DNA of 64,000 bases from a virus, in IMG/VR virus record IMGVR_UViG_3300021389_000005, positions 1-64,000 of that record. One strand, given 5' to 3'. How positions within the stretch are numbered: position 1 is the first letter of the stretch; every line of letters starts with the position of its first letter. A model generated the notes under the pieces. That model searched no databases. It had not been told where the DNA came from and saw nothing but the letters and a program-made list of their open reading frames with translations. Shown here in pieces: positions 1-64,000 of the stretch. The position numbers were made by a program, and so were the translations under genes.

Positions 1-1
1 T

Positions 2-1003
2 TGGTTAGATATGGCTATTGAATTAATGCAAGATGGTTATGCAGGAGACGCTACTAAAAAATTAAAGCAATTTAATAAAAAATGTAAGGATGTTCTTAAT
101 GGAAAAGATATTGGTTCAGCTTTTGAATCAGTTACTGAAGGTATGTCTAAGTCTGCTATTAAAAAAGCCATCAAAGTTATTGATCAACAGATTGAAGATG
201 AAGAAGGTGGAGATGGTGAGCCATTAGATAATGAAACTCTTCAAGCACTAGAGCAAGAAAGAGAAAGATTACTAGGAATGAATGAAGGTAAATTCTCGCC
301 AATGGGATATGCTAAGAGAGTTGTAGATGGAAGTATTAAAATAAAGGATGCCATGAAAGAAGCTGGTATTTCTTTAGGTAATATAGCTAAATTGATCAAG
401 AAGGTAGACAAATCATTTGATGTTGATGCAGCATTTTTAGAAAAGAATGTAATGCAAGATGATCCTGAAAAATTCGTTGAATCTAGTAAGCTTAAGTATA
501 TTAGAGTACTTAATGAAGGTGTAGATAATTACACATATAGTAATTGGATTAAAGAGAATGGCAAGATTAAATATCCTAAGTGGATTGAGGAACAACGCAA
601 AGAAGTTATTAAGCAAGGATTAATGCAACCCGTATATGATTCTGAATCTCAGAATATGATTATTTGGATTAATTCTTTTGGTAAGAAGTTTTTCCCTATA
701 AATGCTGATTCAAAAAAGAGAGAAAAAGAATTTGGTAAAAACGGTTCTGAATTTATAAATAGATTCTATAATGATTTAACTGGATATAGTGCTTTCTTTT
801 GGCAAGCTGCTACGATTTGTTTAGAGATCATTAGACAAATAGAAGATCTGCAAGTAAATGGCGAACCAATAGAGCCAAGTTATTATCTAGCAAAAGAATA
901 TTTTAATAACCACGGCCTAGATACTAAGAGAAGTAGAATATTCAATAGCGCTACTGAAAAGCTAGCAGTGTGGATGAAAGATAACAATATCGAAACTTTA
1001 TAA
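2..1003 (+). CDS. Hypothetical phage protein, probably 5'-truncated; possible processed head/internal protein
   Basis: Frame is open from position 2 to the ATG at 11; 330+ aa; internal MNEG/LNEG/FVES sites resemble Glu-specific prohead protease sites. Confidence 0.6.
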   Translation, partial: WLDMAIELMQDGYAGDATKKLKQFNKKCKDVLNGKDIGSAFESVTEGMSKSAIKKAIKVIDQQIEDEEGGDGEPLDNETLQALEQERERLLGMNEGKFSPMGYAKRVVDGSIKIKDAMKEAGISLGNIAKLIKKVDKSFDVDAAFLEKNVMQDDPEKFVESSKLKYIRVLNEGVDNYTYSNWIKENGKIKYPKWIEEQRKEVIKQGLMQPVYDSESQNMIIWINSFGKKFFPINADSKKREKEFGKNGSEFINRFYNDLTGYSAFFWQAATICLEIIRQIEDLQVNGEPIEPSYYLAKEYFNNHGLDTKRSRIFNSATEKLAVWMKDNNIETL

Positions 1004-1012
1004 ATTAAGTCT

Positions 1013-1020
1013 GATATATA
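1013..1020 (+). promoter_or_regulatory. Putative late promoter GATATATA
   Basis: Same octamer recurs shortly upstream of many structural genes. Confidence 0.6.
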
Positions 1021-1046
1021 ATAAAAGAAAACAATAATACAATATT

Positions 1047-1598
1047 ATGGCAAAACAAATATTATCGTTCGAAGACTACAGTAAGAATCTTAAAGGATCT
1101 GACGTAGGAGAACACGAAAACCCAGAAGGGTACCCAGCACCTGAAGGAGAAACTGATGATGTTGAAGATTTTAACGACGAAGAAGTTGAAGAAACTGAAG
1201 AAGTAGCGGATGCTAAAGACGTTGAAGAAACTGAAACTGAAGAAGTTGAAGAAGAAGACGAACAAGGAACTGAAGAATCTGAAGAGATACTAAAGGTTGC
1301 TGAACAAATGGTTAAAACTTACAAAAGCGTTGTAATGGAAGCTTGCGAATTTAGCGGTGATGATTACGAGGACCATACATTAGAAACTTACATGAAAGAA
1401 AATGCTGCATTAGCGGCAACTCTAGCTGCTCAAGCATTAGAAGAAGCTTACGAAAAGATTAACGAAGATATTGAAATGTCTAACGAAACTTACGAAGCTA
1501 TGATGAATGAAATGAAAGAAGCTTACTGTAATAAGATTGATCAATGTAGAGAGGCATTCACTGGAGATCCAAGAGGTGCTGCTGAAGAAGAAGCATAA
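1047..1598 (+). CDS. Highly acidic protein with capsid-targeting-like N-terminus (scaffold/internal protein candidate)
   Basis: MAKQILSFEDY N-terminus, very E/D-rich, GATATATA upstream. Confidence 0.55.
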   Translation: MAKQILSFEDYSKNLKGSDVGEHENPEGYPAPEGETDDVEDFNDEEVEETEEVADAKDVEETETEEVEEEDEQGTEESEEILKVAEQMVKTYKSVVMEACEFSGDDYEDHTLETYMKENAALAATLAAQALEEAYEKINEDIEMSNETYEAMMNEMKEAYCNKIDQCREAFTGDPRGAAEEEA

Positions 1599-1614
1599 TC
1601 AATACAATTTTAAT

Positions 1615-1640
1615 AAACTTTTTAAGAAGTCCGTGTATAA
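1615..1640 (+). promoter_or_regulatory. Putative middle-class promoter AAAC-N17-TATAA
   Basis: AAAC 1615-1618, TATAA 1636-1640; same 17-nt spacing at 4625, 46375, 46600, 61330. Confidence 0.65.
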
Positions 1641-1656
1641 TACATGGACTTTTTTT
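1627..1656 (+). terminator. Intrinsic terminator
   Basis: AAGTCCGTGTA-TAA-TACATGGACTT stem (one G-U) followed by a T run, after the 1047-1598 stop. Confidence 0.75.
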
Positions 1657-1669
1657 ATTTTAACAAGAT

Positions 1670-2176
1670 ATGCCTAGAATACCAGTAGACTTAATATACA
1701 TGCAGATGGCTTACCAAATATCTAAGCTTTCTTATGCTAAACGCAGACGTGTTGGTTGTATTATTGTAAAAGATACACAAATTATATCAACCGGATATAA
1801 TGGAACTCCTTACAATTTTGAGAACGATTGTGAAGAATTACAAGTTAGAGATATAGATAATGCAAATCATAAAAAAGTTTTAGAAGAAAAAGGATATGAC
1901 TGTGAAGACGGTTGTTGTTCTAAAGAAGTAACTAAAAGAGAAGTCTTACACGCAGAATCAAACGCATTAGCAAAAATAAGTCGTTCTACGCTTTCGTCAG
2001 AAGGTGCAGACATGTACGTAACAATGTCACCTTGCTTTGACTGCGCAAAATTAATTATTCAATCAGGTATTGCAAGAGTATTTTATTCAGAAAGTTATAG
2101 AGATATGACTGGAGTAGAATTACTAGAAAAAGCAGGTATCACAGTAAAAGAAGTTGTATGCTGGAACGATCTATAG
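1670..2176 (+). CDS. cd: dCMP deaminase
   Basis: RRVGC...STGYNG, HAESNA and SPCFDC zinc-deaminase motifs. Confidence 0.93.
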   Translation: MPRIPVDLIYMQMAYQISKLSYAKRRRVGCIIVKDTQIISTGYNGTPYNFENDCEELQVRDIDNANHKKVLEEKGYDCEDGCCSKEVTKREVLHAESNALAKISRSTLSSEGADMYVTMSPCFDCAKLIIQSGIARVFYSESYRDMTGVELLEKAGITVKEVVCWNDL

Positions 2177-3888
2177 ATCAAATCATAGACAGTGCCTTAA
2201 AGGCCAACACATTTGGAATAGGTTTTGAATTTAGAAAAAACCAAAGAGAAATCATAACTAAAATATGTGAATCCTATAAAAAAGATCCAGATTCTACTGT
2301 TGTAATAGATGCACCTACTGGGAGTGGAAAATCCCTTATAGCAATGTGGTCTTCGTATGTCATGAAAGAAATGGGTAAACGAGGTTACTTAGTAACTAGT
2401 GATTTGACATTACAAGATCAGTACGAATCAGATTTCATGAGACTTAAATTAAATTGGCCATCTATTAGAGGTGTAGACAATTATGAATGTAGTGTAAATG
2501 GTTTACCATTCTCATTAGGAGATTGTAAACTAAAAGGAATGGGATATGAAGCTGCTAAAGAATTATCTTGTTATAGTTCTTGTGAATATTTACAAAACAG
2601 ATCTAGGGCAATTCATCAACCAATAGCTTTATTGAATTACGCGTTCTGGTTAATTCAAAGAAATTACGTTGATGCCAAAATGCAACTAGATGATAGACCT
2701 GTTCCATTTGAAAAAAGAGATTTTGTGTTTTTCGATGAAGCACATAAAATAGATGAGATTGTTCAGGGACATTTTAGCCCTAGAGTTGATCCTTCATTAG
2801 TAGATAAAATACTAGAAGCTACTAGATTTTCAAATAAGCAAGGTTTTGGTAGTAGTGCATATACTCGAGGTAAACTAACAAGTCTTGTTAATGATTTAAT
2901 GAAAGGAGATAAATCTACCGTGTTTGAAGCATTACAAGAATTCGATGTTATTCTTAAGGTATATGGTAAAATCAGAAATGAAGGTAATAAAGCCGCTAAG
3001 CTTAGGTACAAAAGTCAAACTCTCCCAAGAGATTGGCAAAAAGCTTTCGGTATTTTTGATAGACTAAAAGACACTCATTGTAAAATTAACGATTATGTTG
3101 CTCTTATAAAATCAGTAGGTGTAGATAAAATGGTACTTGATCAAAGAGAAGAAGAGTCTACATTTAAATGTGTTGAAGAGGCACTTATGATAAACAAATA
3201 CTTGCATGAGAAATCAGGATTTAAAGTATTTATGAGTGCAACTATTGGAGATCCAAGATCTTTTGTAAAAATAATGGGAATTAAGAATGCACAGTTTATT
3301 AGATTAGACAATGTATTTAATTATGAAAAATCTCCTGTTGTTTTTATAAACAGACACAAGCTAACATATAGAGAGAAGGTCAAGAGTTTACCACATGTAG
3401 TTGCTATCTTAGATCAGATTATAGATAAACACAAGGGTCAGCGCGGTATCATTCACACTGGATCATATGAGTTTACTAACTATATTAAACAAAACACTAA
3501 GCATCCTTTTAGAATTATGGACTATGAAAATTCTAAAGAGAAAGCAGGTATGATTGAATTATTTAAGAAAAAAGAAAATGGTGTATTAATGGGACCATCT
3601 TTATTAGAGGGACTAGATCTTAAGGATGATACAAGTAGATTTCAAATATTTTTTAAAGTACCGTATCCTAATTTAAATGAACCACTAATCAAAGCTAAAT
3701 TAAATAAATCAAATGAGTGGTATGATTGGAAAACGGGCATCAGTGTAATGCAAGGTGTTGGAAGGTCAGTGAGAAGTGAAAATGATTGGGCTATCACATA
3801 CATCCTGGATGCTAGCTTTAAAAACCTGATAAATAAGAAGGGATTCTTCCCTCCATCCTTTTTAGAAAGGCTTAAAACTATAAAATAA
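2158..3888 (+). CDS. dinG: DinG/XPD-family ATP-dependent helicase
   Basis: APTGSGKS Walker A, DEAH, SAT, EGLD, QGVGRSVR motifs; Cys cluster consistent with an Fe-S domain. Confidence 0.88.
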   Translation: MLERSIDQIIDSALKANTFGIGFEFRKNQREIITKICESYKKDPDSTVVIDAPTGSGKSLIAMWSSYVMKEMGKRGYLVTSDLTLQDQYESDFMRLKLNWPSIRGVDNYECSVNGLPFSLGDCKLKGMGYEAAKELSCYSSCEYLQNRSRAIHQPIALLNYAFWLIQRNYVDAKMQLDDRPVPFEKRDFVFFDEAHKIDEIVQGHFSPRVDPSLVDKILEATRFSNKQGFGSSAYTRGKLTSLVNDLMKGDKSTVFEALQEFDVILKVYGKIRNEGNKAAKLRYKSQTLPRDWQKAFGIFDRLKDTHCKINDYVALIKSVGVDKMVLDQREEESTFKCVEEALMINKYLHEKSGFKVFMSATIGDPRSFVKIMGIKNAQFIRLDNVFNYEKSPVVFINRHKLTYREKVKSLPHVVAILDQIIDKHKGQRGIIHTGSYEFTNYIKQNTKHPFRIMDYENSKEKAGMIELFKKKENGVLMGPSLLEGLDLKDDTSRFQIFFKVPYPNLNEPLIKAKLNKSNEWYDWKTGISVMQGVGRSVRSENDWAITYILDASFKNLINKKGFFPPSFLERLKTIK

Positions 3889-4469
3889 TGGCATATACAT
3901 CAATAATCATCGACGACTTTTATGAAAACCCAGATGAGGTTAGAGAATTTGCACTTTCACAAGAGTATAATGTTAGTGGTAATTTTCCTGGAAGCAGAAC
4001 TATTCCCTTTTTAAATGACAGCATTGAAGGTTATATTTCAGATCATATAAAACCTCTTCATGGCAAAATAACATGGCTAACTGAAGAATATACTGGATCT
4101 TTTCAGTATACCACACAGGAAGACAGAAGTTGGATTCATGCAGATGAAAATAATAAATGGGCTGGAGTTTTATATTTAACACCAAATGCACCACTCACAG
4201 GTGGAACTGGAATTTTTAAACATAAAGCAACTGGTCTATATAAGATACCTAGGCTTTCTAACGGAGAAATAGATACACAACTAACTGAAAGACTATATAC
4301 AGACTCGAGAGACATGACAAAATGGGAAATGGTAGATTTTATTGGAAACATATATAATCGCCTAGTTATTTACCAAGGTGATTTATTTCACACATCTCTC
4401 GATTATTTTGGAACAGATATTAATAACGGAAGATTGTTTCAAACATTCTTCTTTGACACAGAAAAATAA
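3888..4469 (+). CDS. 2OG-Fe(II) oxygenase-like protein (DUF6445-like)
   Basis: IIIDDFY.NPD.VR start, HxD (WIHAD), YNRLV, distal His (LFH) and RL motif. Confidence 0.75.
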   Translation: MAYTSIIIDDFYENPDEVREFALSQEYNVSGNFPGSRTIPFLNDSIEGYISDHIKPLHGKITWLTEEYTGSFQYTTQEDRSWIHADENNKWAGVLYLTPNAPLTGGTGIFKHKATGLYKIPRLSNGEIDTQLTERLYTDSRDMTKWEMVDFIGNIYNRLVIYQGDLFHTSLDYFGTDINNGRLFQTFFFDTEK

Positions 4470-4474
4470 AAAAT

Positions 4475-4696
4475 ATGGGATTTAATAAAATGTATTTACC
4501 AGAAGTAGAAGAATTAAAACAATTCTTAAAAGATAATGGAAACCAAAGATTCATAGAAAGATGGTGCGTACCTTTTCAAAAAAGAGATGCAATCATTGGA
4601 CCTGAAGGCTCAATTGAGTTTATTAAACAATTTTTAAAACAAGAGTATAATGATAGTAGAACTGTTAACACTAATTTATCAGACTCTGCTAAATAA
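4475..4696 (+). CDS. Hypothetical protein
   Basis: 73 aa ORF tightly packed in the operon. Confidence 0.6.
   Translation: MGFNKMYLPEVEELKQFLKDNGNQRFIERWCVPFQKRDAIIGPEGSIEFIKQFLKQEYNDSRTVNTNLSDSAK
4625..4650 (+). promoter_or_regulatory. Putative middle-class promoter AAAC-N17-TATAA (intragenic)
   Basis: AAAC 4625-4628, TATAA 4646-4650. Confidence 0.5.
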
Positions 4697-4724
4697 GCGT
4701 GAACCGCTTAAAATAAAAGAAGAT

Positions 4725-5321
4725 ATGAGTGTAGATCAAAAAGAAATTAAAGAAACTCCTGCAGCTATGTATGTTTGGGGTAAAACAGAAAAAGCTGGCA
4801 AAATAGTTACTGAAGACAAGGACAAGTCAGACGCGAAATTTATGGCATTTGATGATGGTTCTAGATGTGCGCGTAACTTAGTAGGTGAAATGTTATTGTT
4901 AGCTAGGAATCAAGAAGATGCAAATAACCTTGCACTTGGTTTTAATCCTGCAGCTAATGTATCGGCGAATGATAAAAACGTAGATCATCAAGAAGCACTT
5001 GACACTGCTTCGGAAAAAGGATCTACTGAGTTTCAAGAACCAGCATCGAGTGAAATTAATGTTATGATGGAGATGCTCAGAAAAATGAGTGCTAAAAATC
5101 ATGCAAGTATGCCAGTAAAGGTTAACATTCCTTCAAAGGATGTTTATGATCTATTTAAAGATCAGATGGATATTACTAAAAAAGACCTTAATTCACAAAT
5201 AGGGCTGCTAGTAGAAAGTCAGATAGATAATCTAAGAGAGCAATTAAAAGAACAAATAGAATCATTTATTAAAAATTATTATAATGGAACAACAACAAAA
5301 TCAGGCAACGCCAAATCGTAG
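4725..5321 (+). CDS. Hypothetical protein
   Basis: ORF track starts at 4650; ATG at 4725 (MSVDQKE) avoids the overlap and lies downstream of the promoter motif. Confidence 0.6.
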   Translation: MSVDQKEIKETPAAMYVWGKTEKAGKIVTEDKDKSDAKFMAFDDGSRCARNLVGEMLLLARNQEDANNLALGFNPAANVSANDKNVDHQEALDTASEKGSTEFQEPASSEINVMMEMLRKMSAKNHASMPVKVNIPSKDVYDLFKDQMDITKKDLNSQIGLLVESQIDNLREQLKEQIESFIKNYYNGTTTKSGNAKS

Positions 5322-5676
5322 ACAAAGAAGAGCTTACTTAAAGCAACAAGGTATTATTAAGGCACTTGCTAAGATGCCATATTTTGGTGAAGTTAGATCT
5401 AAAGTTAGATCTGAAAATATTGCATATGGTAAAAAGTTGCATGCAGAAAACACTAGACGCATTGAAGAATTAAATGCTACTAGATTAGAAGCTGCATTGG
5501 ATCTAGCTAAAAATTCATGGAAGAAGCAAGGTTACAATGCTACTGAAATGGAATTGTTAGAAGAGGCATGGGCTCTTCATGCAATTAAAGATAAAGAGAC
5601 TTATCGAGAAGATAAGAAAAAGAGAAAGCAATTGTTAGCACAGGTTAAAGAATCAGTAACTAACAGAACAAAATAA
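5284..5676 (+). CDS. Hypothetical basic protein
   Basis: 130 aa, PNRRQRRAY N-terminus, K/R-rich. Confidence 0.65.
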   Translation: MEQQQNQATPNRRQRRAYLKQQGIIKALAKMPYFGEVRSKVRSENIAYGKKLHAENTRRIEELNATRLEAALDLAKNSWKKQGYNATEMELLEEAWALHAIKDKETYREDKKKRKQLLAQVKESVTNRTK

Positions 5677-5684
5677 TCTACTGA

Positions 5685-6005
5685 ATGATTACAATTAGCA
5701 TAGAACCAGCCGATAACGGTTTAATTAAATTTGTGTTTGATGATAACGTTAATGGTGGTGGAGAAGAATACACGTCTAGGACAGTATATGAGTTCGAAGG
5801 TCCTAAGACAAGACCAAATCAAATTAAATTTCTTAAGGAATTAGTTATGGATTTAGGACTGTCTACTGGTACACAATTAGATGCTAATGAACTAAGTATA
5901 CAATCTGGGTGGGGTGTAAAATATCAACCTAATCAGAAAGAATTAAAACTAAAGATCCAAGAACTTGAGACTAGACTTAAGCACTATAGATCACAAATAC
6001 AATAA
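5685..6005 (+). CDS. Hypothetical protein
   Basis: 106 aa ORF, C-terminal coiled-coil pattern, TAATG coupling to the next gene. Confidence 0.65.
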   Translation: MITISIEPADNGLIKFVFDDNVNGGGEEYTSRTVYEFEGPKTRPNQIKFLKELVMDLGLSTGTQLDANELSIQSGWGVKYQPNQKELKLKIQELETRLKHYRSQIQ

Positions 6006-6409
6006 TGACTTTAAGAATAGACGGAGTTTGGTGCAAAACTAAGACAGAATTTGAAAAATTAGCGAAATCTAGAGATTATGATCTCGCGGTATCATATTTT
6101 GATATTTTTAATCGTTTGATTAAAAGTGATCCATATGGATCAGAACCATCGTCTATTATTGTGGCACTCTATATTAGAAAAATGCTACAAAAACTAATCA
6201 CAGATTCTAGTGAAGTTGAAGAGATTTCAATTGCATACATGTTTAAAGAACTAGACACTAAAAGCGTTTTAGGATTTAAAGACTTTATAACTGATCTTGT
6301 TCAAGATCGAGACATTAGCTTAGACTTAACTATTATCAATAGATGTGATTACCCTAAAAGAGGTGTTCTCAGTAGGTTTGATAACGTTAAGTTTATAGAT
6401 AATGATTAA
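6005..6409 (+). CDS. Hypothetical protein
   Basis: 134 aa ORF with overlapping start/stop on both sides. Confidence 0.65.
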   Translation: MTLRIDGVWCKTKTEFEKLAKSRDYDLAVSYFDIFNRLIKSDPYGSEPSSIIVALYIRKMLQKLITDSSEVEEISIAYMFKELDTKSVLGFKDFITDLVQDRDISLDLTIINRCDYPKRGVLSRFDNVKFIDND

Positions 6410-7001
6410 ACATAAACTATTTTCTAAAGGAGAGCAAGTTCAAGCATTGATCTCCACTACTCAAAACCCTAACGTACTTATCCCTGTTAGGGCAACTATC
6501 TATGATGTCAAATTTGATGACACTAATCCAAAGTATCAAATTAGAATTAAAAAGTTCTATGATAATGCATACTTTCTAAAAAAGAACATTTTTGGAGGAA
6601 GATTTATTAAAAACTTTGAAGGAAAGGACACAAAATTAAATGTCAAAAGAGCTGGTTATAATACTGTTAAAGAAATAGAAGATAATTTATTTAATGGTGA
6701 TAAATGGAAGAACTATCTAATAGTGGTAGACTCTGTGTTCTGCACCAAGACTCGCAGTGAACAGATTGAACTGTTCAATAATATACAAACGTTTCAAATA
6801 CAAATGTGCATAAAAGAGCTCTATGAGCTTACTAATAGAGCCACATATAGCAACGGACAATTCTTTTATAATTCGCAAGGTGAATTTGTTGCATCCCTTA
6901 AAAAATTCTTAGGTAATCGGTTACCATCCGATCCAAATTGGAGCGCTGATCTCTTATATCGTCCAGAATCTTCTGAAATGGACGATGTAGAATGGGTTTG
7001 A
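6402..7001 (+). CDS. Hypothetical protein
   Basis: 199 aa ORF in operon. Confidence 0.65.
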   Translation: MIKHKLFSKGEQVQALISTTQNPNVLIPVRATIYDVKFDDTNPKYQIRIKKFYDNAYFLKKNIFGGRFIKNFEGKDTKLNVKRAGYNTVKEIEDNLFNGDKWKNYLIVVDSVFCTKTRSEQIELFNNIQTFQIQMCIKELYELTNRATYSNGQFFYNSQGEFVASLKKFLGNRLPSDPNWSADLLYRPESSEMDDVEWV

Positions 7002-7045
7002 TATATACTTTAGAGAAAATTATATTAATGTAATATATTTTTCTA

Positions 7046-7053
7046 GATATATA
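7046..7053 (+). promoter_or_regulatory. Putative late promoter GATATATA (second copy at 7000-7007)
   Basis: Opens the baseplate gene block. Confidence 0.6.
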
Positions 7054-7072
7054 AAATAAACCATTACAAATA

Positions 7073-8896
7073 ATGCCAGAAAATTATTTTACTTATATTA
7101 GCGGTCCTGTAGGCCCTAAGTATGTTTTGGAAGATTTCGACGGTTCTCAGTTTGAAACTTTTAGACCTGATATCGATGAAAACGGAGAGGCAACATTGAA
7201 TGGATTTCCAATAAGAGGATTCCCTGTTGAAGAAAAGGAAGAAGAAACAGTAGATTCTCAAGGTAATACGACTATCGATGCGGCTGCACAAGATACTCCA
7301 CCTAATTCTAATAGTATATATGGTGTAAACGAGGTGGATTCTAGAAAATATACCGTTGGTAAAACCGTTAGTGGAACAGGTGGAGATAAGATAGAGGATG
7401 CTGGAACATCTGTTTCTGCAGGAAAAGGTCTTAATGCAAAAATGAACGCATGGTCTTTACATAAATATAAAAACCGTTCTGATTCCTCTAAAGATGACAT
7501 GTCAAGTGGTAAAGATGGTTATAACAAAGCGGTGTTCCATAATAATTTGCAATTCGCATATTCCCCAACTGCCAGTAACATCGTAAACGAATCTAAAGAA
7601 CATCCTTCTATTGCATATACTTATAGTTATAATGATTTTATACAAGCAGAACATTATGGTAAAATATCTAATGATTATTTAATTACACTAAGAAGATTTC
7701 CATATCCTGTTCAAGATGATCTTAAGAACATGATGATTCCTGGAAAAGACGGAAAGCCAATTGATGGCTCTATGCCAGATATAGCGAGAGCTATTACTTG
7801 GATGTCTCCTAAATTAGGTAATGAAATGAAAGCCATTCTTAAATTTGGAACTAAATTTAATTGGAAAGAGGTAGAATCTGAAATTCAAAAAATTACAGCA
7901 AGTGCTGGTAAAAAAGGTAAAGTAGGTGCGATGATTGACGGAAGCCCACTACTTAGTGCTGTAAACGCAGGTGTAAACAATGTTAGTCCAGAACAAGCTA
8001 TTAGAATAAAAGACAAAGGTGCTGGTTGGGATCCAACAAGTGAGACATATCCTAATAAAGTATTTGGTCCTTTAAATGTAATTAAAAAGGTTTTAACTAA
8101 ACAACAAGGTTTAGAATTCGATCAAACATTTGAACTTAATTTTCACTACGACCTTAAAGGATATGCAGATACTAGTCCTAAAGTTGCATTTATGGACACC
8201 TTATCTAATATACTTGCACTAACATATAACAATGCTCCTTTCTGGGGTGGTGCTACAAGAGGTTTAGGTAGTGGTAGTATTGGTAAACCATTTGGTGATA
8301 TTGCTAAACTTAAAAGTGGTGATTATAAAGGATTCTTAAGTTCTGTTGGTGATCAAATTAAAGGTGCAGCCGGTTTTGCATTAGGTGATCTTGGAAATGC
8401 AGTAAAAGGTGTTGCTAATGGTAAAGGTATAAATGCATTAGGTGATTCTAAGATTTTAGATAATATCGTAGGTGGTGGTTTAATGAAATTAATGAATGGC
8501 CCACAAGGTGCATCAACTGTTGCAGCATTTTTAACAGGTGATCCAACTGGACAATGGCACGTTACTATAGGTAATCCATTGAATCCGATGATAGTTTGTG
8601 GAAACTTAGCAATGATGGAAAGTAAAATAGAATTTGACGGGCCGATTGGTTATGAAGGTTTTCCTACTAAATTAAAGCTTACGTGTCAAATGAAGCCTGG
8701 TAGACCAAGAGATAAAAGTGAAATAGAATCAATGTTTAATGCAGGTAGAGGTAGAACTTATCTACAACCAGACGTTGAAGGATCTATTGATGTAAACGAA
8801 ATGTTTGATGTAAGTGCATACGGTGGAAAAGATAAAACTGCTTCACATGTTACTAAAGCATTCCTTAAGAGAGTTTCAGATCTTAACGCTGGATAA
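7073..8896 (+). CDS. Putative baseplate/tail-tube initiator protein (gp48/gp54-like)
   Basis: 607 aa directly upstream of gp53-like and hub genes; Gly-rich helical insertions; call mainly from context. Confidence 0.45.
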   Translation: MPENYFTYISGPVGPKYVLEDFDGSQFETFRPDIDENGEATLNGFPIRGFPVEEKEEETVDSQGNTTIDAAAQDTPPNSNSIYGVNEVDSRKYTVGKTVSGTGGDKIEDAGTSVSAGKGLNAKMNAWSLHKYKNRSDSSKDDMSSGKDGYNKAVFHNNLQFAYSPTASNIVNESKEHPSIAYTYSYNDFIQAEHYGKISNDYLITLRRFPYPVQDDLKNMMIPGKDGKPIDGSMPDIARAITWMSPKLGNEMKAILKFGTKFNWKEVESEIQKITASAGKKGKVGAMIDGSPLLSAVNAGVNNVSPEQAIRIKDKGAGWDPTSETYPNKVFGPLNVIKKVLTKQQGLEFDQTFELNFHYDLKGYADTSPKVAFMDTLSNILALTYNNAPFWGGATRGLGSGSIGKPFGDIAKLKSGDYKGFLSSVGDQIKGAAGFALGDLGNAVKGVANGKGINALGDSKILDNIVGGGLMKLMNGPQGASTVAAFLTGDPTGQWHVTIGNPLNPMIVCGNLAMMESKIEFDGPIGYEGFPTKLKLTCQMKPGRPRDKSEIESMFNAGRGRTYLQPDVEGSIDVNEMFDVSAYGGKDKTASHVTKAFLKRVSDLNAG

Positions 8897-8910
8897 AATT
8901 AAGATATAAT

Positions 8911-9750
8911 ATGGATTTTAAAACACTAATAAATAAAACATACGATACGGTCAAATTAATAATGACTCAGCCAACCATGATCTTTAGAAATAAAGAAAAT
9001 GCTGAAATTATAGCAAAGCATGTTGTTACTGAAGATGATAAAGTTAGACCTGATTTGATTGCACTAAAATATTACGGAGATGACACTAAAACAGACATGA
9101 TCTTAAAATATAATAGAATATCTGATCCGTTTAGCATAAATCCGGGTGAAATTATATTAGTACCTTCGCCTGATACTGCATATTATAGATTAGAAAGGCC
9201 GATGTCATTTGAAGATAACATAGTTAAAAGACAGTTTATAGATACTAAAAGATTAAGTCAGAAAGATCAAAAAAGAATAGAGGCTCTTAAAAAGAAATAT
9301 AATAAAGAAACTCTTTTGCCACCTAATGTTATTCCAGTGGGTAAAAAGAATTACGAGTTTAACGGAAATCAAGTTAGGTTGGGTGCACAGGTTCAAACAG
9401 ATCCAGTTACTGATTCTATTACTGCTGAAATTATTGCATCTCAGAATGAAGAAAAGAGCCCAAGAGAATTGGTAGAAGAACAACAAGGTTCTGATTTTGA
9501 TGGTAATGGTAGCGGTGACGGTACTGGCAACGGTACTGGTAATAACGGTACAACAGATACTACCGCTGAAAACCAATTTGAGGATGGATCAGGAAAAGGT
9601 GGATCAACTGGATCAGGTGGAAGTGGAGTCGATGGTAATAAAACAGATGATGCAGATCCAATTGGGGATAATAACAACGGAACAGACGGTCCTGCTGGAC
9701 AAGATACCGGTGGTGCTGGTGGAAGTGAAGATTCACCGTGTGCCAAATAA
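8911..9750 (+). CDS. gp53: Baseplate wedge protein, gp53/LysM-like, with a Gly/Asp-rich tail
   Basis: RPDLIALKYYGD...ILKYNRISDPFSINPGEIILVP LysM-like signature. Confidence 0.7.
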   Translation: MDFKTLINKTYDTVKLIMTQPTMIFRNKENAEIIAKHVVTEDDKVRPDLIALKYYGDDTKTDMILKYNRISDPFSINPGEIILVPSPDTAYYRLERPMSFEDNIVKRQFIDTKRLSQKDQKRIEALKKKYNKETLLPPNVIPVGKKNYEFNGNQVRLGAQVQTDPVTDSITAEIIASQNEEKSPRELVEEQQGSDFDGNGSGDGTGNGTGNNGTTDTTAENQFEDGSGKGGSTGSGGSGVDGNKTDDADPIGDNNNGTDGPAGQDTGGAGGSEDSPCAK

Positions 9751-9769
9751 TTTGACTAATAAACAATAG

Positions 9770-11269
9770 ATGGATTTAGAACATAATATTTTAGCAGTAG
9801 TAGAACCAGCTTTAATGCCAACAGAAATAGAAATATATGCTGCTGGCGAAGAAGAAGGCGGTGATAAACAAACTAAGAACACTGGTAATATTGAGCCATT
9901 TATAATGGTAAATAAATATGTTTTCGGTAGAGACAATATACAAAGCGTAGAATTAGATTTATCTGGAATTGTACCTAAGTGCGAAATTTCAGTTATCGAT
10001 AATAAACAAGCATTTGATGTTGATCACTATCCTAGAGATGGTGATTCTTTCGTTATTTTATTCAATTCTAAGAATCAAGAAACTTTTAAATCTATTCATA
10101 TGGATTTCGATATTACTGAAATAACAAATGAAAGAGAAGTTGATGGTGAACCACCTACAATTAACATGAGCGGTATTGCTAAAGTACCTAAATTGTTTGC
10201 AGAAAATTGTCAAACACTAGACGCAGCTGGATCATTGGATCATTTAGAAATGGTGGCAAGAGAACTTCAATTAGGTTTAGCAACAAACATAGACGCTACT
10301 GATGATAGTCAATCTAGAATACAAGCATATGAAACTTATTTAGAATTTATAAAATCAATAGCTAAAGATTCATATATTGATGAAGAATCATTTACTAAAT
10401 TTTATATAGATCAATATTATTATTTGAACTACGTTGAAGTTAATAAGATTTTTAACTCATCTAACCCCGATATAAACGATTTACAAGTTGCGTTGGCTTC
10501 TGCCGCGGTTTCTTATGGAGAAGATGGAGATCAAGAAGGAGAAGATCCTGATGATATTGAAATGCCATTAATGCTTACTAATAACCGTGAGGTACAAGGT
10601 ATGAATAACTACGCTGACAAAGTTGAACTTATTAATAATTCTAGTAAAATAAGCTTAAAGGCTGGTAATAAAAGAAACGTAATGATCTATGATAATAATA
10701 GTGATTCTGATAGATTACAACAATTTGACATAGAGCCATTAAGTTCTACTAATCTTAGAGATATTGAAGAGCCATTAAAGGGTAAAAGAACAGAAGAACG
10801 TTATCAAGAAAATGTTAAGTTTAAGTATATGGGTAGACAAAATGCTGGAGATGACGGTTTAGGTAATACACATAAAAATGCCATATACTCTAAATTATTT
10901 CAAAAGCAAAATGAAATGGAAACACAAAAGATGAAAGTAAAGGTTACTTTGAGTAGCTTTAACCCTGCTCTTTATAAGTTTCAAAAGATTCCACTGCTTA
11001 TGTACCATTACGATGGCGTTAAAATTAAAGCCGCTGAAGAAGCTCAAGCCAAACAAGATGAAGCTGGTTTTAGTGAGCAAGCTATAATTCCAGACACTGG
11101 TGAAAGAGAAGAAGAATCAAATTCACAAGTAGTAGATAGATTTTTAACAGGATTTTATATTATTGAAAACATAAACATAAACTATGACCTAGAATCTGGC
11201 TTATCTCAAGAGGTTACTTTGATTAGAAGAGAGTGGCCTACTAAAGTTGCAGATTTAAAAGAAGAATAG
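9770..11269 (+). CDS. Baseplate hub protein (gp27/GpD-like)
   Basis: Lies between gp53-like and spike genes; FYIDQYYYLNY and C-terminal LTGFYIIENINI...QEVTLIRR patterns. Confidence 0.55.
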   Translation: MDLEHNILAVVEPALMPTEIEIYAAGEEEGGDKQTKNTGNIEPFIMVNKYVFGRDNIQSVELDLSGIVPKCEISVIDNKQAFDVDHYPRDGDSFVILFNSKNQETFKSIHMDFDITEITNEREVDGEPPTINMSGIAKVPKLFAENCQTLDAAGSLDHLEMVARELQLGLATNIDATDDSQSRIQAYETYLEFIKSIAKDSYIDEESFTKFYIDQYYYLNYVEVNKIFNSSNPDINDLQVALASAAVSYGEDGDQEGEDPDDIEMPLMLTNNREVQGMNNYADKVELINNSSKISLKAGNKRNVMIYDNNSDSDRLQQFDIEPLSSTNLRDIEEPLKGKRTEERYQENVKFKYMGRQNAGDDGLGNTHKNAIYSKLFQKQNEMETQKMKVKVTLSSFNPALYKFQKIPLLMYHYDGVKIKAAEEAQAKQDEAGFSEQAIIPDTGEREEESNSQVVDRFLTGFYIIENININYDLESGLSQEVTLIRREWPTKVADLKEE

Positions 11270-11287
11270 AAATAGAATATATAGGAT

Positions 11288-12661
11288 ATGGCAGGTCAAC
11301 AAGATTTATATAAAAATACAACTGAGTTTAGAAAGGGAAGTCCACTTAGAACAATTAATGAGGATCCAACTTACTTGAGCTGGTTAATCATGTTTGATAA
11401 GACATCTGACGGATCTCCTCTTTTTAATGGAGCTGCTGAGAAATATTTATTAGAAACAGTAGGTGGAGACTATGGTAAAGGATTGGCAGCTACTCTAAAT
11501 GCATTTAAAACTTTATTATTTAAAATTAATACAGATATGCCTTGGTTTTGGCAAACACTTTCTGGTTTAGAACAGTCACAGATATATGAAAACCTATCAG
11601 AGCCTTATTGGGGTGCAAAAGATCCTAAACTAGAAATAGAATGTCTAGAAGAAACTGTTGATTTAACAGTTATATCTTTAATGGACTTGTACAAAAGATC
11701 TGTATATGATTTTAACAGATGGATTGAAATAATTCCATTTAATTTAAGGCATTTTAGAATGCAAATATACATTTCTGAAATTAGACAATTTCAACTAGAT
11801 ACACACGCTAAAGATTTAGATTTTACATACAAACCAGGAGGACCGGCACATAAAAATCAGACAGAACCTAAAACTTTACATCAACAATTAAATTTAACAG
11901 CAAAGCCATTTATTAAATTACAATTTGATTTTTGTGAGTTTGACATTGATGCTATATCTACTATGTATGCAGATATTACAAAAAACCCTGAACTAAGAAA
12001 ACCTAAAATTGCTATTAAGTGGCAATCGGTGAGGAATGCTGGTCAAAAATATCCAAACGATACAGAAGCTACCGAAGGATTAGGTGTTGTTGGAAAGCTT
12101 AACCCATATGATTTTGGCCCGTTTGATCCTTTACAATCGGTTAAAGACGCAGCTAACGATAAGCTTAAAGATATTAAAGAAGGTGTAATGGGTAAAATAG
12201 ATAATTTTAAAGGTGCATTTTCTCAAGAACCAAATGGAATAGCAAACGTTTATGGCCATAGTAGAACTGGACTTAGCGGTCCTTTAGCGAGTTTAGCTGA
12301 TCAAGCAATTGATAATTTAACAGCTAGTTTGTTACTAGGAAACGTACACGGTGCCAACACACTAAGTAATATACAAGATGCTATTACTTCTGGAAGTGTA
12401 AATGCTATTGCTAATTTAGCTGGACAATTATTTAGCGGCAAGAGCGACAGTGTACCAGGAGATTTATCACCAGGTAACATACACCCAACTGATAATTTTG
12501 CATTAGATTCATCACCAGACGGTAATATTACACCTAAGAAAGTATATGATGATATACCTGCCGACAGAGATGATCCAATTAACGATAATGTATATGGTGG
12601 TCCAAACACAGGTGTAGATTCATCACCAGACGGTAACTTAAACGATAACGTACATGAATGA
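11288..12661 (+). CDS. Putative tail/baseplate structural protein
   Basis: 457 aa within the baseplate block, AATATATA at 11276; C-terminal DSSPDGN repeats. Confidence 0.45.
   Translation: MAGQQDLYKNTTEFRKGSPLRTINEDPTYLSWLIMFDKTSDGSPLFNGAAEKYLLETVGGDYGKGLAATLNAFKTLLFKINTDMPWFWQTLSGLEQSQIYENLSEPYWGAKDPKLEIECLEETVDLTVISLMDLYKRSVYDFNRWIEIIPFNLRHFRMQIYISEIRQFQLDTHAKDLDFTYKPGGPAHKNQTEPKTLHQQLNLTAKPFIKLQFDFCEFDIDAISTMYADITKNPELRKPKIAIKWQSVRNAGQKYPNDTEATEGLGVVGKLNPYDFGPFDPLQSVKDAANDKLKDIKEGVMGKIDNFKGAFSQEPNGIANVYGHSRTGLSGPLASLADQAIDNLTASLLLGNVHGANTLSNIQDAITSGSVNAIANLAGQLFSGKSDSVPGDLSPGNIHPTDNFALDSSPDGNITPKKVYDDIPADRDDPINDNVYGGPNTGVDSSPDGNLNDNVHE
12504..12636 (+). repeat. 22-bp intragenic direct repeat TAGATTCATCACCAGACGGTAA
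   Basis: Copies at 12504-12525 and 12615-12636 encoding DSSPDGN. Confidence 0.85.
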
Positions 12662-13370
12662 TAAAGAACTTTTTAAAGACAACATTAGAGAAACTCACTG
12701 GCTTGGTGAGGTAGTTGTTAATGAAGATCCATTACTGCAAGGAAGGTGTAGAGTAAAGGTTTATGGTAAATTCGATACACTAACAGAAGACGCTATTCCA
12801 TGGGCAACTCCTATGAATAGAGACCAAGTAGGTGCACATTCAGTACCTAGAGTTGGAGATATAGTTGCAGTTAGATTTGATAATGGAAATATTTACCACC
12901 CAGAATATTGGTTTCAGATTGATCAAAACCCAGATTTAAAGACAGATATATTGGAATCATCTGATGCACCACATGATGTGATTAGTTTAGTATATGATGC
13001 AGAAAGAAATGTTAGAATATATCATTCCCCAGAAGATGGCTTAGTTATTACTAGAGGTAGTGGTGCTAAAGAAAGACCAATGATACAAATAGACGAAGAA
13101 GGATTCATTAAGATAAGCACAGATGCGAAGATGTTCTTAGACTGTGGTGATATATTCGTTTCAAATGAAGGTGAACCTGGAGCAGATGAGACAGAGCCAG
13201 CAGTAAGAGGTCAATCTCTACAAGATTGGTTACAAACTTTATTAGACGATTATAATGCACATATTCACCCAACAGGTGTTGGACCATCAGGTCCACCGAT
13301 GCCACCTACACCAGCAACTGTAGGTAAATTATCTAGTACTCATATTAACTATCAACAAAAAGGTAAATAA
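12654..13370 (+). CDS. gp5: Baseplate central spike (gp5/GpV OB-fold), without a lysozyme domain
   Basis: GEVVVNEDPLLQGRCRVKVYG...IPWA...VPRVGDIVAVRF OB-fold; C-terminal HIH metal-binding tip motif. Confidence 0.85.
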   Translation: MNDKELFKDNIRETHWLGEVVVNEDPLLQGRCRVKVYGKFDTLTEDAIPWATPMNRDQVGAHSVPRVGDIVAVRFDNGNIYHPEYWFQIDQNPDLKTDILESSDAPHDVISLVYDAERNVRIYHSPEDGLVITRGSGAKERPMIQIDEEGFIKISTDAKMFLDCGDIFVSNEGEPGADETEPAVRGQSLQDWLQTLLDDYNAHIHPTGVGPSGPPMPPTPATVGKLSSTHINYQQKGK

Positions 13371-13372
13371 TT

Positions 13373-15358
13373 ATGCCCGTAATTTGGCCATCATTTATCA
13401 GCGCAGCGGCTAATACAATTTCAAGCCACGAGTTTACAAAACCAGGTGGACTTGCAACAGCGTCGTACGAAACACCTAAAGTTGGAGCAGATCAAGTTAA
13501 TATTTTTCCACCATCACCTGAGCTCATAGAAGCTATAAAACCAGGAAATCCGCTAAATGCTAATTTAGCTACTAATCCTACACAGTTTACTAATATTGGA
13601 AATACTAATCCATTAAGCGGTAGATTTGATTTTGGTAAAGCCATTGCTCAAGACTATTTAGATGCAGTTAAAGGTATGGCTATGACACCAGTTGGAGCAA
13701 CACATACAAATAATGGTATTGCTGAACAACTATTATTAAATGGATATGGTTTAGTATTTGAGAGGTTATTAAAAGAAGGTGATATACCATTAATGGACCA
13801 AAAGGATGAGGACGGAAATATAACTGAAGTTGGTAAAGAGTCTCATCCTGACTACGCTGATCTTTGTCCCGAACCTATAGTACCACCAGACCCTATAGAA
13901 GAAGAGAAGAAAATTGAAAAAAAATTTAGTAAGTTTATTGAAGAATCCAAAGAAGATCCTTTTTATGATCTATATAAGTTTAGATTTTTTCAATTTCATT
14001 GTTTAGACGGAAAAGAATCTGCAAGTGATATTATTGATTTATTTGCAAATAGACTTTTGCAGCAATTCGATTCGCTTGATACTTCTGGAAGTTGGAGTAG
14101 CACTGTAAATAGAAGATTTAACTATATTAGATGGGCTACAAGTTTAGGTAAAGCAAATTATGAAAATTTCAATGCAAACGATTATTATTATGCTAGCTCA
14201 GATTGGAAAAGTAGATTCCCATACGTCAATGTCTCTATTAAAACTAGGAACGGAATTAAAAATGCAGGTTATAATGATTGGCAACAAATAGTAGATGGCG
14301 TTTCTAGGGTGTTTAAAGAAGCAATAGATGTTGCATTTCCAACGTTTGAGGTTATGGTTCCTGCAGAAGGAAATCGAGAATCATATCTTTATGTAGAACA
14401 AGATATGTATAAAAGAGTAGCTAAAGGTAGAATGGCGCCAACTCCAATGCCATCACCAGATTTAAGTGAAGATGTGCTTTGCCCGTTAGATCAATACAAG
14501 TGTCAAGTTTCTTATAACAGGGAGCGTGGGACATATCAAAATGCAGAGGGTAATACAGTTACAATTACAAGCAAAAGACCTAAGATATTGACTGATCACG
14601 TAGTAACTTTCTTTTCATATGATAATGGTGCATTAGAAGATGTTAATAACTTTAATGAATTTAATTCAGGTAATCTAGACGAAGGTGAAGCTGCTAACGT
14701 TGTATTAAACGACGATAATAAGATTTTATGGTGGGACAAAGATGATCAATATGTAAAAACCCAATATGAAATTTTAGAGTATGAAACAAAATGGACAAAG
14801 ATACCTGCTGCGGTAAGTAATATTAGTCCTGCTGCTACTGATGCTAAAGCAGTCTTAACTCAATTTTTATCTATTGACCCAAAACAAGGTGGAACTGTTT
14901 TTAAATTTCAATATGATCAAGCTAAGAAATCAAAAGAAGCCGCAGAAGAATGCGATGAACTAGAAGAAGGCGCAGAAATTGCATTTACTTGGCCAGGTGG
15001 AGATCCATACGAAGAAATGGCAGAAATTACGATTGCGTATTGGTATGCTTGTATTGTAAAACCATTTGCACCATCAACATCTATGCCTCCCGCGTTAATA
15101 CCACCGCCACTTACAGGTATTTATGTGCCTATTTATTATGGTGGAAAAACTAGATTAGCTAATAATTTAAGAAGAGCTTGGAACTCTGGCAAATCATTTA
15201 TGATTCCGCCAACAAAACCACCAGCGACTGTAGTCGCTACTGCATTAGCTGCTACTTATGCTATGCATTTATTAGAATTTAAATTACTTTATTTAGGTGG
15301 AATTCCGACACCTGCTGGACCTGTCCCTATGGTAGGTTTTGTACCTGTCGTGTTCTAA
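13373..15358 (+). CDS. Hypothetical virion protein adjacent to the spike
   Basis: 661 aa, Pro-rich hydrophobic termini, starts 2 nt after the spike gene. Confidence 0.5.
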   Translation: MPVIWPSFISAAANTISSHEFTKPGGLATASYETPKVGADQVNIFPPSPELIEAIKPGNPLNANLATNPTQFTNIGNTNPLSGRFDFGKAIAQDYLDAVKGMAMTPVGATHTNNGIAEQLLLNGYGLVFERLLKEGDIPLMDQKDEDGNITEVGKESHPDYADLCPEPIVPPDPIEEEKKIEKKFSKFIEESKEDPFYDLYKFRFFQFHCLDGKESASDIIDLFANRLLQQFDSLDTSGSWSSTVNRRFNYIRWATSLGKANYENFNANDYYYASSDWKSRFPYVNVSIKTRNGIKNAGYNDWQQIVDGVSRVFKEAIDVAFPTFEVMVPAEGNRESYLYVEQDMYKRVAKGRMAPTPMPSPDLSEDVLCPLDQYKCQVSYNRERGTYQNAEGNTVTITSKRPKILTDHVVTFFSYDNGALEDVNNFNEFNSGNLDEGEAANVVLNDDNKILWWDKDDQYVKTQYEILEYETKWTKIPAAVSNISPAATDAKAVLTQFLSIDPKQGGTVFKFQYDQAKKSKEAAEECDELEEGAEIAFTWPGGDPYEEMAEITIAYWYACIVKPFAPSTSMPPALIPPPLTGIYVPIYYGGKTRLANNLRRAWNSGKSFMIPPTKPPATVVATALAATYAMHLLEFKLLYLGGIPTPAGPVPMVGFVPVVF

Positions 15359-15368
15359 AAAATAGAAG

Positions 15369-15376
15369 GATATATA
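15369..15376 (+). promoter_or_regulatory. Putative late promoter GATATATA
   Basis: Upstream of the S1-like gene. Confidence 0.55.
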
Positions 15377-15403
15377 ATATGTTACACTCTTAATATAAAA
15401 AAA

Positions 15404-16702
15404 ATGACAAACAAATCAAAAAGAGCTAGAATCGGCGAAACTACGGTCACTCTAGCAGAAAAGACAGTAGAATCAAATACTGAAACAGTAGTAGAATCAA
15501 CAACTAAGAAAGAGGAAATAGAAGATACCAATGATCAATGGTATAATGCAGAAGGAGAATTCATGTGGGACGAATATGAAGCTACTTGTGTAACTAGACT
15601 TAGAAAACCAAATCCACATATTAAAACCAGAAACGGTGACAAGGTTTATTCCAGAGAATTATATGCTCAAGAGTTATATGATAAGATGGAAGTATACGAA
15701 TCTAATGTCAACATGCTACCTGAATTAATTGAAGGTGGAATATATGACGGTACAGTATTTGCTGTGACTTCAGATTTTATCACGGTCGACGTGGGTTATA
15801 GAGAATCTGTTTATATTAAGTTTGAAAAAGAGCCTGAACATGTTCAAGCCCTTAAACCTGGAGAAGCTACTTCAGTGTTGATCACAACGTATAGGCCAGG
15901 ATCACATGTTATTGGAAGCATCAGCGGTGGTGTTAAGCAAAAAACATTTATGGATCTAAGAGACGGTGTTGAAAAAGGTGACACTGCTTGGGTAGGTACA
16001 GTTGTAAATATGATAGAAAACGGAGGTTACATAGTTAACGTTCAGGGAATAGATTGCTTTATGCCTGGATCATTAGCTGGAATTAACAAGCTACATGACT
16101 TTAGCTCTATTATAGGGACTGAAATGTATGTTGTTCCTGTTAGTTTCTCACCAGACAGAGGCACATTAGTTGTTTCACATAGAAAATATTTACAAGCATT
16201 AATTCCTACTGCAATAGAAGAATTAAAAGAATCTATTGATAATGAACAAACAGGACATGTAACAGGTACTGCAAAATATGGAGTATTTGTTGAGTTCAAT
16301 AAATGTTTAACGGGTATGATTCATAACAATGACTTAGACGAAGATACATTAGTTAAGTTTAAGGCCAGAGAAATTAAACCCGGTGATGAAATTTCATTTA
16401 AAGTCAAAGACATTGTAAGCGAAAAGAAAATTACACTAACGCAAAAGGTAAACGTACAAATTAATCCATGGTCGGACATTACAACTAGAATTCAAATTCC
16501 TTCTAATGTTACTGCTATTGTTAAAACAAAAAAGGATTATGGTTTATTCATTACTATAGAGGATGGTGTAACTGGATTGCTACATATTAGTGAAATAGGA
16601 GAAGAAACAATGTCAGTCTTTAAACCCGGTGATGAAATTACTGTGCAGATTACAAGAATAGACGTTGACTCAATGAAAGTATTTCTTAAACTGCCACAAT
16701 AA
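15404..16702 (+). CDS. rpsA: Ribosomal protein S1-like protein (about 4 S1 domains)
   Basis: VDVGYRES, GGYIVNVQGIDCFMPGS, VVSHRKYL, YGVFVEF...GMIH, NPW, DYGLFITIEDGVTGLLHISEI: bS1 domain patterns. Confidence 0.8.
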   Translation: MTNKSKRARIGETTVTLAEKTVESNTETVVESTTKKEEIEDTNDQWYNAEGEFMWDEYEATCVTRLRKPNPHIKTRNGDKVYSRELYAQELYDKMEVYESNVNMLPELIEGGIYDGTVFAVTSDFITVDVGYRESVYIKFEKEPEHVQALKPGEATSVLITTYRPGSHVIGSISGGVKQKTFMDLRDGVEKGDTAWVGTVVNMIENGGYIVNVQGIDCFMPGSLAGINKLHDFSSIIGTEMYVVPVSFSPDRGTLVVSHRKYLQALIPTAIEELKESIDNEQTGHVTGTAKYGVFVEFNKCLTGMIHNNDLDEDTLVKFKAREIKPGDEISFKVKDIVSEKKITLTQKVNVQINPWSDITTRIQIPSNVTAIVKTKKDYGLFITIEDGVTGLLHISEIGEETMSVFKPGDEITVQITRIDVDSMKVFLKLPQ

Positions 16703-16717
16703 GTTCAACGTGAGTGT

Positions 16718-16725
16718 GATATATA
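16718..16725 (+). promoter_or_regulatory. Putative late promoter GATATATA
   Basis: Upstream of the amidoligase-like gene. Confidence 0.55.
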
Positions 16726-16750
16726 ATCAAACGGTAATATCATACTCTAG

Positions 16751-18061
16751 ATGCAAAAACTTAATATAAAATCTACAAAGGAACAGATCTTGAACTCTGC
16801 ACAAATAGGTGTGGAGTTCGAGTTCTATTCTAACTTGAGCCTTCAAGAGACCCAGAAATCTATTTCTGATCTATTGAATAGAAAAATTCAGTTAGAAGAC
16901 AAAGCGCATTCCGATTTTGTACCTGATGACAAAGTCTTTAAAATGGAACCTGATATGTCAGGTGGTAAAGGACTTATAGAATTGGTAACTGGTCCAATTC
17001 CTTACAGAAATGCTAGGGTAATTATCATTAAAATGCTGGATTGGATTGATAAAAACGGATATACTAACGATCGTGCTAGTATTCACTTAAACATGTCATT
17101 TCAAACTGACTACTTAGAAGATCCTATAATGGTTTCTAAAATGAACGTTCTTAAATTCATTTTAGATTTTGATGAGCAACAAGTTTACAATTTCTTCCCT
17201 TCTAGAGAGGGTTCAACATACGCTAAAAGTATAAAATGGGTTATGCCAGCAAGAGAAGCATATTACTTCGATGAAGATCATATTTCACCGATGAATTTTA
17301 TTTTTGCTAATTCTAAATATTACGGTATAAACTTTGAAAAAGCCCAAAAGAATTACTTAGAGTTTAGATACATCGGTGGAGAAGACTACCATAAACGCAA
17401 AGAAGAGATACTTTATTTGTGTGAAAGATTTATTATGCAAATGTGGAAATCATGTAATAATCCTAGGTTTTCATCACAAAATAGAATAGAACTTAAAAGA
17501 ATTCTTAATAAGAATAAACCACTTATAGAATCTTTAAAAGATCATACTAAATTAAATAAATACTTTCCTAAAATACATGTGTTAGTTGATTTACAAGATA
17601 ATGATCAAGTTATTAAAGTTCAATGGGCTAGAATAAAGAATAAAGTAATTGATTTAATAGCCAACGGTACAATGGAAAAGGGTATTATTAACTATGATTC
17701 AGATTACGGTACTATTCAAGTAAAAGACGGTGTATTCTCTGCTATATTTCTTTTAGACGGATATGAATTCATAGATTGCGAATTAAGAGGTAATGTAGAA
17801 AATGCATCTATTTATGGAGGTGAAGTAATTGGATCTATGCTTAAAAGATGTAATCTTTATAGCAGTGCTGAAATAAAAGACAGCAAAATAGAATCATGTT
17901 ATGTTAACGGTAGTGTAACTGCTAATAACTGTTTTATATTTGGACGCGATGGTGTGTTTAAAGGTAGAACAATCGGTGGTATATACAGAGAAGGCTTTTT
18001 AGGAAAAGATGCCAGAATAGGAGATACTACTGAAGTTGTAGTTAGTAAAAAAATAAATTAA
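16751..18061 (+). CDS. Amidoligase-like (COOH-NH2 ligase fold) protein with a C-terminal beta-helix-like region
   Basis: IGVEFEF, EPDMS, IELVTGP, ASIHLN, KYYGINF, LEFRYIGG motifs. Confidence 0.7.
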   Translation: MQKLNIKSTKEQILNSAQIGVEFEFYSNLSLQETQKSISDLLNRKIQLEDKAHSDFVPDDKVFKMEPDMSGGKGLIELVTGPIPYRNARVIIIKMLDWIDKNGYTNDRASIHLNMSFQTDYLEDPIMVSKMNVLKFILDFDEQQVYNFFPSREGSTYAKSIKWVMPAREAYYFDEDHISPMNFIFANSKYYGINFEKAQKNYLEFRYIGGEDYHKRKEEILYLCERFIMQMWKSCNNPRFSSQNRIELKRILNKNKPLIESLKDHTKLNKYFPKIHVLVDLQDNDQVIKVQWARIKNKVIDLIANGTMEKGIINYDSDYGTIQVKDGVFSAIFLLDGYEFIDCELRGNVENASIYGGEVIGSMLKRCNLYSSAEIKDSKIESCYVNGSVTANNCFIFGRDGVFKGRTIGGIYREGFLGKDARIGDTTEVVVSKKIN

Positions 18062-18064
18062 AAA

Positions 18065-18919
18065 ATGAGTGAAATTAGAAGCGGCGGTTATGCCGGTAAC
18101 GACAATAATTTAATAACACCTAGGAATTTTGGGACAAATTGCCTAAACTCTTTTTTAGAAGAAATTGCAGATGAAATTACAGGTGCATGTATGTTGCCTG
18201 TAAATTTGCCACAAAAAGAAGTTATTAACATAATTAAAAGGGCTAAGAAATGGATGTATAAGAAATATGAGGACTCTGTTAGAGAAAACTATTATCATAT
18301 TCCATTTGAGACTTTTAATTCAGAATATTTTATAGACAATAGGGTTCTTAATTTGCCTGCACCTGGCATAGATGGTGGCGGTGGAGTATTTTCAGTATAT
18401 GGTGTATATGATTTAACATCTGGTTGGAATTCAGTTGGATCTGGAATGGATCTTAGATTCCAGCCTGGTGCAGATTTTGCATTAGAAAGAATGTTATTTA
18501 GAAATATGTATAATGGATCAGGTCCTGCGGAAGCTGCAGAAGAATTACAATATTATGTATTAAATGCTTCATTAGCTGACATGTCAAGACAAATTTTAGA
18601 AAATCCTATTTCTTATCAGTATCAAAGAAACACTGGTGAATTAAAGATTATGGGTGACACGCCAAAGGGTGACGTTATATTAGAGCTTTATGAGACTATT
18701 CCAGACTGTGCGTTATACGACGATGAAATATTCTTTAGATATGTTAGTGCTAAAATAAAACAATCATTAGGCGCTAAGTTAGGTATCTTTAAATTTGCTT
18801 TACCTGGTAACGTTGAGTTTGACTATAGTGCTATAAAAGATATGGGTGACACTGAACTAGAGGCCATAGAAGAAGAAATCAAAGGAGATGAAGGTGTAGA
18901 CTTCATGTTCCATAGTTAA
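18065..18919 (+). CDS. gp13: Neck/head-completion protein (gp13-like)
   Basis: C-terminal RYVSAKIKQSLGAKLGIFKFALPGNVEFDYSAIKDMGDTEL matches the gp13-type LPG.v.hd...i....E pattern. Confidence 0.7.
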   Translation: MSEIRSGGYAGNDNNLITPRNFGTNCLNSFLEEIADEITGACMLPVNLPQKEVINIIKRAKKWMYKKYEDSVRENYYHIPFETFNSEYFIDNRVLNLPAPGIDGGGGVFSVYGVYDLTSGWNSVGSGMDLRFQPGADFALERMLFRNMYNGSGPAEAAEELQYYVLNASLADMSRQILENPISYQYQRNTGELKIMGDTPKGDVILELYETIPDCALYDDEIFFRYVSAKIKQSLGAKLGIFKFALPGNVEFDYSAIKDMGDTELEAIEEEIKGDEGVDFMFHS

Positions 18920-18940
18920 AAAATTGAGATACATATATAA

Positions 18941-19297
18941 ATGGATTTTTATATAAAAACTTTAGGAGACCCAAACTGGAATAGAACACAAGTTCAAACC
19001 AATGGAGAAATAGAACAGCTCATTCAACAAATAGAGACTATTTTATTTACCGGAAAGGCTGATGTTTTAGGATCACCTGGATTTGGATGTGATTTAGAAA
19101 ACTACATATATTCTCTAGGATATAACGAAGGTCAACTAAAAGACGTGTTAGATACACAAATTAAATATTATTGTCCTTTAGCACAAAAATACAGCGTTTC
19201 AACTAAGATTAACTTTCTTAAGGGTAGCGTTAGAGATATTGCATATATTGATATTACAGTAGACAGCAAATATCTCGTACAATTAAACATTAGATAA
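18941..19297 (+). CDS. gp25: Baseplate wedge protein gp25-like
   Basis: IETILFTGKADVLGSPGFGCDL; directly upstream of the gp6-like gene. Confidence 0.8.
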   Translation: MDFYIKTLGDPNWNRTQVQTNGEIEQLIQQIETILFTGKADVLGSPGFGCDLENYIYSLGYNEGQLKDVLDTQIKYYCPLAQKYSVSTKINFLKGSVRDIAYIDITVDSKYLVQLNIR

Positions 19298-19298
19298 A

Positions 19299-21131
19299 AT
19301 GGCAGAGTTAAAATTTATAAGTACATTAAGAGCAACCGCAAGGCAGGTCAGAGACGATGCTAGAGTTTATGTTTCTAGGGTTTATGGACGAGCAGGTACA
19401 TTATTTACTGATGCATCGCCGTTTGCTCAAATTATATCTGTAATAACTGAGATTCAAGAATTAATATTATTTTATCTTGAAGATGCATTGGTTGAACAGA
19501 ACATATATACAGCTCAACATCCAGAATCTATTTATGGTATGAGTAGACTCACAGGTCATGACTCTACTAGAGGTTTTGCAGCTACAGGTGAAATTGAATT
19601 TAGATGGAAACCAGGTGTTGATTTTGATAAAATTTCAGGAGCTGGAATTACAATAGACAATAGAGCTGAATTAAAATTCGACCTTAACGGGTTAACATAT
19701 ACGTTGTTGACCAACAAAGACAGATTTAGATTAGAAAAAAGTAACAATAAAATTATTAGTACCGCAATTATTCAGGGTAAATTTGAAACACAAACTTTCA
19801 CAGGAGATGGCGAACCTTTACAATCTTTTAACGCACAGACAAAGGGATTAACTGATCATAGCAAAATAAGTGTTAGCGTTAACGGTGAATTATGGACAAA
19901 GCAGGAATCTCTTTATGATTTACAAAGAGATGAAAAAGGTTACCTTATTAAAACAGGTATTTCAGGTGGATTAGATGTTTATTTTGGAAACACTGCGTTT
20001 GGTATGGCGCCTCCACAAGGTTCTAAAATAGAACTAGAGTACGTCACACATGATGGTAAGAAAGGAAACTTAGATGATTCAAATGATTTAACATTAAAGT
20101 GGCAAGCAACAGGTGAAGATTCTTTAGGTACATCACATGATTTAAATAATTTCTTAGACATAACTGTTACATCTTCTCCTAAAATGGGAACAGATAAAGA
20201 ATCTACTCAATTTACAAAGATCATGACTCCTCTTGCTAGTAAGTCATTCGTGTTGGCAACTCCAGATAATTATGAATACTTCTTATCAAGATATGGTATA
20301 TTTTCTTATTTGGATGCTTATAACACAACAGATGATCAATATCTAGATGATGATAACGTGATTTATATTTTTGCAATTCCAGATGTTAGAAAGAAGTTAG
20401 CTAAAAACCAAGATTATTTTTCTATTCCACAAGAAGAAATGTTTTTCGATGATAATGAATATGAAAAAATGTCTAAGGTATTACAAGATAGTGGACAGCA
20501 AATGGTAACTACCGAAGTTGTTTTTGTTAAACCTAAGATTAGAAAATATAGCATGGATGTTAACATTAGATTTTTTGAAGGTTTTACAAAAGATGAATTA
20601 ACTAGTGCAATTAGATCTAAAATAGATGAATACTTATTGAATGTAACTAGAAGAGATAAGTTGCCAAAATCAGATATAATTTACATATTAGAAGAGATTG
20701 AAGGCATCGATGCTGTTAATGTTAGGTTTATTTCTGAAACAGAAGAAACAGCAAGAAGATTAGGTTACTTTGAATCTAAAACAATTTCTGTTGTACCACA
20801 AGATCCTGTAACTTTAGAAAATGTTGGAAACGGAAAACAAAAATATGTGTTCTTTAAAAGAATAGAAGAAGTTTCAACAGTAACAGTAGATGAAACAACA
20901 ATTATACCTGAAACCGTAGTTGGTTTAGATAGATGGGGTGATATTATTATGGAAAAAGAAGAGGTTGCAGTATTTAGAGGTGGATGGCAAGATAGAGACG
21001 GAGATGAAATTGTAGACGATGTTTTAATTAACGCAGAAGCTGCATTAAGTATTAATTTCGAAGGTGATCCAGTTCCTAGAACAATATACACTAGACTACA
21101 GGCTGGTGATAGAAAAGCATTAAAGAAATAA
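19299..21131 (+). CDS. gp6: Baseplate wedge protein gp6-like (baseplate J family)
   Basis: EQNIYTAQ...SIYGMSRLTGH, VYFGN.AFG..PP.GS.I..EY, GTDKES motifs. Confidence 0.8.
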   Translation: MAELKFISTLRATARQVRDDARVYVSRVYGRAGTLFTDASPFAQIISVITEIQELILFYLEDALVEQNIYTAQHPESIYGMSRLTGHDSTRGFAATGEIEFRWKPGVDFDKISGAGITIDNRAELKFDLNGLTYTLLTNKDRFRLEKSNNKIISTAIIQGKFETQTFTGDGEPLQSFNAQTKGLTDHSKISVSVNGELWTKQESLYDLQRDEKGYLIKTGISGGLDVYFGNTAFGMAPPQGSKIELEYVTHDGKKGNLDDSNDLTLKWQATGEDSLGTSHDLNNFLDITVTSSPKMGTDKESTQFTKIMTPLASKSFVLATPDNYEYFLSRYGIFSYLDAYNTTDDQYLDDDNVIYIFAIPDVRKKLAKNQDYFSIPQEEMFFDDNEYEKMSKVLQDSGQQMVTTEVVFVKPKIRKYSMDVNIRFFEGFTKDELTSAIRSKIDEYLLNVTRRDKLPKSDIIYILEEIEGIDAVNVRFISETEETARRLGYFESKTISVVPQDPVTLENVGNGKQKYVFFKRIEEVSTVTVDETTIIPETVVGLDRWGDIIMEKEEVAVFRGGWQDRDGDEIVDDVLINAEAALSINFEGDPVPRTIYTRLQAGDRKALKK

Positions 21132-21137
21132 TAAGCC

Positions 21138-21410
21138 ATGAATTTATTTAAAGACTTACTAAAATATAATAAGACCAAAGTATATGATGTTGCTAAAACA
21201 AGGCATGACAATAGGCTTAATACAGGTAATCAGTACATGAATGAAAGTTTTATATCTAAGATGCTTTCAAAACACATAATTAGAAATACTATCTTAAGAG
21301 AATTCTTATATTTTATAGATGATTATTTATTTGTATTAATAAGAGGTGTTAGAGTATTTAAAGGTTACAAGAATTATACTGTAAAAAAAGATGATAAATT
21401 TATTAGATAA
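21138..21410 (+). CDS. Hypothetical baseplate-associated protein
   Basis: 90 aa, coupled to the next gene. Confidence 0.55.
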   Translation: MNLFKDLLKYNKTKVYDVAKTRHDNRLNTGNQYMNESFISKMLSKHIIRNTILREFLYFIDDYLFVLIRGVRVFKGYKNYTVKKDDKFIR

Positions 21411-24160
21411 TGTATAATAATTTAAGATTTTTTAACGGATTAGAAAATGATCTAAATTTACTACAAGATGCAAACGGTGTTTGGACAGGTAGTCTTTATT
21501 TAGATGAAGTTTCTGTTCAGTTATATGAAACAGTTAATCTTTTCGTATTAGAAGAGTGTAAACATTTGGGTGATTTAGTAGCTAATGCGCCAGTTGCAGA
21601 AACTAGCGACGCGACTAAATTTATTTTTAGATGGCAAAAAGATATGTTAGGAATGTCGGACGACATTATAATGTATAGTACTAAATTATCAGAAGGTAAA
21701 ATACTTGTTGATAATAAAACTTCAGTTGAGTTTGACATAGAAGATAACTCTATTATAGATTCTACTGATGTTAATGGCATAAAGGAATTGTCAGTTGCAA
21801 ATCAAGTTGCATTACAGGTTAATCTAGCATTAAGCTCTAAAATAGACGGTCCACATCAAAGAACACTTTACATGTACCAATCTATTGCAGGTGTAGAAAC
21901 TGTTATTGCAAAGATAAACATATATGGTGAAGTTATTGCAGAAGATGAAAGACTTAGTATTTTATTATCTAATTTTGGTGCAACACTAGATGTTGGAGAT
22001 TTTATGTTGTTTAAAACGCATGACATCAGTGAAATGTCTCCAGATTTTAAACTACTTAATAAGAAGCGTAAAGAACTACTCCTAGAGTTACATAACATTA
22101 AGCCATTTGTAGGAACATATAAAGCTATATTGAATGCTATAGATTTCTTTGGCTATGACAGGATCACTCTAAAGGAATACTGGCTTAACGTTGATAAATC
22201 AGCAGAAAGCTTCGGTAAAATGTATGCAGTTCCAGTACCTAACGCATCTAAGCGTGGGGAAATGATTCGTAAAAGATTAAAGTTTAATGTTCCTAGTAGT
22301 ACAATTAAGAAAACTAGCAGGTTTAGTTTAGTGTATAGGATTAACGAACCTGATGGGACATTTGATCATTGGGATATTCCTAATGTACAAGAGGTATTTG
22401 ATTTTACACCCGAAGAAGTTTTAATAAAACTATACGGACTTAAGAATAGATTGCAAAAAGATTTCTTACCATTAAATGCTAAGATAATTGACATAACAGG
22501 GGAAGGTGACTATTTTGCTCAGAAAAATCTAAATGCTTGGAATATTCAAAATGGCGTAGGTTTCTTTACAGAAGGTCATAACATAAAATTCGAAGCTCAT
22601 CCAAAAGACAGGCCTATATTTATAGAAGATACTTCAATGGTTCTTAAAAGTCACTTAGATCAAAACGACGACACTTCTAATTACAATACTTTACTAAATA
22701 TAGAATATGGAAACGAAGACACTCTTACACAGGGTGAAAGAGAAGATTTAATATCTGCACATTCTAAATTTTATCAAAATTACTACGATACTGAATTACA
22801 TTCATATAATCAGAATATTCCTATCGGCGCTCCAATTACATTAGACGGTACATTAACATTTGATGATATTTGGTCTGAAGCTAATTTTACATGGGAAGAT
22901 GCAGTAGATGCTAACGAAAACCTTAAAGTTACTTGGGATAATTGGTGGAAAAGATGGGTTTATGAAATAGAATGGATTATAACTAACAAAGACCAAGGAT
23001 ATGATCAAACATTTAGAGGTCCAATCGATAACTTTTTAGTATTTCCTATTACATTGCCATTTGTTGGTCAGTACTCTGTTGAAATGAGAACATATGATCT
23101 TTTTGGACATAGATCACATTTTAGAATGGATGACTTAATTAATATAAGACTAAAAGATTTAGAATTATATGGCATATACAAGTGGAAAGAAATTACTGAT
23201 TGGAATTCTAAGAAATTAGATTGGTCAAAATCAGGTGGTTATTGGGATTTTCCTCAAGATAATTTAACTAAAGTAGAAGACGATATAGCTACTTTATATT
23301 TAACGTTAGATAGAGCAAATTATGTGCACAGAGAAGATGATCAAGGTGTTAGATTCTCAACAGTACAAAGATTTGTTGATGTTTATTCAGAAATAGGATT
23401 TAGTGAAAATACTGGACCCTACACATATGATGAATCTACATTTAGATGGAAAGACACAGATCATTTATGGTGGAATGCAATGAGAGTTGGAACAGATTTA
23501 TCTGCCAGCTTTAAAATAAATGACATCTCGCAAGGAGAAACTTTACAAATTACACACACTGATCAAAAAGGTCAATCTTTTGTAGGAACACATGTAATAA
23601 CATCTCCAACACCAACTAGTACTTCTGATATATTTGCATGGAATGCTATAGCTGAAGAATTAAATAACAGTGAAGATTTTGTTATAAATAAATTTAATTT
23701 TAATCCAGTATTAGAAGATGTTGACGGTATTGATCCACTAGAGAGCGATATCTTTAGATTTATTATAGCAACTGGTGAAGAATATTCATATACTTATGAT
23801 TTTTCTGATGTTAGAATAATTAGTGGAAATTTAGGAAGCACATCTAGTGTTAGTGGTGAAAATCACGTAGTACACTATAATCCAACATGGGACGATACTA
23901 AAATATTTAAAGATTATGCTGAGGTTGAAAGATCTACGCACGTGACTATTTCTACTGACATTTCTAAGTTCCCCGGAGCGAAGAATGCAAAGTGGACTAT
24001 TCAGAATATAAGTAATCCAGAAATCACTGATATATACTATAATAATATGTGGTTGACTTACATATTCAAGGAACCTGGATATTACTCCATATCTCTTGAA
24101 GCAGAAGACACATATGGAAACAAAAACGTTGTAAAACGCAATATGCTAAAAGTAAAATAA
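21410..24160 (+). CDS. Baseplate protein (gp7-like) with PKD-like C-terminus
   Basis: VGTYKAILNAIDFFGY...LKEYW gp7/P2-I-like motif; YIFKEPGYYSISLEAED PKD-like end. Confidence 0.55.
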   Translation: MYNNLRFFNGLENDLNLLQDANGVWTGSLYLDEVSVQLYETVNLFVLEECKHLGDLVANAPVAETSDATKFIFRWQKDMLGMSDDIIMYSTKLSEGKILVDNKTSVEFDIEDNSIIDSTDVNGIKELSVANQVALQVNLALSSKIDGPHQRTLYMYQSIAGVETVIAKINIYGEVIAEDERLSILLSNFGATLDVGDFMLFKTHDISEMSPDFKLLNKKRKELLLELHNIKPFVGTYKAILNAIDFFGYDRITLKEYWLNVDKSAESFGKMYAVPVPNASKRGEMIRKRLKFNVPSSTIKKTSRFSLVYRINEPDGTFDHWDIPNVQEVFDFTPEEVLIKLYGLKNRLQKDFLPLNAKIIDITGEGDYFAQKNLNAWNIQNGVGFFTEGHNIKFEAHPKDRPIFIEDTSMVLKSHLDQNDDTSNYNTLLNIEYGNEDTLTQGEREDLISAHSKFYQNYYDTELHSYNQNIPIGAPITLDGTLTFDDIWSEANFTWEDAVDANENLKVTWDNWWKRWVYEIEWIITNKDQGYDQTFRGPIDNFLVFPITLPFVGQYSVEMRTYDLFGHRSHFRMDDLINIRLKDLELYGIYKWKEITDWNSKKLDWSKSGGYWDFPQDNLTKVEDDIATLYLTLDRANYVHREDDQGVRFSTVQRFVDVYSEIGFSENTGPYTYDESTFRWKDTDHLWWNAMRVGTDLSASFKINDISQGETLQITHTDQKGQSFVGTHVITSPTPTSTSDIFAWNAIAEELNNSEDFVINKFNFNPVLEDVDGIDPLESDIFRFIIATGEEYSYTYDFSDVRIISGNLGSTSSVSGENHVVHYNPTWDDTKIFKDYAEVERSTHVTISTDISKFPGAKNAKWTIQNISNPEITDIYYNNMWLTYIFKEPGYYSISLEAEDTYGNKNVVKRNMLKVK

Positions 24161-24169
24161 ATAAATAAA

Positions 24170-24730
24170 ATGGCAAACATTACAGAAATCTTAGGAACTG
24201 ACTCGGTATCATCATCGAGACCAACTATTAATAATAACTTTGAGTTATTAAACGATGAGTTAGCTAGTGTAACTGCTCTGTTAAACCCGACAACTTCGGT
24301 TTTAAGTGGAGTAACTAACATTACTACTTCAGCTATTACAGTTTTGCAAAACAATTTAACGTTATTCCAAGTTAATTCAAATGGTGGAACAGTAGGAACA
24401 GACTTTACATTCAACAATGCTATCACAGCCTCTGGCAAAGTGATATTTAGCGGTGTTGTAGGTTCTGCTTCAACTGCCACGACAATCGCTGCACCGACAA
24501 CGCTTGAAAAATCGACATACTTCGTGGATGCTGATTTTACAATGCCTGCTGCAGTCGATGGTCATGAAGTTATGATTATCGCGACAGCGGCATCTACTCT
24601 TTTAGTAGCTGCAGGTGTTTCTTTAGGAGCGACTTCAATTGCACTTGATGGACTTAACTCAACGATTACATTAAGATGTTTTGGAAATACTTGGTACGTA
24701 GTTAGCTCACATAAAGCAACTATCGTTTAA
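24170..24730 (+). CDS. Structural/short fibre-like protein
   Basis: TDSVSSSRPTINNNFELL fibre-type N-terminal motif, also seen at the start of 38723; Thr/Ala-rich. Confidence 0.5.
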   Translation: MANITEILGTDSVSSSRPTINNNFELLNDELASVTALLNPTTSVLSGVTNITTSAITVLQNNLTLFQVNSNGGTVGTDFTFNNAITASGKVIFSGVVGSASTATTIAAPTTLEKSTYFVDADFTMPAAVDGHEVMIIATAASTLLVAAGVSLGATSIALDGLNSTITLRCFGNTWYVVSSHKATIV

Positions 24731-24750
24731 TAAACAAAATTAATAAATAA

Positions 24751-26688
24751 ATGGCGACTCCTTTAGTTAGAATACCTCAACCGCAAGGCGGCACAATGTA
24801 TGCATTCGCATCGGCTGCGAGAGACATAACTAGGGCCTTTAATAATCCTGATCTAAAATTTGAATTTAGCAAGTATGCATTACTTGACTTACCGGATTTT
24901 ACACAATCAGTAAATGGTTCTAATGTTATTGACTATGAACTTGGCTTAAAACAAGCCTCAGGTCAATCTTATGTTGCATCGATGCCAAATGTCGATTTCG
25001 CACAAACCTTTCAAAATTATGCTCTTAACTTAGAAGAACTTCTTTTAAGAGATGATGACTACGATCCGATTATTTTACAATCAGATGCAGAAAAGGTATT
25101 CTTTAAATGGATGTCTAAATTGGGAGCTGTAGATTTTAGACCAACTGACTCTAACGAGAGTGTTAACGGTTTATATGCAGAGAATGATAATGCCATATTA
25201 GGTGGTGGTAATTACGAAAAACTAGTTAAGTATCTTGGTACTATTGACGCAGAGAACGATGTAACTTATTCTGATAACACATATCATGAAGTTTATGTTA
25301 ACGTTCCAACATCAGTAGGTTATACACCATTGGTATTGTTTAGACCAACAAACTATAACACAACTGCTACTAAATTGTATGCAGAAGATTATATTGAAGG
25401 TAGAGCAGGCCAATCACACCCAGATCCAAATATTAATATTGATTCAATTGTTGATGAATATAATGCTGAAAGTGGACCGTATTATGATATACAAACTAAT
25501 GCAACCAATTCTGTACAAATTGAATTTAACGCTGGAAGCTACGCTGCAATAGAGCAAGATCCAGACACAACTTCTATTTTAGAATATTCTAAAAAAGGAC
25601 AAGACTTTAGATTTAATGCAATATTAATTTATTATGATCTTTATAGTGAATCAGTGCCAGCTAATAGAGCTACTAATTTATATGGAGTTTTAATTTTAGA
25701 TGATATCAAAGATGCATTCGGCCCAGGTACAAAGATACATGAACAAATTAAGTATAAACCAAATGAAGTTACTGGACTTAACGGTAACGCATACTCATTA
25801 AAATTAAATTTAAAGTTTAATTCTTCTCTAGATAATGTAGGTGTTGAAACTTCTATTAATGATTTTACAACGTTCTCTATGGATTTATTCATGGACACCA
25901 CTACGGCTCTTGAAAATGCAACGCAATTGCTTTTAGAGGCTAATACTAGATATTTAGGGATTAATACAAGATTATATGATTTAGAATCTATAGTTTTAAG
26001 TTCTAATGACAGTGAGGATATTGTTAATAGAATAGCCGCAGTAGAATCTGATTTAGAGAATGCATCTATTCAGTTACAAGATTCTAAATCTTTATTAGAT
26101 TTAATAACTAAGGCACATGATAAGATCAATAGACTGGTCGACGGAACAATCCCAGTAGAATTACAATATAATACAGATGTTATCTTTAACGGTAAAGGTA
26201 CAGCCGTAGATAAAACTATTGAGAATAAAATAAAGATTAATAATACAGTTTATGGATATTCTTTAGGCGAAGCTTGGTTGTACAACATGGCAGCTGAATC
26301 ATTGGCTTTAAAATTAGATGCAACTAATCAATTTAACGCAAATGTCTCTGGCTCAGGTGCAGATAAATTTGCGATTTGGTCAAAGCTACAAGAATATACT
26401 AATAGATTAAGTTTAAAGAATCTATTTTCATCGGATCCTAATAATGATCTGAATATATACATTGACGATAGTTCTATTTCATGGAAAGTTGGTCAAACAT
26501 ATAAGATAGCGTTCGACACGATTGACATGCAAGGTAACAATATTAAAATCTATTCTGATAAAGTTAATAGATTTGATAAACTGATTGCTGAAATAGACGT
26601 TAGTCTACATTTAACAAATAAACCATATATTGAGATAGTATGTGTAGATCCTGCAACCTATCTCTTTGAAGCAGATATTTTAAGATAA
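24751..26688 (+). CDS. Large virion structural protein
   Basis: 645 aa in the tail block; FNAILIYYDLY...TNLYGVL; coiled-coil segment. Confidence 0.55.
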   Translation: MATPLVRIPQPQGGTMYAFASAARDITRAFNNPDLKFEFSKYALLDLPDFTQSVNGSNVIDYELGLKQASGQSYVASMPNVDFAQTFQNYALNLEELLLRDDDYDPIILQSDAEKVFFKWMSKLGAVDFRPTDSNESVNGLYAENDNAILGGGNYEKLVKYLGTIDAENDVTYSDNTYHEVYVNVPTSVGYTPLVLFRPTNYNTTATKLYAEDYIEGRAGQSHPDPNINIDSIVDEYNAESGPYYDIQTNATNSVQIEFNAGSYAAIEQDPDTTSILEYSKKGQDFRFNAILIYYDLYSESVPANRATNLYGVLILDDIKDAFGPGTKIHEQIKYKPNEVTGLNGNAYSLKLNLKFNSSLDNVGVETSINDFTTFSMDLFMDTTTALENATQLLLEANTRYLGINTRLYDLESIVLSSNDSEDIVNRIAAVESDLENASIQLQDSKSLLDLITKAHDKINRLVDGTIPVELQYNTDVIFNGKGTAVDKTIENKIKINNTVYGYSLGEAWLYNMAAESLALKLDATNQFNANVSGSGADKFAIWSKLQEYTNRLSLKNLFSSDPNNDLNIYIDDSSISWKVGQTYKIAFDTIDMQGNNIKIYSDKVNRFDKLIAEIDVSLHLTNKPYIEIVCVDPATYLFEADILR

Positions 26689-26689
26689 T

Positions 26690-29600
26690 ATGAATACTAA
26701 CAACTCACTTTCTAACACGCTCAAGAAGCTTCTTGAAATCAATGCTAACTCTTTAAAAATATATGAAAGAGTTAACGAAGCGGTAACTACTGAAAAGAAG
26801 GATATTCCTTTGGAAATCTTAGCACCAGATGGTACAACTACTACGGTTTATGTACCTGCATTTGGTTATATGAAACGTGAGCTAGAAAGATTAGACACTA
26901 ATCTTAAGGCACTTACAGGTTTAGGTAAAGGTAATACTAAAATAAAATTACCTGATGGTAGTTTTCAAAGTATTATTACTTCAGCCTTAAAAACGCCAGC
27001 AAACGATATTACAAGCGTAATTAGACCTGAGCGTTTTGCTACTAAAAGTAATTACTTCTTCGAAGATTTCTTAAATCCATTACTAACAACATCTTTAGAT
27101 ATTTCTGGACAGGTTCCAGAAGATACTGAAAGAGTGTTGATCAAAAGAATTATTTTTGATTCTACTAATGAAAATACAGTAGATTACTTTAAAAGTAATT
27201 TTAAAAACTTAGAAAATCTAGACTATTTTACAGTTATTAGAGACGTTGTAAATAACAACTTATCATATGTTGTTGATGAGGAAGTTAGAGATTTACCTTT
27301 TAGAAATAGTCAATATGCAGGTAAATTCGATATTACTTCTATTGATACAATGAAAAAGGATGTCGTTGTTAATGGCGTTACTAAAAAGAAATCAGTTAAA
27401 TTAATAACTGTTGATAAATTAACTTATTCTGACAACGGTAAAGATTTAGACGATACTGAACTTCTTAAAACTGGCGATGAGTTAATGCTTAACAACGGTA
27501 ACAAGAATACTAGATTTAAGATTTCAAAAATAGACGGCTCTACAAGACAATTAGAATTAGAACTAGTAGAAGGATATGAGGCACTTAAAATAGGAGCGGA
27601 TTCATTATCTATTTACAAATACACTAGAAACGGACTATCTGTTCAAGTTAACTGTGGATTCAACGAAAGAGTTTTAGTATTTATTAAAGCTATTGATCCA
27701 GATTCTAACATGTTGGCAGAAAAATGGTCACCTGGTATTGGTTTATATACTAATGAATTAACTCTTCTACAAGAAGATGGAACATTTATTAGATTAGATG
27801 ATTATTACAAAGAAAACGTTGCCGATTTCGGTCAATATATTAAAGCGCTTAAAGACGATGCTATCCCTCCAGCGACAATAGGTGTTACACCTGATGCTCC
27901 AACTCTGGATAACAGTAACTTTAAGGTTGTACAAATTAACAGACACCTGACTAAGAATGACGCATCTGATAAGATCAAGAAGTTTTCGGCAGATAAAACA
28001 TCAGTTGAAGAAACTATCAAGAAATTAGATGATACTATTTCTAAGAAAAGAACTGAAATCTCAACTAAAAAGTATGAGTCTGAAGTCCAAAGAGATAAAG
28101 ATAAAAGTGAGCTTAACTCATTAATAGATGAGAGAGCTAGTGAAACTAAACTTTACAATAGTTTAGTAAATCAAATTCAATCGTTGGCTTCAAGCACCAA
28201 TGCTACTAACATTACGCCTAAGTTTAGAGTTAGAGGTTTTTGGGCAGTGCCAGCTCCTAAAAAAGTTGCAGACACTGTTCCACAGAATGTTGTACAGTTT
28301 TCTGTTCAATACAGATACTTGTCAACCAATGGTAAATCAAGTGAGGTTTCACAGTTACCATTTACAGACGGTACTAGAGAAAAAACTGCAGTATTCTCAA
28401 ATTGGAATGAAATTAAAACTAAAGTTAGACCAAGAGGTAGAATAAAACCTACTGCTAGCAACTTGTCACAAAGAATTAGACCAATGAAATTCGAGTGGAA
28501 GGAATCATTGGTTGAAGATGCACAAGAAATTAATTTTAATCAATTAGATATTGCTATTAATCAAAACGAATTAGTTGAAATTAGAGTAAGATCTATCTCG
28601 GAAGCTGGTTATCCTGCCAACCCAATTTATTCTGATTGGTCAGAGCCAATAACTATTGATTTCCCAGAGGCTGAAATAGACACAACTGATTTAGATGGTT
28701 TAATTGAGAAAAATTTAGCTGAAGTTGCTTCTGTTAAAATATCTGAAGAATTAACTTCTAAAGGAGTATTTACACACGTTGAAGAAAGCTTTGTTGCTAA
28801 TGAAAAGCTATATGCACATAATGCAACATCAATTGCATCAGGATTCTTATCAGCAGAACAAAAACCTATTTCAGTATTTGATAAACTAATTGCATTAGAA
28901 TCTGAAATTGCAGCTCTTAAAGAGGGTATCGAAGCCGAAGTTGGTGAATTAGTAGTTACACTAAGATCAGAAGATGGTACAGTATCAGTTATTCAGAATA
29001 ATACAGTTAATCAAATATTCGCTGGATATTATGTTGATGAAGTTGCTGAACTTTCAATCAAAAAAGGTCACATTGTTACTAAGACATTTAAACTATTATT
29101 AGAAAATACTAAGGCGACTCAATTAGAATTAGTTGCAAGATTAACTGGAGATAGAGCAAAACCAGTTTACAAATCATCAGGCGCAGGTTCACAAGAACAT
29201 GGTCTTGGATTTGGAGTTCAGTTAAATGATCAAGAAACTACAAGTATCGATACTAAAGTTGCTTCTGATACTTATTATACAACGCAAGGTAAATATGATT
29301 TAGCACCAATACAATATCAAAATGTCTCTCCATCTGCAATTGCTAATGTAGAAGATTTATTATTATCTGCACCATATCAATCTGCACAAAGAAGAGGGCA
29401 ATTTATCTACAATAGATACATGGATGTTGCAAATCAAAATCCGCTGTATATCACTGAGTCTTTAATAGACGGTGCTGCTGCGAGTTTAACTAATTATGAA
29501 TATACATTAAGCTATGCTGCATTTGAAGATAGTAACATGCCTGTTGGTAGTGGTATTAGTTTAAACCAACCTACTGGTGATGGAACAACAAACGACTTTA

Positions 29601-30490
29601 TTTGGACAGGTACATTCGGTGTAGCACAAGGAGTGTCAAACCTAAACATGGACTTTGGTGCAAATATGGTAGATGTATGTTCTGTTGGAACAATAGGTGC
29701 AGCAGCATATAACACTGGTCTTTATATGCATAAAGATCATCCCGATTTAGAGAACTTATATTCTGATTGGTCACCTAACGGATATTCTGAAGCTGATCAA
29801 AAAGAGTCATTACAACTTCTTGTAAATCAAGCGACAAACACAATGCCAATACCTGCTACATTTGTATCTGGTAAATCATTTAGATCTATTGGTGCATTTG
29901 GAGCCAACTTTATTAACATTAACAATGTTAAAGCTAAACAGCAATTAGGGTTCCAAGACACTAAGGACAGCCAGATTATAGCATCTGGAGACAGAACATT
30001 TAAAATGTCGTTTGATTCTAATGATCAATTCTTATTAGGTGGAAGATCATGTGGATCTTTCTTATTTATGTCTCCTATTAATTTAAATACTTTATCGGTT
30101 GATGGAGAAACTAAACAATCTAGAAAATCTATTAAAGGTAGAGATAAATCAGGTTTGGATAATTCGAATGCACTTACAGTAGATGTTGTATTCCAATACA
30201 GAATGACTGATTACTTTGGAAATGACCCAGAATCTGATAGAGGAAGAATTGGTGGACAAGCTAAATTAACTTTCCCTAATTTAACATATACTAAAAAGAT
30301 TGGTTTCGATATCTTTGACAAATACGATCAGCAATTTACATTTGATTTAGAAATATTTGCTAAGTACAGTGCAAAAGGTAAAAACTTAAACTCAATAAGA
30401 GCTGCCCAACTAGTTAGAAACGTACCAAGCTTCTCTGCACCTGCAGTTGATAGAAGAATGTACAACTTTAAAGGTTATTCCGTAAGATAA
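26690..30490 (+). CDS. Large virion structural protein with central coiled coil
   Basis: 1266 aa uninterrupted ORF in the tail block. Confidence 0.6.
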   Translation: MNTNNSLSNTLKKLLEINANSLKIYERVNEAVTTEKKDIPLEILAPDGTTTTVYVPAFGYMKRELERLDTNLKALTGLGKGNTKIKLPDGSFQSIITSALKTPANDITSVIRPERFATKSNYFFEDFLNPLLTTSLDISGQVPEDTERVLIKRIIFDSTNENTVDYFKSNFKNLENLDYFTVIRDVVNNNLSYVVDEEVRDLPFRNSQYAGKFDITSIDTMKKDVVVNGVTKKKSVKLITVDKLTYSDNGKDLDDTELLKTGDELMLNNGNKNTRFKISKIDGSTRQLELELVEGYEALKIGADSLSIYKYTRNGLSVQVNCGFNERVLVFIKAIDPDSNMLAEKWSPGIGLYTNELTLLQEDGTFIRLDDYYKENVADFGQYIKALKDDAIPPATIGVTPDAPTLDNSNFKVVQINRHLTKNDASDKIKKFSADKTSVEETIKKLDDTISKKRTEISTKKYESEVQRDKDKSELNSLIDERASETKLYNSLVNQIQSLASSTNATNITPKFRVRGFWAVPAPKKVADTVPQNVVQFSVQYRYLSTNGKSSEVSQLPFTDGTREKTAVFSNWNEIKTKVRPRGRIKPTASNLSQRIRPMKFEWKESLVEDAQEINFNQLDIAINQNELVEIRVRSISEAGYPANPIYSDWSEPITIDFPEAEIDTTDLDGLIEKNLAEVASVKISEELTSKGVFTHVEESFVANEKLYAHNATSIASGFLSAEQKPISVFDKLIALESEIAALKEGIEAEVGELVVTLRSEDGTVSVIQNNTVNQIFAGYYVDEVAELSIKKGHIVTKTFKLLLENTKATQLELVARLTGDRAKPVYKSSGAGSQEHGLGFGVQLNDQETTSIDTKVASDTYYTTQGKYDLAPIQYQNVSPSAIANVEDLLLSAPYQSAQRRGQFIYNRYMDVANQNPLYITESLIDGAAASLTNYEYTLSYAAFEDSNMPVGSGISLNQPTGDGTTNDFIWTGTFGVAQGVSNLNMDFGANMVDVCSVGTIGAAAYNTGLYMHKDHPDLENLYSDWSPNGYSEADQKESLQLLVNQATNTMPIPATFVSGKSFRSIGAFGANFININNVKAKQQLGFQDTKDSQIIASGDRTFKMSFDSNDQFLLGGRSCGSFLFMSPINLNTLSVDGETKQSRKSIKGRDKSGLDNSNALTVDVVFQYRMTDYFGNDPESDRGRIGGQAKLTFPNLTYTKKIGFDIFDKYDQQFTFDLEIFAKYSAKGKNLNSIRAAQLVRNVPSFSAPAVDRRMYNFKGYSVR

Positions 30491-30517
30491 TATGGAAAAG
30501 CTACTGTTATTGTGTTA

Positions 30518-30525
30518 GATATATA
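30518..30525 (+). promoter_or_regulatory. Putative late promoter GATATATA
   Basis: Upstream of the 2715-aa gene. Confidence 0.6.
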
Positions 30526-30573
30526 ATAGAGAAAGTAGTTAGTACTCTATTAATAAAACAAGTAACACGATAA

Positions 30574-33500
30574 ATGGCAGCACAAAGTTTTAAATTATTT
30601 CAAGGATCTGCAGATCAAACGTCAGCATGTGGCTTTGATCGTAACGTTGACCCAACGCTGGATATAGAAGTGTGGTATGATGATACTAATAGTGTTACTC
30701 CAGCTTCTCCATATGATATAACAACACTTCCTAGTGGTTCACAATTATATACGAATGATACTTTAGCAGCTAACAGCATGCTTGACGCAAATCATCTCGG
30801 TGGATCCGGATTACCTGTAGGTGGAGATAATTGGTGGACATTAAGGGATAATAATAATTTTGGTCAAATAAAAATTGAAAGTACATCTGGAGAAACTAGC
30901 GATGTATACACAAATTGTACTTTAGAGTACAAAATAGCAGAGTTTAGAGACGATAATGGTGCTCCCATTTCCACTGTACTTGAAGGCGAAAGTATAGAGC
31001 TTTACATTGAGGCAATAGGTGATTTAGACGGAGTAACTGTAGCTTACGATCTAGATTCATCTTCAGATGCAGATTACGATGATCTTGAGAATCTTAACCA
31101 AGGAGGTGATATTACATTTTCTTCTGTAGATGGTGATCTGTTTAGATGGTCAGCTGTACTACCCGTTGAAATAGACACTGATGCAATCGGTGAAGGTACA
31201 GAATCACTGGTCTTTATATTAGGCGACAGTAGTAATCAAGATGACGCAGGAAATGACATAGGCATTCCTACGGTTTCTATAGATATAACAGACGTGTCAC
31301 CAACTCCGTCGCCCGTGCCGTCCTCAACTCCGTCACCAACTCCGTTACCAGAGTTTGAGTGTAGTGACGCAAATTTAGACTTGACTGCTTTGTCAGGTTT
31401 ACCAGCAGGTACACAAATTGACACGACTTTAATTACTATAAGTGCAGGAACAGTAGCAAGCATAGCACCAACCACTATTCAATCAGGTAGTGCTCAATAT
31501 GCGATTACGGTAACCGTGCCATCGAGTGGTTTTAATAATTCTGGATCAACAATATCGTGTGATGAAAGTATTACTGGTGATAGTGCACCAACTGCTAATG
31601 ATTTAATAATATCTCTTGATTCAGAAGAGAGCGAAGATATTAATATTTGGAATCTTGTAAGCGATGATATTACCAGCGACGGTGATTTAACTATTACTTT
31701 AGGTGCTTTAAACCCTGCTTTAACTGGATCATCTTTAACAGGATTAAATGCCTCTGGAATAACAACATATCAAGCACCTTTAGTTGAATTTTCTCAAGGA
31801 AACAAAACACAAACATTTACATACACAGCAGAAGATGTTGCTGGAAATACATCTACGGGTACTGTTACTATTAATATATCGGCTGAAGCAAATACTGCTC
31901 CAGTATTTCAAGGTACACCATATAGCATAACTACTCAGTTAAATCAAACTACTGCGGAAATAATTTCTTATTCTGCGACAGATGCAGAAGGACATGTAAT
32001 TACATATGCTATTTCTGTTCAGCCCACAAAAGGTGTTGCCACATTAGATACAGCTAATTCTACAGTTTCATATATACCAAACGGTGGTGAAACTGGACCT
32101 GATTCAATAATATTGACTGCGACAGACAGCCAAGGATCTCCAACAGACACTAACATTACTATTGCTATTCAATTTCCGGCATATTTTGAAATTTTAGCAA
32201 CTTCATTTTTTAATAATGAAGATGACGCATGTTTAGATCCTGCAACAGTTGCAGTTTGGTTTTCTACACAAAACGCAACACAAATAAGCGATCTTGCTGT
32301 AGGTGACAAAATATACAACGATGCCAATGGAAATGGTGTTTATGCTTCTGGATTTTGTAAAATACAACAAGGATCTTTAGAAAAAGTTGTACAGATAGGA
32401 TCTGATGGAGCTATTCTATCGATTGATAATTGTGATGCTCAATCTAATTTATTTCAATCAACTAGAGTTAGATATTCTGGGTCGGAAACAAATTTATGTA
32501 ATGATCTTGGAGGTGAAGTAGTTGATATATTTTATGGAATTTCAAACCCTTCGGATCCATCACAAGACATAGCAACACTTGTTGCAAATAACACACCATT
32601 GTTTGTTAGTAGTTATAGAGCAAATCAATATGCTAACGGATTTAACAATGATTTAGAAGGCTTAATACCTGCAGGTTTATATCAAGGACTCACTGAACCA
32701 GTCTTTTATTTTAAAAGAGGTGGCGATGATTCTTGGATTACAGTCAATCCGAATGATTATCAATTCAAATGTCCTGATCCTATTGTATATGACACATTTA
32801 GTTTAGGATTATTAAGCTATGATACCAGCGTTGACGATCTTTGTAATTCAAACACCGACAGCATTGAAATATTTTATAGATTACCACAAGTTGATGGATT
32901 TTCACAGTCGGCTGCAACTCTACTTGAAATAGCACAAGGTAATATCCCAATATTTACAAGTGAAAGAGCGGCCACTGAAAACTTAATAGATGGTTTGGCT
33001 CCAAGTGGAGTATATTCTATTGATACGGATGAATATTTTGTATGGAACAACGAAGGTGATGGATTTGAATATAACTGGTATGGCTTTAATAGTCAAAATC
33101 AATTTGTAAAAGATTCACAAATTACACGACCTGGAAACTGTTCACAATATGTTAGACCTGACATGAGCAATAATGTAGGTGTAACAACAGGTGACGGTGG
33201 ATTAAATGACACTAATGTATATTATGCGTTTTATTCATGTGCTGCAAATACTGATCAAGAAAATATATTAGGAACCGTTTCTCAATACTGGAATTTATAT
33301 GTAGTAGATGCTGGCTTTGATATGACGCTAACAGATGAAGGTAATTCAGTAGAAGTAGGGGAAAGCCCACTTAAAGGATTTTTAGAAAGCCTTAACTTAG
33401 CACCTAATGAATCTGTAACAATTAAACCAAATGGATTTGATTGTTTAACATATGTACATACAGTATGGTCAGAAACTATAAGCGATGCAATAAATGTTCT

Positions 33501-36500
33501 TAAGGTTAAAGGATTCGATACAAATGGAATTAAGATATCTGCTACTAACGCGGTTGATCTAGGTTTTGGAAGTGAGAATGAAATTTATTCATATGCAGAA
33601 TCTGGATGCCAAGCATGTAAAGATGACGTTGCACCATTAGCGACATACACTTTACCGTTTATTGACGGTGATGTTATTGAAGCATTAGGTCCTAACTTTA
33701 ATCTAGAAACTAATTATAAATTAGATAATGTTTCTAGACCTCTTTTAAGAACAAATCCTAAACTTACAACAAATATTAAATTAGTAGTAAATGAAAGCGA
33801 TAATCTATATTTAGAAAGTATAAACGCAACTAAAGAATTGGCATCAATCGAGTATAAAAAGTTTCCAATTAATAAAGATGGAAAATATTCATATGACGTT
33901 GCTAATTTTTATAATGTAAACATGACTCCCAATAAGATCATGTTCCAAACTAAAAGAGATTATTCTGATATTACCGTTTTAGATAGTTATGAAAAACAAA
34001 TTGAGGAATCATATCAATATGGTGCTAATTACAACTTCTCTAAAGCACATGAAGAAGACTTTAGAATTTTTGCTCCAATTTGGTTAGATACACATATACC
34101 TAGAAATTTTGTTATCTACAGAGTTAACGATCCTGTGGGTTCTTTGGATCTAAAGGACAACGCTGCTGATAATTTTAGAAGAATACAAAATCTTCTTCAA
34201 AATGCAGAGATTATTAAATCATTTGATTTAACTAGAAATTCTAACATTGGTACGTATTTAAGAAACCACGTCCAAGATGAAACTTTCCCTAAATCTCCGA
34301 TTACTGTTAATTTTGAAAAGAAAGAAAAATCTAGTTTTAACGGTATAGATCTTATTAAAGGTGGATTTACTAGCAAGGGTGAATACTTATATAAAGATTA
34401 CATCTTAACTGATAAACCTTTAATAGAGGCTAATGATTATATCACAGATGCCTTTAGAAGAAATGAAATCGCATCAGCAAATCTAATTAATTTAGAATTT
34501 TTATTTAATGATAACCTAGCAGAAGACTATAGTGTAAATAGATATTTCGGATTATTCGTAGACGAAATAGATTCTGGATATGGTAGAATATTTTCAATAG
34601 ACGGTAAAATTCATCAGTTTAAAGAATTAAATTCTTTAGTGGATCCATCATTACCAGAAACAGCAATACCATCACATAAGCAAGTTACTACTATGCCAAT
34701 GTTGGCATATGCAAGCGCAGGTAATAGATTTTTCAATATTTCTAGCAACACAGTATATGATGATAGTGAATGGAAAGTTGCAATAGAAGATGGTGATAAT
34801 TACATATCTAGTCAATTAGGCATAAAACAAACTGGCAGGTCAATTGATCTGGTTGAAAACAATGATCATGGCTACGACTTCATTAAGCTAAATGTAGTAA
34901 ATACGCCGTACACTAACGATTCACTAGGGATCACTAATATCAAAGAGGAAGCTAATAAATTTACGTTTATTAAGCACGTCGAAGGTGAAGTAATTGTATT
35001 TGCTATTGATAATCCTTTAGATATAAATACACCTAAAACATTTTCAATAACAACATCTGCAGAAATGCCAGATACCGTTAAAACTATTTTTAATAAAGTA
35101 ACTGCAGGTACGGATTTAGATGGGCAACCTCTTAATGCTGGAACCGGAGTTGGTGAACTAGAAGATTCTGAATTATTTAGAGATATTTTTGATATAACGT
35201 TTGATAGCGTAAACCTAACGGGTGTTAAAAGTTTCTTTTTTACAGAAAAAATAGCAAATTTAGGTGATTTAAATCTAAGAATAATTTCACAGGGAGATTG
35301 TATTATTAGAAACGACGAAATCCAAACTAATTTAAATCTACAAAATAGCATATACAGGGCAGAATCACAATTAGAATCAAAAAGATTCGAAGGATATAGA
35401 TACTCCAATCAAGGTACATCTACCGATATAGCAGTAGCATTGGCAGCATGTATTGATAGTAACGAAACTAGGTTTTCAGCATATAATGTCGGATCTTCGG
35501 TTTATATTGTAAGCGCTGTTTCAGGTTATGAATTAATGCAATCTTGTTTACTATTAGGAAAGGGTAATGTTAATGAATTCTTAAGTATAGATAATGCTGA
35601 CACATTTAATAGATTACAATTAAGAGAATCTATAGACCTATTACCTGGTCATGCTATTCTAGAAAATTATGATTCTTATTTCTTATCTGGAGGAAATGCA
35701 CCTGGAAAATCAGTATTTGTAAATAATGAAACACTCAGCGAAATAAGCGCTAATGATTATATAGAAACAGAATATAAGGGCGTTTATAACAAGGTGATTG
35801 ATGTGGTAGAAGATATTACTAGAACCGACAGTGAATATTCTAAAATAATATTAGAAAACAAAAACGACTTAAAAGACGGTGACAGTAAAGTTTATTACGA
35901 AAACGAGGTTAGACTTGGTTTATTTTCTGCATACAACATATATGACTTAAACGTTGATTTTTATGACACTTCTAATTCTGATATAAAAGAGTTAGCGTAT
36001 GAAACTCAATCTGAAATAGATTATGAGCCTTACACGAATGCCATAAACAATGTAGATCCTACTACTGGAATTGAAACCACAATATTAGGAGCTAGAGATA
36101 TTTTTAGCGAGGATTTTGAATTAAACCCTATTGATTATTTTTCTAATCTATCTAAGATACTGACTGAAGAATCAGTTGATGATGAAGACGATGTTCAAAT
36201 AACTTCAGAATATGATAGACTTAAGGAAAATAACCTAAAACAATATGCTATTAATTCTAGAATAGTACCAAATATTAATAAATGGGTACTTAAAGATACA
36301 GTTACTGTAAGAGAGCAGCCATATTATTTAAATGTTAACGAAGCTTTTGGTAGAACTAATTTTTCTCCAGATTTAACTGTATCTGAAAGAAATAGAGAAT
36401 CAATGACACATGAGTGGTTTTACATTGAAAAACCACCAAAATATTTAAAGTATAACGAAATCAACGATACTTTTAGTTATGTTAATTTTATAGAGGGGTT

Positions 36501-38721
36501 TGATTTAAGCGCCAACTTATTTAGAAGCACAACTAATGATTATTTTAATGCATTTATGGTAAGTGATGGTTTTGAAAAAACACTTACTGAAGAAGATTTA
36601 GTAGATATTTACGATGATATTTTAGAAGGTGATCCTGAAATAAATTCAATAGGAGGTTCAATTACTTCGTTTATTAAAACCAATATACTAAAAAAATATT
36701 CATTAATAAGCGGTGGTAATAATATGTCACATGCTAGTACTATATTTAAAGGAATTAAAGTTGATTTTAAAAATAGAAAAGAATTTTTAAATCCAATTGC
36801 AACAGAAGTTGTGAAGAGTAGCGAATTTAATGGTTATAAATTTAGCGTATTGCTTAAAGTAAACGAAGACGCTAGTACGAATAGTATATCGTATGAAGTA
36901 ATTCAAAATAAAAAGTTTAAATTCGTTATAATGTACATTACATTGAATTTAGGTGATTATTGGATTGACAACAATATGAATAGAAAACTTCTTTATGAAT
37001 TAAATCACAAAATAGTGTTTGATTCTGACCAAGAAGATTTTACATACGCAGATACTAAATTTAACGGTGCATTACAATTTAATGACCCTTCTATTAACTG
37101 GTCAGACGAAGGACCTTACACAATTCCTGGTATATCGCACACAAATGGATCTTTACCAAAATTTGATTCTCAAATAACACTGGGCGATGATGGTCTATAC
37201 GGAGAGATTCTTTTAGATTTATTTCCGAATGACGATACTAATTCTATCTATAAAGTTTCAGTAACTGCAGTAGATTCAGATAATTCATTAAAAATATCTG
37301 GTAAGCCTGTCAATATATCTGATAGTACTGATATTTTAAATGTTGAATTCTTACCTAATTCTATCCAAAGAGGTGCAGAATACACATATGTCGGTGGTGG
37401 AGCCAACGCACATAAAGTTATTTTAGAAAAGCTAACGGCAAAATCAGTTGCAGATTTAGTTAACCTAAACAACGACGAGATTGTATACACTACTGTTGAT
37501 GTTGATGGAACAGTACATAACAATAGATTTGTTATAAACTTTAGTGATGGAACAGAAGTAATACAAAGGTCTGAGCTTAATATAGAAGAAGATACTGATA
37601 AGCCTAAAAGTTTTAAATTATTTAAAGGTAATATAGGTTATAATTTAATGTCAGAATCTGAATACTATCCATTTTTAATTAGACATAATGGAAACTACAC
37701 GGTAGACATGAAGCCTGTCGTTACATTTACAGATCCATATTCTCACTTTAAAGTTAATAGGTTGCATTTAACAAATAATGCAAATGAACTTAAATTTGAG
37801 GAATTACTATATAAACACTCTTTAACAAACTTAAGTGAATTTAATAGAGCAGATGCATATTATAGAAGATATAACAGGTGTGGTGTTATGTTTAACTTAG
37901 GTTTTATTAGTGATGATGGAACTCATGATTCAAATTGGGGATTAATTCAAAATCATTTCTATCATAAAGTAAATGAAATTAATCCGAGCGGTGTAACTAA
38001 ACTTTCAACAACGAGTGATAAGTTGCCACTATACCCACTTATTGGAGAGATTGCTATTGATAAAAAAGACATTAATGTATTTAGATCCTCTTGGGATTCT
38101 GAATATTATACTAGGTCATTAGCCGGTGGAAATTCTACCAATATACCTGGTACATTTGATACACATGAAGAAAGATCTTATTTAGCATCAACTATTATGA
38201 AGCCTAAATATTCATATGAACTTCTTGATTTTAATACATCTTATGTTAATTCTGAAGAAGAATTGGACGAAATTCTGATAAACAGTGCTAATACAAGTGA
38301 CGTTGTAGTATTCGAAAATATAAATTACATAATAGCAGATTTTTATGTGGCTGATATTTTAATTACTAAACTAGCAAAAGAAGGTGTACTAGAAAGTATT
38401 TCACAATACGTTACTCCATCTAATTCGGCTGGAAATAAAGAAACGTTAACGGACGATGCATTAATGTATGCTGAAAATAATTTAATAGAAACATATATTT
38501 TAGATTCTATTAGATTGTACACTAAACAATTTAAAGGTAAAGGTTCTAAGATTATAAATGCGGTAACTATTGATCAATTAGACAGTGACGGATTTACTCT
38601 TGATAAGAATAATTTTGCATATAGAAGTCATGTGCAAAAGCCAATGAATTTTAGGTTGATATATAATAAAAGATTAGGCTACTCTTATGATATAAAACCT
38701 ATGATAAAAATAAAGTCATAA
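30574..38721 (+). CDS. Giant virion protein: N-terminal Ig/cadherin-like and Cys-containing modules plus a long C-terminal structural region
   Basis: 2715 aa; EGTESLVFIL, NTAPVF...ATDAEG...QPTKG...YIPN...D cadherin/Big-like motifs; SPTPSP linker. Confidence 0.65.
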   Translation: MAAQSFKLFQGSADQTSACGFDRNVDPTLDIEVWYDDTNSVTPASPYDITTLPSGSQLYTNDTLAANSMLDANHLGGSGLPVGGDNWWTLRDNNNFGQIKIESTSGETSDVYTNCTLEYKIAEFRDDNGAPISTVLEGESIELYIEAIGDLDGVTVAYDLDSSSDADYDDLENLNQGGDITFSSVDGDLFRWSAVLPVEIDTDAIGEGTESLVFILGDSSNQDDAGNDIGIPTVSIDITDVSPTPSPVPSSTPSPTPLPEFECSDANLDLTALSGLPAGTQIDTTLITISAGTVASIAPTTIQSGSAQYAITVTVPSSGFNNSGSTISCDESITGDSAPTANDLIISLDSEESEDINIWNLVSDDITSDGDLTITLGALNPALTGSSLTGLNASGITTYQAPLVEFSQGNKTQTFTYTAEDVAGNTSTGTVTINISAEANTAPVFQGTPYSITTQLNQTTAEIISYSATDAEGHVITYAISVQPTKGVATLDTANSTVSYIPNGGETGPDSIILTATDSQGSPTDTNITIAIQFPAYFEILATSFFNNEDDACLDPATVAVWFSTQNATQISDLAVGDKIYNDANGNGVYASGFCKIQQGSLEKVVQIGSDGAILSIDNCDAQSNLFQSTRVRYSGSETNLCNDLGGEVVDIFYGISNPSDPSQDIATLVANNTPLFVSSYRANQYANGFNNDLEGLIPAGLYQGLTEPVFYFKRGGDDSWITVNPNDYQFKCPDPIVYDTFSLGLLSYDTSVDDLCNSNTDSIEIFYRLPQVDGFSQSAATLLEIAQGNIPIFTSERAATENLIDGLAPSGVYSIDTDEYFVWNNEGDGFEYNWYGFNSQNQFVKDSQITRPGNCSQYVRPDMSNNVGVTTGDGGLNDTNVYYAFYSCAANTDQENILGTVSQYWNLYVVDAGFDMTLTDEGNSVEVGESPLKGFLESLNLAPNESVTIKPNGFDCLTYVHTVWSETISDAINVLKVKGFDTNGIKISATNAVDLGFGSENEIYSYAESGCQACKDDVAPLATYTLPFIDGDVIEALGPNFNLETNYKLDNVSRPLLRTNPKLTTNIKLVVNESDNLYLESINATKELASIEYKKFPINKDGKYSYDVANFYNVNMTPNKIMFQTKRDYSDITVLDSYEKQIEESYQYGANYNFSKAHEEDFRIFAPIWLDTHIPRNFVIYRVNDPVGSLDLKDNAADNFRRIQNLLQNAEIIKSFDLTRNSNIGTYLRNHVQDETFPKSPITVNFEKKEKSSFNGIDLIKGGFTSKGEYLYKDYILTDKPLIEANDYITDAFRRNEIASANLINLEFLFNDNLAEDYSVNRYFGLFVDEIDSGYGRIFSIDGKIHQFKELNSLVDPSLPETAIPSHKQVTTMPMLAYASAGNRFFNISSNTVYDDSEWKVAIEDGDNYISSQLGIKQTGRSIDLVENNDHGYDFIKLNVVNTPYTNDSLGITNIKEEANKFTFIKHVEGEVIVFAIDNPLDINTPKTFSITTSAEMPDTVKTIFNKVTAGTDLDGQPLNAGTGVGELEDSELFRDIFDITFDSVNLTGVKSFFFTEKIANLGDLNLRIISQGDCIIRNDEIQTNLNLQNSIYRAESQLESKRFEGYRYSNQGTSTDIAVALAACIDSNETRFSAYNVGSSVYIVSAVSGYELMQSCLLLGKGNVNEFLSIDNADTFNRLQLRESIDLLPGHAILENYDSYFLSGGNAPGKSVFVNNETLSEISANDYIETEYKGVYNKVIDVVEDITRTDSEYSKIILENKNDLKDGDSKVYYENEVRLGLFSAYNIYDLNVDFYDTSNSDIKELAYETQSEIDYEPYTNAINNVDPTTGIETTILGARDIFSEDFELNPIDYFSNLSKILTEESVDDEDDVQITSEYDRLKENNLKQYAINSRIVPNINKWVLKDTVTVREQPYYLNVNEAFGRTNFSPDLTVSERNRESMTHEWFYIEKPPKYLKYNEINDTFSYVNFIEGFDLSANLFRSTTNDYFNAFMVSDGFEKTLTEEDLVDIYDDILEGDPEINSIGGSITSFIKTNILKKYSLISGGNNMSHASTIFKGIKVDFKNRKEFLNPIATEVVKSSEFNGYKFSVLLKVNEDASTNSISYEVIQNKKFKFVIMYITLNLGDYWIDNNMNRKLLYELNHKIVFDSDQEDFTYADTKFNGALQFNDPSINWSDEGPYTIPGISHTNGSLPKFDSQITLGDDGLYGEILLDLFPNDDTNSIYKVSVTAVDSDNSLKISGKPVNISDSTDILNVEFLPNSIQRGAEYTYVGGGANAHKVILEKLTAKSVADLVNLNNDEIVYTTVDVDGTVHNNRFVINFSDGTEVIQRSELNIEEDTDKPKSFKLFKGNIGYNLMSESEYYPFLIRHNGNYTVDMKPVVTFTDPYSHFKVNRLHLTNNANELKFEELLYKHSLTNLSEFNRADAYYRRYNRCGVMFNLGFISDDGTHDSNWGLIQNHFYHKVNEINPSGVTKLSTTSDKLPLYPLIGEIAIDKKDINVFRSSWDSEYYTRSLAGGNSTNIPGTFDTHEERSYLASTIMKPKYSYELLDFNTSYVNSEEELDEILINSANTSDVVVFENINYIIADFYVADILITKLAKEGVLESISQYVTPSNSAGNKETLTDDALMYAENNLIETYILDSIRLYTKQFKGKGSKIINAVTIDQLDSDGFTLDKNNFAYRSHVQKPMNFRLIYNKRLGYSYDIKPMIKIKS

Positions 38722-38722
38722 A

Positions 38723-40237
38723 ATGGCAATCAACATTAGAGAAATATTACATCCAAGTGATTCTGATTCTATTAAGTTTGAGAAAATCAACTATAATTTT
38801 GACCAGATACTTGCAAACGGAGGAGGTCCAAGAGGGCTAAAGGGACAAAAAGGTGATCAGGGAAATCCAGGTTTAACTGGAACCAAAGGTGATCAAGGAC
38901 TAAAAGGTGATCAGGGACTAAAAGGTGAAACTGGTACTACTAATACTCCATGGTCTTCTGTGGATCCAAGTAACGACACTACTTATAAAATTTTAAAACC
39001 AAAGAGATTAGGTTTAACTTATACTCCGGTGGTTTTTATAGGTGATGAAACCTTCGATGAAACTTTAACACAAGACGGAACAAACACTGGAATCAACTCT
39101 AAATTAACTATAAAGAAAGATTCTATTGCCTTTGATAATTATATTACATTATTAGATGACATAAGTGGTGAAAAAATAGTATTTACAGGATCATATGACG
39201 GTGGTCAATCTATAACTAGATTTGCTATTCAAAATGCGTTTCAAGCTTCTAATATTCAGTTTGCAATAAGCGTAGATTATATAGATTTAGATTCTAATAA
39301 TAACACAAATATTACAGGTGGAGCTGGTGTTAATATCCAGTCTGGAGGAGACTCTAACATTAAATTAGAAACTCTAGGAAATGGAATATTAGATGTAGAT
39401 TCGAATGCTGAATTTAAAGGGTATGTTAAATTAAATAATACATCTGATCCAATAGCACCAAGTGCTGGTATGATTAGATACAATTCAAACACCAATACAT
39501 TTGAAGGTTATTTTGCTAGCAATGAGTGGAAAGAATTATGTACTGAATGTGGAGCTGGAGTATCTAACTCTGTAATTATAGGCGGTGGAAATATAGATGC
39601 AAATGCAGATGGAACTCCAGTTAATAGTAATAGTATCTCTATCGGTGGTGGAAATACACCAAGTGGAGATATAGATGCAAATGCAGATGGAACTCCAGTT
39701 GGATCTTCTCCAACTCCGACACCGAGTTCGAGTGCAATACCTCCAACTCCGACACCGAGCCCGTCAGAATCGACGCCTGCGCCTAGTAGTATTAGCATAA
39801 CGTTAGATGATCATAATGATTCAAGTTCAAGATACGATGGCTCATATCCATACCTTATTGGATTTACATTAGCTGGTACTCCAGAAGGACAGTCGCCTGT
39901 TGATCCTGATAATGTATCTGATACTAATATTACTATGACGGTAGATGGCCAAATGATGGCACAACAAACCAATACTAGTAAAGGAATTGTAACTTCATGG
40001 ACGGGTGATTATTTAGTAACTAAAAATATATCACCTCTTAACACTGTAACTGATGATATTGAACTAACATATGCGGGTGTAGGAGTTGGTGAAAACTTCT
40101 TCTATGAAGTTCAAGGTTCTCAGGTTGGTAACAATAAGGGTAATTTTGTACCTGCAACACCAACTCCGACACCAAGTTCGAGCCCGAGCCCAACGCCTCC
40201 CGCTAGTGGCAATTTGCAATACAATGTCAAAGGATAA
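38723..40237 (+). CDS. Collagen-like tail fibre/whisker protein
   Basis: G-X-Y run (GPRGLKGQKGDQ...), GMIRYN...FEGY fibre motif, PT-rich linkers; GATATATA at 38658. Confidence 0.7.
   Translation: MAINIREILHPSDSDSIKFEKINYNFDQILANGGGPRGLKGQKGDQGNPGLTGTKGDQGLKGDQGLKGETGTTNTPWSSVDPSNDTTYKILKPKRLGLTYTPVVFIGDETFDETLTQDGTNTGINSKLTIKKDSIAFDNYITLLDDISGEKIVFTGSYDGGQSITRFAIQNAFQASNIQFAISVDYIDLDSNNNTNITGGAGVNIQSGGDSNIKLETLGNGILDVDSNAEFKGYVKLNNTSDPIAPSAGMIRYNSNTNTFEGYFASNEWKELCTECGAGVSNSVIIGGGNIDANADGTPVNSNSISIGGGNTPSGDIDANADGTPVGSSPTPTPSSSAIPPTPTPSPSESTPAPSSISITLDDHNDSSSRYDGSYPYLIGFTLAGTPEGQSPVDPDNVSDTNITMTVDGQMMAQQTNTSKGIVTSWTGDYLVTKNISPLNTVTDDIELTYAGVGVGENFFYEVQGSQVGNNKGNFVPATPTPTPSSSPSPTPPASGNLQYNVKG
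39591..39700 (+). repeat. 32-bp intragenic direct repeat encoding IDANADGTPV
   Basis: Identical copies at 39591-39622 and 39669-39700. Confidence 0.85.
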
Positions 40238-40579
40238 GAAAGAATTAAATATAAATATAAAAAGAAATAAAACAAAATAAAAAATGGCACATACATACAC
40301 AAGAACAGTAACAGTAGTTCCAAGCGATGATAATTATGAATGGCAGAATCCTGCAGGGTGGATAACCATTAATCAAGTTGGAAGCTCTGATACGTGGGAG
40401 ATTACAGTATCTGATAATACGACTAGTCAAAATAGGTCAGCAATATTAACGGTTAATCATTCTGATGGTGCAACTACTAATTCTATTACAGTAAATCAAG
40501 CTGGTACAGGTGGAATAACAGCATCTCCAACTCCACAGCCTAGTCCAAGTTCGAGTGCAATACCTCCAACTCCGACACC
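39725..40579 (+). repeat. 32-bp repeat shared by two adjacent fibre genes (SSSAIPPTPTP linker)
   Basis: AGTTCGAGTGCAATACCTCCAACTCCGACACC at 39725-39756 and 40548-40579. Confidence 0.85.
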
Positions 40580-41228
40580 AAGTAATTCGGCAGCAGCTGA
40601 AACAATAGCTGTTACATTTAATAACACATCACTTGCTAACTTTTTATTAGATGATGATAACGGTGGAAAAGGAGGAGGGGCAGGCTCAGCCTCACTAACA
40701 TATAGCTATAATTATAGCGGTACGACATCTGGGAATTTAGTACCTGTAATTACACAAATCGATCCTAGGATTTCGGTTACTTTTGCTCACGGTACATCTG
40801 CCGGCGGAGTTACATACGGTTCAATCTACATTAACAGTATAGACACTGGTGGTTGTCCAGCACAAGGTTTAACATTAACTGATTTAATAATATCTCATCC
40901 TGGTAATAGTAATGCAACATATACTTTAAATGGTAGCTTAACGCAAGCCTTTGTCTGTAATGATTTCCAAGTCTATAAAGGCACTAGCCCATCGAATGCA
41001 TGTCTCCAAATAGGAAGTGGAGCAGATACATATTCATCAGCTGATGCAACTTGGCAAAATGGAACGATATTATTTGACGGAGCCAACGGTTCAATAACAC
41101 CAGCAGAAGAAGACAGATATTACATACACCCTCTTGTTTCTTCTAATGCTATTTGGTACAATAGAATAGGTGGACTAGGTTTAGAATTAAGTACATCTCA
41201 ATGTAGTGATTTTAGTACATCTTCTTAA
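40284..41228 (+). CDS. BACON-domain virion/receptor-binding accessory protein
   Basis: W...WITI...ITVSDNTTSQNRSAILTV...ITVNQAG is a BACON-type signature. Confidence 0.7.
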   Translation: MAHTYTRTVTVVPSDDNYEWQNPAGWITINQVGSSDTWEITVSDNTTSQNRSAILTVNHSDGATTNSITVNQAGTGGITASPTPQPSPSSSAIPPTPTPSNSAAAETIAVTFNNTSLANFLLDDDNGGKGGGAGSASLTYSYNYSGTTSGNLVPVITQIDPRISVTFAHGTSAGGVTYGSIYINSIDTGGCPAQGLTLTDLIISHPGNSNATYTLNGSLTQAFVCNDFQVYKGTSPSNACLQIGSGADTYSSADATWQNGTILFDGANGSITPAEEDRYYIHPLVSSNAIWYNRIGGLGLELSTSQCSDFSTSS

Positions 41229-41247
41229 AATAATAATATTATAAACA

Positions 41248-42051
41248 ATGGAAGTAATTAAGAAAATATTTGGCAATAAGAACACCCTAACATTTGTACT
41301 GGGTGCTCTTTTTGTGTTGTTATTTTTAAGACAATGCAACCAAGTGGCCTCTTTGAAACAAGATGTTAAATATGCACAAGAAGATGCTAGTATTTCTTTA
41401 AATAATTTGTTAGCTGCCCAAGATTCTGTTACTGTTTTAAAAAATGATAACGGTGATCAATTGGCACAGATAAGATCTTATAAAGTTGATTTATCAATTA
41501 AAGATAATAAGCTTCTCAAGATGACTAATAAGTATAAAAAAGCACTAGACTTAAATGATGATTTATCAGATGTTAATTCCTTGATATCTGCTGAATTAGA
41601 AATTAAAGATAGTTTACTAGCAAACACAAGCGTAACTCAAATAGATTCAACTACTGCTGAAGTTAAATATGAATCATTTAAAGATTATGGTAACGGTAAC
41701 AGCAGATCTCTATTTGGAACTTCTACATTAAAATATGATTTCGGTCAATTTAGAGTTTTAGATAGTAAATTTGAATTAAAACAAACGCTGAGTTTATTTG
41801 CCGCTATAGAAAATGTAGATGGTGCGGATAAATTAAAATTAAGTACTAGTTATCCTGGTATAGAAATTAAAGACATTGAAAACATAAACTTAATCAACAC
41901 TCGTTTAAATAGAAAACTTGAAAAAAAATCAGGGTGGTCTATTGGAATTGGAGTTGGTTATGGAATAAACTTAAATAATAATCAAGTAATTAGTACTGGT
42001 CCTTCTATTGGTTTAGGAGTGTATTGGTCACCTAAATTTTTGAGATTCTAA
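41248..42051 (+). CDS. Spanin-like membrane protein
   Basis: N-terminal hydrophobic segment ending LRQC, coiled-coil middle, C-terminal WSIGIGVGYG...GLGVYW...F beta-hairpin. Confidence 0.5.
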   Translation: MEVIKKIFGNKNTLTFVLGALFVLLFLRQCNQVASLKQDVKYAQEDASISLNNLLAAQDSVTVLKNDNGDQLAQIRSYKVDLSIKDNKLLKMTNKYKKALDLNDDLSDVNSLISAELEIKDSLLANTSVTQIDSTTAEVKYESFKDYGNGNSRSLFGTSTLKYDFGQFRVLDSKFELKQTLSLFAAIENVDGADKLKLSTSYPGIEIKDIENINLINTRLNRKLEKKSGWSIGIGVGYGINLNNNQVISTGPSIGLGVYWSPKFLRF

Positions 42052-42056
42052 ACAAT

Positions 42057-44123
42057 ATGGCAAAATCATCAAGATATTTCAGGATAGACGAAGACGTTTT
42101 ATTAGAATTCATATATCACGATCAAAGTAATCCAGACGCTACTAAAATTGAAGTAGACGATAACGGCAGTGAAGTAAAATTCTTAGATACTGTAAGAAAT
42201 GTACCGACTGCCTCTAGGCATTTAATAAATGAATTAGGTAGTGATGTTGTAAACTTTGACGTTACAACAATTAGTGGATATTTATCTATAGAAAACTTTG
42301 CTGCAAGAACTTTACTTTTGCAAAATGGTAAAACTTATAAATTTGATTTATCTGCATTAGATAGTCCAGAATTATTTTCAGTTAGTGGAACTTTAGGAAT
42401 ATGGTCATATTCAGCCGTTACTAAAATTGGTAAATATATTCCTAATCAAAATGGAACAGTTGAATATAATTACCCAAACCTTATTGGTGGTAAAATAATA
42501 GTAGATACCAGGGCAAATCCTCTGTTTTCTACACCAGATGAAGTTACTGGTAATGATATTAATCAACCAATTGGAAGATATCATGGCATTAGAGTACCTA
42601 ATGATGAATCTAGATATGCATTATTAGGATATGATTCAACAGGATATTATGAAATGTTTAATTACATAAATAACAATGCAGGTTGGACAGGTGGTAATGA
42701 AGCTGATCTTATTAATTATCAAGTAGAAGCTACTCAAAATATTAATTATATTCAGTATGATTCTATAAGATTGCATTTAAAAAGTGGATATAGTTTTTCT
42801 GCGAGAGACTATGAAGGTTTCTTATTAGAAGTTACAGCAGATAGAACAACTGGAATTAAAAATTATTTAACACAGTTAGTGTACCTTAACACTAGTAATT
42901 ACGAATATGCTAATCCAAGACCTTTTATTTTAGGTGAAACTTTATGGAGTAAATTTATTGAAATTAAAATTCCTTCTATTATAGGTCAGAATTCAGAATT
43001 TAAAGATAGATTTTATGGAGATGGAACAATAGGATCAAGTGATCTAGATCCAGCCACAAACTATGGAATAAGTTTTAAACTAATAGATAAATTAGAGGTT
43101 GGTAATGGTTTTGATTATTTTTACACAAGTGAAGAAAATAAGTTTAGTGTTTCTAGAGAAGATGAATATCAAGATTTTACAGTTGTAATAGAAGATGCAA
43201 ACGACGGAGATTATTTTAAAATATATGGTGAAAAAGATAACTCTATAGGAGCATTCGAAGCATATGTACTAGACAGGATTCAAACAACATCAGATGATAT
43301 AATAGCAATATTCGACGTAGATGTATTTGAACAAATAGGTACTGCATATGTAAAAACAAACGAATTAACTTTTACACAATATGAAGATTTTAATGATCCT
43401 ATATTGTTTAGACCTATTATAAAGAATGCAAATGTTGCGGTTAACTTTTCTATTGAAGTAACTATGCGAATTTACAATCAAACAGATAATACACAAATAG
43501 TCAAAAGAGCTAGTATGATTTTAAATCAGGCTGGTAAATACGGTAAAAAACTTTCGGCACTAAAAATCAATAGTCCTAACATAATGACTGAGGTTTATAA
43601 TATATTACCTAATTTATCAGGTAATAAAGTAATTAAAAGTTTGATTATGGATAGTGTGCCTAGATCTGTTAAAGTTGTGCCTGCATTTATGGAAAGACAC
43701 AATATTATAGCAACATCTTCCAAAGTTAAATTAGAAGGTGAAGGTGAAAATCCAATGATTAAAGATGTTGAAGAAATTGAAACTTCGGCATTCATGACAG
43801 AAGGCAATATTAAAATTAGTATTCCTCCATTTGCATGTTATTTTAAATTTGTAATTTCTAAAAAAATAGGAGATGATATTCAATTTATTTCCTTTGAAAA
43901 TGCTGAAAGATTAGTACTATCGTTTGGAGATGGTACAAATAAATTAGTATTTAATCATATATCCAATAAAGACATAGATATGGGTGAAGGTGAAGTTTTA
44001 TTTAAAATAAATGAAGCTAACGCTAAGGCAATTAGAAATATGAGTAATAACAGATTTTATATTAGCGTAGATAATGGCATTGAACAAACATACGTAACCT
44101 CTGGAGAATTTATAAAAGCATAA
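42057..44123 (+). CDS. Hypothetical structural protein
   Basis: 688 aa within the late block. Confidence 0.55.
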   Translation: MAKSSRYFRIDEDVLLEFIYHDQSNPDATKIEVDDNGSEVKFLDTVRNVPTASRHLINELGSDVVNFDVTTISGYLSIENFAARTLLLQNGKTYKFDLSALDSPELFSVSGTLGIWSYSAVTKIGKYIPNQNGTVEYNYPNLIGGKIIVDTRANPLFSTPDEVTGNDINQPIGRYHGIRVPNDESRYALLGYDSTGYYEMFNYINNNAGWTGGNEADLINYQVEATQNINYIQYDSIRLHLKSGYSFSARDYEGFLLEVTADRTTGIKNYLTQLVYLNTSNYEYANPRPFILGETLWSKFIEIKIPSIIGQNSEFKDRFYGDGTIGSSDLDPATNYGISFKLIDKLEVGNGFDYFYTSEENKFSVSREDEYQDFTVVIEDANDGDYFKIYGEKDNSIGAFEAYVLDRIQTTSDDIIAIFDVDVFEQIGTAYVKTNELTFTQYEDFNDPILFRPIIKNANVAVNFSIEVTMRIYNQTDNTQIVKRASMILNQAGKYGKKLSALKINSPNIMTEVYNILPNLSGNKVIKSLIMDSVPRSVKVVPAFMERHNIIATSSKVKLEGEGENPMIKDVEEIETSAFMTEGNIKISIPPFACYFKFVISKKIGDDIQFISFENAERLVLSFGDGTNKLVFNHISNKDIDMGEGEVLFKINEANAKAIRNMSNNRFYISVDNGIEQTYVTSGEFIKA

Positions 44124-44124
44124 T

Positions 44125-44676
44125 ATGATTTTAAATAGTAGAAATAATACGTTTGACTTTAAGTTCCCTAGGAATTTTATACCAGCAGAAGTAGCTGAGA
44201 AATATAAAACATACCTGACAAAAGTACCTGGATCAATGTTAGCAGAACCTATAGATTTTGTTAACTATTCTATACAAGGTGTAAATATACCAGGTGTTTC
44301 TTTCGATCCTATATCGCAGGCAGATAACGATGGTTCTATAAGATATCAAAGAGGTGCAGTCCCTATTCAAAATACAATTGAGAGGCAATTTACAGTGACT
44401 ATGCAATTATTAGATGGTTTTATAAATTATTGGATAATGATGGACACTCTATTATATTATTATGCAAGATCAACTACAGAACCATATACAGAACCTTTAA
44501 CATTAAGAATTTTAGATTCTGAAGGTGCATCGGTTGCATATATGCAATTTGCTAAACCGATAATGAACTCTATTAATGAACTTAATTTAAATTTCTCAGA
44601 TAACATATCTGAATTTAGTACGTTTGAAATTAATTTTTATTACAATCAGCTTAAACTAAGAATAGAATTAGACTAA
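44125..44676 (+). CDS. Tail tube/tail completion protein (gp19/gp3 fold)
   Basis: IQGVNIPGVSF...FTVTM...NYW...LTLRILD...F.INFYY pattern; 183 aa. Confidence 0.55.
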   Translation: MILNSRNNTFDFKFPRNFIPAEVAEKYKTYLTKVPGSMLAEPIDFVNYSIQGVNIPGVSFDPISQADNDGSIRYQRGAVPIQNTIERQFTVTMQLLDGFINYWIMMDTLLYYYARSTTEPYTEPLTLRILDSEGASVAYMQFAKPIMNSINELNLNFSDNISEFSTFEINFYYNQLKLRIELD

Positions 44677-44686
44677 TATATACAAT

Positions 44687-45238
44687 ATGAAACATTTACT
44701 TACATTAGAAAGCTATTACTCTTATAAAGATTTTGAAAAAGGAAGATGGGGAACTCCATCTGAAATAGAAGAAGATTTACGTATGGGTATTATTAAATTA
44801 CTAACATATGGCGGAATTGCAGATAACTTAGATGACGTTATATATGTAGATCAATCAAGCGATAAAGGTATTAAGTGGGAAATTACTATTAAACACTCAG
44901 AAGGTAAAGATATCGTACACGCATATAAAAGAACTAATTGGAGAGGGCAATATGAATTCTATTTGAATAAGAAAAAGTCTTCTGAATATGAAATTCAACA
45001 AATGTTCTTACAAAAGTTTGTATCGCCACTAGATCAATATTTAGCTTCAATGAAGTCGTTTGATAAACACTATCAATATGCAGATGATAATAGATCCTAC
45101 AAAAGTGGGTCGGCACATGCCGAAAGATTAAGAGAAATGTATAAAATATTACAATCTTCGGACAAAAAGAAAGCATATAAAGAATTTAATAAAAAACATG
45201 GAACTGATTTACCGTTTAAAGACTTTTCAGGATCATAA
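44687..45238 (+). CDS. Hypothetical protein with capsid-targeting-like N-terminus
   Basis: MKHLLTLES start; AATATATA at 44675. Confidence 0.6.
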   Translation: MKHLLTLESYYSYKDFEKGRWGTPSEIEEDLRMGIIKLLTYGGIADNLDDVIYVDQSSDKGIKWEITIKHSEGKDIVHAYKRTNWRGQYEFYLNKKKSSEYEIQQMFLQKFVSPLDQYLASMKSFDKHYQYADDNRSYKSGSAHAERLREMYKILQSSDKKKAYKEFNKKHGTDLPFKDFSGS

Positions 45239-45258
45239 ATATCAAAGATATATACAAT

Positions 45259-45627
45259 ATGAAAACATTTAATAAATATTTAGTAGAGGAGAAGATCACA
45301 GAAAATGACATTGATGTTCTTAAAGAAAACCTACAGTCTGAGTGGACGCCTGAATTAGAATCTAAAATAGATGCAGCAATAGAGGAATTTTGTAAAACTT
45401 ACCAAAACGAAGATGGTACTTATGACTTAGACAAGTTAAATGAAGAAATAACTAACGAAGGTCTTTTAGGTTCTATTATAGGTGGTTTAACTGGATTTGC
45501 TCTAGGAAAATCAGTTGGTAAATTATTAGCTAGAGTACTAGGTATTCAAAAAGGTATATTATTTGATTTATTAACTTCAAGACTTGTAGGTGCTGCATTA
45601 GGTGCTAGTCTTGGTAAAAGATTCTAA
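45259..45627 (+). CDS. Capsid-targeted pro-protein with glycine-zipper amphipathic C-terminus
   Basis: MKTFNKYLVE start, acidic middle, ITNE/G site, then GLLGSIIGGLTGFALG...; GATATATA at 45247. Confidence 0.6.
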   Translation: MKTFNKYLVEEKITENDIDVLKENLQSEWTPELESKIDAAIEEFCKTYQNEDGTYDLDKLNEEITNEGLLGSIIGGLTGFALGKSVGKLLARVLGIQKGILFDLLTSRLVGAALGASLGKRF

Positions 45628-46281
45628 ATGAATTACGTTTCAGTAGATTTTTCTTTAAATTCTCCAGGTATTTGTATTTTCAATACAGAATCCAACACAC
45701 ATCATTATATAAGTTACGTTAAACCGGGTTTAGGTACTAAGAAAGAACAAAAGCTTCAAGAGGACATTAGTCTACTAAGCGATGTTACTTTAGTATATCA
45801 ACAAGACTGGAAAACCACATTTGGTGATTACTCTAAAAATGAGCTAGCTAAGGTTAGAAGATATATGGCCACTGCTGACCAAATTATTAATATTATTTTA
45901 GGAATTACTAAAACTAAGAATGATTATATTATAGCATTCGAAGGAACTTCTTATGGTTCTAAAATGGGAACTAATAATATAATTGACATGGCTGCGGGTG
46001 CCGCTATTCTTAAAGAACAAATGATTTCTCAACTTCACGTTAAAGACATATTGACTGTTGCTCCTACTACAATTAAGAAGTTTGCTGGCAAGGGTAACAT
46101 GAATAAGCTTCAGTTGTTTGAGGCATATCAGCAAAATGTGAACGATGACCCAATCTTAGCTCGAAGCCCCTTGCATTCCATGATCAAAGATCTTGAAATT
46201 GGGAAAAAGATCCCGAAGCCGTTAGACGACCTAGTCGATGCGTATTTCTTGGTTACATACGTTTCAAACCCCTCGACCTAA
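45628..46281 (+). CDS. ruvC: RuvC-like Holliday junction resolvase
   Basis: VSVDFSLNSPG, AFEG.SYG, PTTIKKFAGKGNMNK, DDLVDAYF motifs. Confidence 0.8.
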   Translation: MNYVSVDFSLNSPGICIFNTESNTHHYISYVKPGLGTKKEQKLQEDISLLSDVTLVYQQDWKTTFGDYSKNELAKVRRYMATADQIINIILGITKTKNDYIIAFEGTSYGSKMGTNNIIDMAAGAAILKEQMISQLHVKDILTVAPTTIKKFAGKGNMNKLQLFEAYQQNVNDDPILARSPLHSMIKDLEIGKKIPKPLDDLVDAYFLVTYVSNPST

Positions 46282-46309
46282 TCTTTCCTCCAGACTTAGA
46301 TAACATTTG

Positions 46310-46336
46310 TTATATGCTAGTTGTGAGAAACTGTTT
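46310..46336 (-). promoter_or_regulatory. Putative antisense promoter AAAC-N18-TATAA
   Basis: Reverse strand reads TGAAACAGTTTCTCACAACTAGCATATAAC and points into the ruvC 3' end. Confidence 0.4.
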
Positions 46337-46374
46337 CATATTTTAATTATTTATTTTTAATGAGTCTCTCCATG

Positions 46375-46400
46375 AAACAATTGGGAACTAAGATATATAA
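46375..46400 (+). promoter_or_regulatory. Composite promoter: AAAC-N17-TATAA overlapping GATATATA
   Basis: AAAC 46375-46378, GATATATA 46392-46399, TATAA 46396-46400. Confidence 0.6.
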
Positions 46401-46429
46401 TAAGTATAATAATTAAAGTATTAATTTAT

Positions 46430-46600
46430 ATGTTGATTACTATTGAATACCTTCGTCTAATTAAGATCCTCGAAAAAATGGTGATAGCGAACCAGCTTAC
46501 CGAAAAGGAAGCGTCAGAGTTACTTCACAAGTCAGGACTGATTAAGTTAGAGGAAAATAGATGGAAGGAACCTTCAGGAGCAATCTTAGCAATTAGTTGA
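46430..46600 (+). CDS. Small hypothetical protein (56 aa, below the ORF-track cutoff)
   Basis: MLITIEYLRLIKILEKMVIANQLTEKEASELLHKSGLIKLEENRWKEPSGAILAIS, directly after a promoter motif. Confidence 0.5.
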   Translation: MLITIEYLRLIKILEKMVIANQLTEKEASELLHKSGLIKLEENRWKEPSGAILAIS

Positions 46601-46625
46601 AACTATTTATTATTATACACTATAA
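46600..46625 (+). promoter_or_regulatory. Putative middle-class promoter AAAC-N17-TATAA for the replication genes
   Basis: AAAC 46600-46603, TATAA 46621-46625, upstream of gp32. Confidence 0.65.
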
Positions 46626-46686
46626 GGTAACGAAAGAACATTAAAGTAATTTCAAGTATTAAACAATTAAACAATTTAAAGGTATT

Positions 46687-47613
46687 ATGAGCGAATCATT
46701 TGACATTTTTAACTTGGGCGTAGAAGACGTAGAAACGCATCAGCCCGAAAGAACAACAGTAAACGAAGTTTACAAGCCAACAGCCGATGACGGCAAAGAC
46801 GGAACTTATAAAGCGCTAATCCGCTTCGTTCCAAATCCAGAGAATCCAAGAAATTCTCTAATTCAAAAATACGTACACTGGTTAACTAATTCTAGTGGTG
46901 ACGGTAAATTGGTAGATTCACCATCTTCAATAGGTGAAAAATGCCCAATCGCAGATGTATTCTGGAAACTGAGAAAATCAGATTCAGCAGTAGATCGCAA
47001 GTCATCAGAGAAATTAAAGAGACGTCAGCAGTATTATTCTTTAATTAAGATCGTAAAAGATCCACAAAACCCAGAATTAGAAGGTACTTATAAAGTATTT
47101 AAATTCGGTTACAAGATTAAAGAAAAAATCGATGCTGAATTGAAACCAGATTTCGGTGAACCAACACAGGTGTTTGACCTATTTGAAGGCAAAAACTTCG
47201 AATTGATCATTACTCGCCAAGGTGAATATAATAACTACGATAAATCTAAGTTCTCTGCTAGTACTTCTGCAATTTTAATGGGCGATGCTCCAGCAGAAAG
47301 AAATAAAGAAACGATGACTGCAATCAAAGCTGAGCTTGAAAATGCACCATCTCTTGTGAACTATGATTACAAAGCATGGGACGAAGATACTAGATCTTTT
47401 GTAAATGATGTACTAAGAATGTACTTAAATCCTGGAGATTCTATCTCTGCGATGACAAGTAGTTCAACATCTACACCAAAGAAAGCTACTACAAGTGCAA
47501 CAACAGTAGTTGAAGCAGCAGCTCCGGCTCCTGCAAAGACAGAATCAAAAGAAACTGCTGCAGTTAGTACAGATGATGATCTTGATTCTTTCTTGAATGA
47601 CCTCGACATCTAA
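46687..47613 (+). CDS. gp32: Single-stranded DNA-binding protein (T4 gp32-like)
   Basis: YKPTADDGKDG...ALIRFVP, GEKCPI, KVFKFG.KI, FDLFEG.NF, NYDKSKF, acidic tail DDDLDSFLNDL. Confidence 0.88.
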   Translation: MSESFDIFNLGVEDVETHQPERTTVNEVYKPTADDGKDGTYKALIRFVPNPENPRNSLIQKYVHWLTNSSGDGKLVDSPSSIGEKCPIADVFWKLRKSDSAVDRKSSEKLKRRQQYYSLIKIVKDPQNPELEGTYKVFKFGYKIKEKIDAELKPDFGEPTQVFDLFEGKNFELIITRQGEYNNYDKSKFSASTSAILMGDAPAERNKETMTAIKAELENAPSLVNYDYKAWDEDTRSFVNDVLRMYLNPGDSISAMTSSSTSTPKKATTSATTVVEAAAPAPAKTESKETAAVSTDDDLDSFLNDLDI

Positions 47614-48679
47614 TAATAACATAGAGTTAACACAAGAGCTAAAGGAAAGAATAGAGTATGCGCTTATACAAGTAACTACTCAACAACATTCTAATCCAAA
47701 TAAGCAATCACTAAAGAGCATGCATGGGCGAATAACCCTTGCATGCCCTTATTGTGGTGATTCCCATAAAGATGATACTGCAAAACGTGGTAATATATTC
47801 TGGGACACATTACAATATCATTGCTATAATTGTGGTCACCATACAAATCTACACTCATTCTTAAAGGATCATGGTATTAAGCTTAGTAAAAGCGGTGATT
47901 CATTTGCAGTAATAGATTACATACAACAAAATAAATTACAAGTAAGATCAGAAAATGTTCTTAAACCTACTTTATTTGAAGATATACAAAAACATGCAAT
48001 AGACATTGATTTGTTTAAATCAAAGTTTAAAGCTAAATCTATTGAACCTGGAGAATGGATATGGTTTCAACTTAAAGACAGATTATTACATAAAAAACTA
48101 GACGAGTTCCTATATTCTGCCAAAGAACATAGATTATGGATTCTAAATTTAAGTACAGATAATAAAATTATAGGTGCACAAACTAGAAGAATGAAAGGAT
48201 ACGGTCAAAGATACCTTTCATATGATTTACCTAAGCTTTATGAAGAAATGGGCCAACCATTACAAATTGAAGAAGCAGAGTCTAATCAACTGGCAAAGAT
48301 TTCTACATTATTTGGAATTATGAGAGTTTCTTTTCAAAGGCCAGTAACTTTATTTGAAGGACCACTTGATGCTAAATTTATGTCAAACTCTTTGGCATTA
48401 GCAACTGCTGGAAGATCTACTGAAGAATTTGATGAAATCGAAACAGTAAGATATATGTTCGATAACGACGATACTGGTAAAAAGAAAATGATAGAGAAGC
48501 TTAAGAAAGGAAGGCCAGTATTTATGTGGTCCAAATTTCTAAAGGACAGTAATTTAGATACATATAATATCAAAGATCTTAATGATTTGATGATTAAATG
48601 TTTTGAGTTAAAGTCAGATGCCTTTAAAAATATCAATAACTATTTTACATCAAGCCAATTAGATTTATGGTATATTTAG
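47597..48679 (+). CDS. gp61: DNA primase (gp61-like)
   Basis: CPYCGDS...HCYNCG zinc ribbon; TOPRIM FEGPLD and FDND; KDLND. Confidence 0.85.
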   Translation: MTSTSNNNIELTQELKERIEYALIQVTTQQHSNPNKQSLKSMHGRITLACPYCGDSHKDDTAKRGNIFWDTLQYHCYNCGHHTNLHSFLKDHGIKLSKSGDSFAVIDYIQQNKLQVRSENVLKPTLFEDIQKHAIDIDLFKSKFKAKSIEPGEWIWFQLKDRLLHKKLDEFLYSAKEHRLWILNLSTDNKIIGAQTRRMKGYGQRYLSYDLPKLYEEMGQPLQIEEAESNQLAKISTLFGIMRVSFQRPVTLFEGPLDAKFMSNSLALATAGRSTEEFDEIETVRYMFDNDDTGKKKMIEKLKKGRPVFMWSKFLKDSNLDTYNIKDLNDLMIKCFELKSDAFKNINNYFTSSQLDLWYI

Positions 48680-48894
48680 AAGAACTAACATTTATGGTTG
48701 AAGAAAACCTAGAAGATTTTTATAACGATAGAGACCGATTTAAAGGACACAAACTACTCATAGATTTTGAGGCAGTAGAAATTCCTGATGATCCGAACAC
48801 ACCTGATATTGAGTTTAGCAAACCTAAATTTAAGAAAAGGCAAACAACTTCTAAGCACATAAAACCAGATCCTAACAAAAAATCATTATTTTAA
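48667..48894 (+). CDS. Hypothetical protein
   Basis: 75 aa ORF between primase and UvsY; start uncertain. Confidence 0.55.
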   Translation: MVYLEELTFMVEENLEDFYNDRDRFKGHKLLIDFEAVEIPDDPNTPDIEFSKPKFKKRQTTSKHIKPDPNKKSLF

Positions 48895-49317
48895 ATGAGT
48901 AAAGAAAAGATATTAGCACTCGATGAAAAGTTGAGTTCACAAAGGGCTGGATGGTCAAAAAATATTAAAGACCTAGCAAGTTCTCTAAGAAATATAAATG
49001 CAATGGAAGAAACCATATCAGGAGTATTATCTTCTAGACAAACTATGGTAGAACAAATAGCATACCTAAATACCAAGGTTAAGGAACAAAAGAACAACAT
49101 AAATTCCAGGTGGAGAGAGGCGTATATCAGATACTTTGAATATGACTATAAGCTTGGTGAAAAACAAAAAGAACGTTTTATTGAAAACGATCTAGTACAA
49201 GAACATACAAAATTATCTCTTTTAGAAAATCAATTAGATTTTATGAAAGAATCGGTAAAAACCCTAGATAATATGGGATTTGCCATTAGAAACAGGTTAG
49301 CACTTAAAGACCTGTAA
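48895..49317 (+). CDS. uvsY: Recombination mediator UvsY-like
   Basis: Helical 140 aa ending LDFMKESVKTLDNMGFAIRN; directly upstream of UvsW. Confidence 0.65.
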   Translation: MSKEKILALDEKLSSQRAGWSKNIKDLASSLRNINAMEETISGVLSSRQTMVEQIAYLNTKVKEQKNNINSRWREAYIRYFEYDYKLGEKQKERFIENDLVQEHTKLSLLENQLDFMKESVKTLDNMGFAIRNRLALKDL

Positions 49318-49342
49318 CTAAAAATAAAAAGTCCCATTAAAT

Positions 49343-50851
49343 GTGGAACTTAGTTTAACAGAAAATAGACAGTTGCTTCGTATTGATGATGCAACTGAAA
49401 TGGAGCTTGAACAACTTAATATCTCACTTAACAAGAGAATTGAATCATGGAGATTTAATCCATTAGTTAAGAAAGGATTGTGGGACGGTTACATATCGTA
49501 TATAAAAGATGACAAGTGGATTCCATCTGGTCTATGGAGAGAAGTCATGTCTGTATGTAAAGAATACGGATATGAACTTAAATTAAATGGTATAACTGTC
49601 CTGTTTGACACTGAAATAAACCAGGAAGAGTTTACAGAGTGGGCCTTAAAGTTCTTTGAGAAATCAGAAATAACTCCCCGCGATTATCAAATAGAAGCAG
49701 CATTTAACATTCTTAAATTTAGAAAATGTTTATCAGAGCTTGCAACCTCTGCAGGTAAAACATTAATATCATTTCTAACAGTAGCATATCAATTAGAGAA
49801 AAAGAAATCAGAAAGAATTCTTTTTATTGTACCTAATGTTTCACTTGTCGTACAGGCTAGTGAAGATTTCTTAGATTATAATTATAGAAACGCAGTAGAT
49901 ATAAAGGTACAACAAATTTATTCAGGTCAAAAAATAAGACCTGGTAGAAATGTAGTAATTGGAACGTATCAATCTCTTGTTAAAAAGAATAAAGAATATT
50001 TTGAACAATTTGATGCAGTAATAATTGACGAGACACATAAAGCCAAATCTACTTCAATTAAGACTATATTACAAAAGTGTGTAAATGCTAAATATAGATA
50101 CGGTTTATCAGGTACGATTCCAAAAGAAGGTACAATAGATAGACTTACATTAATGGCATACACTGGTCCTTTGATCACTGAAGTTTCTGCAAATTTCCTA
50201 CAAAACGAAGGACACATTGCAAAATGTAAGGTTAAAGTTATTAAAATGGATTATGCTCCTCAATCTACAAAGGACGCGTTTAGAGAAATGTCACAAAACA
50301 GATATGAAAGTAAAGATGTATTCAAATTTGAGCAAAACTATGTTATTAATTCCGAAGGGCGTCTTAATTTCATTTCGAACATTATATCCAGAGTACGAGG
50401 TAACAGTCTTGTTCTTTTCCACAGGATCGAACATGGTAAAAAACTATATGCTAAACTTAGGCAAGAAAGTGATAAAACAATATACTATGTTGATGGCGGG
50501 ACTGAAACCTCAATCAGAGAAGAGTACAAAAAGAAAATGGAAGAAAACGCAGATGTAGTCATTGTCGCGTCATATGGTACTTTTTCAACAGGAATTTCTA
50601 TAAAAAGAATACACAACATATTTTTTACAGAGTCCTTTAAATCAGAGGTTGTAATTAGACAATCAATTGGTCGTGGACTAAGGCAACATAGCTCAAAGGA
50701 TAGCGTAAATATCATAGATTTTGTAGATGATTTATCATCACCAGACTGGGATAATTATCTAATGAGACATGCTAAAGCTAGACAAGCCATATACAAAGAA
50801 CAGAAGTTTGCATACGATATAAAAAATGTGTCGTTTGAAGGAGATATATAA
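49343..50851 (+). CDS. uvsW: UvsW-like SF2 DNA helicase
   Basis: GLWDG.I, PRDYQ, ATSAGKT, DETH, GLSGT, YGTFSTGISI, QSIGRGLR; GTG start. Confidence 0.92.
   Translation: MELSLTENRQLLRIDDATEMELEQLNISLNKRIESWRFNPLVKKGLWDGYISYIKDDKWIPSGLWREVMSVCKEYGYELKLNGITVLFDTEINQEEFTEWALKFFEKSEITPRDYQIEAAFNILKFRKCLSELATSAGKTLISFLTVAYQLEKKKSERILFIVPNVSLVVQASEDFLDYNYRNAVDIKVQQIYSGQKIRPGRNVVIGTYQSLVKKNKEYFEQFDAVIIDETHKAKSTSIKTILQKCVNAKYRYGLSGTIPKEGTIDRLTLMAYTGPLITEVSANFLQNEGHIAKCKVKVIKMDYAPQSTKDAFREMSQNRYESKDVFKFEQNYVINSEGRLNFISNIISRVRGNSLVLFHRIEHGKKLYAKLRQESDKTIYYVDGGTETSIREEYKKKMEENADVVIVASYGTFSTGISIKRIHNIFFTESFKSEVVIRQSIGRGLRQHSSKDSVNIIDFVDDLSSPDWDNYLMRHAKARQAIYKEQKFAYDIKNVSFEGDI
50843..50850 (+). promoter_or_regulatory. 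Putative late promoter GATATATA
   Basis: Opens the capsid-targeted protein array. Confidence 0.6.
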
Positions 50852-50884
50852 TAAAATAATCATAATGAAATAAATATAATCATA

Positions 50885-52705
50885 ATGGAAAAACTAAAAT
50901 CATTTGAGCAGTTTGCTAAGATAAAAACTGAAAGCGATCAAGCTCAACTACAAGAAGAACAAAATGCAAAAAGAGAATCTGAAGCTAATACGTTTAAGGA
51001 TCTCTTATCAGAATTTAATGTTACATCTGTAAAAGAATTATCAGAAGAACAAAAAAACGAATTCTTTACTAAATTAAGAGGTGTTGAAATGAACGAAGCA
51101 TTCTTAATCATAGAAGGAACTAGAGGACAATTTGGTAAAATAGACAAAAGAGGTAACATAGAGTCTGTGTATACACATTATGATTCATATCCTGACAACA
51201 TGCTACCGCTTATTAAGAAAACATATTTAAAGGGTGGTTCACCACTAAACATGGTTCTTAAAAATGGAGATAATTCAGGTTTAGAAGCTGATCCAAGTGG
51301 AATGAACTACTATGGAGACACTGATAATATGAAAGGTAACGTTAAAAACATTGACAGATATATTTCAACTGCAGGTGATAAAGGTGGAGCTGAATTCATT
51401 TACCTTTTTGATGAAAAATCAGGAAAGTGGTTAATGGCAGACATATATGCAGGTGATAAAGATTTAAAACCAGCATTTGAATCTGTAGAAATTAATGAAG
51501 CTATTAAAGTAGAAGGTAAGAGAGATGCTAAGAAAGTAGTAACTCAATATAATCAAATTTTGTTTTCTAAATTAAATGCAATTGGTGCATCTAACGATAA
51601 GAAGACTTTATTGGGTGCAATTAAAAAATTATTCTTAGATTCAATGGAAGATGCTAATTTCCATAGAGAAAGAGAAAAGTGTGCAGGCGCTATCAAAGGT
51701 AATATAGGATCTATTCCTGTAATAGTTGATGGTTTAGGCAAAATGTCAGTAAACATCGGATCGACAAGAATTAAAGATGCATTAGAACAAGAATATTCTA
51801 GAATTTCAAATGCAGCTGGATGGTCAGGTCAAGGTATTGCAGAAGGAACTGCATTGTTCTTAGAGCAATGTGGCTTTGCTAAAATGGGACAAGATTTACT
51901 AGATAGATTTAACTCTTTCTTTGAAGGTGAAGTAAAAGACAACTTTGAATTTAGAATGTTCGAATCTATCAAATATGCAGAGGCTGTATTAGAGGCATCA
52001 GTGGTAATGGATGCAATGGATCCTGGATCTAAAGTATTAAGAAAATTACTTAAGAAGCATAAAGTAACAATGGAAATCATTGATAACGATGGACCATCTG
52101 GATGGCCAGAAGTTGAATTAACAGGAGACAGGAAAGATCTTGAAAAGGTACTAGCATCTGAAGATGGTTGGGACGATGCAGGTTTAGCAGAATACATTGA
52201 AGAATCTAACGGAACTTATACAGCTAAAGTTAAATCTTTAAATGAAGCTAAAAAGGACTTAAAGGTTGGAGATACTGGTATCGACTATAACGACAATATT
52301 GTAGAAGTTATAGAAATTGGTAAATTTGACAAAGTAGCAAAAAGCTTTAAAAAGGAAATGAAAGCAGATGCTGAAGATTATGGATATGAAAAAGCAGCAG
52401 GTGATTTCTATCTTACTAAAAATATTGAAGCAGCTGAAGGTAATGTTGGAGATTTAGCTATTTACCCGGTAAAATACGACATGTCTCAATATTGGGGAAT
52501 AAATCCTTTAAAAGAATCAGTAGTTACTGAAGCGGAAGTTACTTCCGATGAAGAATTTAAAGAATATGCATTTTCTGTATTACAAAAAGCTTTCGGCGAC
52601 GACTTTGACGAAGCTAAAGCACAGGAAGTAGTTGATGGATTAATTTCTAAAAACTCAGGAGATTACGGTGCTATGGTTGGTGCTTTAAAATCATCACTTG
52701 GGTAA
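50885..52705 (+). CDS. Multi-module putative internal head polyprotein
   Basis: MEKLKSFEQF start; repeated MNEA/IIEG/INEA/VLEA/LNEA/VTEA sites between modules. Confidence 0.6.
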   Translation: MEKLKSFEQFAKIKTESDQAQLQEEQNAKRESEANTFKDLLSEFNVTSVKELSEEQKNEFFTKLRGVEMNEAFLIIEGTRGQFGKIDKRGNIESVYTHYDSYPDNMLPLIKKTYLKGGSPLNMVLKNGDNSGLEADPSGMNYYGDTDNMKGNVKNIDRYISTAGDKGGAEFIYLFDEKSGKWLMADIYAGDKDLKPAFESVEINEAIKVEGKRDAKKVVTQYNQILFSKLNAIGASNDKKTLLGAIKKLFLDSMEDANFHREREKCAGAIKGNIGSIPVIVDGLGKMSVNIGSTRIKDALEQEYSRISNAAGWSGQGIAEGTALFLEQCGFAKMGQDLLDRFNSFFEGEVKDNFEFRMFESIKYAEAVLEASVVMDAMDPGSKVLRKLLKKHKVTMEIIDNDGPSGWPEVELTGDRKDLEKVLASEDGWDDAGLAEYIEESNGTYTAKVKSLNEAKKDLKVGDTGIDYNDNIVEVIEIGKFDKVAKSFKKEMKADAEDYGYEKAAGDFYLTKNIEAAEGNVGDLAIYPVKYDMSQYWGINPLKESVVTEAEVTSDEEFKEYAFSVLQKAFGDDFDEAKAQEVVDGLISKNSGDYGAMVGALKSSLG

Positions 52706-52716
52706 AAACAATATAT

Positions 52717-52745
52717 AAACTAGAGAGCATAACACTCTCTAGTTT
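52717..52745 (+). terminator. Intergenic hairpin, possible terminator or RNA-stabilising stem
   Basis: AAACTAGAGAG-7nt-CTCTCTAGTTT perfect 11-bp stem immediately after AATATATA (52710). Confidence 0.55.
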
Positions 52746-52760
52746 TTACTTTCAACTATT

Positions 52761-54032
52761 ATGAAAATATATACAGACTTTAGTACATTTATAACCGAAA
52801 GGGTTCACTTACAAGAATCTAATTTAATATTAGAAGGTGGAGCAGCCGGCCACATGTCACACCCGTTTGATAACAAGTCATTGACATTCGGCGATTTTAA
52901 AAAGCTTATAGAATCTGGATTAAGTGGAGAACTTAATTTTGAAGAAGACCCTACCGAAAAAACAGATGGTCAAAATTTATTTGCAACTGTTAAAGATGGA
53001 GAAACAATGTTTGCCAGAAATAAGGGTCAAATGAAAAATCCAATAGACCTAAACGGTATTATTAAGATGTTTACTGGTCACGCTTCTAAATTAGTAGAAG
53101 AAACATATATTTTTGCAGCAAAAGATTTAGCTGACGCTTTACCAAAACTTAAGGATCAATCAATGTTTGCAAACGGATTAAATTTCGTTAACATGGAATT
53201 GATCTACTCTAAAAACCCTAACGTGATATATTATGATAGAGATGTCATTCAATTTCACAATATAGTAGAGACAGACGGAGAAGGTAATCAAACAGGAACT
53301 CAAAACTTAGCAACAGAATTAGTAGGTGCTTTAAAAGAATTAAAGAAAGATGTTCAAAACACATTTACTATAATTCCACCACAAGTATTAAAGATTGCTA
53401 AAGACGTTGACTTTGAAGCAAACAAGTCAAAATTCATTAAACAAGTAGAAGCATTAAAGAATCGTTATAAACTAACAGATGCTGACGAAGTTTCCAGATA
53501 TCACGAAATGTGGTGGAGAGAAACGATAGACACAAATTTCCCTGATCTAGAACAAAACCACAAAGAAGGTTTATTATTAAGATGGGCATATGGTGATAAG
53601 AAGACTTTAAATTTAAGATCATTAGACAAAGCTATCGGTAAAGATAAAGCTGCACTAATTAAGAAGTTTGATAAAGAAGATGTTAAAAAGAAGTATAAAG
53701 AAAACATTAGACCATTTGAAGATCTATTCTTAGAATTAGGATCAGTAATTTTGAAAAACGCAAGTAACTTTGTAGCTGCATCGCCAGACAAAGAAATGCA
53801 AAGACTGCATAATCAAATTAGAACTGAAGCTGCTAAGATTAAAAAATCAGGTGGAATTGATCAAATTAAAAAAGTAGAAGCTGAGCTTGCTAGACTAGAA
53901 AGAATCGGTGGAATAGAGTCTATTATACCAACTGAAGGTTTAGTTTTTAAATACAAAGGACATACTTACAAATTAACAGGCACTTTTGCCGCAATCAATC
54001 AATTGATGGGAATCATCAAATACGGCAGATAA
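52761..54032 (+). CDS. ATP-dependent ligase/nucleotidyltransferase-fold protein (DUF6267-like) with capsid-targeting-like N-terminus
   Basis: Motif I EKTDG, III NMELI, IIIa IQFH, IV EGLVFK, V YKL; LEGGAAGHMSHPF after a Glu site. Confidence 0.65.
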   Translation: MKIYTDFSTFITERVHLQESNLILEGGAAGHMSHPFDNKSLTFGDFKKLIESGLSGELNFEEDPTEKTDGQNLFATVKDGETMFARNKGQMKNPIDLNGIIKMFTGHASKLVEETYIFAAKDLADALPKLKDQSMFANGLNFVNMELIYSKNPNVIYYDRDVIQFHNIVETDGEGNQTGTQNLATELVGALKELKKDVQNTFTIIPPQVLKIAKDVDFEANKSKFIKQVEALKNRYKLTDADEVSRYHEMWWRETIDTNFPDLEQNHKEGLLLRWAYGDKKTLNLRSLDKAIGKDKAALIKKFDKEDVKKKYKENIRPFEDLFLELGSVILKNASNFVAASPDKEMQRLHNQIRTEAAKIKKSGGIDQIKKVEAELARLERIGGIESIIPTEGLVFKYKGHTYKLTGTFAAINQLMGIIKYGR

Positions 54033-54044
54033 AACAAAAATAAT

Positions 54045-55889
54045 ATGGCACTACAAAACCTAAAAACATATTTTGAATCTACTAATATCAATGACTTTAA
54101 TGAGTTATTGAGTAACATATGTGTTGTAACAGAAAAAGTGCAAGCATCAAGTTTTCACGTAAGAAGAGAAGAGGTTGGTAAATTTGAATTTTTTAAGAGT
54201 GGTTCAAAAATTGCAATGAATCGCGTAGATAGAACTCTCGTTAAATATTATGAAAATGCCATTAAACATTTTAACACTATTTCAGACGAAGCGTTAAATG
54301 AAATGCCAAAAGATTGGAAATTTGGATTTGATTACATGGTAGATAAGAAAACTATCGACATAGAATATGACTTATTACCAAAAAACAATTTAATACTAAC
54401 ACATATACAGGTACTTAACGCAACAGATCCTACGAGAGTTAAGAGAGTTATTAGAGATCCTAGAATTCTTGAGAAGTGGGCAACTAAACTAGAAGTACAA
54501 GAAATATCAGTTTTATTTGAAGGTCAATTAGCATTGAATCAAAAAGAAGATCTAATAGACTTATTGTCTTTAGGTGAATCAGAATTTAAAACTAAATTTG
54601 AGAAGGAATCATTTACAAGGTTAATATACAATATATTCGATAACGGTAGAAATAAATCAGCATTAAATCTAGATTTAGATAAAGATATTGATGCATTGGT
54701 AGTAAACTTCTACGAGAATAGAAATCCTAAGAGTTTTAAACTAGAAAGATTTGATAGAATTGAATCAGAGCCTAGAAAACCATCTGACATGTATCAAATA
54801 TCTATATTAGATTTAGTTGAATTTTTAACAAGTTTTGATATATCAGATATAGAATTAAAAGAAGAGGACGCAGATCTTAGATATGTAGAATTAATGTCAT
54901 CTATATTTAATGCTTACGTAGAAAAGCACGCAACTAAATATGTAGGCGCAGATTTTGATTCAGCAGATTTTGCAGAAGGTGAAAACTTTGAACTTAATAC
55001 AGCATATATCTCTAATGAGAAAACCCTCTCACTAGTACAAAACAAAGTGTTATCGGAACTTTTTAAAATAGCACTCGGTTCTTTTAGAAAAAAGAGAAGC
55101 AAAGAAACTGATATTATAAATTCAGATCTTATGTCTCAGATTAATGAAATAGTTGAAGAGATAGAAACTATCATAATGGGTAAAACAAACGAAAAAGATG
55201 TAATGGATTTTAAAAAATATCTAATTAATCAAAAACTAAATGGCGACGTAAGTCCAATAATGGAAGGATTAACTGTAGACTATCCAGATCAGGGTAAAAA
55301 GCTAGTTAATATGTTTGTTGGTAGATTTCAGCCGTTCACATTAGGACATGCTAAGGTAATAGACACTATTAGCAAACAAAACGGACATCCTGTTGTTGTA
55401 ATATTGATTAAATCAAAGACTAAGAAAAAAGAAGATGCTTTTAAAAGACCTTATGATGAGGAAACTCAATTAGCAATGCTTAATAAATTAAAGTCTAAAT
55501 ACCCAATAGAAAAAGTATACATTTTAGATAGAGCGGCAATAGATTATATGTTTAACGCAATGAGAGCCGATGGTTACGAACCGGTACTTTGGGGAACAGG
55601 AACAGATAGGCTCAAAACATATTCGTATCAAGTTGATAAACCAGAATATAGAGAATCTTTAAATTGTAGAGAAGATTTCGGTTTATTTGAAATCCCTAGA
55701 TCTGGTAAAAACATTTCAGCAACACAAGTTAGAAATGCAATGTTAGACGGTGATGAAAAGACATTTAAAAAATTAACACCTAGACCAATTCATGGTATGT
55801 ATACTGAATTGAGAACAAAATTAGAGGTTTCTATGGGTGTTGCAGAGTCAAAATTCATGACATTTGAACAGTTTGTGAAGAAAGACTAA
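54045..55889 (+). CDS. Degenerate ligase-like domain fused to a HIGH-family (cytidylyl/adenylyl) nucleotidyltransferase
   Basis: N-terminal TEKVQAS (degenerate motif I); C-terminal GRFQPFTLGH, GTDR, ISATQVRNAM. Confidence 0.7.
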   Translation: MALQNLKTYFESTNINDFNELLSNICVVTEKVQASSFHVRREEVGKFEFFKSGSKIAMNRVDRTLVKYYENAIKHFNTISDEALNEMPKDWKFGFDYMVDKKTIDIEYDLLPKNNLILTHIQVLNATDPTRVKRVIRDPRILEKWATKLEVQEISVLFEGQLALNQKEDLIDLLSLGESEFKTKFEKESFTRLIYNIFDNGRNKSALNLDLDKDIDALVVNFYENRNPKSFKLERFDRIESEPRKPSDMYQISILDLVEFLTSFDISDIELKEEDADLRYVELMSSIFNAYVEKHATKYVGADFDSADFAEGENFELNTAYISNEKTLSLVQNKVLSELFKIALGSFRKKRSKETDIINSDLMSQINEIVEEIETIIMGKTNEKDVMDFKKYLINQKLNGDVSPIMEGLTVDYPDQGKKLVNMFVGRFQPFTLGHAKVIDTISKQNGHPVVVILIKSKTKKKEDAFKRPYDEETQLAMLNKLKSKYPIEKVYILDRAAIDYMFNAMRADGYEPVLWGTGTDRLKTYSYQVDKPEYRESLNCREDFGLFEIPRSGKNISATQVRNAMLDGDEKTFKKLTPRPIHGMYTELRTKLEVSMGVAESKFMTFEQFVKKD

Positions 55890-55926
55890 TATATAGTATA
55901 AGAATATAAAATATAGAAAATTAAAA

Positions 55927-57447
55927 ATGAAAAAATTCGAAGAATTTATCGGTGAAGGTAAAATTACTCTAAAGAGAAAATATACTGAAAACCATCCAGC
56001 ACAAACTGCAGGAACCCACGCAAAAATTAGAAACAAAGTATTAGAAGCTATTGCTGACGGTACATTAACTCAAGAAGAATTTGATGCTATTTTAAAAGAA
56101 ATGTCAAACGATTCAGGAAGATGGATGAGAAGAAACGCAAAATACTTTAGTGTTTCTGAGGCAGGTGTTTCTCTTTCTAAGTTCGGACAAAGAGTATTAA
56201 CAACAATCAACATTTCTGAAGAAGTTGCAGAAGACGAAGTTGAAGAAGGAAATGCATTTGGAGATGCAGTAACTAAAGCTAAAGAAAACGGAGATAAAGA
56301 ATTCGAATTTGATGGTAAAACCTACCCAGTAAAAGAAGGTAGAGGATTTGTTGCGGCTGCTAAAAAAGCAAAAGACGCAGGTGAAAAAGAATTTGAATTT
56401 AATGGTAAAAAATATCCAGTACTTCTTAAAGAAGGTACTGATTTTGTCTATGAATCTTTTACTTCTTTTTTAGAAAACCTAAACGAGGCTTTCGGTTCAA
56501 TAAAACTATCTAAGTTATTCACAAGCACAAGAGGTAAAGTTGACAAATCTTTATCAGGCGCATTTTATGGTAAAACTAAAGTTGCTTTAGATAAAGTACA
56601 GGATGAAGATCTTATTGATACTGATCCAATGACAGCGTACAAGGCAAAACAAACAAACACTATTGTTTTTTATATCTCAGATACTGAGAAAGAAAATCCA
56701 CATGCACCATACGATACATATCAATCTAATAAACTCATTCCAGGTGGAGGTTATTTATTAGCGGTAGCAAGTGGAGGTAATGAATTTTACACTAACTCAT
56801 GGTCTAGCAGATACTCTGATAATAGGAACAGAACTTTATCAAAGTCTCCTAACAACTCAAGCGATACTATTGGTATTTCTAAGAAGTATAAAGGATGGGA
56901 CGCTACTGGACTTTACAATGTAAAGAGAATTGCAGAAGTTGCAGATAGAGCAGTTGTAATTAATATTGATTTATTACAACAAAAGTATTCTACAGCCAAC
57001 AAAAGAGATGAAAGATCAGCAGCAAAAGCAGGAGCGATTGCATTCAAATCTGATAAAGACTTCAAACAAGAAAACAAAAACAGATACACTCAAATTTTAG
57101 CTACTAAAGCAGCTGCATTACCATTAGATAAAATGGTATCAAGCGCAATTGATGAATTAGCTAAACAAATTCAAGACGGTTTAAAAGCTGGAGAGAAAAC
57201 TGAATACGGAGAAATCTATATCGGTAAAAACAAAAGAGGTTCTACTGTAAAATTAAAAGATGCTTCTTCACACATGTCATCTATTTTAGATGATTACTCA
57301 AGATACTGTGATTATATCGCAAGATCTGAAGAGTCTGAAAAGAAATACGGCACAGGTGAAAGATGGTACGAAAGAGAAGCTAAGACATATGCTAAATCTA
57401 TTAAAGATAGAATTAACAAAATCAAAACTTTTGATTACGCTTGGTAA
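55927..57447 (+). CDS. Putative internal head polyprotein with tandem ~31-aa repeats
   Basis: MKKFEEFIGE start; two EG..F..A..KAK..G.KEFEF.GK.YPV repeats; AATATATA at 55888. Confidence 0.65.
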   Translation: MKKFEEFIGEGKITLKRKYTENHPAQTAGTHAKIRNKVLEAIADGTLTQEEFDAILKEMSNDSGRWMRRNAKYFSVSEAGVSLSKFGQRVLTTINISEEVAEDEVEEGNAFGDAVTKAKENGDKEFEFDGKTYPVKEGRGFVAAAKKAKDAGEKEFEFNGKKYPVLLKEGTDFVYESFTSFLENLNEAFGSIKLSKLFTSTRGKVDKSLSGAFYGKTKVALDKVQDEDLIDTDPMTAYKAKQTNTIVFYISDTEKENPHAPYDTYQSNKLIPGGGYLLAVASGGNEFYTNSWSSRYSDNRNRTLSKSPNNSSDTIGISKKYKGWDATGLYNVKRIAEVADRAVVINIDLLQQKYSTANKRDERSAAKAGAIAFKSDKDFKQENKNRYTQILATKAAALPLDKMVSSAIDELAKQIQDGLKAGEKTEYGEIYIGKNKRGSTVKLKDASSHMSSILDDYSRYCDYIARSEESEKKYGTGERWYEREAKTYAKSIKDRINKIKTFDYAW

Positions 57448-57997
57448 ATAAACAATAAAAACAATTATGAAACATTTACAATTATTTGAAGAATTTCTAA
57501 ACGAAGCAACATTAAAAGAAGGAAGAGACGAAGCATTAGCTAATGCTATTCTTGCATACTTTTATGCAGTTGAAGGAACACCAGAAGGTGACGCTGTAAG
57601 AGCATTACCTGGAAATCCAATTAGATCTGATGAACCAGTAGGTGAACAAGGTGGTTTAGGCGGATGGGGAAAAGATGTTGTAAAAGATCTATCAGGTGCT
57701 AGAAGATGTCCTTCTGACTTCATGATGGGTAATGTTATATCAATAGCAGCAAACAACGGTAACTCATACTACTTTGATGGTGGTGAATTCGTAGAAGGTG
57801 ATAAAACTATTATTAAAGGAACTAATAAAATGAAATACAGAGAATTTATCGGCGAACTTATTAAGTTAAAGATAATCGAAACTCCAAAGTATTAATACTG
57901 ACAAATTCACTTGATTACGCTTGGTAATTAATAAATTTATACAAATAAAAATATAAAAATGAAACATTTACAATTATTTGAAGAATTTCTAAACGAA
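57431..57997 (+). repeat. Composite direct repeat flanking a gene cassette
   Basis: TTGATTACGCTTGGTAA at 57431-57447 and 57911-57927; identical 39-nt gene starts at 57467-57505 and 57959-57997. Confidence 0.9.
57467..57895 (+). CDS. Putative internal head protein
   Basis: MKHLQLFEEFLNE start, 142 aa. Confidence 0.65.
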   Translation: MKHLQLFEEFLNEATLKEGRDEALANAILAYFYAVEGTPEGDAVRALPGNPIRSDEPVGEQGGLGGWGKDVVKDLSGARRCPSDFMMGNVISIAANNGNSYYFDGGEFVEGDKTIIKGTNKMKYREFIGELIKLKIIETPKY

Positions 57998-58498
57998 AAG
58001 GCATATAGAATGACAGGTATCTATGCAGCTAAAGGCCTAGTAGGTAGAATAATGCAAGCGTTTAAACAAGAGATCAAAACGGTAAAATACGAAGGTATTA
58101 ATGTAGTAACCCAAGAAGAAGTTAATAAAGAATGGGCTAAGTTTGAAGATACTGCTAAGAAAATGATTTTAGATCAAGTAGAAAAAGGAGCAGGTGGTAT
58201 GGAAGGTGTTCTATATGTTACCGCTAATCTTTTTAATGGATTCGCTATAGATGAGGTTACTGGTTTAAATTCTGAAGAATCAGAGACGTTATACCTTGGT
58301 TATGAAGTTGTAATTAATGTAGGTTTCATGGACGATTTTAATGGCAAAAAGGTTTATAAGAAAATCGATAAAACTGGAATGATGAATTCCCCGTTAGCAG
58401 GTAAGAGGGATCTTATTTATGGTGAATATGATGCATCAGTTGGTAATAACAATCTTGAAATTAGAGAATCTGAATACATTCAGATTGACGGAAAATAA
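57959..58498 (+). CDS. Putative internal head protein
   Basis: MKHLQLFEEFLNE start, 179 aa, body unrelated to 57467. Confidence 0.65.
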   Translation: MKHLQLFEEFLNEKAYRMTGIYAAKGLVGRIMQAFKQEIKTVKYEGINVVTQEEVNKEWAKFEDTAKKMILDQVEKGAGGMEGVLYVTANLFNGFAIDEVTGLNSEESETLYLGYEVVINVGFMDDFNGKKVYKKIDKTGMMNSPLAGKRDLIYGEYDASVGNNNLEIRESEYIQIDGK

Positions 58499-58507
58499 TA
58501 TTATAAA

Positions 58508-59779
58508 ATGGCAAAGATATTTTACGTAAGAGAAAGATCTGGAGATTATGCTCAGGTTAATTTTTTTAAAACAGAAAAAGAAGCATTAAACTACGGTATA
58601 TCTGAATGGCCAGACTTCGATATGTTCGGTGACGAAGAAGACGAAGACGATTCATATGACATGGATAATGATACATGGTGGGTTGGAGACTCAATAGACT
58701 TTAAGAAAGGTATTTTATTTTCGTTTGAAGAAGGACAGGTTTATGTTCAAGGAATGGACGATGCCGCTGCAAGAGAATATGTTAAAGAAGAAGTTGGAGA
58801 ATATGGCGCTGCTATGTTCTTTGCTAGTTTCAAAAAAGGAATGTACGGTTACTTAGGTAATGGTGCAGATGGAAGAGGTTTCAAATGGGAATGGGACGGC
58901 ATAGACTTAAATGAAAGTTCTAAATCTTTGTCTAGTAACAAATCTAATATAACACACAGTAGATCTTTTAATGCTTTTATTAATGAAAAGCATGTTGCGC
59001 CTAAAGAATATGACAATACTAAAAATTGGGAAAAAGAAGGTTCTAGATATCGTTATATTCCATTTGCGGAGTTTAAATCAAGACAAGCTGCAAAACCTGA
59101 TTTTAAAACAGGTAAAATGGAAGATATTGAAGTTGAACAGTGGTTTACAAGTATAGCTGGACAATGTGATGGTAGACTTCAAGCTAAAATATTAAAGGGG
59201 TTCGATAAACACGGAAAAGATTTCAAACAATCTGGTGATAATATGGAAACATATAAAAGCTGGATCGTTGCAGCAATGGTAAGATGTGGGTTTATGGTAG
59301 AAGGAGAAATTCAAGAAGATTTAATAGAAAATATTACACCTTCTAATATGTCAGGTATGGGACCAACTGCTTTACCAACAAGTGGAGCTGATGGTTCTGG
59401 AGATGTACCTGCTGGACAAGGCGATGCTGAAGAAGAATTTAAGAAAAGAAAAAAAGAAAGAGAAGCAATGCTAAAAAACGAATCACACATAAAAAGTTTT
59501 GAAGCTTTTTCATTTGATTTTGAAGGCGTAGATATTAAAAATCCATTTACAGATGAGACTGCAAGAATGGATGTAGATCCAAAACAGTATTATGGAAAGG
59601 AATACGCTAAGTCAGATATTAAGAAGATCATTGACGCAAGCGAAGAGTTTATTAGTAAATACAATGAATGGAAGGAATATCAACCATTAGACTCAGATGA
59701 AGATATGCATGCTGATTATGGAGAATTTGTTAAAGCATCTCTAGAAAAACTAAATGTATTAGTTAAGAAATTAGGATAA
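58508..59779 (+). CDS. Multi-module putative head protein
   Basis: Internal SFNAFINE and HIKSFEAF targeting-like motifs; LNES/LIEN sites. Confidence 0.55.
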   Translation: MAKIFYVRERSGDYAQVNFFKTEKEALNYGISEWPDFDMFGDEEDEDDSYDMDNDTWWVGDSIDFKKGILFSFEEGQVYVQGMDDAAAREYVKEEVGEYGAAMFFASFKKGMYGYLGNGADGRGFKWEWDGIDLNESSKSLSSNKSNITHSRSFNAFINEKHVAPKEYDNTKNWEKEGSRYRYIPFAEFKSRQAAKPDFKTGKMEDIEVEQWFTSIAGQCDGRLQAKILKGFDKHGKDFKQSGDNMETYKSWIVAAMVRCGFMVEGEIQEDLIENITPSNMSGMGPTALPTSGADGSGDVPAGQGDAEEEFKKRKKEREAMLKNESHIKSFEAFSFDFEGVDIKNPFTDETARMDVDPKQYYGKEYAKSDIKKIIDASEEFISKYNEWKEYQPLDSDEDMHADYGEFVKASLEKLNVLVKKLG

Positions 59780-59807
59780 TTTAAGTATCATCGAATTAAA
59801 CTAAATA

Positions 59808-59834
59808 AGAGCCCACTAGATGTGGGCTTTTTTT
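59808..59834 (+). terminator. Intrinsic terminator ending the late array
   Basis: AGAGCCCAC-TAGAT-GTGGGCTTT followed by a T run. Confidence 0.85.
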
Positions 59835-59853
59835 ATGAAAAAAAGTGAGCCAG

Positions 59854-59887
59854 GATTTTTTTATGTCAAATATTTGTGGTATATTAG
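59854..59887 (+). promoter_or_regulatory. Putative early promoter, copy 1
   Basis: GATTTTTTTATGTCAAATATTTGTGGTATATTAG; 32/34 identical to 60293-60326; TATATTAG resembles the Bacteroidota -7 element TAnnTTTG. Confidence 0.7.
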
Positions 59888-59893
59888 CAGTAT

Positions 59894-60283
59894 ATGAATG
59901 AGTTAAAGTGCAAAAATATAATTGAAGAGGTCTACGATGATATAAAAAATCACTATGGCAGATCTAAGTATCAACATGAATTCCCAGAAGTTGAACTTCA
60001 CCATAACATTTATGTTAGAATAACAGGATGTGAAGAAGCTGAAGGTGATTGTGATCCAGATGCAGAATACGATAGACAAGAAAATAAAATAGTTGTATAT
60101 TACCCAAAGGCTGAAAATAAAGAATGGGTAATCTCAACACTATTGCACGAATATACACATTATTTACAGGACGGAGAAGAAATGCAAAGAATGTATGACG
60201 AAGATGGATATGAATATGACACTCATCCATTCGAGTTAGAAGCTATCGCTGCAGAAAAAAACTGGAAACTTTTTTTAAAATAA
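59894..60283 (+). CDS. Zincin-like metallopeptidase domain protein
   Basis: TLLHEYTHYLQ plus downstream HPFELEA. Confidence 0.7.
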   Translation: MNELKCKNIIEEVYDDIKNHYGRSKYQHEFPEVELHHNIYVRITGCEEAEGDCDPDAEYDRQENKIVVYYPKAENKEWVISTLLHEYTHYLQDGEEMQRMYDEDGYEYDTHPFELEAIAAEKNWKLFLK

Positions 60284-60292
60284 GTCACTCCA

Positions 60293-60326
60293 GATTTTTT
60301 TATGTCATTTATTTGTGGTATATTAG
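60293..60326 (+). promoter_or_regulatory. Putative early promoter, copy 2
   Basis: GATTTTTTTATGTCATTTATTTGTGGTATATTAG. Confidence 0.7.
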
Positions 60327-60351
60327 TAGAGTAATTAAAAGAGTAATAGAA

Positions 60352-60528
60352 ATGAAAAAAATCAAAGCAAAATTATTGACTTACTTATTCACTGATTGGG
60401 TAAAGTCAGAAACTGACGTTGAAACGTTGATCATGACAAGAAACATGATAGAGCAGCGTAAGAATAAAATAACTGGACATACTCCAGTTTTGGGTTTTAG
60501 AATGCATGGTACAACTAATATTAAATAA
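60352..60528 (+). CDS. Small early hypothetical protein
   Basis: ATG at 60352 (MKKIKAK) lies downstream of the promoter; the ORF-track start 60313 falls inside the promoter. Confidence 0.55.
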   Translation: MKKIKAKLLTYLFTDWVKSETDVETLIMTRNMIEQRKNKITGHTPVLGFRMHGTTNIK

Positions 60529-60529
60529 T

Positions 60530-60790
60530 ATGAACTATAAGAGATTTAACAGACACGATTGCTTTACGTCAGAAATGATGACAATGACAATGGACATTAT
60601 TAAAGCAACCGAAGACGATTCACTGAAAAACATGGCATACGGCCTCTTTGACGGTTATTTATATGATAATCTATTGCCTAAAGCAATCGAAGTTGGTGTA
60701 AGTAAAGAAATAGAAAACAAAATCAAAGGCCTAAAAAAAGCCATTGAGATGTATATTCAATTAACCGGTAATACAGTGACATATGTATAG
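60530..60790 (+). CDS. Small early hypothetical protein
   Basis: ATG 60530 (MNYKRFNRHDC) 1 nt after the previous stop. Confidence 0.6.
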   Translation: MNYKRFNRHDCFTSEMMTMTMDIIKATEDDSLKNMAYGLFDGYLYDNLLPKAIEVGVSKEIENKIKGLKKAIEMYIQLTGNTVTYV

Positions 60791-60947
60791 AACTACATTT
60801 TTTCTAAGAAGAGAAGACGAATATTCTCCAGAAATTATTTACGCAGTAAAACACTGCAAACGACCTGCTGCCACAAAGGCATATAAAAATCTTATCGGTA
60901 TGTTTAATCGAGGGGAAATAGCAGGATATGGTTGGAAACGAAACTAA
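60783..60947 (+). CDS. Small hypothetical protein (54 aa, below the cutoff)
   Basis: MYRTTFFLRREDEYSPEIIYAVKHCKRP...GYGWKRN fills the gap and overlaps the previous stop. Confidence 0.5.
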   Translation: MYRTTFFLRREDEYSPEIIYAVKHCKRPAATKAYKNLIGMFNRGEIAGYGWKRN

Positions 60948-60959
60948 AATCAATATAAC

Positions 60960-61262
60960 ATGAATACATTTGACAAAATTAAAATAGTTAAAGAAGCTGT
61001 ACAAAAATTCTTTGATGATAGTGCAGAACAATTTATACATGATAATGATATTATTTCATGGGAAGAAAATCATATCGTAACAACAGGTACCCAAATCATG
61101 TGTAAAAAATGGAATGTCAATGACATGGGAGGCGGATTTGTCCAATCAGTTATAGACAATGATTTAAGCAAAACAATGGCCTCAGCTGACAACATCAATA
61201 TGCACGCTGTCAGATTCTACTGTGCTATGATTTATAACGTATCTAAACCTAAACGTATATAA
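60960..61262 (+). CDS. Hypothetical protein
   Basis: 100 aa; GGGFVQSVIDNDL..TMA.AD motif. Confidence 0.6.
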   Translation: MNTFDKIKIVKEAVQKFFDDSAEQFIHDNDIISWEENHIVTTGTQIMCKKWNVNDMGGGFVQSVIDNDLSKTMASADNINMHAVRFYCAMIYNVSKPKRI

Positions 61263-61329
61263 TGTTAGGAAACTAACGCTTTGCAGCCATCAGCGCGAGT
61301 GCAGCACTAAAAGAGTCGAATAAATAATT

Positions 61330-61355
61330 AAACAAATTATACTTTGTGTGTATAA
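61330..61355 (+). promoter_or_regulatory. Putative middle-class promoter AAAC-N17-TATAA
   Basis: AAAC 61330-61333, TATAA 61351-61355, opens the nucleotide-modification cluster. Confidence 0.65.
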
Positions 61356-61371
61356 TAACTAAATAAATCAC

Positions 61372-61683
61372 ATGTCTAAAAATAAGAAATCAAACATTCT
61401 ATCTGAAGCTAACGACATCGTAAATAATCGTTCTGAAGAAAAATCACGCCAATATGGCCCATTCGAAGAAGGTATGAGACGCGCAGCAATGATATTCAAT
61501 GGTATGACCGGCCAAGACCTTAACGGTTCAGATATGTATGCTGCGTTAGTAGCTTTAAAGCTAAGCAGACATTCATACAACTATAAACAAGATAATTTAT
61601 TAGATGCAGTAGCTTACTTAGGTGCATTAGATAACTATGTAGATAAACATGGTTATAAAGAAAGCGAGGATCCATTAAAATAA
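61372..61683 (+). CDS. DUF6378-like all-alpha nucleotide pyrophosphatase-type protein
   Basis: ILSEANDIVN.R...YGP.EE....A........LVALKLSR......DNLLDAVAY. Confidence 0.65.
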   Translation: MSKNKKSNILSEANDIVNNRSEEKSRQYGPFEEGMRRAAMIFNGMTGQDLNGSDMYAALVALKLSRHSYNYKQDNLLDAVAYLGALDNYVDKHGYKESEDPLK

Positions 61684-61687
61684 AAGT

Positions 61688-62749
61688 ATGACAGAGTTAA
61701 CATTTTTTACAGAACAGGAAACCGATAAGTCGATTAAAGTCGGCATTTGTGCATTGGTTGGTAAAATTAGCCCAAAAATCTCATCACATAAAGGTGCGTG
61801 GGCCCATATGCTATTAAATCAATTGCAAAATGCTGGTTTTGAAAACGCAGAAGTAATCACATCTAATCAAACTGATTGGAACGACTATGACGCAATTCTT
61901 ATTGATCATGGTATGGAATTCAAAGGCACCTTCAATATATTTGGAGGATCTAATGATGATTTATATCACCAATTAATGAGGTTATTTACACCAGTCAAAA
62001 TGTATTCTTTACACCATGACATGCCAGATATTGGTAACTTAATTAAAACTAGACTTAAAGCCGGTACAGATTTATTTAAAACACTTGAATCTAGAATTGA
62101 AGAAGCTACAGAAATCTGTATGGAAATACAAAAGATTGATCATATTGAAAAAACTGAAAAATTATGTTTTGGTGATAGTCACTCTTTTGGAATGTATCAA
62201 GCAGGATATATGTGCCAAAGACACGATGGATTAACAATGCACGGTGCACTTAAGCGCGGTTTACAAAGCTATGTTTATCCATGGGTAAATGAACTTACAG
62301 TTTATATGGGTAATATCGATGTTCGACATCATCTAATGCGTCAGTCAAATCCAAGCGCTGCGGTTAAAGTACTTATAAAAAGATACGAAGAAGAACTTAT
62401 CGGATTAGGCATTAATAACATTGAAATTGTAAATGTTTTACCTATTGAAAACGAAAGTAGACCTTTACCAAAAACAGGGTACTATAAAGGAACACCTTTT
62501 GCTGGGACTTGGAATGAACGTACAGAATTAGTTAAAGAAATTAATACTGGAATAGAAGACATGGCACAAAGAAACAACTGGAAGGTTTATAAACACCCAG
62601 AAGTTTATTTTAACGCCAAAGGTGAATTAACTTTTGATGTAATGGAAAAACCTAAATCTGTACATATATCCAGAGAATATTATAGATGGAACATGGAAAA
62701 AAACGAAGCAAATAAAAATTTAATTAAACAAACACTATCTTTATTTTAA
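61688..62749 (+). CDS. Two-domain protein with SGNH-hydrolase-like C-terminal domain
   Basis: FGDSHS (block I), GNIDVRHH (block III), SVH (block V-like). Confidence 0.55.
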   Translation: MTELTFFTEQETDKSIKVGICALVGKISPKISSHKGAWAHMLLNQLQNAGFENAEVITSNQTDWNDYDAILIDHGMEFKGTFNIFGGSNDDLYHQLMRLFTPVKMYSLHHDMPDIGNLIKTRLKAGTDLFKTLESRIEEATEICMEIQKIDHIEKTEKLCFGDSHSFGMYQAGYMCQRHDGLTMHGALKRGLQSYVYPWVNELTVYMGNIDVRHHLMRQSNPSAAVKVLIKRYEEELIGLGINNIEIVNVLPIENESRPLPKTGYYKGTPFAGTWNERTELVKEINTGIEDMAQRNNWKVYKHPEVYFNAKGELTFDVMEKPKSVHISREYYRWNMEKNEANKNLIKQTLSLF

Positions 62750-62898
62750 TGAAAGCAGACGAAAAATTCAACATAGAAATTACCTACAACGGATCAGGTA
62801 AAACCGAAACAATAGTAATAGAAACTAAAGACATCGAGTGGTCAATGACACAATTTCAAAGAAATAGACCATCGTTTAATTGGAAAATTATAGATTAA
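62749..62898 (+). CDS. Small hypothetical protein (49 aa, below the cutoff)
   Basis: MKADEKFNIEITYNGSGKTETIVIETKDIEWSMTQFQRNRPSFNWKIID, TAATG-coupled. Confidence 0.55.
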   Translation: MKADEKFNIEITYNGSGKTETIVIETKDIEWSMTQFQRNRPSFNWKIID

Positions 62899-62899
62899 A

Positions 62900-63697
62900 A
62901 TGCAAATATCTCCAAATGAAATAGCTAGAATAGCACAAATAGCATTTGTTCTAGAACCTATAGCTAATAAACCTGGATTAACAACTAGATATGCCGATAG
63001 GAATAGAAACTTAAAGCTAGAAAACTTCCTAGTAGCTGGTATTAATACAGGAGATTCATTTAGAGAATTAGCAAAACGAGTTTACGAATCTAAAGATTTA
63101 CCAATAACGTATGATATTGCACTACAAGCTCAAAAAGATTCATTTAAAAATAGACAAGGTAGTAGACTTATATATGGCGGTATAATTAGTTTATTTCCAT
63201 TGATCATAACACAAACACATATCCGGTCAACTGATCCATATGCAATTCTAAGCAATGTAGAAGATGTATTAAAACAAACACACAGAGAAGATGCAGTACA
63301 TCTTCAAGAGTTAGAAAACTATGCTTATAGTTTTGGTATTAATCATAAACAATATATGTTTGAAGTAAAGGATGAATATGAAAATGTCTGGGATTATTTA
63401 GAAAAAGATTTGATATCAATAGGAGAAATAACACAAACACATTGGAAGGACAGAGCTAAAACAGGATCATCGAATAAAGAAATATTGAATGGATATCCTA
63501 TTGTAAAGGCCATGTTAGATATTTATTACAGTACTATAAAAAATAAAGAATGGCGAGGAATAAGTCAAACAACAGAAGAAATAGATTTCTTAATAAGAAG
63601 AGAATTTCCAAATGCACACATTCAGTGGTTAGCAGATCTACATGTATGTTTGATGTATTTGATCTTATGTCATGAAAATAAAGAATTTTTTGTATAA
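62900..63697 (+). CDS. CitG/MdcB-like (triphosphoribosyl-dephospho-CoA synthase fold) protein
   Basis: IAQIAFVLEPIANKPGLTTR resembles the CitG LE...KPG signature; G.I.L.PL and C-terminal ADL. Confidence 0.55.
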   Translation: MQISPNEIARIAQIAFVLEPIANKPGLTTRYADRNRNLKLENFLVAGINTGDSFRELAKRVYESKDLPITYDIALQAQKDSFKNRQGSRLIYGGIISLFPLIITQTHIRSTDPYAILSNVEDVLKQTHREDAVHLQELENYAYSFGINHKQYMFEVKDEYENVWDYLEKDLISIGEITQTHWKDRAKTGSSNKEILNGYPIVKAMLDIYYSTIKNKEWRGISQTTEEIDFLIRREFPNAHIQWLADLHVCLMYLILCHENKEFFV

Positions 63698-63709
63698 AAT
63701 AAAAAAGCA

Positions 63710-64000
63710 ATGAACATAACAACAACCAAATATTACGATGAATTCTTAAGATATTTTGAGCTAGCCAAAAAACAGCAAGATCTAAGTAATCTTGGTCATG
63801 TTCCACATGCAGAATCAAAACTAGATGACGAACTAATGCATCACATAGAATTATATGATGTAGTAGAACGTAAATATGCTGGATTTTCCCAAATAATCAA
63901 TGACTGTTTTTATGGTTGGAATTCAGATCATCCATATTGGTCAAGAATGGAAGCAGGATTATACACACCACAGCGAATGGAAGTGGCCACTAATTGGAAT
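63710..64000 (+). CDS. 3'-truncated protein, possibly an aGPT-Pplase/amino acid:DNA transferase-type base-modification enzyme
   Basis: ORF open from ATG 63710 to the window end (MNITTTKYYDEFLRYF...DDELMHHIELYDVVERKYAGFS...); family call is tentative and rests on context. Confidence 0.4.
   Translation, partial: MNITTTKYYDEFLRYFELAKKQQDLSNLGHVPHAESKLDDELMHHIELYDVVERKYAGFSQIINDCFYGWNSDHPYWSRMEAGLYTPQRMEVATNWN

What the first reader, a model, noticed from the sequence alone, without database searches (positions are those of the whole stretch)
15369..16702. Phage-encoded ribosomal protein S1 homolog inside the baseplate cluster under a late promoter
Seen: about four S1 domains with a ~100-aa N-terminal extension, its own GATATATA, and A-rich leaders lacking SD across the window. 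Known: bS1 recruits AU-rich leaders, Bacteroidota mostly do not use SD pairing, and S1 homologs have been reported in huge phages. Inference: it replaces or competes with host bS1 to favour late phage mRNAs; the late timing and truncated architecture stand out.
Basis: partly seen in the sequence, partly recalled or inferred. Interest (0 to 1): 0.7.

Follow-up and report, generated by a model that had tools for sequence, protein, structure and literature searches.

The report
Phage copy of ribosomal protein S1
A large marine phage carries its own shortened version of ribosomal protein S1, made late in infection and apparently built to sit on the host ribosome where the host's S1 sits; genes of this kind have been reported in huge phages before.

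Summary
ORF 15404-16702 (+) encodes 432 aa that align collinearly with domains 1-4 of bacterial bS1 (E. coli bS1 E 3e-36; fold match to ribosome-bound bS1). It lies between baseplate genes, behind a GATATATA motif that marks late genes in this contig (24 sites on +, 0 on -, 19 intergenic). Only 4 of 118 genes have an SD core. New here: (1) the "N-terminal extension" is mostly not an extension. Residues ~50-101 match the two-helix anchor of Flavobacteriaceae bS1, which in F. johnsoniae contacts uS8 and uS2. Only residues 1-45 are variable and disordered. (2) All 38 short or phage homologues sampled, including Lak and huge phages, form one clade apart from 52 cellular bS1. (3) Gene order and promoter are fixed across relatives (80 of 80 loci; 43 of 43 upstream regions). 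Most likely it is a late-expressed bS1 substitute or competitor on Bacteroidota-type ribosomes; ribosome binding is inferred, not shown. Phage rpS1 and its link to SD-less genomes were published in 2020, so this is a new member of a known kind. The scan had already noted the GATATATA motif on this window.

The parts
15369..15376 (+). GATATATA late-promoter-like motif of the S1 gene
   Evidence: site; 24 sites on +, 0 on -, 19 of 24 intergenic in the contig; the same motif precedes portal, prohead protease, major head and tail sheath genes; present upstream of the S1 gene in 43 of 43 distinct upstream regions of related loci.
15377..15403 (+). conserved A-rich leader without SD
   Evidence: in 38 distinct upstream regions from loci with under 85% protein identity, the mean major-base frequency is 0.84 over the 30 nt after the motif. 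Motif-to-ATG distance is 28 nt in 20, 27 in 6 and 29 in 3. Transcription start not mapped.
15404..16702 (+). CDS, 432 aa, phage bS1 homologue (D1-D4)
15404..15538 (+). residues 1-45: variable, disordered tail
   Evidence: pLDDT under 50 for residues 1-43. Identity 6% and coverage 26% in the 16 distant family members.
15539..15601 (+). residues 46-66: first anchor helix with F53-x-W55-x-x-Y58
   Evidence: Short helices at 55-61 and 63-66. F53 in 25 of 27 and W55 in 20 of 27. The same motif is in 24 of 24 Flavobacteriaceae bS1. hhalign aligns these columns. The F. johnsoniae counterpart contacts uS8.
15662..15706 (+). residues 87-101: second anchor helix, counterpart of the bS1 N-terminal helix that binds uS2
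   Evidence: Helix 88-101. Y87 in 20 of 27, A88 in 21 of 27, Q89 in 19 of 27, Y92 in 25 of 27. It aligns with the pre-D1 helix of cellular bS1. E. coli contacts Phe5 and Phe9 are from the paper read.
15722..15919 (+). domain 1 (residues 107-172), with R133 at the E. coli Lys43 position
   Evidence: R or K at residue 133 in 25 of 27.
15989..16177 (+). domain 2 (residues 196-258)
   Evidence: 50% identity in distant members, with F219, P221, G222 and S223 invariant in 27 of 27. Y209 and F219 lie at the E. coli Phe120 and Phe130 positions.
16244..16441 (+). domain 3 (residues 281-346), canonical S1 RNA-binding domain
   Evidence: Pfam S1 match at 16238-16438. F295 in 27 of 27, Y or F at 292 in 23 of 27, H307 in 18 of 27.
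16502..16690 (+). domain 4 (residues 367-429), canonical S1 RNA-binding domain
   Evidence: Pfam S1 match at 16508-16687. Y or F at 379 in 26 of 27, F382 in 26 of 27, H394 in 20 of 27.
12654..13370 (+). upstream neighbour: baseplate hub OB-domain protein
   Evidence: Pfam Phage_base_V at 1.4e-07. PHROG baseplate families.
16751..18061 (+). downstream neighbour: amidoligase-like protein with its own GATATATA at 16718
   Evidence: Pfam Amidoligase_2 at 3.3e-06, above its cut-off. Follows S1 in 80 of 80 related loci.
19299..21131 (+). baseplate wedge (Baseplate_J-like) gene

Best explanation
The gene encodes a phage-lineage paralogue of ribosomal protein bS1. It keeps the 30S-docking module: two N-terminal anchor helices plus the degenerate domains D1 and D2. 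It also keeps two canonical RNA-binding S1 domains, D3 and D4, and lacks D5 and D6. It is transcribed from a phage late promoter together with the virion genes. The protein then occupies the bS1 site of host (probably Flavobacteriia) 30S subunits, next to uS2 and uS8, in place of or in competition with host bS1. From there it captures the short, A-rich, SD-less leaders of phage late mRNAs, when structural proteins must be made in bulk. Shown: homology, domain map, conserved anchor residues, promoter motif class, SD-less leaders, conserved synteny. Inferred: ribosome binding, competition with host bS1, mRNA preference, late timing.
For: Collinear D1-D4 match to bS1: NCBIfam rpsA models, E. coli bS1 at E 3.3e-36, Foldseek top hits all ribosome-bound bS1 (9gut_B at E 6e-28). 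As in bS1, only D3 and D4 pass Pfam S1; D1 and D2 are degenerate. Contact positions reported for E. coli bS1 (paper read): Lys43 corresponds to R133 (R or K in 25 of 27); Phe120 and Phe130 correspond to Y209 (Y or F in 27 of 27) and F219 (27 of 27); the pre-D1 helix is aromatic (Y92 in 25 of 27). The F-x-W-x-x-[YFH] motif upstream of D1 is found in 24 of 24 Flavobacteriaceae bS1 and 86 of 118 close phage homologues. It is found in 0 of 35 long cellular representatives, 0 of 11 of the proteobacterial sample, and 22 of 20,800 shuffles. Profile-profile alignment places the motifs on each other. [quoted passage not shown] Late class: the motif is shared with portal, protease, major head and sheath genes and is kept upstream of S1 in 43 of 43 distinct relatives. 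SD core in 4 of 118 genes. The contig also carries 7 tRNAs and a CCA-adding enzyme. Contigs from four RNA libraries cover parts of the gene; this is weak, because DNA carry-over is not excluded.
Against: There is no direct evidence of ribosome binding. Scores lie far below the rpsA equivalog cut-offs (148 against 577 bits). The family is a separate long-branched clade, not nested in host bS1, and identity to a Flavobacteriaceae bS1 is only 25%. The E. coli Phe79 contact has no counterpart (a gap). The spacing of aromatics in the pre-D1 helix differs from E. coli Phe5/Phe9. An HMM of residues 46-106 alone does not beat shuffled sequences (8.5 against 7.4 bits), so the anchor-motif match rests on position, recurrence and the profile-profile alignment. 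D1-D2 of host S1 also bind non-ribosomal partners such as Qbeta replicase (PDB 4q7j and 4r71 among the hits). The host is inferred, not known. No gp55 homologue was found with T4 gp55 as query in this 43%-complete contig. The motif also precedes a ribonucleotide reductase subunit and a CCA-adding enzyme, so 'late' is a class label, not a measured time.
Confidence: 0.55

Rival explanations
1. It is an off-ribosome RNA-binding factor. D3 and D4 bind AU-rich phage RNA as a chaperone, a stabiliser, or a cofactor of a phage nuclease or polymerase. D1, D2 and the N-terminal helices hold a phage protein instead of the ribosome, as host S1 does for Qbeta replicase and T4 RegB.
For: D1-D2 of S1 are a general protein-binding module: Qbeta holoenzyme structures are among the matches (4q7j, 4r71), and the S1 roles with Qbeta, T4 RegB and lambda beta are listed in the paper read. 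D2 and D3 are the best conserved parts (50% and 57% in distant members), which fits any conserved partner. The family is far from cellular bS1.
Against: Retention of the Flavobacteriaceae-type uS8-contact motif and of the basic residue at the Lys43 position is hard to explain if the ribosome is not the partner. No candidate partner was identified.
Confidence: 0.25
2. It is a virion-associated protein, packaged or carried on the baseplate or tail and delivered with the DNA, so that the first phage mRNAs are translated on re-programmed ribosomes.
For: It holds a fixed position inside the baseplate module under the virion-gene promoter in 80 of 80 close loci and 21 of 45 distant loci. It has a disordered 45-aa N-terminal tail.
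Against: Its N-terminus does not resemble the MK..F..F..E-type N-termini shared by seven other proteins of the window; the reading of those as capsid-targeting signals comes from earlier unchecked notes and recall. The same promoter motif precedes non-structural genes. No PHROG virion family matches. No virion proteome of a relative is available; the search found none.
Confidence: 0.1
3. It is a decoy or shield. It is a bS1 look-alike that absorbs a host defence or a phage-made modification aimed at bS1, or that keeps translation going after host bS1 is inactivated.
For: T4-type phages modify host S1: the listing includes a paper on T4 ADP-ribosyltransferase attaching RNA to host proteins, of which I saw only the listing and abstract start. 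The phage protein is divergent enough (25% identity to a Flavobacteriaceae bS1) to escape something specific to host bS1.
Against: No S1-modifying enzyme was looked for or found here. This reading overlaps with the main explanation and differs only in the selective reason.
Confidence: 0.07
4. It is a purely structural baseplate protein that reuses OB folds and does not bind RNA.
For: Location among baseplate genes.
Against: The canonical S1 RNA-binding aromatic and histidine positions are conserved in D3 and D4. There is full-length collinearity with bS1.
Confidence: 0.03

Closest known systems
Bacterial ribosomal protein bS1 (rpsA), especially the Flavobacteriaceae form
   Same: Same order of domains D1-D4, with degenerate D1 and D2 and canonical D3 and D4. 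Two N-terminal anchor helices, including the F-x-W-x-x-Y motif. A basic residue at the Lys43 position. Conserved aromatics in D2.
   Different: No D5 or D6. An 18-residue longer loop between the two anchor helices. An extra disordered 45-aa tail. Only about 25-30% identity. Below the rpsA cut-offs. A separate clade. Encoded by a virus, in a baseplate operon.
Possible rpS1 proteins of huge phages (Al-Shayeb et al. 2020, PMC7162821; passages read)
   Same: Same family. The 462-kb phage LR756500.1 has a 35%-identical homologue in the same gene order. The homologues from LR745206.1, LR756501.1 and Lak-B2 fall in the same clade. The same association with SD-less genomes holds.
   Different: That paper reports up to six S1 domains and says true rpS1 is hard to confirm. 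Here the D1-D4 map, the anchor motifs, the late-promoter class and the baseplate synteny are worked out. Its supplementary tables could not be seen.
Phage-encoded bS21 of Bacteroidetes phages (Chen et al. 2022, PMC9723584; abstract read)
   Same: A ribosomal protein of the mRNA exit and platform region, encoded inside the structural-gene region of large phages of Bacteroidetes. It is co-expressed with structural genes and is proposed to substitute into host ribosomes late in infection.
   Different: A different protein. No bS21 was found in this contig. bS21 there resembles host bS21 closely, whereas this S1 is an old phage lineage.
T4 late promoters (TATAAATA read by gp55; recalled)
   Same: A lone A/T-rich octamer without a -35 element, about 20-50 nt before late genes and only on the coding strand.
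   Different: The sequence differs (GATATATA followed by A and then A or T). No gp55 homologue was detected with T4 gp55 as query. The start site is not mapped.

Membership tests
bS1 / rpsA | Collinear array of S1 domains in the bS1 order | tested here: met
   Residues 107-430 align with E. coli bS1 14-343, i.e. D1-D4, and with rpsA model positions 14-343 of 516. hhalign against the Flavobacteriaceae bS1 profile gives probability 100 and E 1.8e-46. D5 and D6 are absent.
bS1 / rpsA | Score above the curated rpsA equivalog cut-off | tested here: not met
   Best scores are 158 bits against cut-off 524 (NF004952) and 148 against 577 (TIGR00717).
bS1 / rpsA | N-terminal helix and D1 loop that dock on uS2 (E. 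coli Phe5, Phe9, Lys43) | tested here: inconclusive
   An aromatic helix at 88-101 is present and conserved, and R133 lies at the Lys43 position. The aromatic spacing differs and Phe79 has no counterpart.
bS1 / rpsA | Bacteroidia-type first helix that contacts uS8 (F. johnsoniae residues 11-20) | tested here: met
   F53-x-W55-x-x-Y58 aligns with the Flavobacteriaceae motif. An HMM of the N-terminal piece alone is not significant.
bS1 / rpsA | Canonical RNA-binding S1 domains in D3 onward | tested here: met
   Pfam S1 passes for D3 and D4. Aromatic and His positions are conserved.
bS1 / rpsA | Orthology: branches within cellular bS1 | tested here: not met
   All 38 short or phage sequences lie on one side of a branch (SH-aLRT 100) from 52 cellular bS1. 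A tree joining them with Bacteroidota bS1 is not rejected (p-AU 0.546).
bS1 / rpsA | Physical presence on the 30S subunit | not testable with these tools
Phage rpS1-like proteins of huge phages | Encoded on a phage genome | tested here: met
   IMG/VR virus record of 126,361 bp with portal, protease, major head and sheath genes.
Phage rpS1-like proteins of huge phages | Homology to the published huge-phage proteins | tested here: met
   tblastn matches to LR756500.1 (35%), LR745206.1 (33%), LR756504.1 and the Lak phages (29%). Same clade. Shared synteny with LR756500.1.
Phage rpS1-like proteins of huge phages | Genome without recognisable SD sequences | tested here: met
   4 of 118 genes.
T4-type late promoter | Motif precedes virion genes, on the coding strand only, in intergenic DNA | tested here: met
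T4-type late promoter | gp55-type late sigma factor in the genome | tested here: inconclusive
   T4 gp55 as query found nothing in the contig, which is 43% complete. An earlier unchecked note claims a gp55 gene.

The most novel reading that the evidence does not exclude
An ancient, phage-only lineage of four-domain S1 proteins, shared by marine jumbo phages, Lak phages and other huge phages, mimics the lineage-specific N-terminal anchor of Bacteroidota bS1. It displaces host bS1 from uS2 and uS8 and turns host ribosomes into phage-dedicated ribosomes for late, SD-less mRNAs. Its own unusually conserved leader would serve as an autoregulatory operator. Because its gene is hard-wired into the baseplate operon, ribosome conversion would be coupled to virion assembly.
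Probability: 0.3. Interest if true: 0.7.

Novelty: new member of a known kind. Interest (0 to 1): 0.48.

Why it matters
Bacteroidota start translation without Shine-Dalgarno pairing and depend on bS1 and upstream adenines. How their phages win the competition for ribosomes is open. This family is abundant in marine metagenomes: 2371 near-length homologues and 525 IMG/VR loci. It offers a directly testable case, because the F. johnsoniae in vitro initiation and cryo-EM system already exists, and the residues to mutate are named here. It also answers the caveat of the 2020 paper, and the reason the 2019 survey gave for setting S1 domains aside, that true phage rpS1 cannot be told from other S1-domain proteins. 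For this family, the domain order and the anchor motifs say it is bS1-derived.

Tried and rejected
The complex prediction of a Flavobacteriaceae-type uS2 (alignment A2, residues 1-232) with residues 76-195 of the phage protein gave no verdict: score 0.46 against controls at 0.61 and 0.65. It counts neither for nor against binding.

PHROGs has no family for the protein.

The sigma-70-type promoter scan and the terminator scan around the gene were at chance level.

T4 gp55 as query found nothing in the contig. A PHROG scan of five ORFs at about 93.7-97.8 kb found a clamp loader and an exonuclease but no late sigma factor.

No bS21 was found.

The genome-contig scan returned only 7 loci. They are phage-type copies in MAGs, because the search patterns were specific to the phage clade, and they gave no named cellular bS1.

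Cluster look-up gave almost no names.

The context of one distant homologue on a 508-kb contig (L180) was uninformative.

P0171 has no relatives in IMG/VR.

An HMM of residues 46-106 alone did not separate real from shuffled bS1.

A phmmer search of residues 46-159 against PDB gave nothing significant.

The 118-aa ORF at 18941-19297 is only weakly like gp25-type proteins (E 0.5-0.8), so I do not name it.

The parts of the gene without cover in the RNA-library contigs say nothing.

I looked for papers on an S1 homologue in a baseplate cluster or a virion proteome and found none in that library.
Full report
WHAT IS THERE. The window is the first 64 kb of a 126,361-bp IMG/VR virus record that CheckV rates 43% complete. 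The ORF at 15404-16702 on the + strand encodes 432 aa. Pfam finds the S1 domain above its cut-off in two stretches. PHROGs has no family for the protein. NCBIfam's best 11 hits are all 30S protein S1 models. They align residues about 103-431 collinearly with model positions 14-343 of 516 in TIGR00717, but at 148-158 bits, far under the equivalog cut-offs of 524-577. Single-domain S1 proteins (GSP13/CvfD, PNPase, RNase R) score much lower. Against PDB sequences the best matches are E. coli bS1 (E 3.3e-36), with residues 107-430 on bS1 14-343, that is domains D1-D4. An AlphaFold2 model built from a 27-sequence alignment has mean pLDDT 76.9. It shows residues 1-43 disordered, short helices at 55-66, a helix at 88-101, and four OB barrels joined by long helices. 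Foldseek's best hits are ribosome-bound bS1 chains (9gut_B at E 6e-28 over 365 columns).

SURROUNDINGS AND PROMOTER. Upstream lies a Phage_base_V OB-domain hub protein (12654-13370). Downstream lie an Amidoligase_2-like protein (16751-18061), two unassigned ORFs and a Baseplate_J-like wedge protein (19299-21131). In the window alone, GATATATA is no more frequent than chance (11 against 7.2 expected). In the whole contig, however, all 24 copies are on the coding strand, and 19 lie in the 6.5% of the DNA that is intergenic. They sit mostly 20-50 nt before start codons. Of ten downstream genes scanned, PHROGs names portal, prohead protease, major head protein and tail sheath, and weakly a head-closure protein. 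It also names a ribonucleotide reductase small subunit and a tRNA nucleotidyltransferase, and three have no family. This is a real promoter-like class tied mainly to virion genes. Calling it 'late' is an inference by analogy with T4 (recalled). T4 gp55 as query found no homologue in this partial contig. Leaders are SD-less: 4 of 118 genes have GGAG, GAGG or AGGA at -20..-4, against 8.2% of random 17-mers. They are also A-rich and G-poor.

RELATIVES. The near-length protein search found 2371 homologues at E of 0.001 or better. The best 120 are all 412-447 aa and 63-100% identical, and many come from marine sources. The exhaustive representative search found 6127 homologues, 217 of them at E of 1e-30 or better. 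These are a mixture of proteins of 365-450 aa at 30-63% identity and cellular-length proteins (500-800 aa) at 26-32%. In phage records, 38 hold a match. Among them are the huge phages LR756500.1 (35%), LR745206.1, LR756504.1, LR756501-3, and 15 Lak phages of Prevotella (29%).

IMG/VR holds at least 525 relatives, of which the best 80 were kept. In those 80 loci the S1 gene is followed by the amidoligase-like gene in 80, by the next ORF in 79, and by the 118-aa ORF and Baseplate_J in 78 each. The hub gene precedes it in 66. I did not check every miss, but several are loci cut by contig ends. LR756500.1 keeps the same order at 30-46% neighbour identity. Among 45 loci found with a distant member (P0128), on contigs of up to 508 kb, the same order is recognisable in 21. 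In the other 24, no neighbour is recognisable by tblastn, and one of them that I examined was uninformative. Upstream of the S1 gene, GATATATA or AATATATA is present in 43 of 43 distinct upstream regions. The roughly 28 nt between motif and ATG are far better conserved than the protein would predict.

IS IT bS1-DERIVED, AND FROM WHERE. I built a maximum-likelihood tree of the D1-D4 region (90 rows, 333 columns). It held 38 short or phage sequences, 15 Bacteroidota, 12 from the phylum of a proteobacterial MAG, 3 from the phylum of an Erysipelotrichaceae MAG, 2 others, and 20 unnamed long representatives. One locus, L136, was dropped for lack of a hit. The tree puts all 38 short or phage sequences on one side of a branch with SH-aLRT 100. 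Only the sequences from named phage records and IMG/VR are known to be viral; the other short ones are assumed to be. The phage protein is 25% identical to the bS1 of a Flavobacteriaceae MAG that also holds a 70%-identical phage-type copy on another contig. So this is no recent host capture. A tree that joins the phage clade with Bacteroidota bS1 is not rejected (p-AU 0.546), so the origin stays open.

THE N-TERMINUS. Within the family, residues 1-45 are variable and mostly absent from distant members. Residues 46-106 are shared. The paper read (D'Urso et al. 2023; passages) lists the E. coli contacts: Phe5 and Phe9 of the N-terminal helix stack on uS2, Lys43 enters the uS2 zinc pocket, Phe79 stacks on uS2 His18, and Lys117, Phe120 and Phe130 of OB2 lie near the mRNA. 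By the alignment, Lys43 corresponds to R133 (R or K in 25 of 27). Phe120 corresponds to Y209 (Y or F in 27 of 27), Phe130 to F219 (27 of 27) and Lys117 to N206. Phe79 falls in a gap. The helix at 88-101 aligns with the pre-D1 helix of cellular bS1 and is aromatic.

Further upstream, the phage motif F53-x-W55-x-x-Y58 recurs in 24 of 24 Flavobacteriaceae bS1, at a fixed distance from D1. The pattern F-[DNEM]-W-x-x-[YFH] upstream of D1 is found in:
- 86 of 118 close phage homologues;
- 7 of 30 short representatives;
- 1 of 14 other Bacteroidota;
- 0 of 11 of the proteobacterial sample;
- 0 of 35 long representatives;
- 22 of 20,800 composition-preserving shuffles.

The pattern was defined after seeing the data, which inflates its apparent significance. 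An HMM of residues 46-106 alone does not beat shuffles. The profile-profile alignment, however, puts the motifs on each other with high column confidence and shows an 18-residue longer loop in the phage protein. The Lak-B2 homologue has the motif too. Arpin et al. 2026 (PMC13000457; passages read) report three things. Residues 1-42 of F. johnsoniae bS1 form a helix-loop-helix on the 30S subunit. The aromatic helix at residues 11-20 contacts uS8, and the N-terminus associates with uS2 and uS8. [quoted passage not shown] One sampled Bacteroidota bS1 (L120, 591 aa) begins with exactly that reported motif. The phage 'extension' is thus largely the host-type ribosome anchor.

MECHANISM. Taken together, the protein keeps every recognisable part that bS1 uses to sit on a Bacteroidia-type 30S subunit, plus two RNA-binding domains. 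It is produced with the virion genes in a genome whose mRNAs depend on S1-type, SD-independent initiation. I therefore favour a ribosome-bound substitute or competitor of host bS1 (0.55). The rivals are an off-ribosome RNA-binding cofactor (0.25), a virion-delivered protein (0.10), a decoy (0.07) and a purely structural role (0.03). Host assignment to Flavobacteriia rests on three things: the SD-less leaders, the anchor motif, and two MAG bins labelled Flavobacteriaceae or Flavobacteriales that hold phage-type copies. It is an inference. Contigs from four marine RNA libraries, from four studies, cover parts of the gene at 90-100% identity. DNA in those libraries is not excluded, and contigs cannot show starts or levels.

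WHAT IS KNOWN. Roux et al. 2013 listed rpsA among functions in uncontaminated viromes and asked for genomic context (passages). Mizuno et al. 2019 set S1 domains aside as ambiguous (passages). Al-Shayeb et al. 2020 reported possible rpS1 in huge phages and their association with missing SD sequences, and said that true rpS1 is hard to confirm (passages). Chen et al. 2022 proposed late substitution of phage bS21 into Bacteroidetes ribosomes (abstract). A 2026 paper reports bS1 in a jumbo cyanophage (passages). The kind is therefore known, and a published huge phage carries an orthologue in the same gene order. What is added here is the D1-D4 assignment, the host-type anchor, the single phage clade, the late-promoter class with a conserved leader, and the fixed place in the baseplate module. 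I rate it a new member of a known kind, of moderate interest, and directly testable.

Noticed in passing
window 15377-15403: The leader of the S1 gene is conserved almost base for base in 38 distinct relatives whose proteins are only 61-74% identical. It begins with a five-codon mini-frame (ATG to TAA) directly after the promoter motif. It may be an autoregulatory operator, as in E. coli rpsA (recalled), or part of an extended promoter.
   Followed up: partly
window 16703-18061: The amidoligase-like gene follows S1 in 80 of 80 close loci and keeps its own GATATATA in 40 of 40 distinct upstream regions. A 12-nt inverted repeat brackets that promoter. By eye, the C-terminal half of the protein looks like a beta-helix repeat. 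Its function is unknown, and a link with S1 (for example protein modification) is speculation.
   Followed up: partly
window 44687, 45259, 50885, 52761, 55927, 57467, 57959 (gene starts): Seven proteins share N-termini of the type MK..(L/F)..F..F..E. Earlier notes read these as T4-like capsid-targeting signals. The S1 homologue lacks this N-terminus.
   Followed up: partly
contig 123.7-125.5 kb (L090 13688-15542): Seven tRNA genes (Leu, Arg, Asp, Glu, Gln, Ile, Lys) lie next to a tRNA nucleotidyltransferase gene that carries the GATATATA motif.
   Followed up: partly
contig 68889 (L087 about 4889): GATATATA also lies 125 nt before a ribonucleotide reductase small-subunit gene, so the motif class is not limited to virion genes.
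   Followed up: no
L049-L054, L058, L063, L066-L070, L077-L081: In many relatives the distance from the hub gene to S1 is 3.3-5.3 kb instead of 2.7 kb. The region holding the 661-aa ORF (13373-15358) is therefore variable in length and is the least conserved part of the module (37-64% identity).
   Followed up: no
window 13373-15358: A 661-aa protein between the hub gene and S1 has no family match. It ends in a proline-rich, hydrophobic stretch.
   Followed up: no

Follow-up and report, generated by a model that had tools for sequence, protein, structure and literature searches.

Two linked genes of a marine T4-like phage as a possible RNA-break repair kit that may travel in the phage head

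What might an uncultured marine T4-like phage do with a ligase-like gene followed, 12 nt downstream on the same strand, by a second gene that joins another ligase-like module to a HIGH-type nucleotidyltransferase domain? The pair (Table 1) lies, at exactly the coordinates given earlier, in the window analysed here, a stretch of 64 000 nucleotides that represents positions 1-64,000 of a 126-kb record. An earlier note had known of no characterised function for such a pairing, and a literature search, with the main RNA-repair survey outside its reach, also gave no description of it.

Table 1. Features of the gene pair and its surroundings (positions in the window)
Feature	Position	Strand	Remarks
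ATATATAA, one-base variant of the late-type promoter-like GATATATAA	52711..52718	+	50 nt 5' of gene 1
Terminator-like hairpin, 11 pairs, then TTTTTAC	52717..52745	+	Between ORF 50885 and gene 1
Gene 1, RNA-ligase-like covalent nucleotidyltransferase, unnamed family 'L1', 423 aa	52761..54032	+	
CTS-like propeptide, gene 1 residues 1-13, MKIYTDFSTFITE (Y4, F7, I11-T-E13)	52761..52799	+	
Junction L-I-L-E25/G-G-A-A-G-H31-M-S-H34-P-F-D with family-specific N-terminal motif	52824..52871	+	Before the ligase core
Motif I, E66-K67-T-D69-G70; K67 predicted AMP-accepting lysine	52956..52970	+	Invariant in 39/39
Helical insert, residues 218-381, between motifs IIIa and IV	53412..53903	+	AF2 secondary structure
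Motifs IV and V, E392-G-L-V-F-K ... Y-K404-L-T-G	53934..53981	+	
Gene 2, two-module protein L2n-HIGH, 614 aa	54045..55889	+	Disordered linker between modules
L2n: Rnl2-like nucleotidyltransferase (1-240) and helical domain (248-380)	54045..55184	+	
Internal tag M387-D-F-K-K-Y-L393	55203..55223	+	Directly after L2n
S-P-I-M-E407/G, L/I-x-E site in the disordered inter-module linker	55251..55268	+	Residues 403-408
HIGH-type adenylyltransferase domain, NMNAT-like, T432-x-G-H435 and I557-S-x-T-x-x-R563	55296..55835	+	
C-terminal tail of gene 2, VAE/SKFMTFEQFVKKD (tag 2)	55839..55886	+	
Three downstream ORFs	55927-57447, 57467-57895, 57959-58498	+	Starts MKKFEEFIGE or MKHLQLFEEFLNE
Hairpin and T-run after ORF 58508	59810..59835	+	3' boundary of the presumed unit

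Gene 1 is confidently predicted to be a covalent nucleotidyltransferase with an ATP-dependent RNA-ligase fold. A full covalent nucleotidyltransferase motif set had been read in it before, and this is verified by coordinate: K67, D69, G70, R86, E146, E392, G393 and K404 are invariant in all sequences of a 39-member alignment reaching 34% identity, and R86, E146, E392-G393 and K404, which by consensus patterns would be motifs Ia, III, IV and V, stand in canonical order. In VIA comparisons of the AF2 model (pLDDT 89.4, pTM 0.84), the best eleven matches, over residues 27-423, are all ligases and nine are RNA ligases (Z 9.4-7.0). NgrRnl 5cot comes first (Z 9.4, rmsd 3.8, 184 aa), with REL1 and Trl1 at 8.4, T4 Rnl2 at 7.9 and T4 Rnl1 at 7.5; Z values of 8-9.6, which cover both ligase modules of the pair, fall in the tool's 'middling' range, and the ligase alignments across residues 27-417 pair just 184-192 residues. 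Foldseek ranks T4 Rnl1 best (E 1.8e-3, probability 0.95), and its top 12 matches are ligases. Comparison of the predicted structure with Rnl1 and Rnl2 was one of the checks that had been proposed, and RNA ligases are indeed the best fold matches. At the sequence level, gene 1 has no Pfam family at E <= 0.1 (PF09511 included), no NCBIfam, no PHROG and no PDB-sequence match. The profile of the gene 1 alignment A1 found no ligase among PDB sequences, and neither gene 1 nor the N-module of gene 2 matches any characterised ligase by sequence.

Could gene 1 act on DNA, by nick sealing or end joining, or be an RNA capping-type enzyme? Covalent nucleotidyltransferase motifs, those of gene 1 included, are common to RNA ligases, DNA ligases and capping enzymes, and the ASFV ligase (Z 7.0), T4 DNA ligase (6.1) and T7 (5.4) are among the fold matches. 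RNA ligases, however, hold the best eight places in VIA. Motif V is followed by a single helix (409-421), which leaves gene 1 without an OB domain, and there is no motif VI; the record encodes its ATP DNA ligase, OB domain included, in another gene, and the fusion partners of the L1 family are RNA-end enzymes. An action on DNA or in capping is thus very improbable. The closest models for gene 1 are the ligase domain of fungal and plant Trl1 and T4 Rnl1, which works with Pnkp in tRNA anticodon-loop repair. Gene 1 resembles both in its RNA-ligase fold and complete motif I-V set, but it has no detectable sequence similarity to them. Its helical region lies between motifs IIIa and IV and not after motif V, where the helical domain of Rnl1 and Trl1-LIG is absent from the model, and it carries an extra conserved N-terminal GGxxGHMxHPFD motif (G26, G27, G30, H31 and H34 are near-invariant among the 39 sequences) as well as a CTS-like propeptide.

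The N-terminal module of gene 2, L2n, had been described as an apparently degenerate copy. A degenerate ligase-like module it is, but as a copy of gene 1 it is rejected, as BLASTP finds no similarity between them; gene 1 and L2n are different ligase lineages, one unnamed and the other Rnl2-like. Foldseek aligns L2n with T4 Rnl2 2hvr over 373 columns (E 3.4e-8), and VIA pairs it with 1s68 (Z 9.6, rmsd 3.9, 189 aa) and 2hvq (Z 9.4). Gene 2 itself has no PF09414 match; two relatives stay below its cut-off of 27 bits, P0498 with 26.2 and P0506 with 26.1. The layout of nucleotidyltransferase plus C-terminal helical domain is that of T4 Rnl2 and REL1 (PF09414), but motif I reads EKVQAS (residues 30-35), DG having become QA, and L2n is followed in the same chain by a HIGH nucleotidyltransferase or by other C-terminal regions. 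The remaining decayed motifs are FGFDY (93-97), DALVV (216-220) and KSFKL (229-233). Neither the Lys-x-x-Gly of Rnl2-family motif I nor the motif III acid is conserved among 38 members: the lysine column holds K in 27, N in 8, Q in 2 and M in 1, a loss in 11 of the 38, the glycine column has G in 23 and A in 15, and the motif III position varies (Q, D, E, R, L, K). L2n would no longer need a catalytic lysine of its own, and therefore probably binds RNA ends or a nucleotide and is not self-adenylylating.

The C-terminus of gene 2 is predicted to be an intact HIGH enzyme closest to archaeal/NadM NMNAT, and here the earlier reading of an intact HIGH-family domain stands. Both motifs are present, GRFQPFTLGH at 426-435 (T432-L-G-H435) and ISATQVR at 557-563, and residues 423-563 match Pfam CTP_transf_like (E 1e-8; 35.9 bits, cut-off 21). 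In VIA, residues 418-597 come nearest to NMNAT 1f9a (Z 15.2, rmsd 2.5, 155 of 164 residues), followed by NadM 2qjt (14.4) and 2qjo (14.0), with PPAT (13.8) and NaMNAT (13.6) nearly level. The domain shares with the archaeal enzyme (MJ0541, 1f9a) and NadM (2qjo/2qjt) the fold and the signatures GRFQPF(T/H)xGH and ISxTxxR. It differs from NadM, NARP2 and NARP3 in having no Nudix, kinase or transporter partner, being fused instead to ligase-like modules; NARP3 is reported to be a PnuC-like transporter plus a NadR-like enzyme.

Is the HIGH domain then a plain NMNAT, rebuilding NAD+ against NAD-depleting defences in the manner of NARP2/NARP3, with the ligases as uncoupled anti-defence cargo? Its best fold and sequence matches are NMNATs, and PF01467 occurs exactly once in each of five related records, always in gene 2, one of these records also encoding NAMPT. 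Phage NAD+ reconstitution is established (PMC7824862). Against this, the domain misses the NMNAT equivalog cut-offs by a factor of four or more (score/cut-off TIGR01527 29.4/181.2, NF002243 30/127, NF003791 29.7/409), the generic TIGR00125 being the sole curated NCBIfam model that it passes, and NAMPT is absent from four of the five records, though these are incomplete.

The relatives of both modules bear on the same question. The L1 family comprises 1867 clusters at 50% identity from metagenomes, is unnamed and is absent from Pfam, PHROGs and NCBIfam. The L1 module of the relatives is nearly always the C-terminal part of a long multi-domain protein (500-1900 aa). Among 40 long relatives, Pfam finds PF01467 in 14, a Zeta/AAA_33 kinase in 6, DUF5661 in 4 and nothing in 19; a CCA-type PolyA_pol head is present in 4 of the 40, 2 of these with HD, and one shows a 2H match that, at 25.4 bits, falls short of the threshold of 27. 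Searches with HMMs built for the modules detect the HIGH-L1 arrangement in 45 of 150 representatives and L2n-HIGH in 36 of 120; of 270 sampled proteins, 82 join HIGH to either ligase module. HIGH and L1 are found in one protein in Microcystis phage Mel-JY01 and in LR756508. Taken together, and as far as domain matches tell, the HIGH nucleotidyltransferase, PNK-type kinase, CCA-adding/HD and 2H partners are an RNA-repair toolkit. Among the roles proposed earlier, RNA repair is favoured by these partners and protein nucleotidylylation is not. The domain architectures are highly variable, and the relative in LR756508 has a ParB-like N-terminus, as might be expected of uncoupled cargo; but it is enzymes of RNA ends (kinase, CCA, HD, 2H) that recur as partners, not Nudix, NAMPT or PnuC, and the tie between HIGH and a ligase module recurs. 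NAD+ rebuilding as the whole explanation is therefore considered unlikely. If the long relatives are head-cargo polyproteins, their fusions may represent co-packaging more than biochemical coupling.

Are the two genes of the pair inherited together? Co-conservation had been named as a check, and the linkage is complete: in all 80 related loci a gene 1 homolog is located 5' of gene 2. The two are direct neighbours in 76 of these; in 2 an insert of 670 nt separates them, and the other 2 show rearrangement or splitting. One locus (L016) carries a second complete pair, the pair having been duplicated as a unit, and the order is identical in the huge phage LR756500. End-healing partners are less constant. 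In the five related records, each just 43-76% complete, AAA_33 was found in one, 2H and KptA in none, and no partner is consistent; Pnkp, the companion of T4 Rnl1, was not found in these incomplete records either.

Both proteins carry motifs resembling signals for targeting to the phage head. By the T4 rule, the propeptide is 10-19 residues long, has its targeting residues at 4 and 7 and is cleaved at L/I-x-E (PMC9026906); gene 1 has Y4, F7 and I11-T-E13. The targeting-like motifs, noticed earlier, prove to be real, conserved, T4 CTS-like and specific to ORFs at 52761-58498. Of the record's 130 + strand ORFs, 4 show the N-terminal pattern M..[aromatic]..F...[LI]xE, each of them within that interval, against 0 of 896 internal-Met controls, and the C-terminal version occurs in gene 2 only. 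Because these genes were already known when the pattern was drawn up, conservation is a fairer guide, and [FY]xxF[ILVM]xE is retained within the first 18 residues by 114 of 117 gene 1 orthologs. The tags of gene 2 are internal and C-terminal only; its N-terminus carries none. M387, F389, Y392 and L393 of the internal tag are invariant in the gene 2 alignment (A2), with FxTFxxY[IL] as the equivalent in a distant clade. The IME/G seen earlier in gene 2 is a conserved linker site, kept as SP-[IV]xE-[GA] in 110 of 114 clade members and overlapping a low-confidence segment (residues 397-407, pLDDT <50). The tail pattern is present in 108 of 120 homologs, and is kept by 426-aa forms without HIGH; its site is V-A-E, not L/I-x-E.

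Downstream, the three ORFs, which have no family match, are candidates for further CTS-tagged head cargo in the presumed gene 1 unit, judging by their starts. The start of ORF 55927 shares 6 of its 10 residues with the T4 CTS, MKTYQEFIAE (PMC8442874), among them F7, I8 and E10, which are reported to be important (PMC9026906). T4-type head genes are present in the record, i.e. Portal_T4 (gp20) at 85552-87150 and Gp23 at 90025-91446, as is a gp21-family prohead protease (Peptidase_S77, 87606-89921; record coordinates). The CTS-like peptides, the L/I-x-E sites and the gp21-type protease together suggest that genes 1 and 2 and the three downstream proteins are probably loaded into the prohead. Features in common with T4 IPI-IPIII and Alt are a short N-terminal peptide, an aromatic residue at 4, F at 7, an L/I-x-E site and a gp21-family protease, and in both cases the tagged proteins are diverse and fast-evolving. 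The two systems differ in that the candidate cargo would consist of RNA-repair/nucleotide enzymes, not small basic proteins or an ADP-ribosyltransferase, and in that tags are also internal and C-terminal.

Alternatively, might the F-x-x-[FY]-hydrophobic peptides dock onto a cytoplasmic hub or mediate module assembly, with the enzymes acting late in the cell? Examples of such hubs are the sliding clamp, SSB or another protein of the array. The spread of tags over N-termini, C-termini and the position after L2n is unusual when set against the N-terminal T4 CTS, but a C-terminal propeptide has also been reported for T4 Alt (PMC9026906). The pair directly follows the replication genes gp32, primase and UvsW, but the first gene of the array has the motif common to structural genes. 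Nor is the residue before the L1 core always Glu. The junction [LI]xE/GG is kept in 110 of 142 L1 representatives, and position -1 is E in 114, C in 14 and M in 12; gene 1 residues 16-29 have pLDDT <50 (AF2). With C or M in 26 of the 142, the junction, instead of being cut by a protease, may form a loop with a structural or ligand role. The resemblance of ORF 55927 to the T4 CTS and the protease encoded in the record speak against docking, which is a possible but doubtful explanation.

The motif common to structural genes is GATATATAA. It is strand-specific in the record, with 17 copies on the + strand and 0 on the - strand, 14 of the 17 within 60 nt 5' of a start, and it stands 5' of portal, sheath, tube, baseplate and fibre genes and also of ORF 50885. 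Upstream of gene 1 there is only the variant cAATATATAA in place of the full motif. The 'late array' of the earlier note is thus borne out in part, the full motif accompanying the structural genes and ORF 50885 and gene 1 having the variant only. The hairpin that separates ORF 50885 from gene 1 is presumed from its sequence to be the 5' boundary of a transcription unit running from gene 1 to ORF 58508.

How would the parts work together? Genes 1 and 2 are read here as a kit for repairing RNA breaks, possibly carried inside the phage head, a reading held with about as much belief as doubt. From the observed folds, motifs, linkage and tag conservation, we infer activities, substrates and packaging as follows. 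The two genes, co-inherited and probably co-transcribed, would mend broken RNA, the most plausible target being tRNA cut by host anticodon nucleases. Gene 1, by its fold and invariant motifs, would be the working sealing enzyme, an ATP-dependent RNA ligase in which K67 takes AMP and passes it to the 5'-phosphate end, whereupon the ends are joined. Gene 2 would be an accessory, in which L2n is linked to an NMNAT-like HIGH adenylyltransferase. The HIGH enzyme would transfer AMP from ATP onto an acceptor with a 5'-phosphate, most simply NMN, which would yield NAD+. The loaded proteins would be trimmed, a step that may divide gene 2 at E407, and would enter the cell along with the injected DNA, becoming active before phage gene expression.

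A bolder, and quite improbable, proposal is that the capsid carries the pair into the cell as a lysine-independent RNA ligase in split form. Rnl2 lysine mutants still seal pre-adenylylated substrates. HIGH would perform NMNAT chemistry on an RNA 5'-phosphate, using ATP to form 5'-adenylylated RNA (AppRNA), L2n would carry out the final sealing step alone, and gene 1 would stay a conventional ligase for other ends. Such a division of labour would explain the HIGH-ligase fusions in many uncultured phages, the decay of motif I and a tag of its own on each module.

If the repair kit is correctly read, what would it add? To our knowledge, phage RNA repair is known mainly from T4 Rnl1/Pnkp, Rnl2 and RtcB. 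Like Trl1, the L1 relatives join ligase, P-loop kinase and 2H-type esterase in one chain, and the characterisation of one L1 member would provide annotation for thousands of proteins. The literature search yielded no described pathway that explains the link between a ligase module and an NMNAT-like adenylyltransferase, a link that could join RNA repair to the supply of NAD+ or of an adenylyl donor. Should the tags direct these enzymes into the head, the repair functions would be delivered together with the DNA and pre-empt tRNA-cleaving abortive-infection systems, and the T4 capsid-targeting principle would be in wide use among marine phages for enzyme delivery. The L1 relatives also recall the polyvalent proteins of phages and conjugative elements, which Iyer and colleagues reportedly described in 2017: at 500-1900 aa they string several enzymatic domains together, one of them behind a ParB-like N-terminus. 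Here, however, the modules are split over two genes, and the domain set is coherent (RNA ends) rather than a mix of unrelated anti-defence activities. In favour of the repair kit, the record also encodes seven phage tRNAs and a CCA-type enzyme.

The two open reading frames that an earlier note had drawn as a candidate virion-packaged ligase and pseudo-ligase/nucleotidyltransferase pair agree exactly with its description (gene 1, 423 aa; gene 2, 614 aa), and the motif strings quoted for them are all found where they had been placed. Searches of Pfam (E <= 0.1), PHROGs, NCBIfam and PDB sequences (phmmer) give no match for gene 1, and its family profile (alignment A1) finds no solved ligase among PDB sequences; weak eS6 rows from the same profile, at E 0.09 or worse, are noise. 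The family, here called L1, is large, with 1867 representative clusters at E <= 0.001 in an exhaustive search and 506 of these at E <= 1e-30. Thirty-nine aligned sequences, reaching down to 34% identity, leave K67, D69 and G70 (EKTDG), R86, E146, E392-G393 and K404 invariant, and the amino-terminal motif GGxxGHMxHPFD is nearly so.

The AlphaFold2 model of gene 1 built on this alignment (pLDDT 89.4, pTM 0.84) has T4 Rnl1 as its top Foldseek match (E 1.8e-3, probability 0.95). The independent structure aligner VIA gives only ligases in the first eleven places and RNA ligases in the first eight, with Z scores that are middling by the tool's own note: NgrRnl (5cot, Z 9.4, rmsd 3.8 Å, 184 aligned residues), REL1 (1xdn, 8.4, 4.3 Å, 192), Trl1 (9r3w, 8.4, 4.4 Å, 192), a tRNA ligase (6n0t, 8.0, 4.6 Å, 188), T4 Rnl2 (1s68, 7.9, 4.7 Å, 183) and T4 Rnl1 (9do4, 7.5, 3.7 Å, 169). 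Because the hits are unanimous and the motif set is invariant, the ligase fold foreseen for gene 1 is upheld. DNA or RNA ligase? Residues 218-381 form a helical insert that separates motif IIIa from motif IV, and a single helix follows motif V, so the model has no OB domain. RNA is the better reading of the substrate, because the phage encodes an ATP-dependent DNA ligase of its own, complete with OB domain, elsewhere in the whole virus record (G000).

Gene 2 is modelled (pLDDT 85.3) as two modules with a disordered joint at residues 382-407. The first, L2n (residues 1-380), matches T4 Rnl2 including its helical C-domain (Foldseek E 3.4e-8); VIA aligns it with 1s68 (Z 9.6, rmsd 3.9, 189 aa), 2hvq (9.4), Trl1 (9.1), NgrRnl (8.8) and REL1 (8.5), and two distant relatives reach 26 bits against Pfam RNA_ligase, where the cut-off is 27. 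Among 38 diverse members, 27 have K at the motif I lysine position, 8 have N, 2 have Q and 1 has M; at the glycine position 23 have G and 15 have A, and the acid of motif III is variable. Judged from the alignment, the catalytic motifs of L2n are not maintained. Gene 2 itself keeps the lysine (EKVQAS), and the huge-phage homolog reads ENLDGS. The description of L2n as a degenerate ligase module is thus right as to its decayed motifs, but it is not a degenerate copy of gene 1, as BLASTP finds no similarity between them (best E 3.6). L1 and L2n occur in one polypeptide in 0 of 270 cases, and a paralogous origin is set aside in favour of separate lineages.

The second module, HIGH (residues 418-597), is intact as had been claimed: T432-x-G-H435 and I557-S-x-T-x-x-R563 are present and it passes Pfam CTP_transf_like. 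It is the sole find of the A1 and A3 profiles among PDB sequences, the ligase modules giving none. Its fold is nearest to archaeal NMNAT (1f9a, Z 15.2, rmsd 2.5, 155 aa) and NadM (14.4 and 14.0), with PPAT (13.8) and NaMNAT (13.6) close behind. The module scores far below all the NMNAT equivalog cut-offs, so ‘NMNAT-like’ describes a kind and is not a family assignment. L2n is always amino-terminal; of 120 relatives, 36 have HIGH after it and the other 84 an unidentified region, and complete forms of 425-426 aa without HIGH exist. Does the HIGH domain make the ligase lysine dispensable? The idea is attractive on raw counts in one clade, where the lysine is lost in 20/36 HIGH-fused forms vs 3/83 without HIGH, but it fails the tree-based control: the tree shows four lysine-state and six HIGH-state changes, with p = 1 in the independent-pairs sign test. 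The association thus finds no support on the tree, and the idea survives only as a novel, improbable reading.

The proposed co-conservation of the two genes is evident. A gene 1 homolog lies upstream of the gene 2 relative in 80/80 loci, the best 80 of 158 confirmed gene 2 relatives in IMG/VR; as all these loci belong to a single phage clade (50-97% identity), the number speaks for stability rather than for repeated independent events. Linkage is supported independently by the huge phage LR756500, with the same gene order at 31-34% identity. The genes are adjacent in 76 of the 80 loci, separated by a 670-nt insert in two and rearranged in two (L073 and L076). There an L1-like gene (31% identity) is followed by a HIGH gene of its own (199 aa), an unknown ORF of 294 aa and an L2n gene of its own (426 aa), so each of the three modules can have its own gene and still stay linked to the others. 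In locus L016 a second complete pair, consisting of an L1 paralog (66% identical), one base and an L2n-HIGH paralog, lies ~1 kb downstream of the first, and the pair was therefore duplicated as a unit. A complex prediction for residues 1-600 of gene 2 and 30-423 of gene 1 (score 0.02, mark 0.32) speaks neither for nor against a heterodimer.

The association with HIGH domains recurs among other L1 proteins. In most of 150 listed representatives L1 takes up the last ~405 residues of a protein 500-1900 aa long, and purpose-built profile HMMs assign these 150 to HIGH-L1 (45), L1-HIGH (1) and L1 alone (104). Microcystis phage Mel-JY01 (GenBank) has a 639-aa protein with HIGH then L1, and huge phage LR756508 (GenBank) one of 915 aa with ParB-like, HIGH and L1 in that order. 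Pfam was applied to 40 of the 150, picked by length and variety and not a random sample: PF01467 HIGH nucleotidyltransferase is found in 14, a Zeta/AAA_33 P-loop kinase in 6, a CCA-type PolyA_pol head in 4 (with HD in 2), DUF5661 in 4, and a 2H phosphoesterase match, below its cut-off, in 1; 19 have no Pfam match. A ligase combined with a kinase, a cyclic-phosphate esterase, a CCA-adding enzyme and HD is the classical set of tools by which broken tRNA is healed and sealed; Aravind-lab phage surveys describe these components.

Coordinates of features in the window, in the whole virus record (G000) and in related loci
Feature	Sequence	Coordinates	Strand	Remarks
Gene 1	window	52761-54032	+	L1
Gene 2	window	54045-55889	+	L2n and HIGH
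ORFs without family match	window	50885-52705, 55927-57447, 57467-57895, 57959-58498, 58508-59779	+	three (55927, 57467, 57959) start CTS-like
Hairpin/T-run sites	window	52717-52745, ~59810-59835		terminator-like
ATATATAA and hairpin	window	52711-52745		ATATATAA is 50 nt upstream of gene 1
GATATATAA[AT]A sites	window	1013, 7046, 15369, 16718, 30518, 38658, 46392, 50843	+	9 more in G000 beyond the window
2715-aa ORF	window	30574-38721		tail-fibre region
Family B DNA polymerase, apparently two ORFs	G000	67459-68862, 73475-74683		beyond the window
Sigma-70-like factor	G000	122967-123581		beyond the window
7 tRNA genes (Leu-UAA, Arg-UCU, Asp-GUC, Glu-UUC, Gln-UUG, Ile-UAU, Lys-UUU) directly upstream of CCA-adding-type gene	G000	123688-124359, 124400-125545		CCA-type gene has the late-type motif; beyond the window
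Same arrangement	L087	17327-17998, 18039-19181		
Rearranged modules	L073	4666-8744		
Second complete pair	L016	8783-11945		
Cellular-genome match (L088)	PAUJ01000002.1	1-945		

Targeting-like peptides are a further property of the pair. Passages of PMC8442874 give the T4 capsid-targeting sequence (CTS) as MKTYQEFIAE, and passages of PMC9026906 state that the prohead protease gp21 cuts after Glu in L/I-x-E, that internal-protein propeptides have 10-19 residues, with residues 4 and 7 important for targeting and residues 8 and 10 important for processing, and that a C-terminal propeptide is present in Alt too. Gene 1 starts with MKIYTDFSTFITE (Y4, F7, I11-T-E13), ORF 55927 with MKKFEEFIGE, which is identical to the CTS at 6/10 positions including F7, I8 and E10, and ORFs 57467 and 57959 share their first 13 residues, MKHLQLFEEFLNE. 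The N-terminal pattern occurs in 4/130 + strand ORFs of G000, all in 52761-58498, and at 0/896 internal methionines; it was written post hoc from those starts, so conservation is the fairer test. By that test, [FY]xxF[ILVM]xE is found in the first 18 residues of 114/117 gene 1 orthologs, and FxEF-like starts occur in several stand-alone relatives at ~40% identity.

Gene 2 has no N-terminal tag, and its tail, VAE/SKFMTFEQFVKKD, is present in 108/120 homologs, even in forms without HIGH. A second motif copy, M387-D-F-K-K-Y-L393, directly follows L2n, with positions invariant in alignment A2, and the ‘IME/G’ singled out earlier proves to be a site in the disordered linker, SP-[IV]-x-E-[GA], conserved in 110/114 members. 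The junction before the L1 core reads [LI]-x-E/GG in 110/142 representatives, against a background of ~1% per position. In 26 other representatives the last junction residue is C or M, and the stretch may therefore be more than a cleavage site, forming with GHMxHPFD part of a loop for a ligand or metal. The tags would fit T4-type head loading and trimming, and the phage encodes the protease: G000 has, outside the window, a gp21-family prohead protease (Peptidase_S77), as well as gp20 portal, gp23 capsid protein, large terminase and sheath. ORFs 55927, 57467 and 57959 are candidate internal head proteins in a presumed common transcription unit with the ligase pair; no annotated relative was found for ORF 55927, and a single weak one, a hypothetical protein, for ORF 50885. 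The hairpin/T-run sites bracket six genes, gene 1 to ORF 58508, and no terminator-like site is found between these two.

When might the unit be expressed? The T4 late promoter TATAAATA is not enriched (6 matches vs 15.8 expected) and was set aside, and sigma-70-like sites are not enriched either (39 vs a shuffle mean of 54.6). The motif GATATATAA[AT]A is found in G000 17 times on the + strand and never on the - strand; 14 of the 17 sites lie no more than 60 nt upstream of a start, a placing that holds for only 6.2% of positions. The motif mostly precedes structural genes (portal, sheath, tube, baseplate, fibre), and also ORF 50885 and the CCA-type gene, and is probably the late promoter of this lineage, unlike TATAAATA of T4. 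The one-base variant before gene 1 overlaps the 5' arm of the terminator-like hairpin, so transcripts starting there could escape the terminator that stops ORF 50885 read-through. With the strand-specific motif before structural genes, this variant makes late-type expression of gene 1 plausible.

What might the pair do? That gene 1 and gene 2 form a kit for the repair of RNA breaks, probably delivered in the phage head, is a reading in which belief and doubt are about equal. The folds, the conserved and decayed motifs, the arrangement of modules, the linkage and the conserved tags are shown by the data. Gene 1 would use ATP and become adenylylated at K67, the substrate would be RNA, putatively tRNA, the HIGH domain would serve an acceptor, and the proteins would be packaged and cleaved. 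Against this reading, neither ligase module is tied at the sequence level to any characterised ligase, and a kinase/phosphatase partner was not found in five incomplete related records. These are 43-76% complete, and their end-healing counts (AAA_33 1/5, 2H 0/5, KptA 0/5), like NAMPT in only 1/5, are uninformative for that reason. Each of the five has exactly one HIGH domain, that of gene 2, which proves nothing but is in keeping with a role as NMNAT wherever NAMPT is encoded too.

Phage RNA repair is a known kind of function; new here are a ligase family without a name, the habitual tie of ligase modules to an NMNAT-like enzyme, and capsid-targeting-like tags on predicted repair enzymes. No description of an RNA ligase and NMNAT fusion in bacteriophage was found in the literature searched, and the RNA-repair survey of Burroughs and Aravind (2016) may mention one. 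Two Aravind-lab surveys, in their consulted parts, treat RNA ligases and HIGH NMNATs separately, without fusion between them, and NARP3 differs in architecture from the gene 1/gene 2 pair.

The source virus is a T4-like myovirus. G000 has 126,361 bases (estimated 43% complete) and ~32% GC, with the large ORFs all on the + strand. The window, which is part of it, contains baseplate and fibre genes, and a gp32-like SSB, primase and UvsW-like helicase directly upstream of the pair; a CCA-adding-type nucleotidyltransferase is encoded elsewhere in G000. Among 185,579 cellular species genomes, the A4 patterns, which reach close relatives only, gave one match (74% identity), on a 19-kb contig binned with a Flavobacteriaceae MAG; the contig is probably phage-derived, and the bin is at most a weak hint of the host. 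Beyond the window, the family B DNA polymerase is apparently in two ORFs ~4.6 kb apart with ribonucleotide reductase genes between, and this T4-like phage encodes a sigma-70-like factor (regions 2 and 4). In the tail-fibre region, residues 1048-1335 alone of the 2715-aa single ORF match a PHROG of unknown function.
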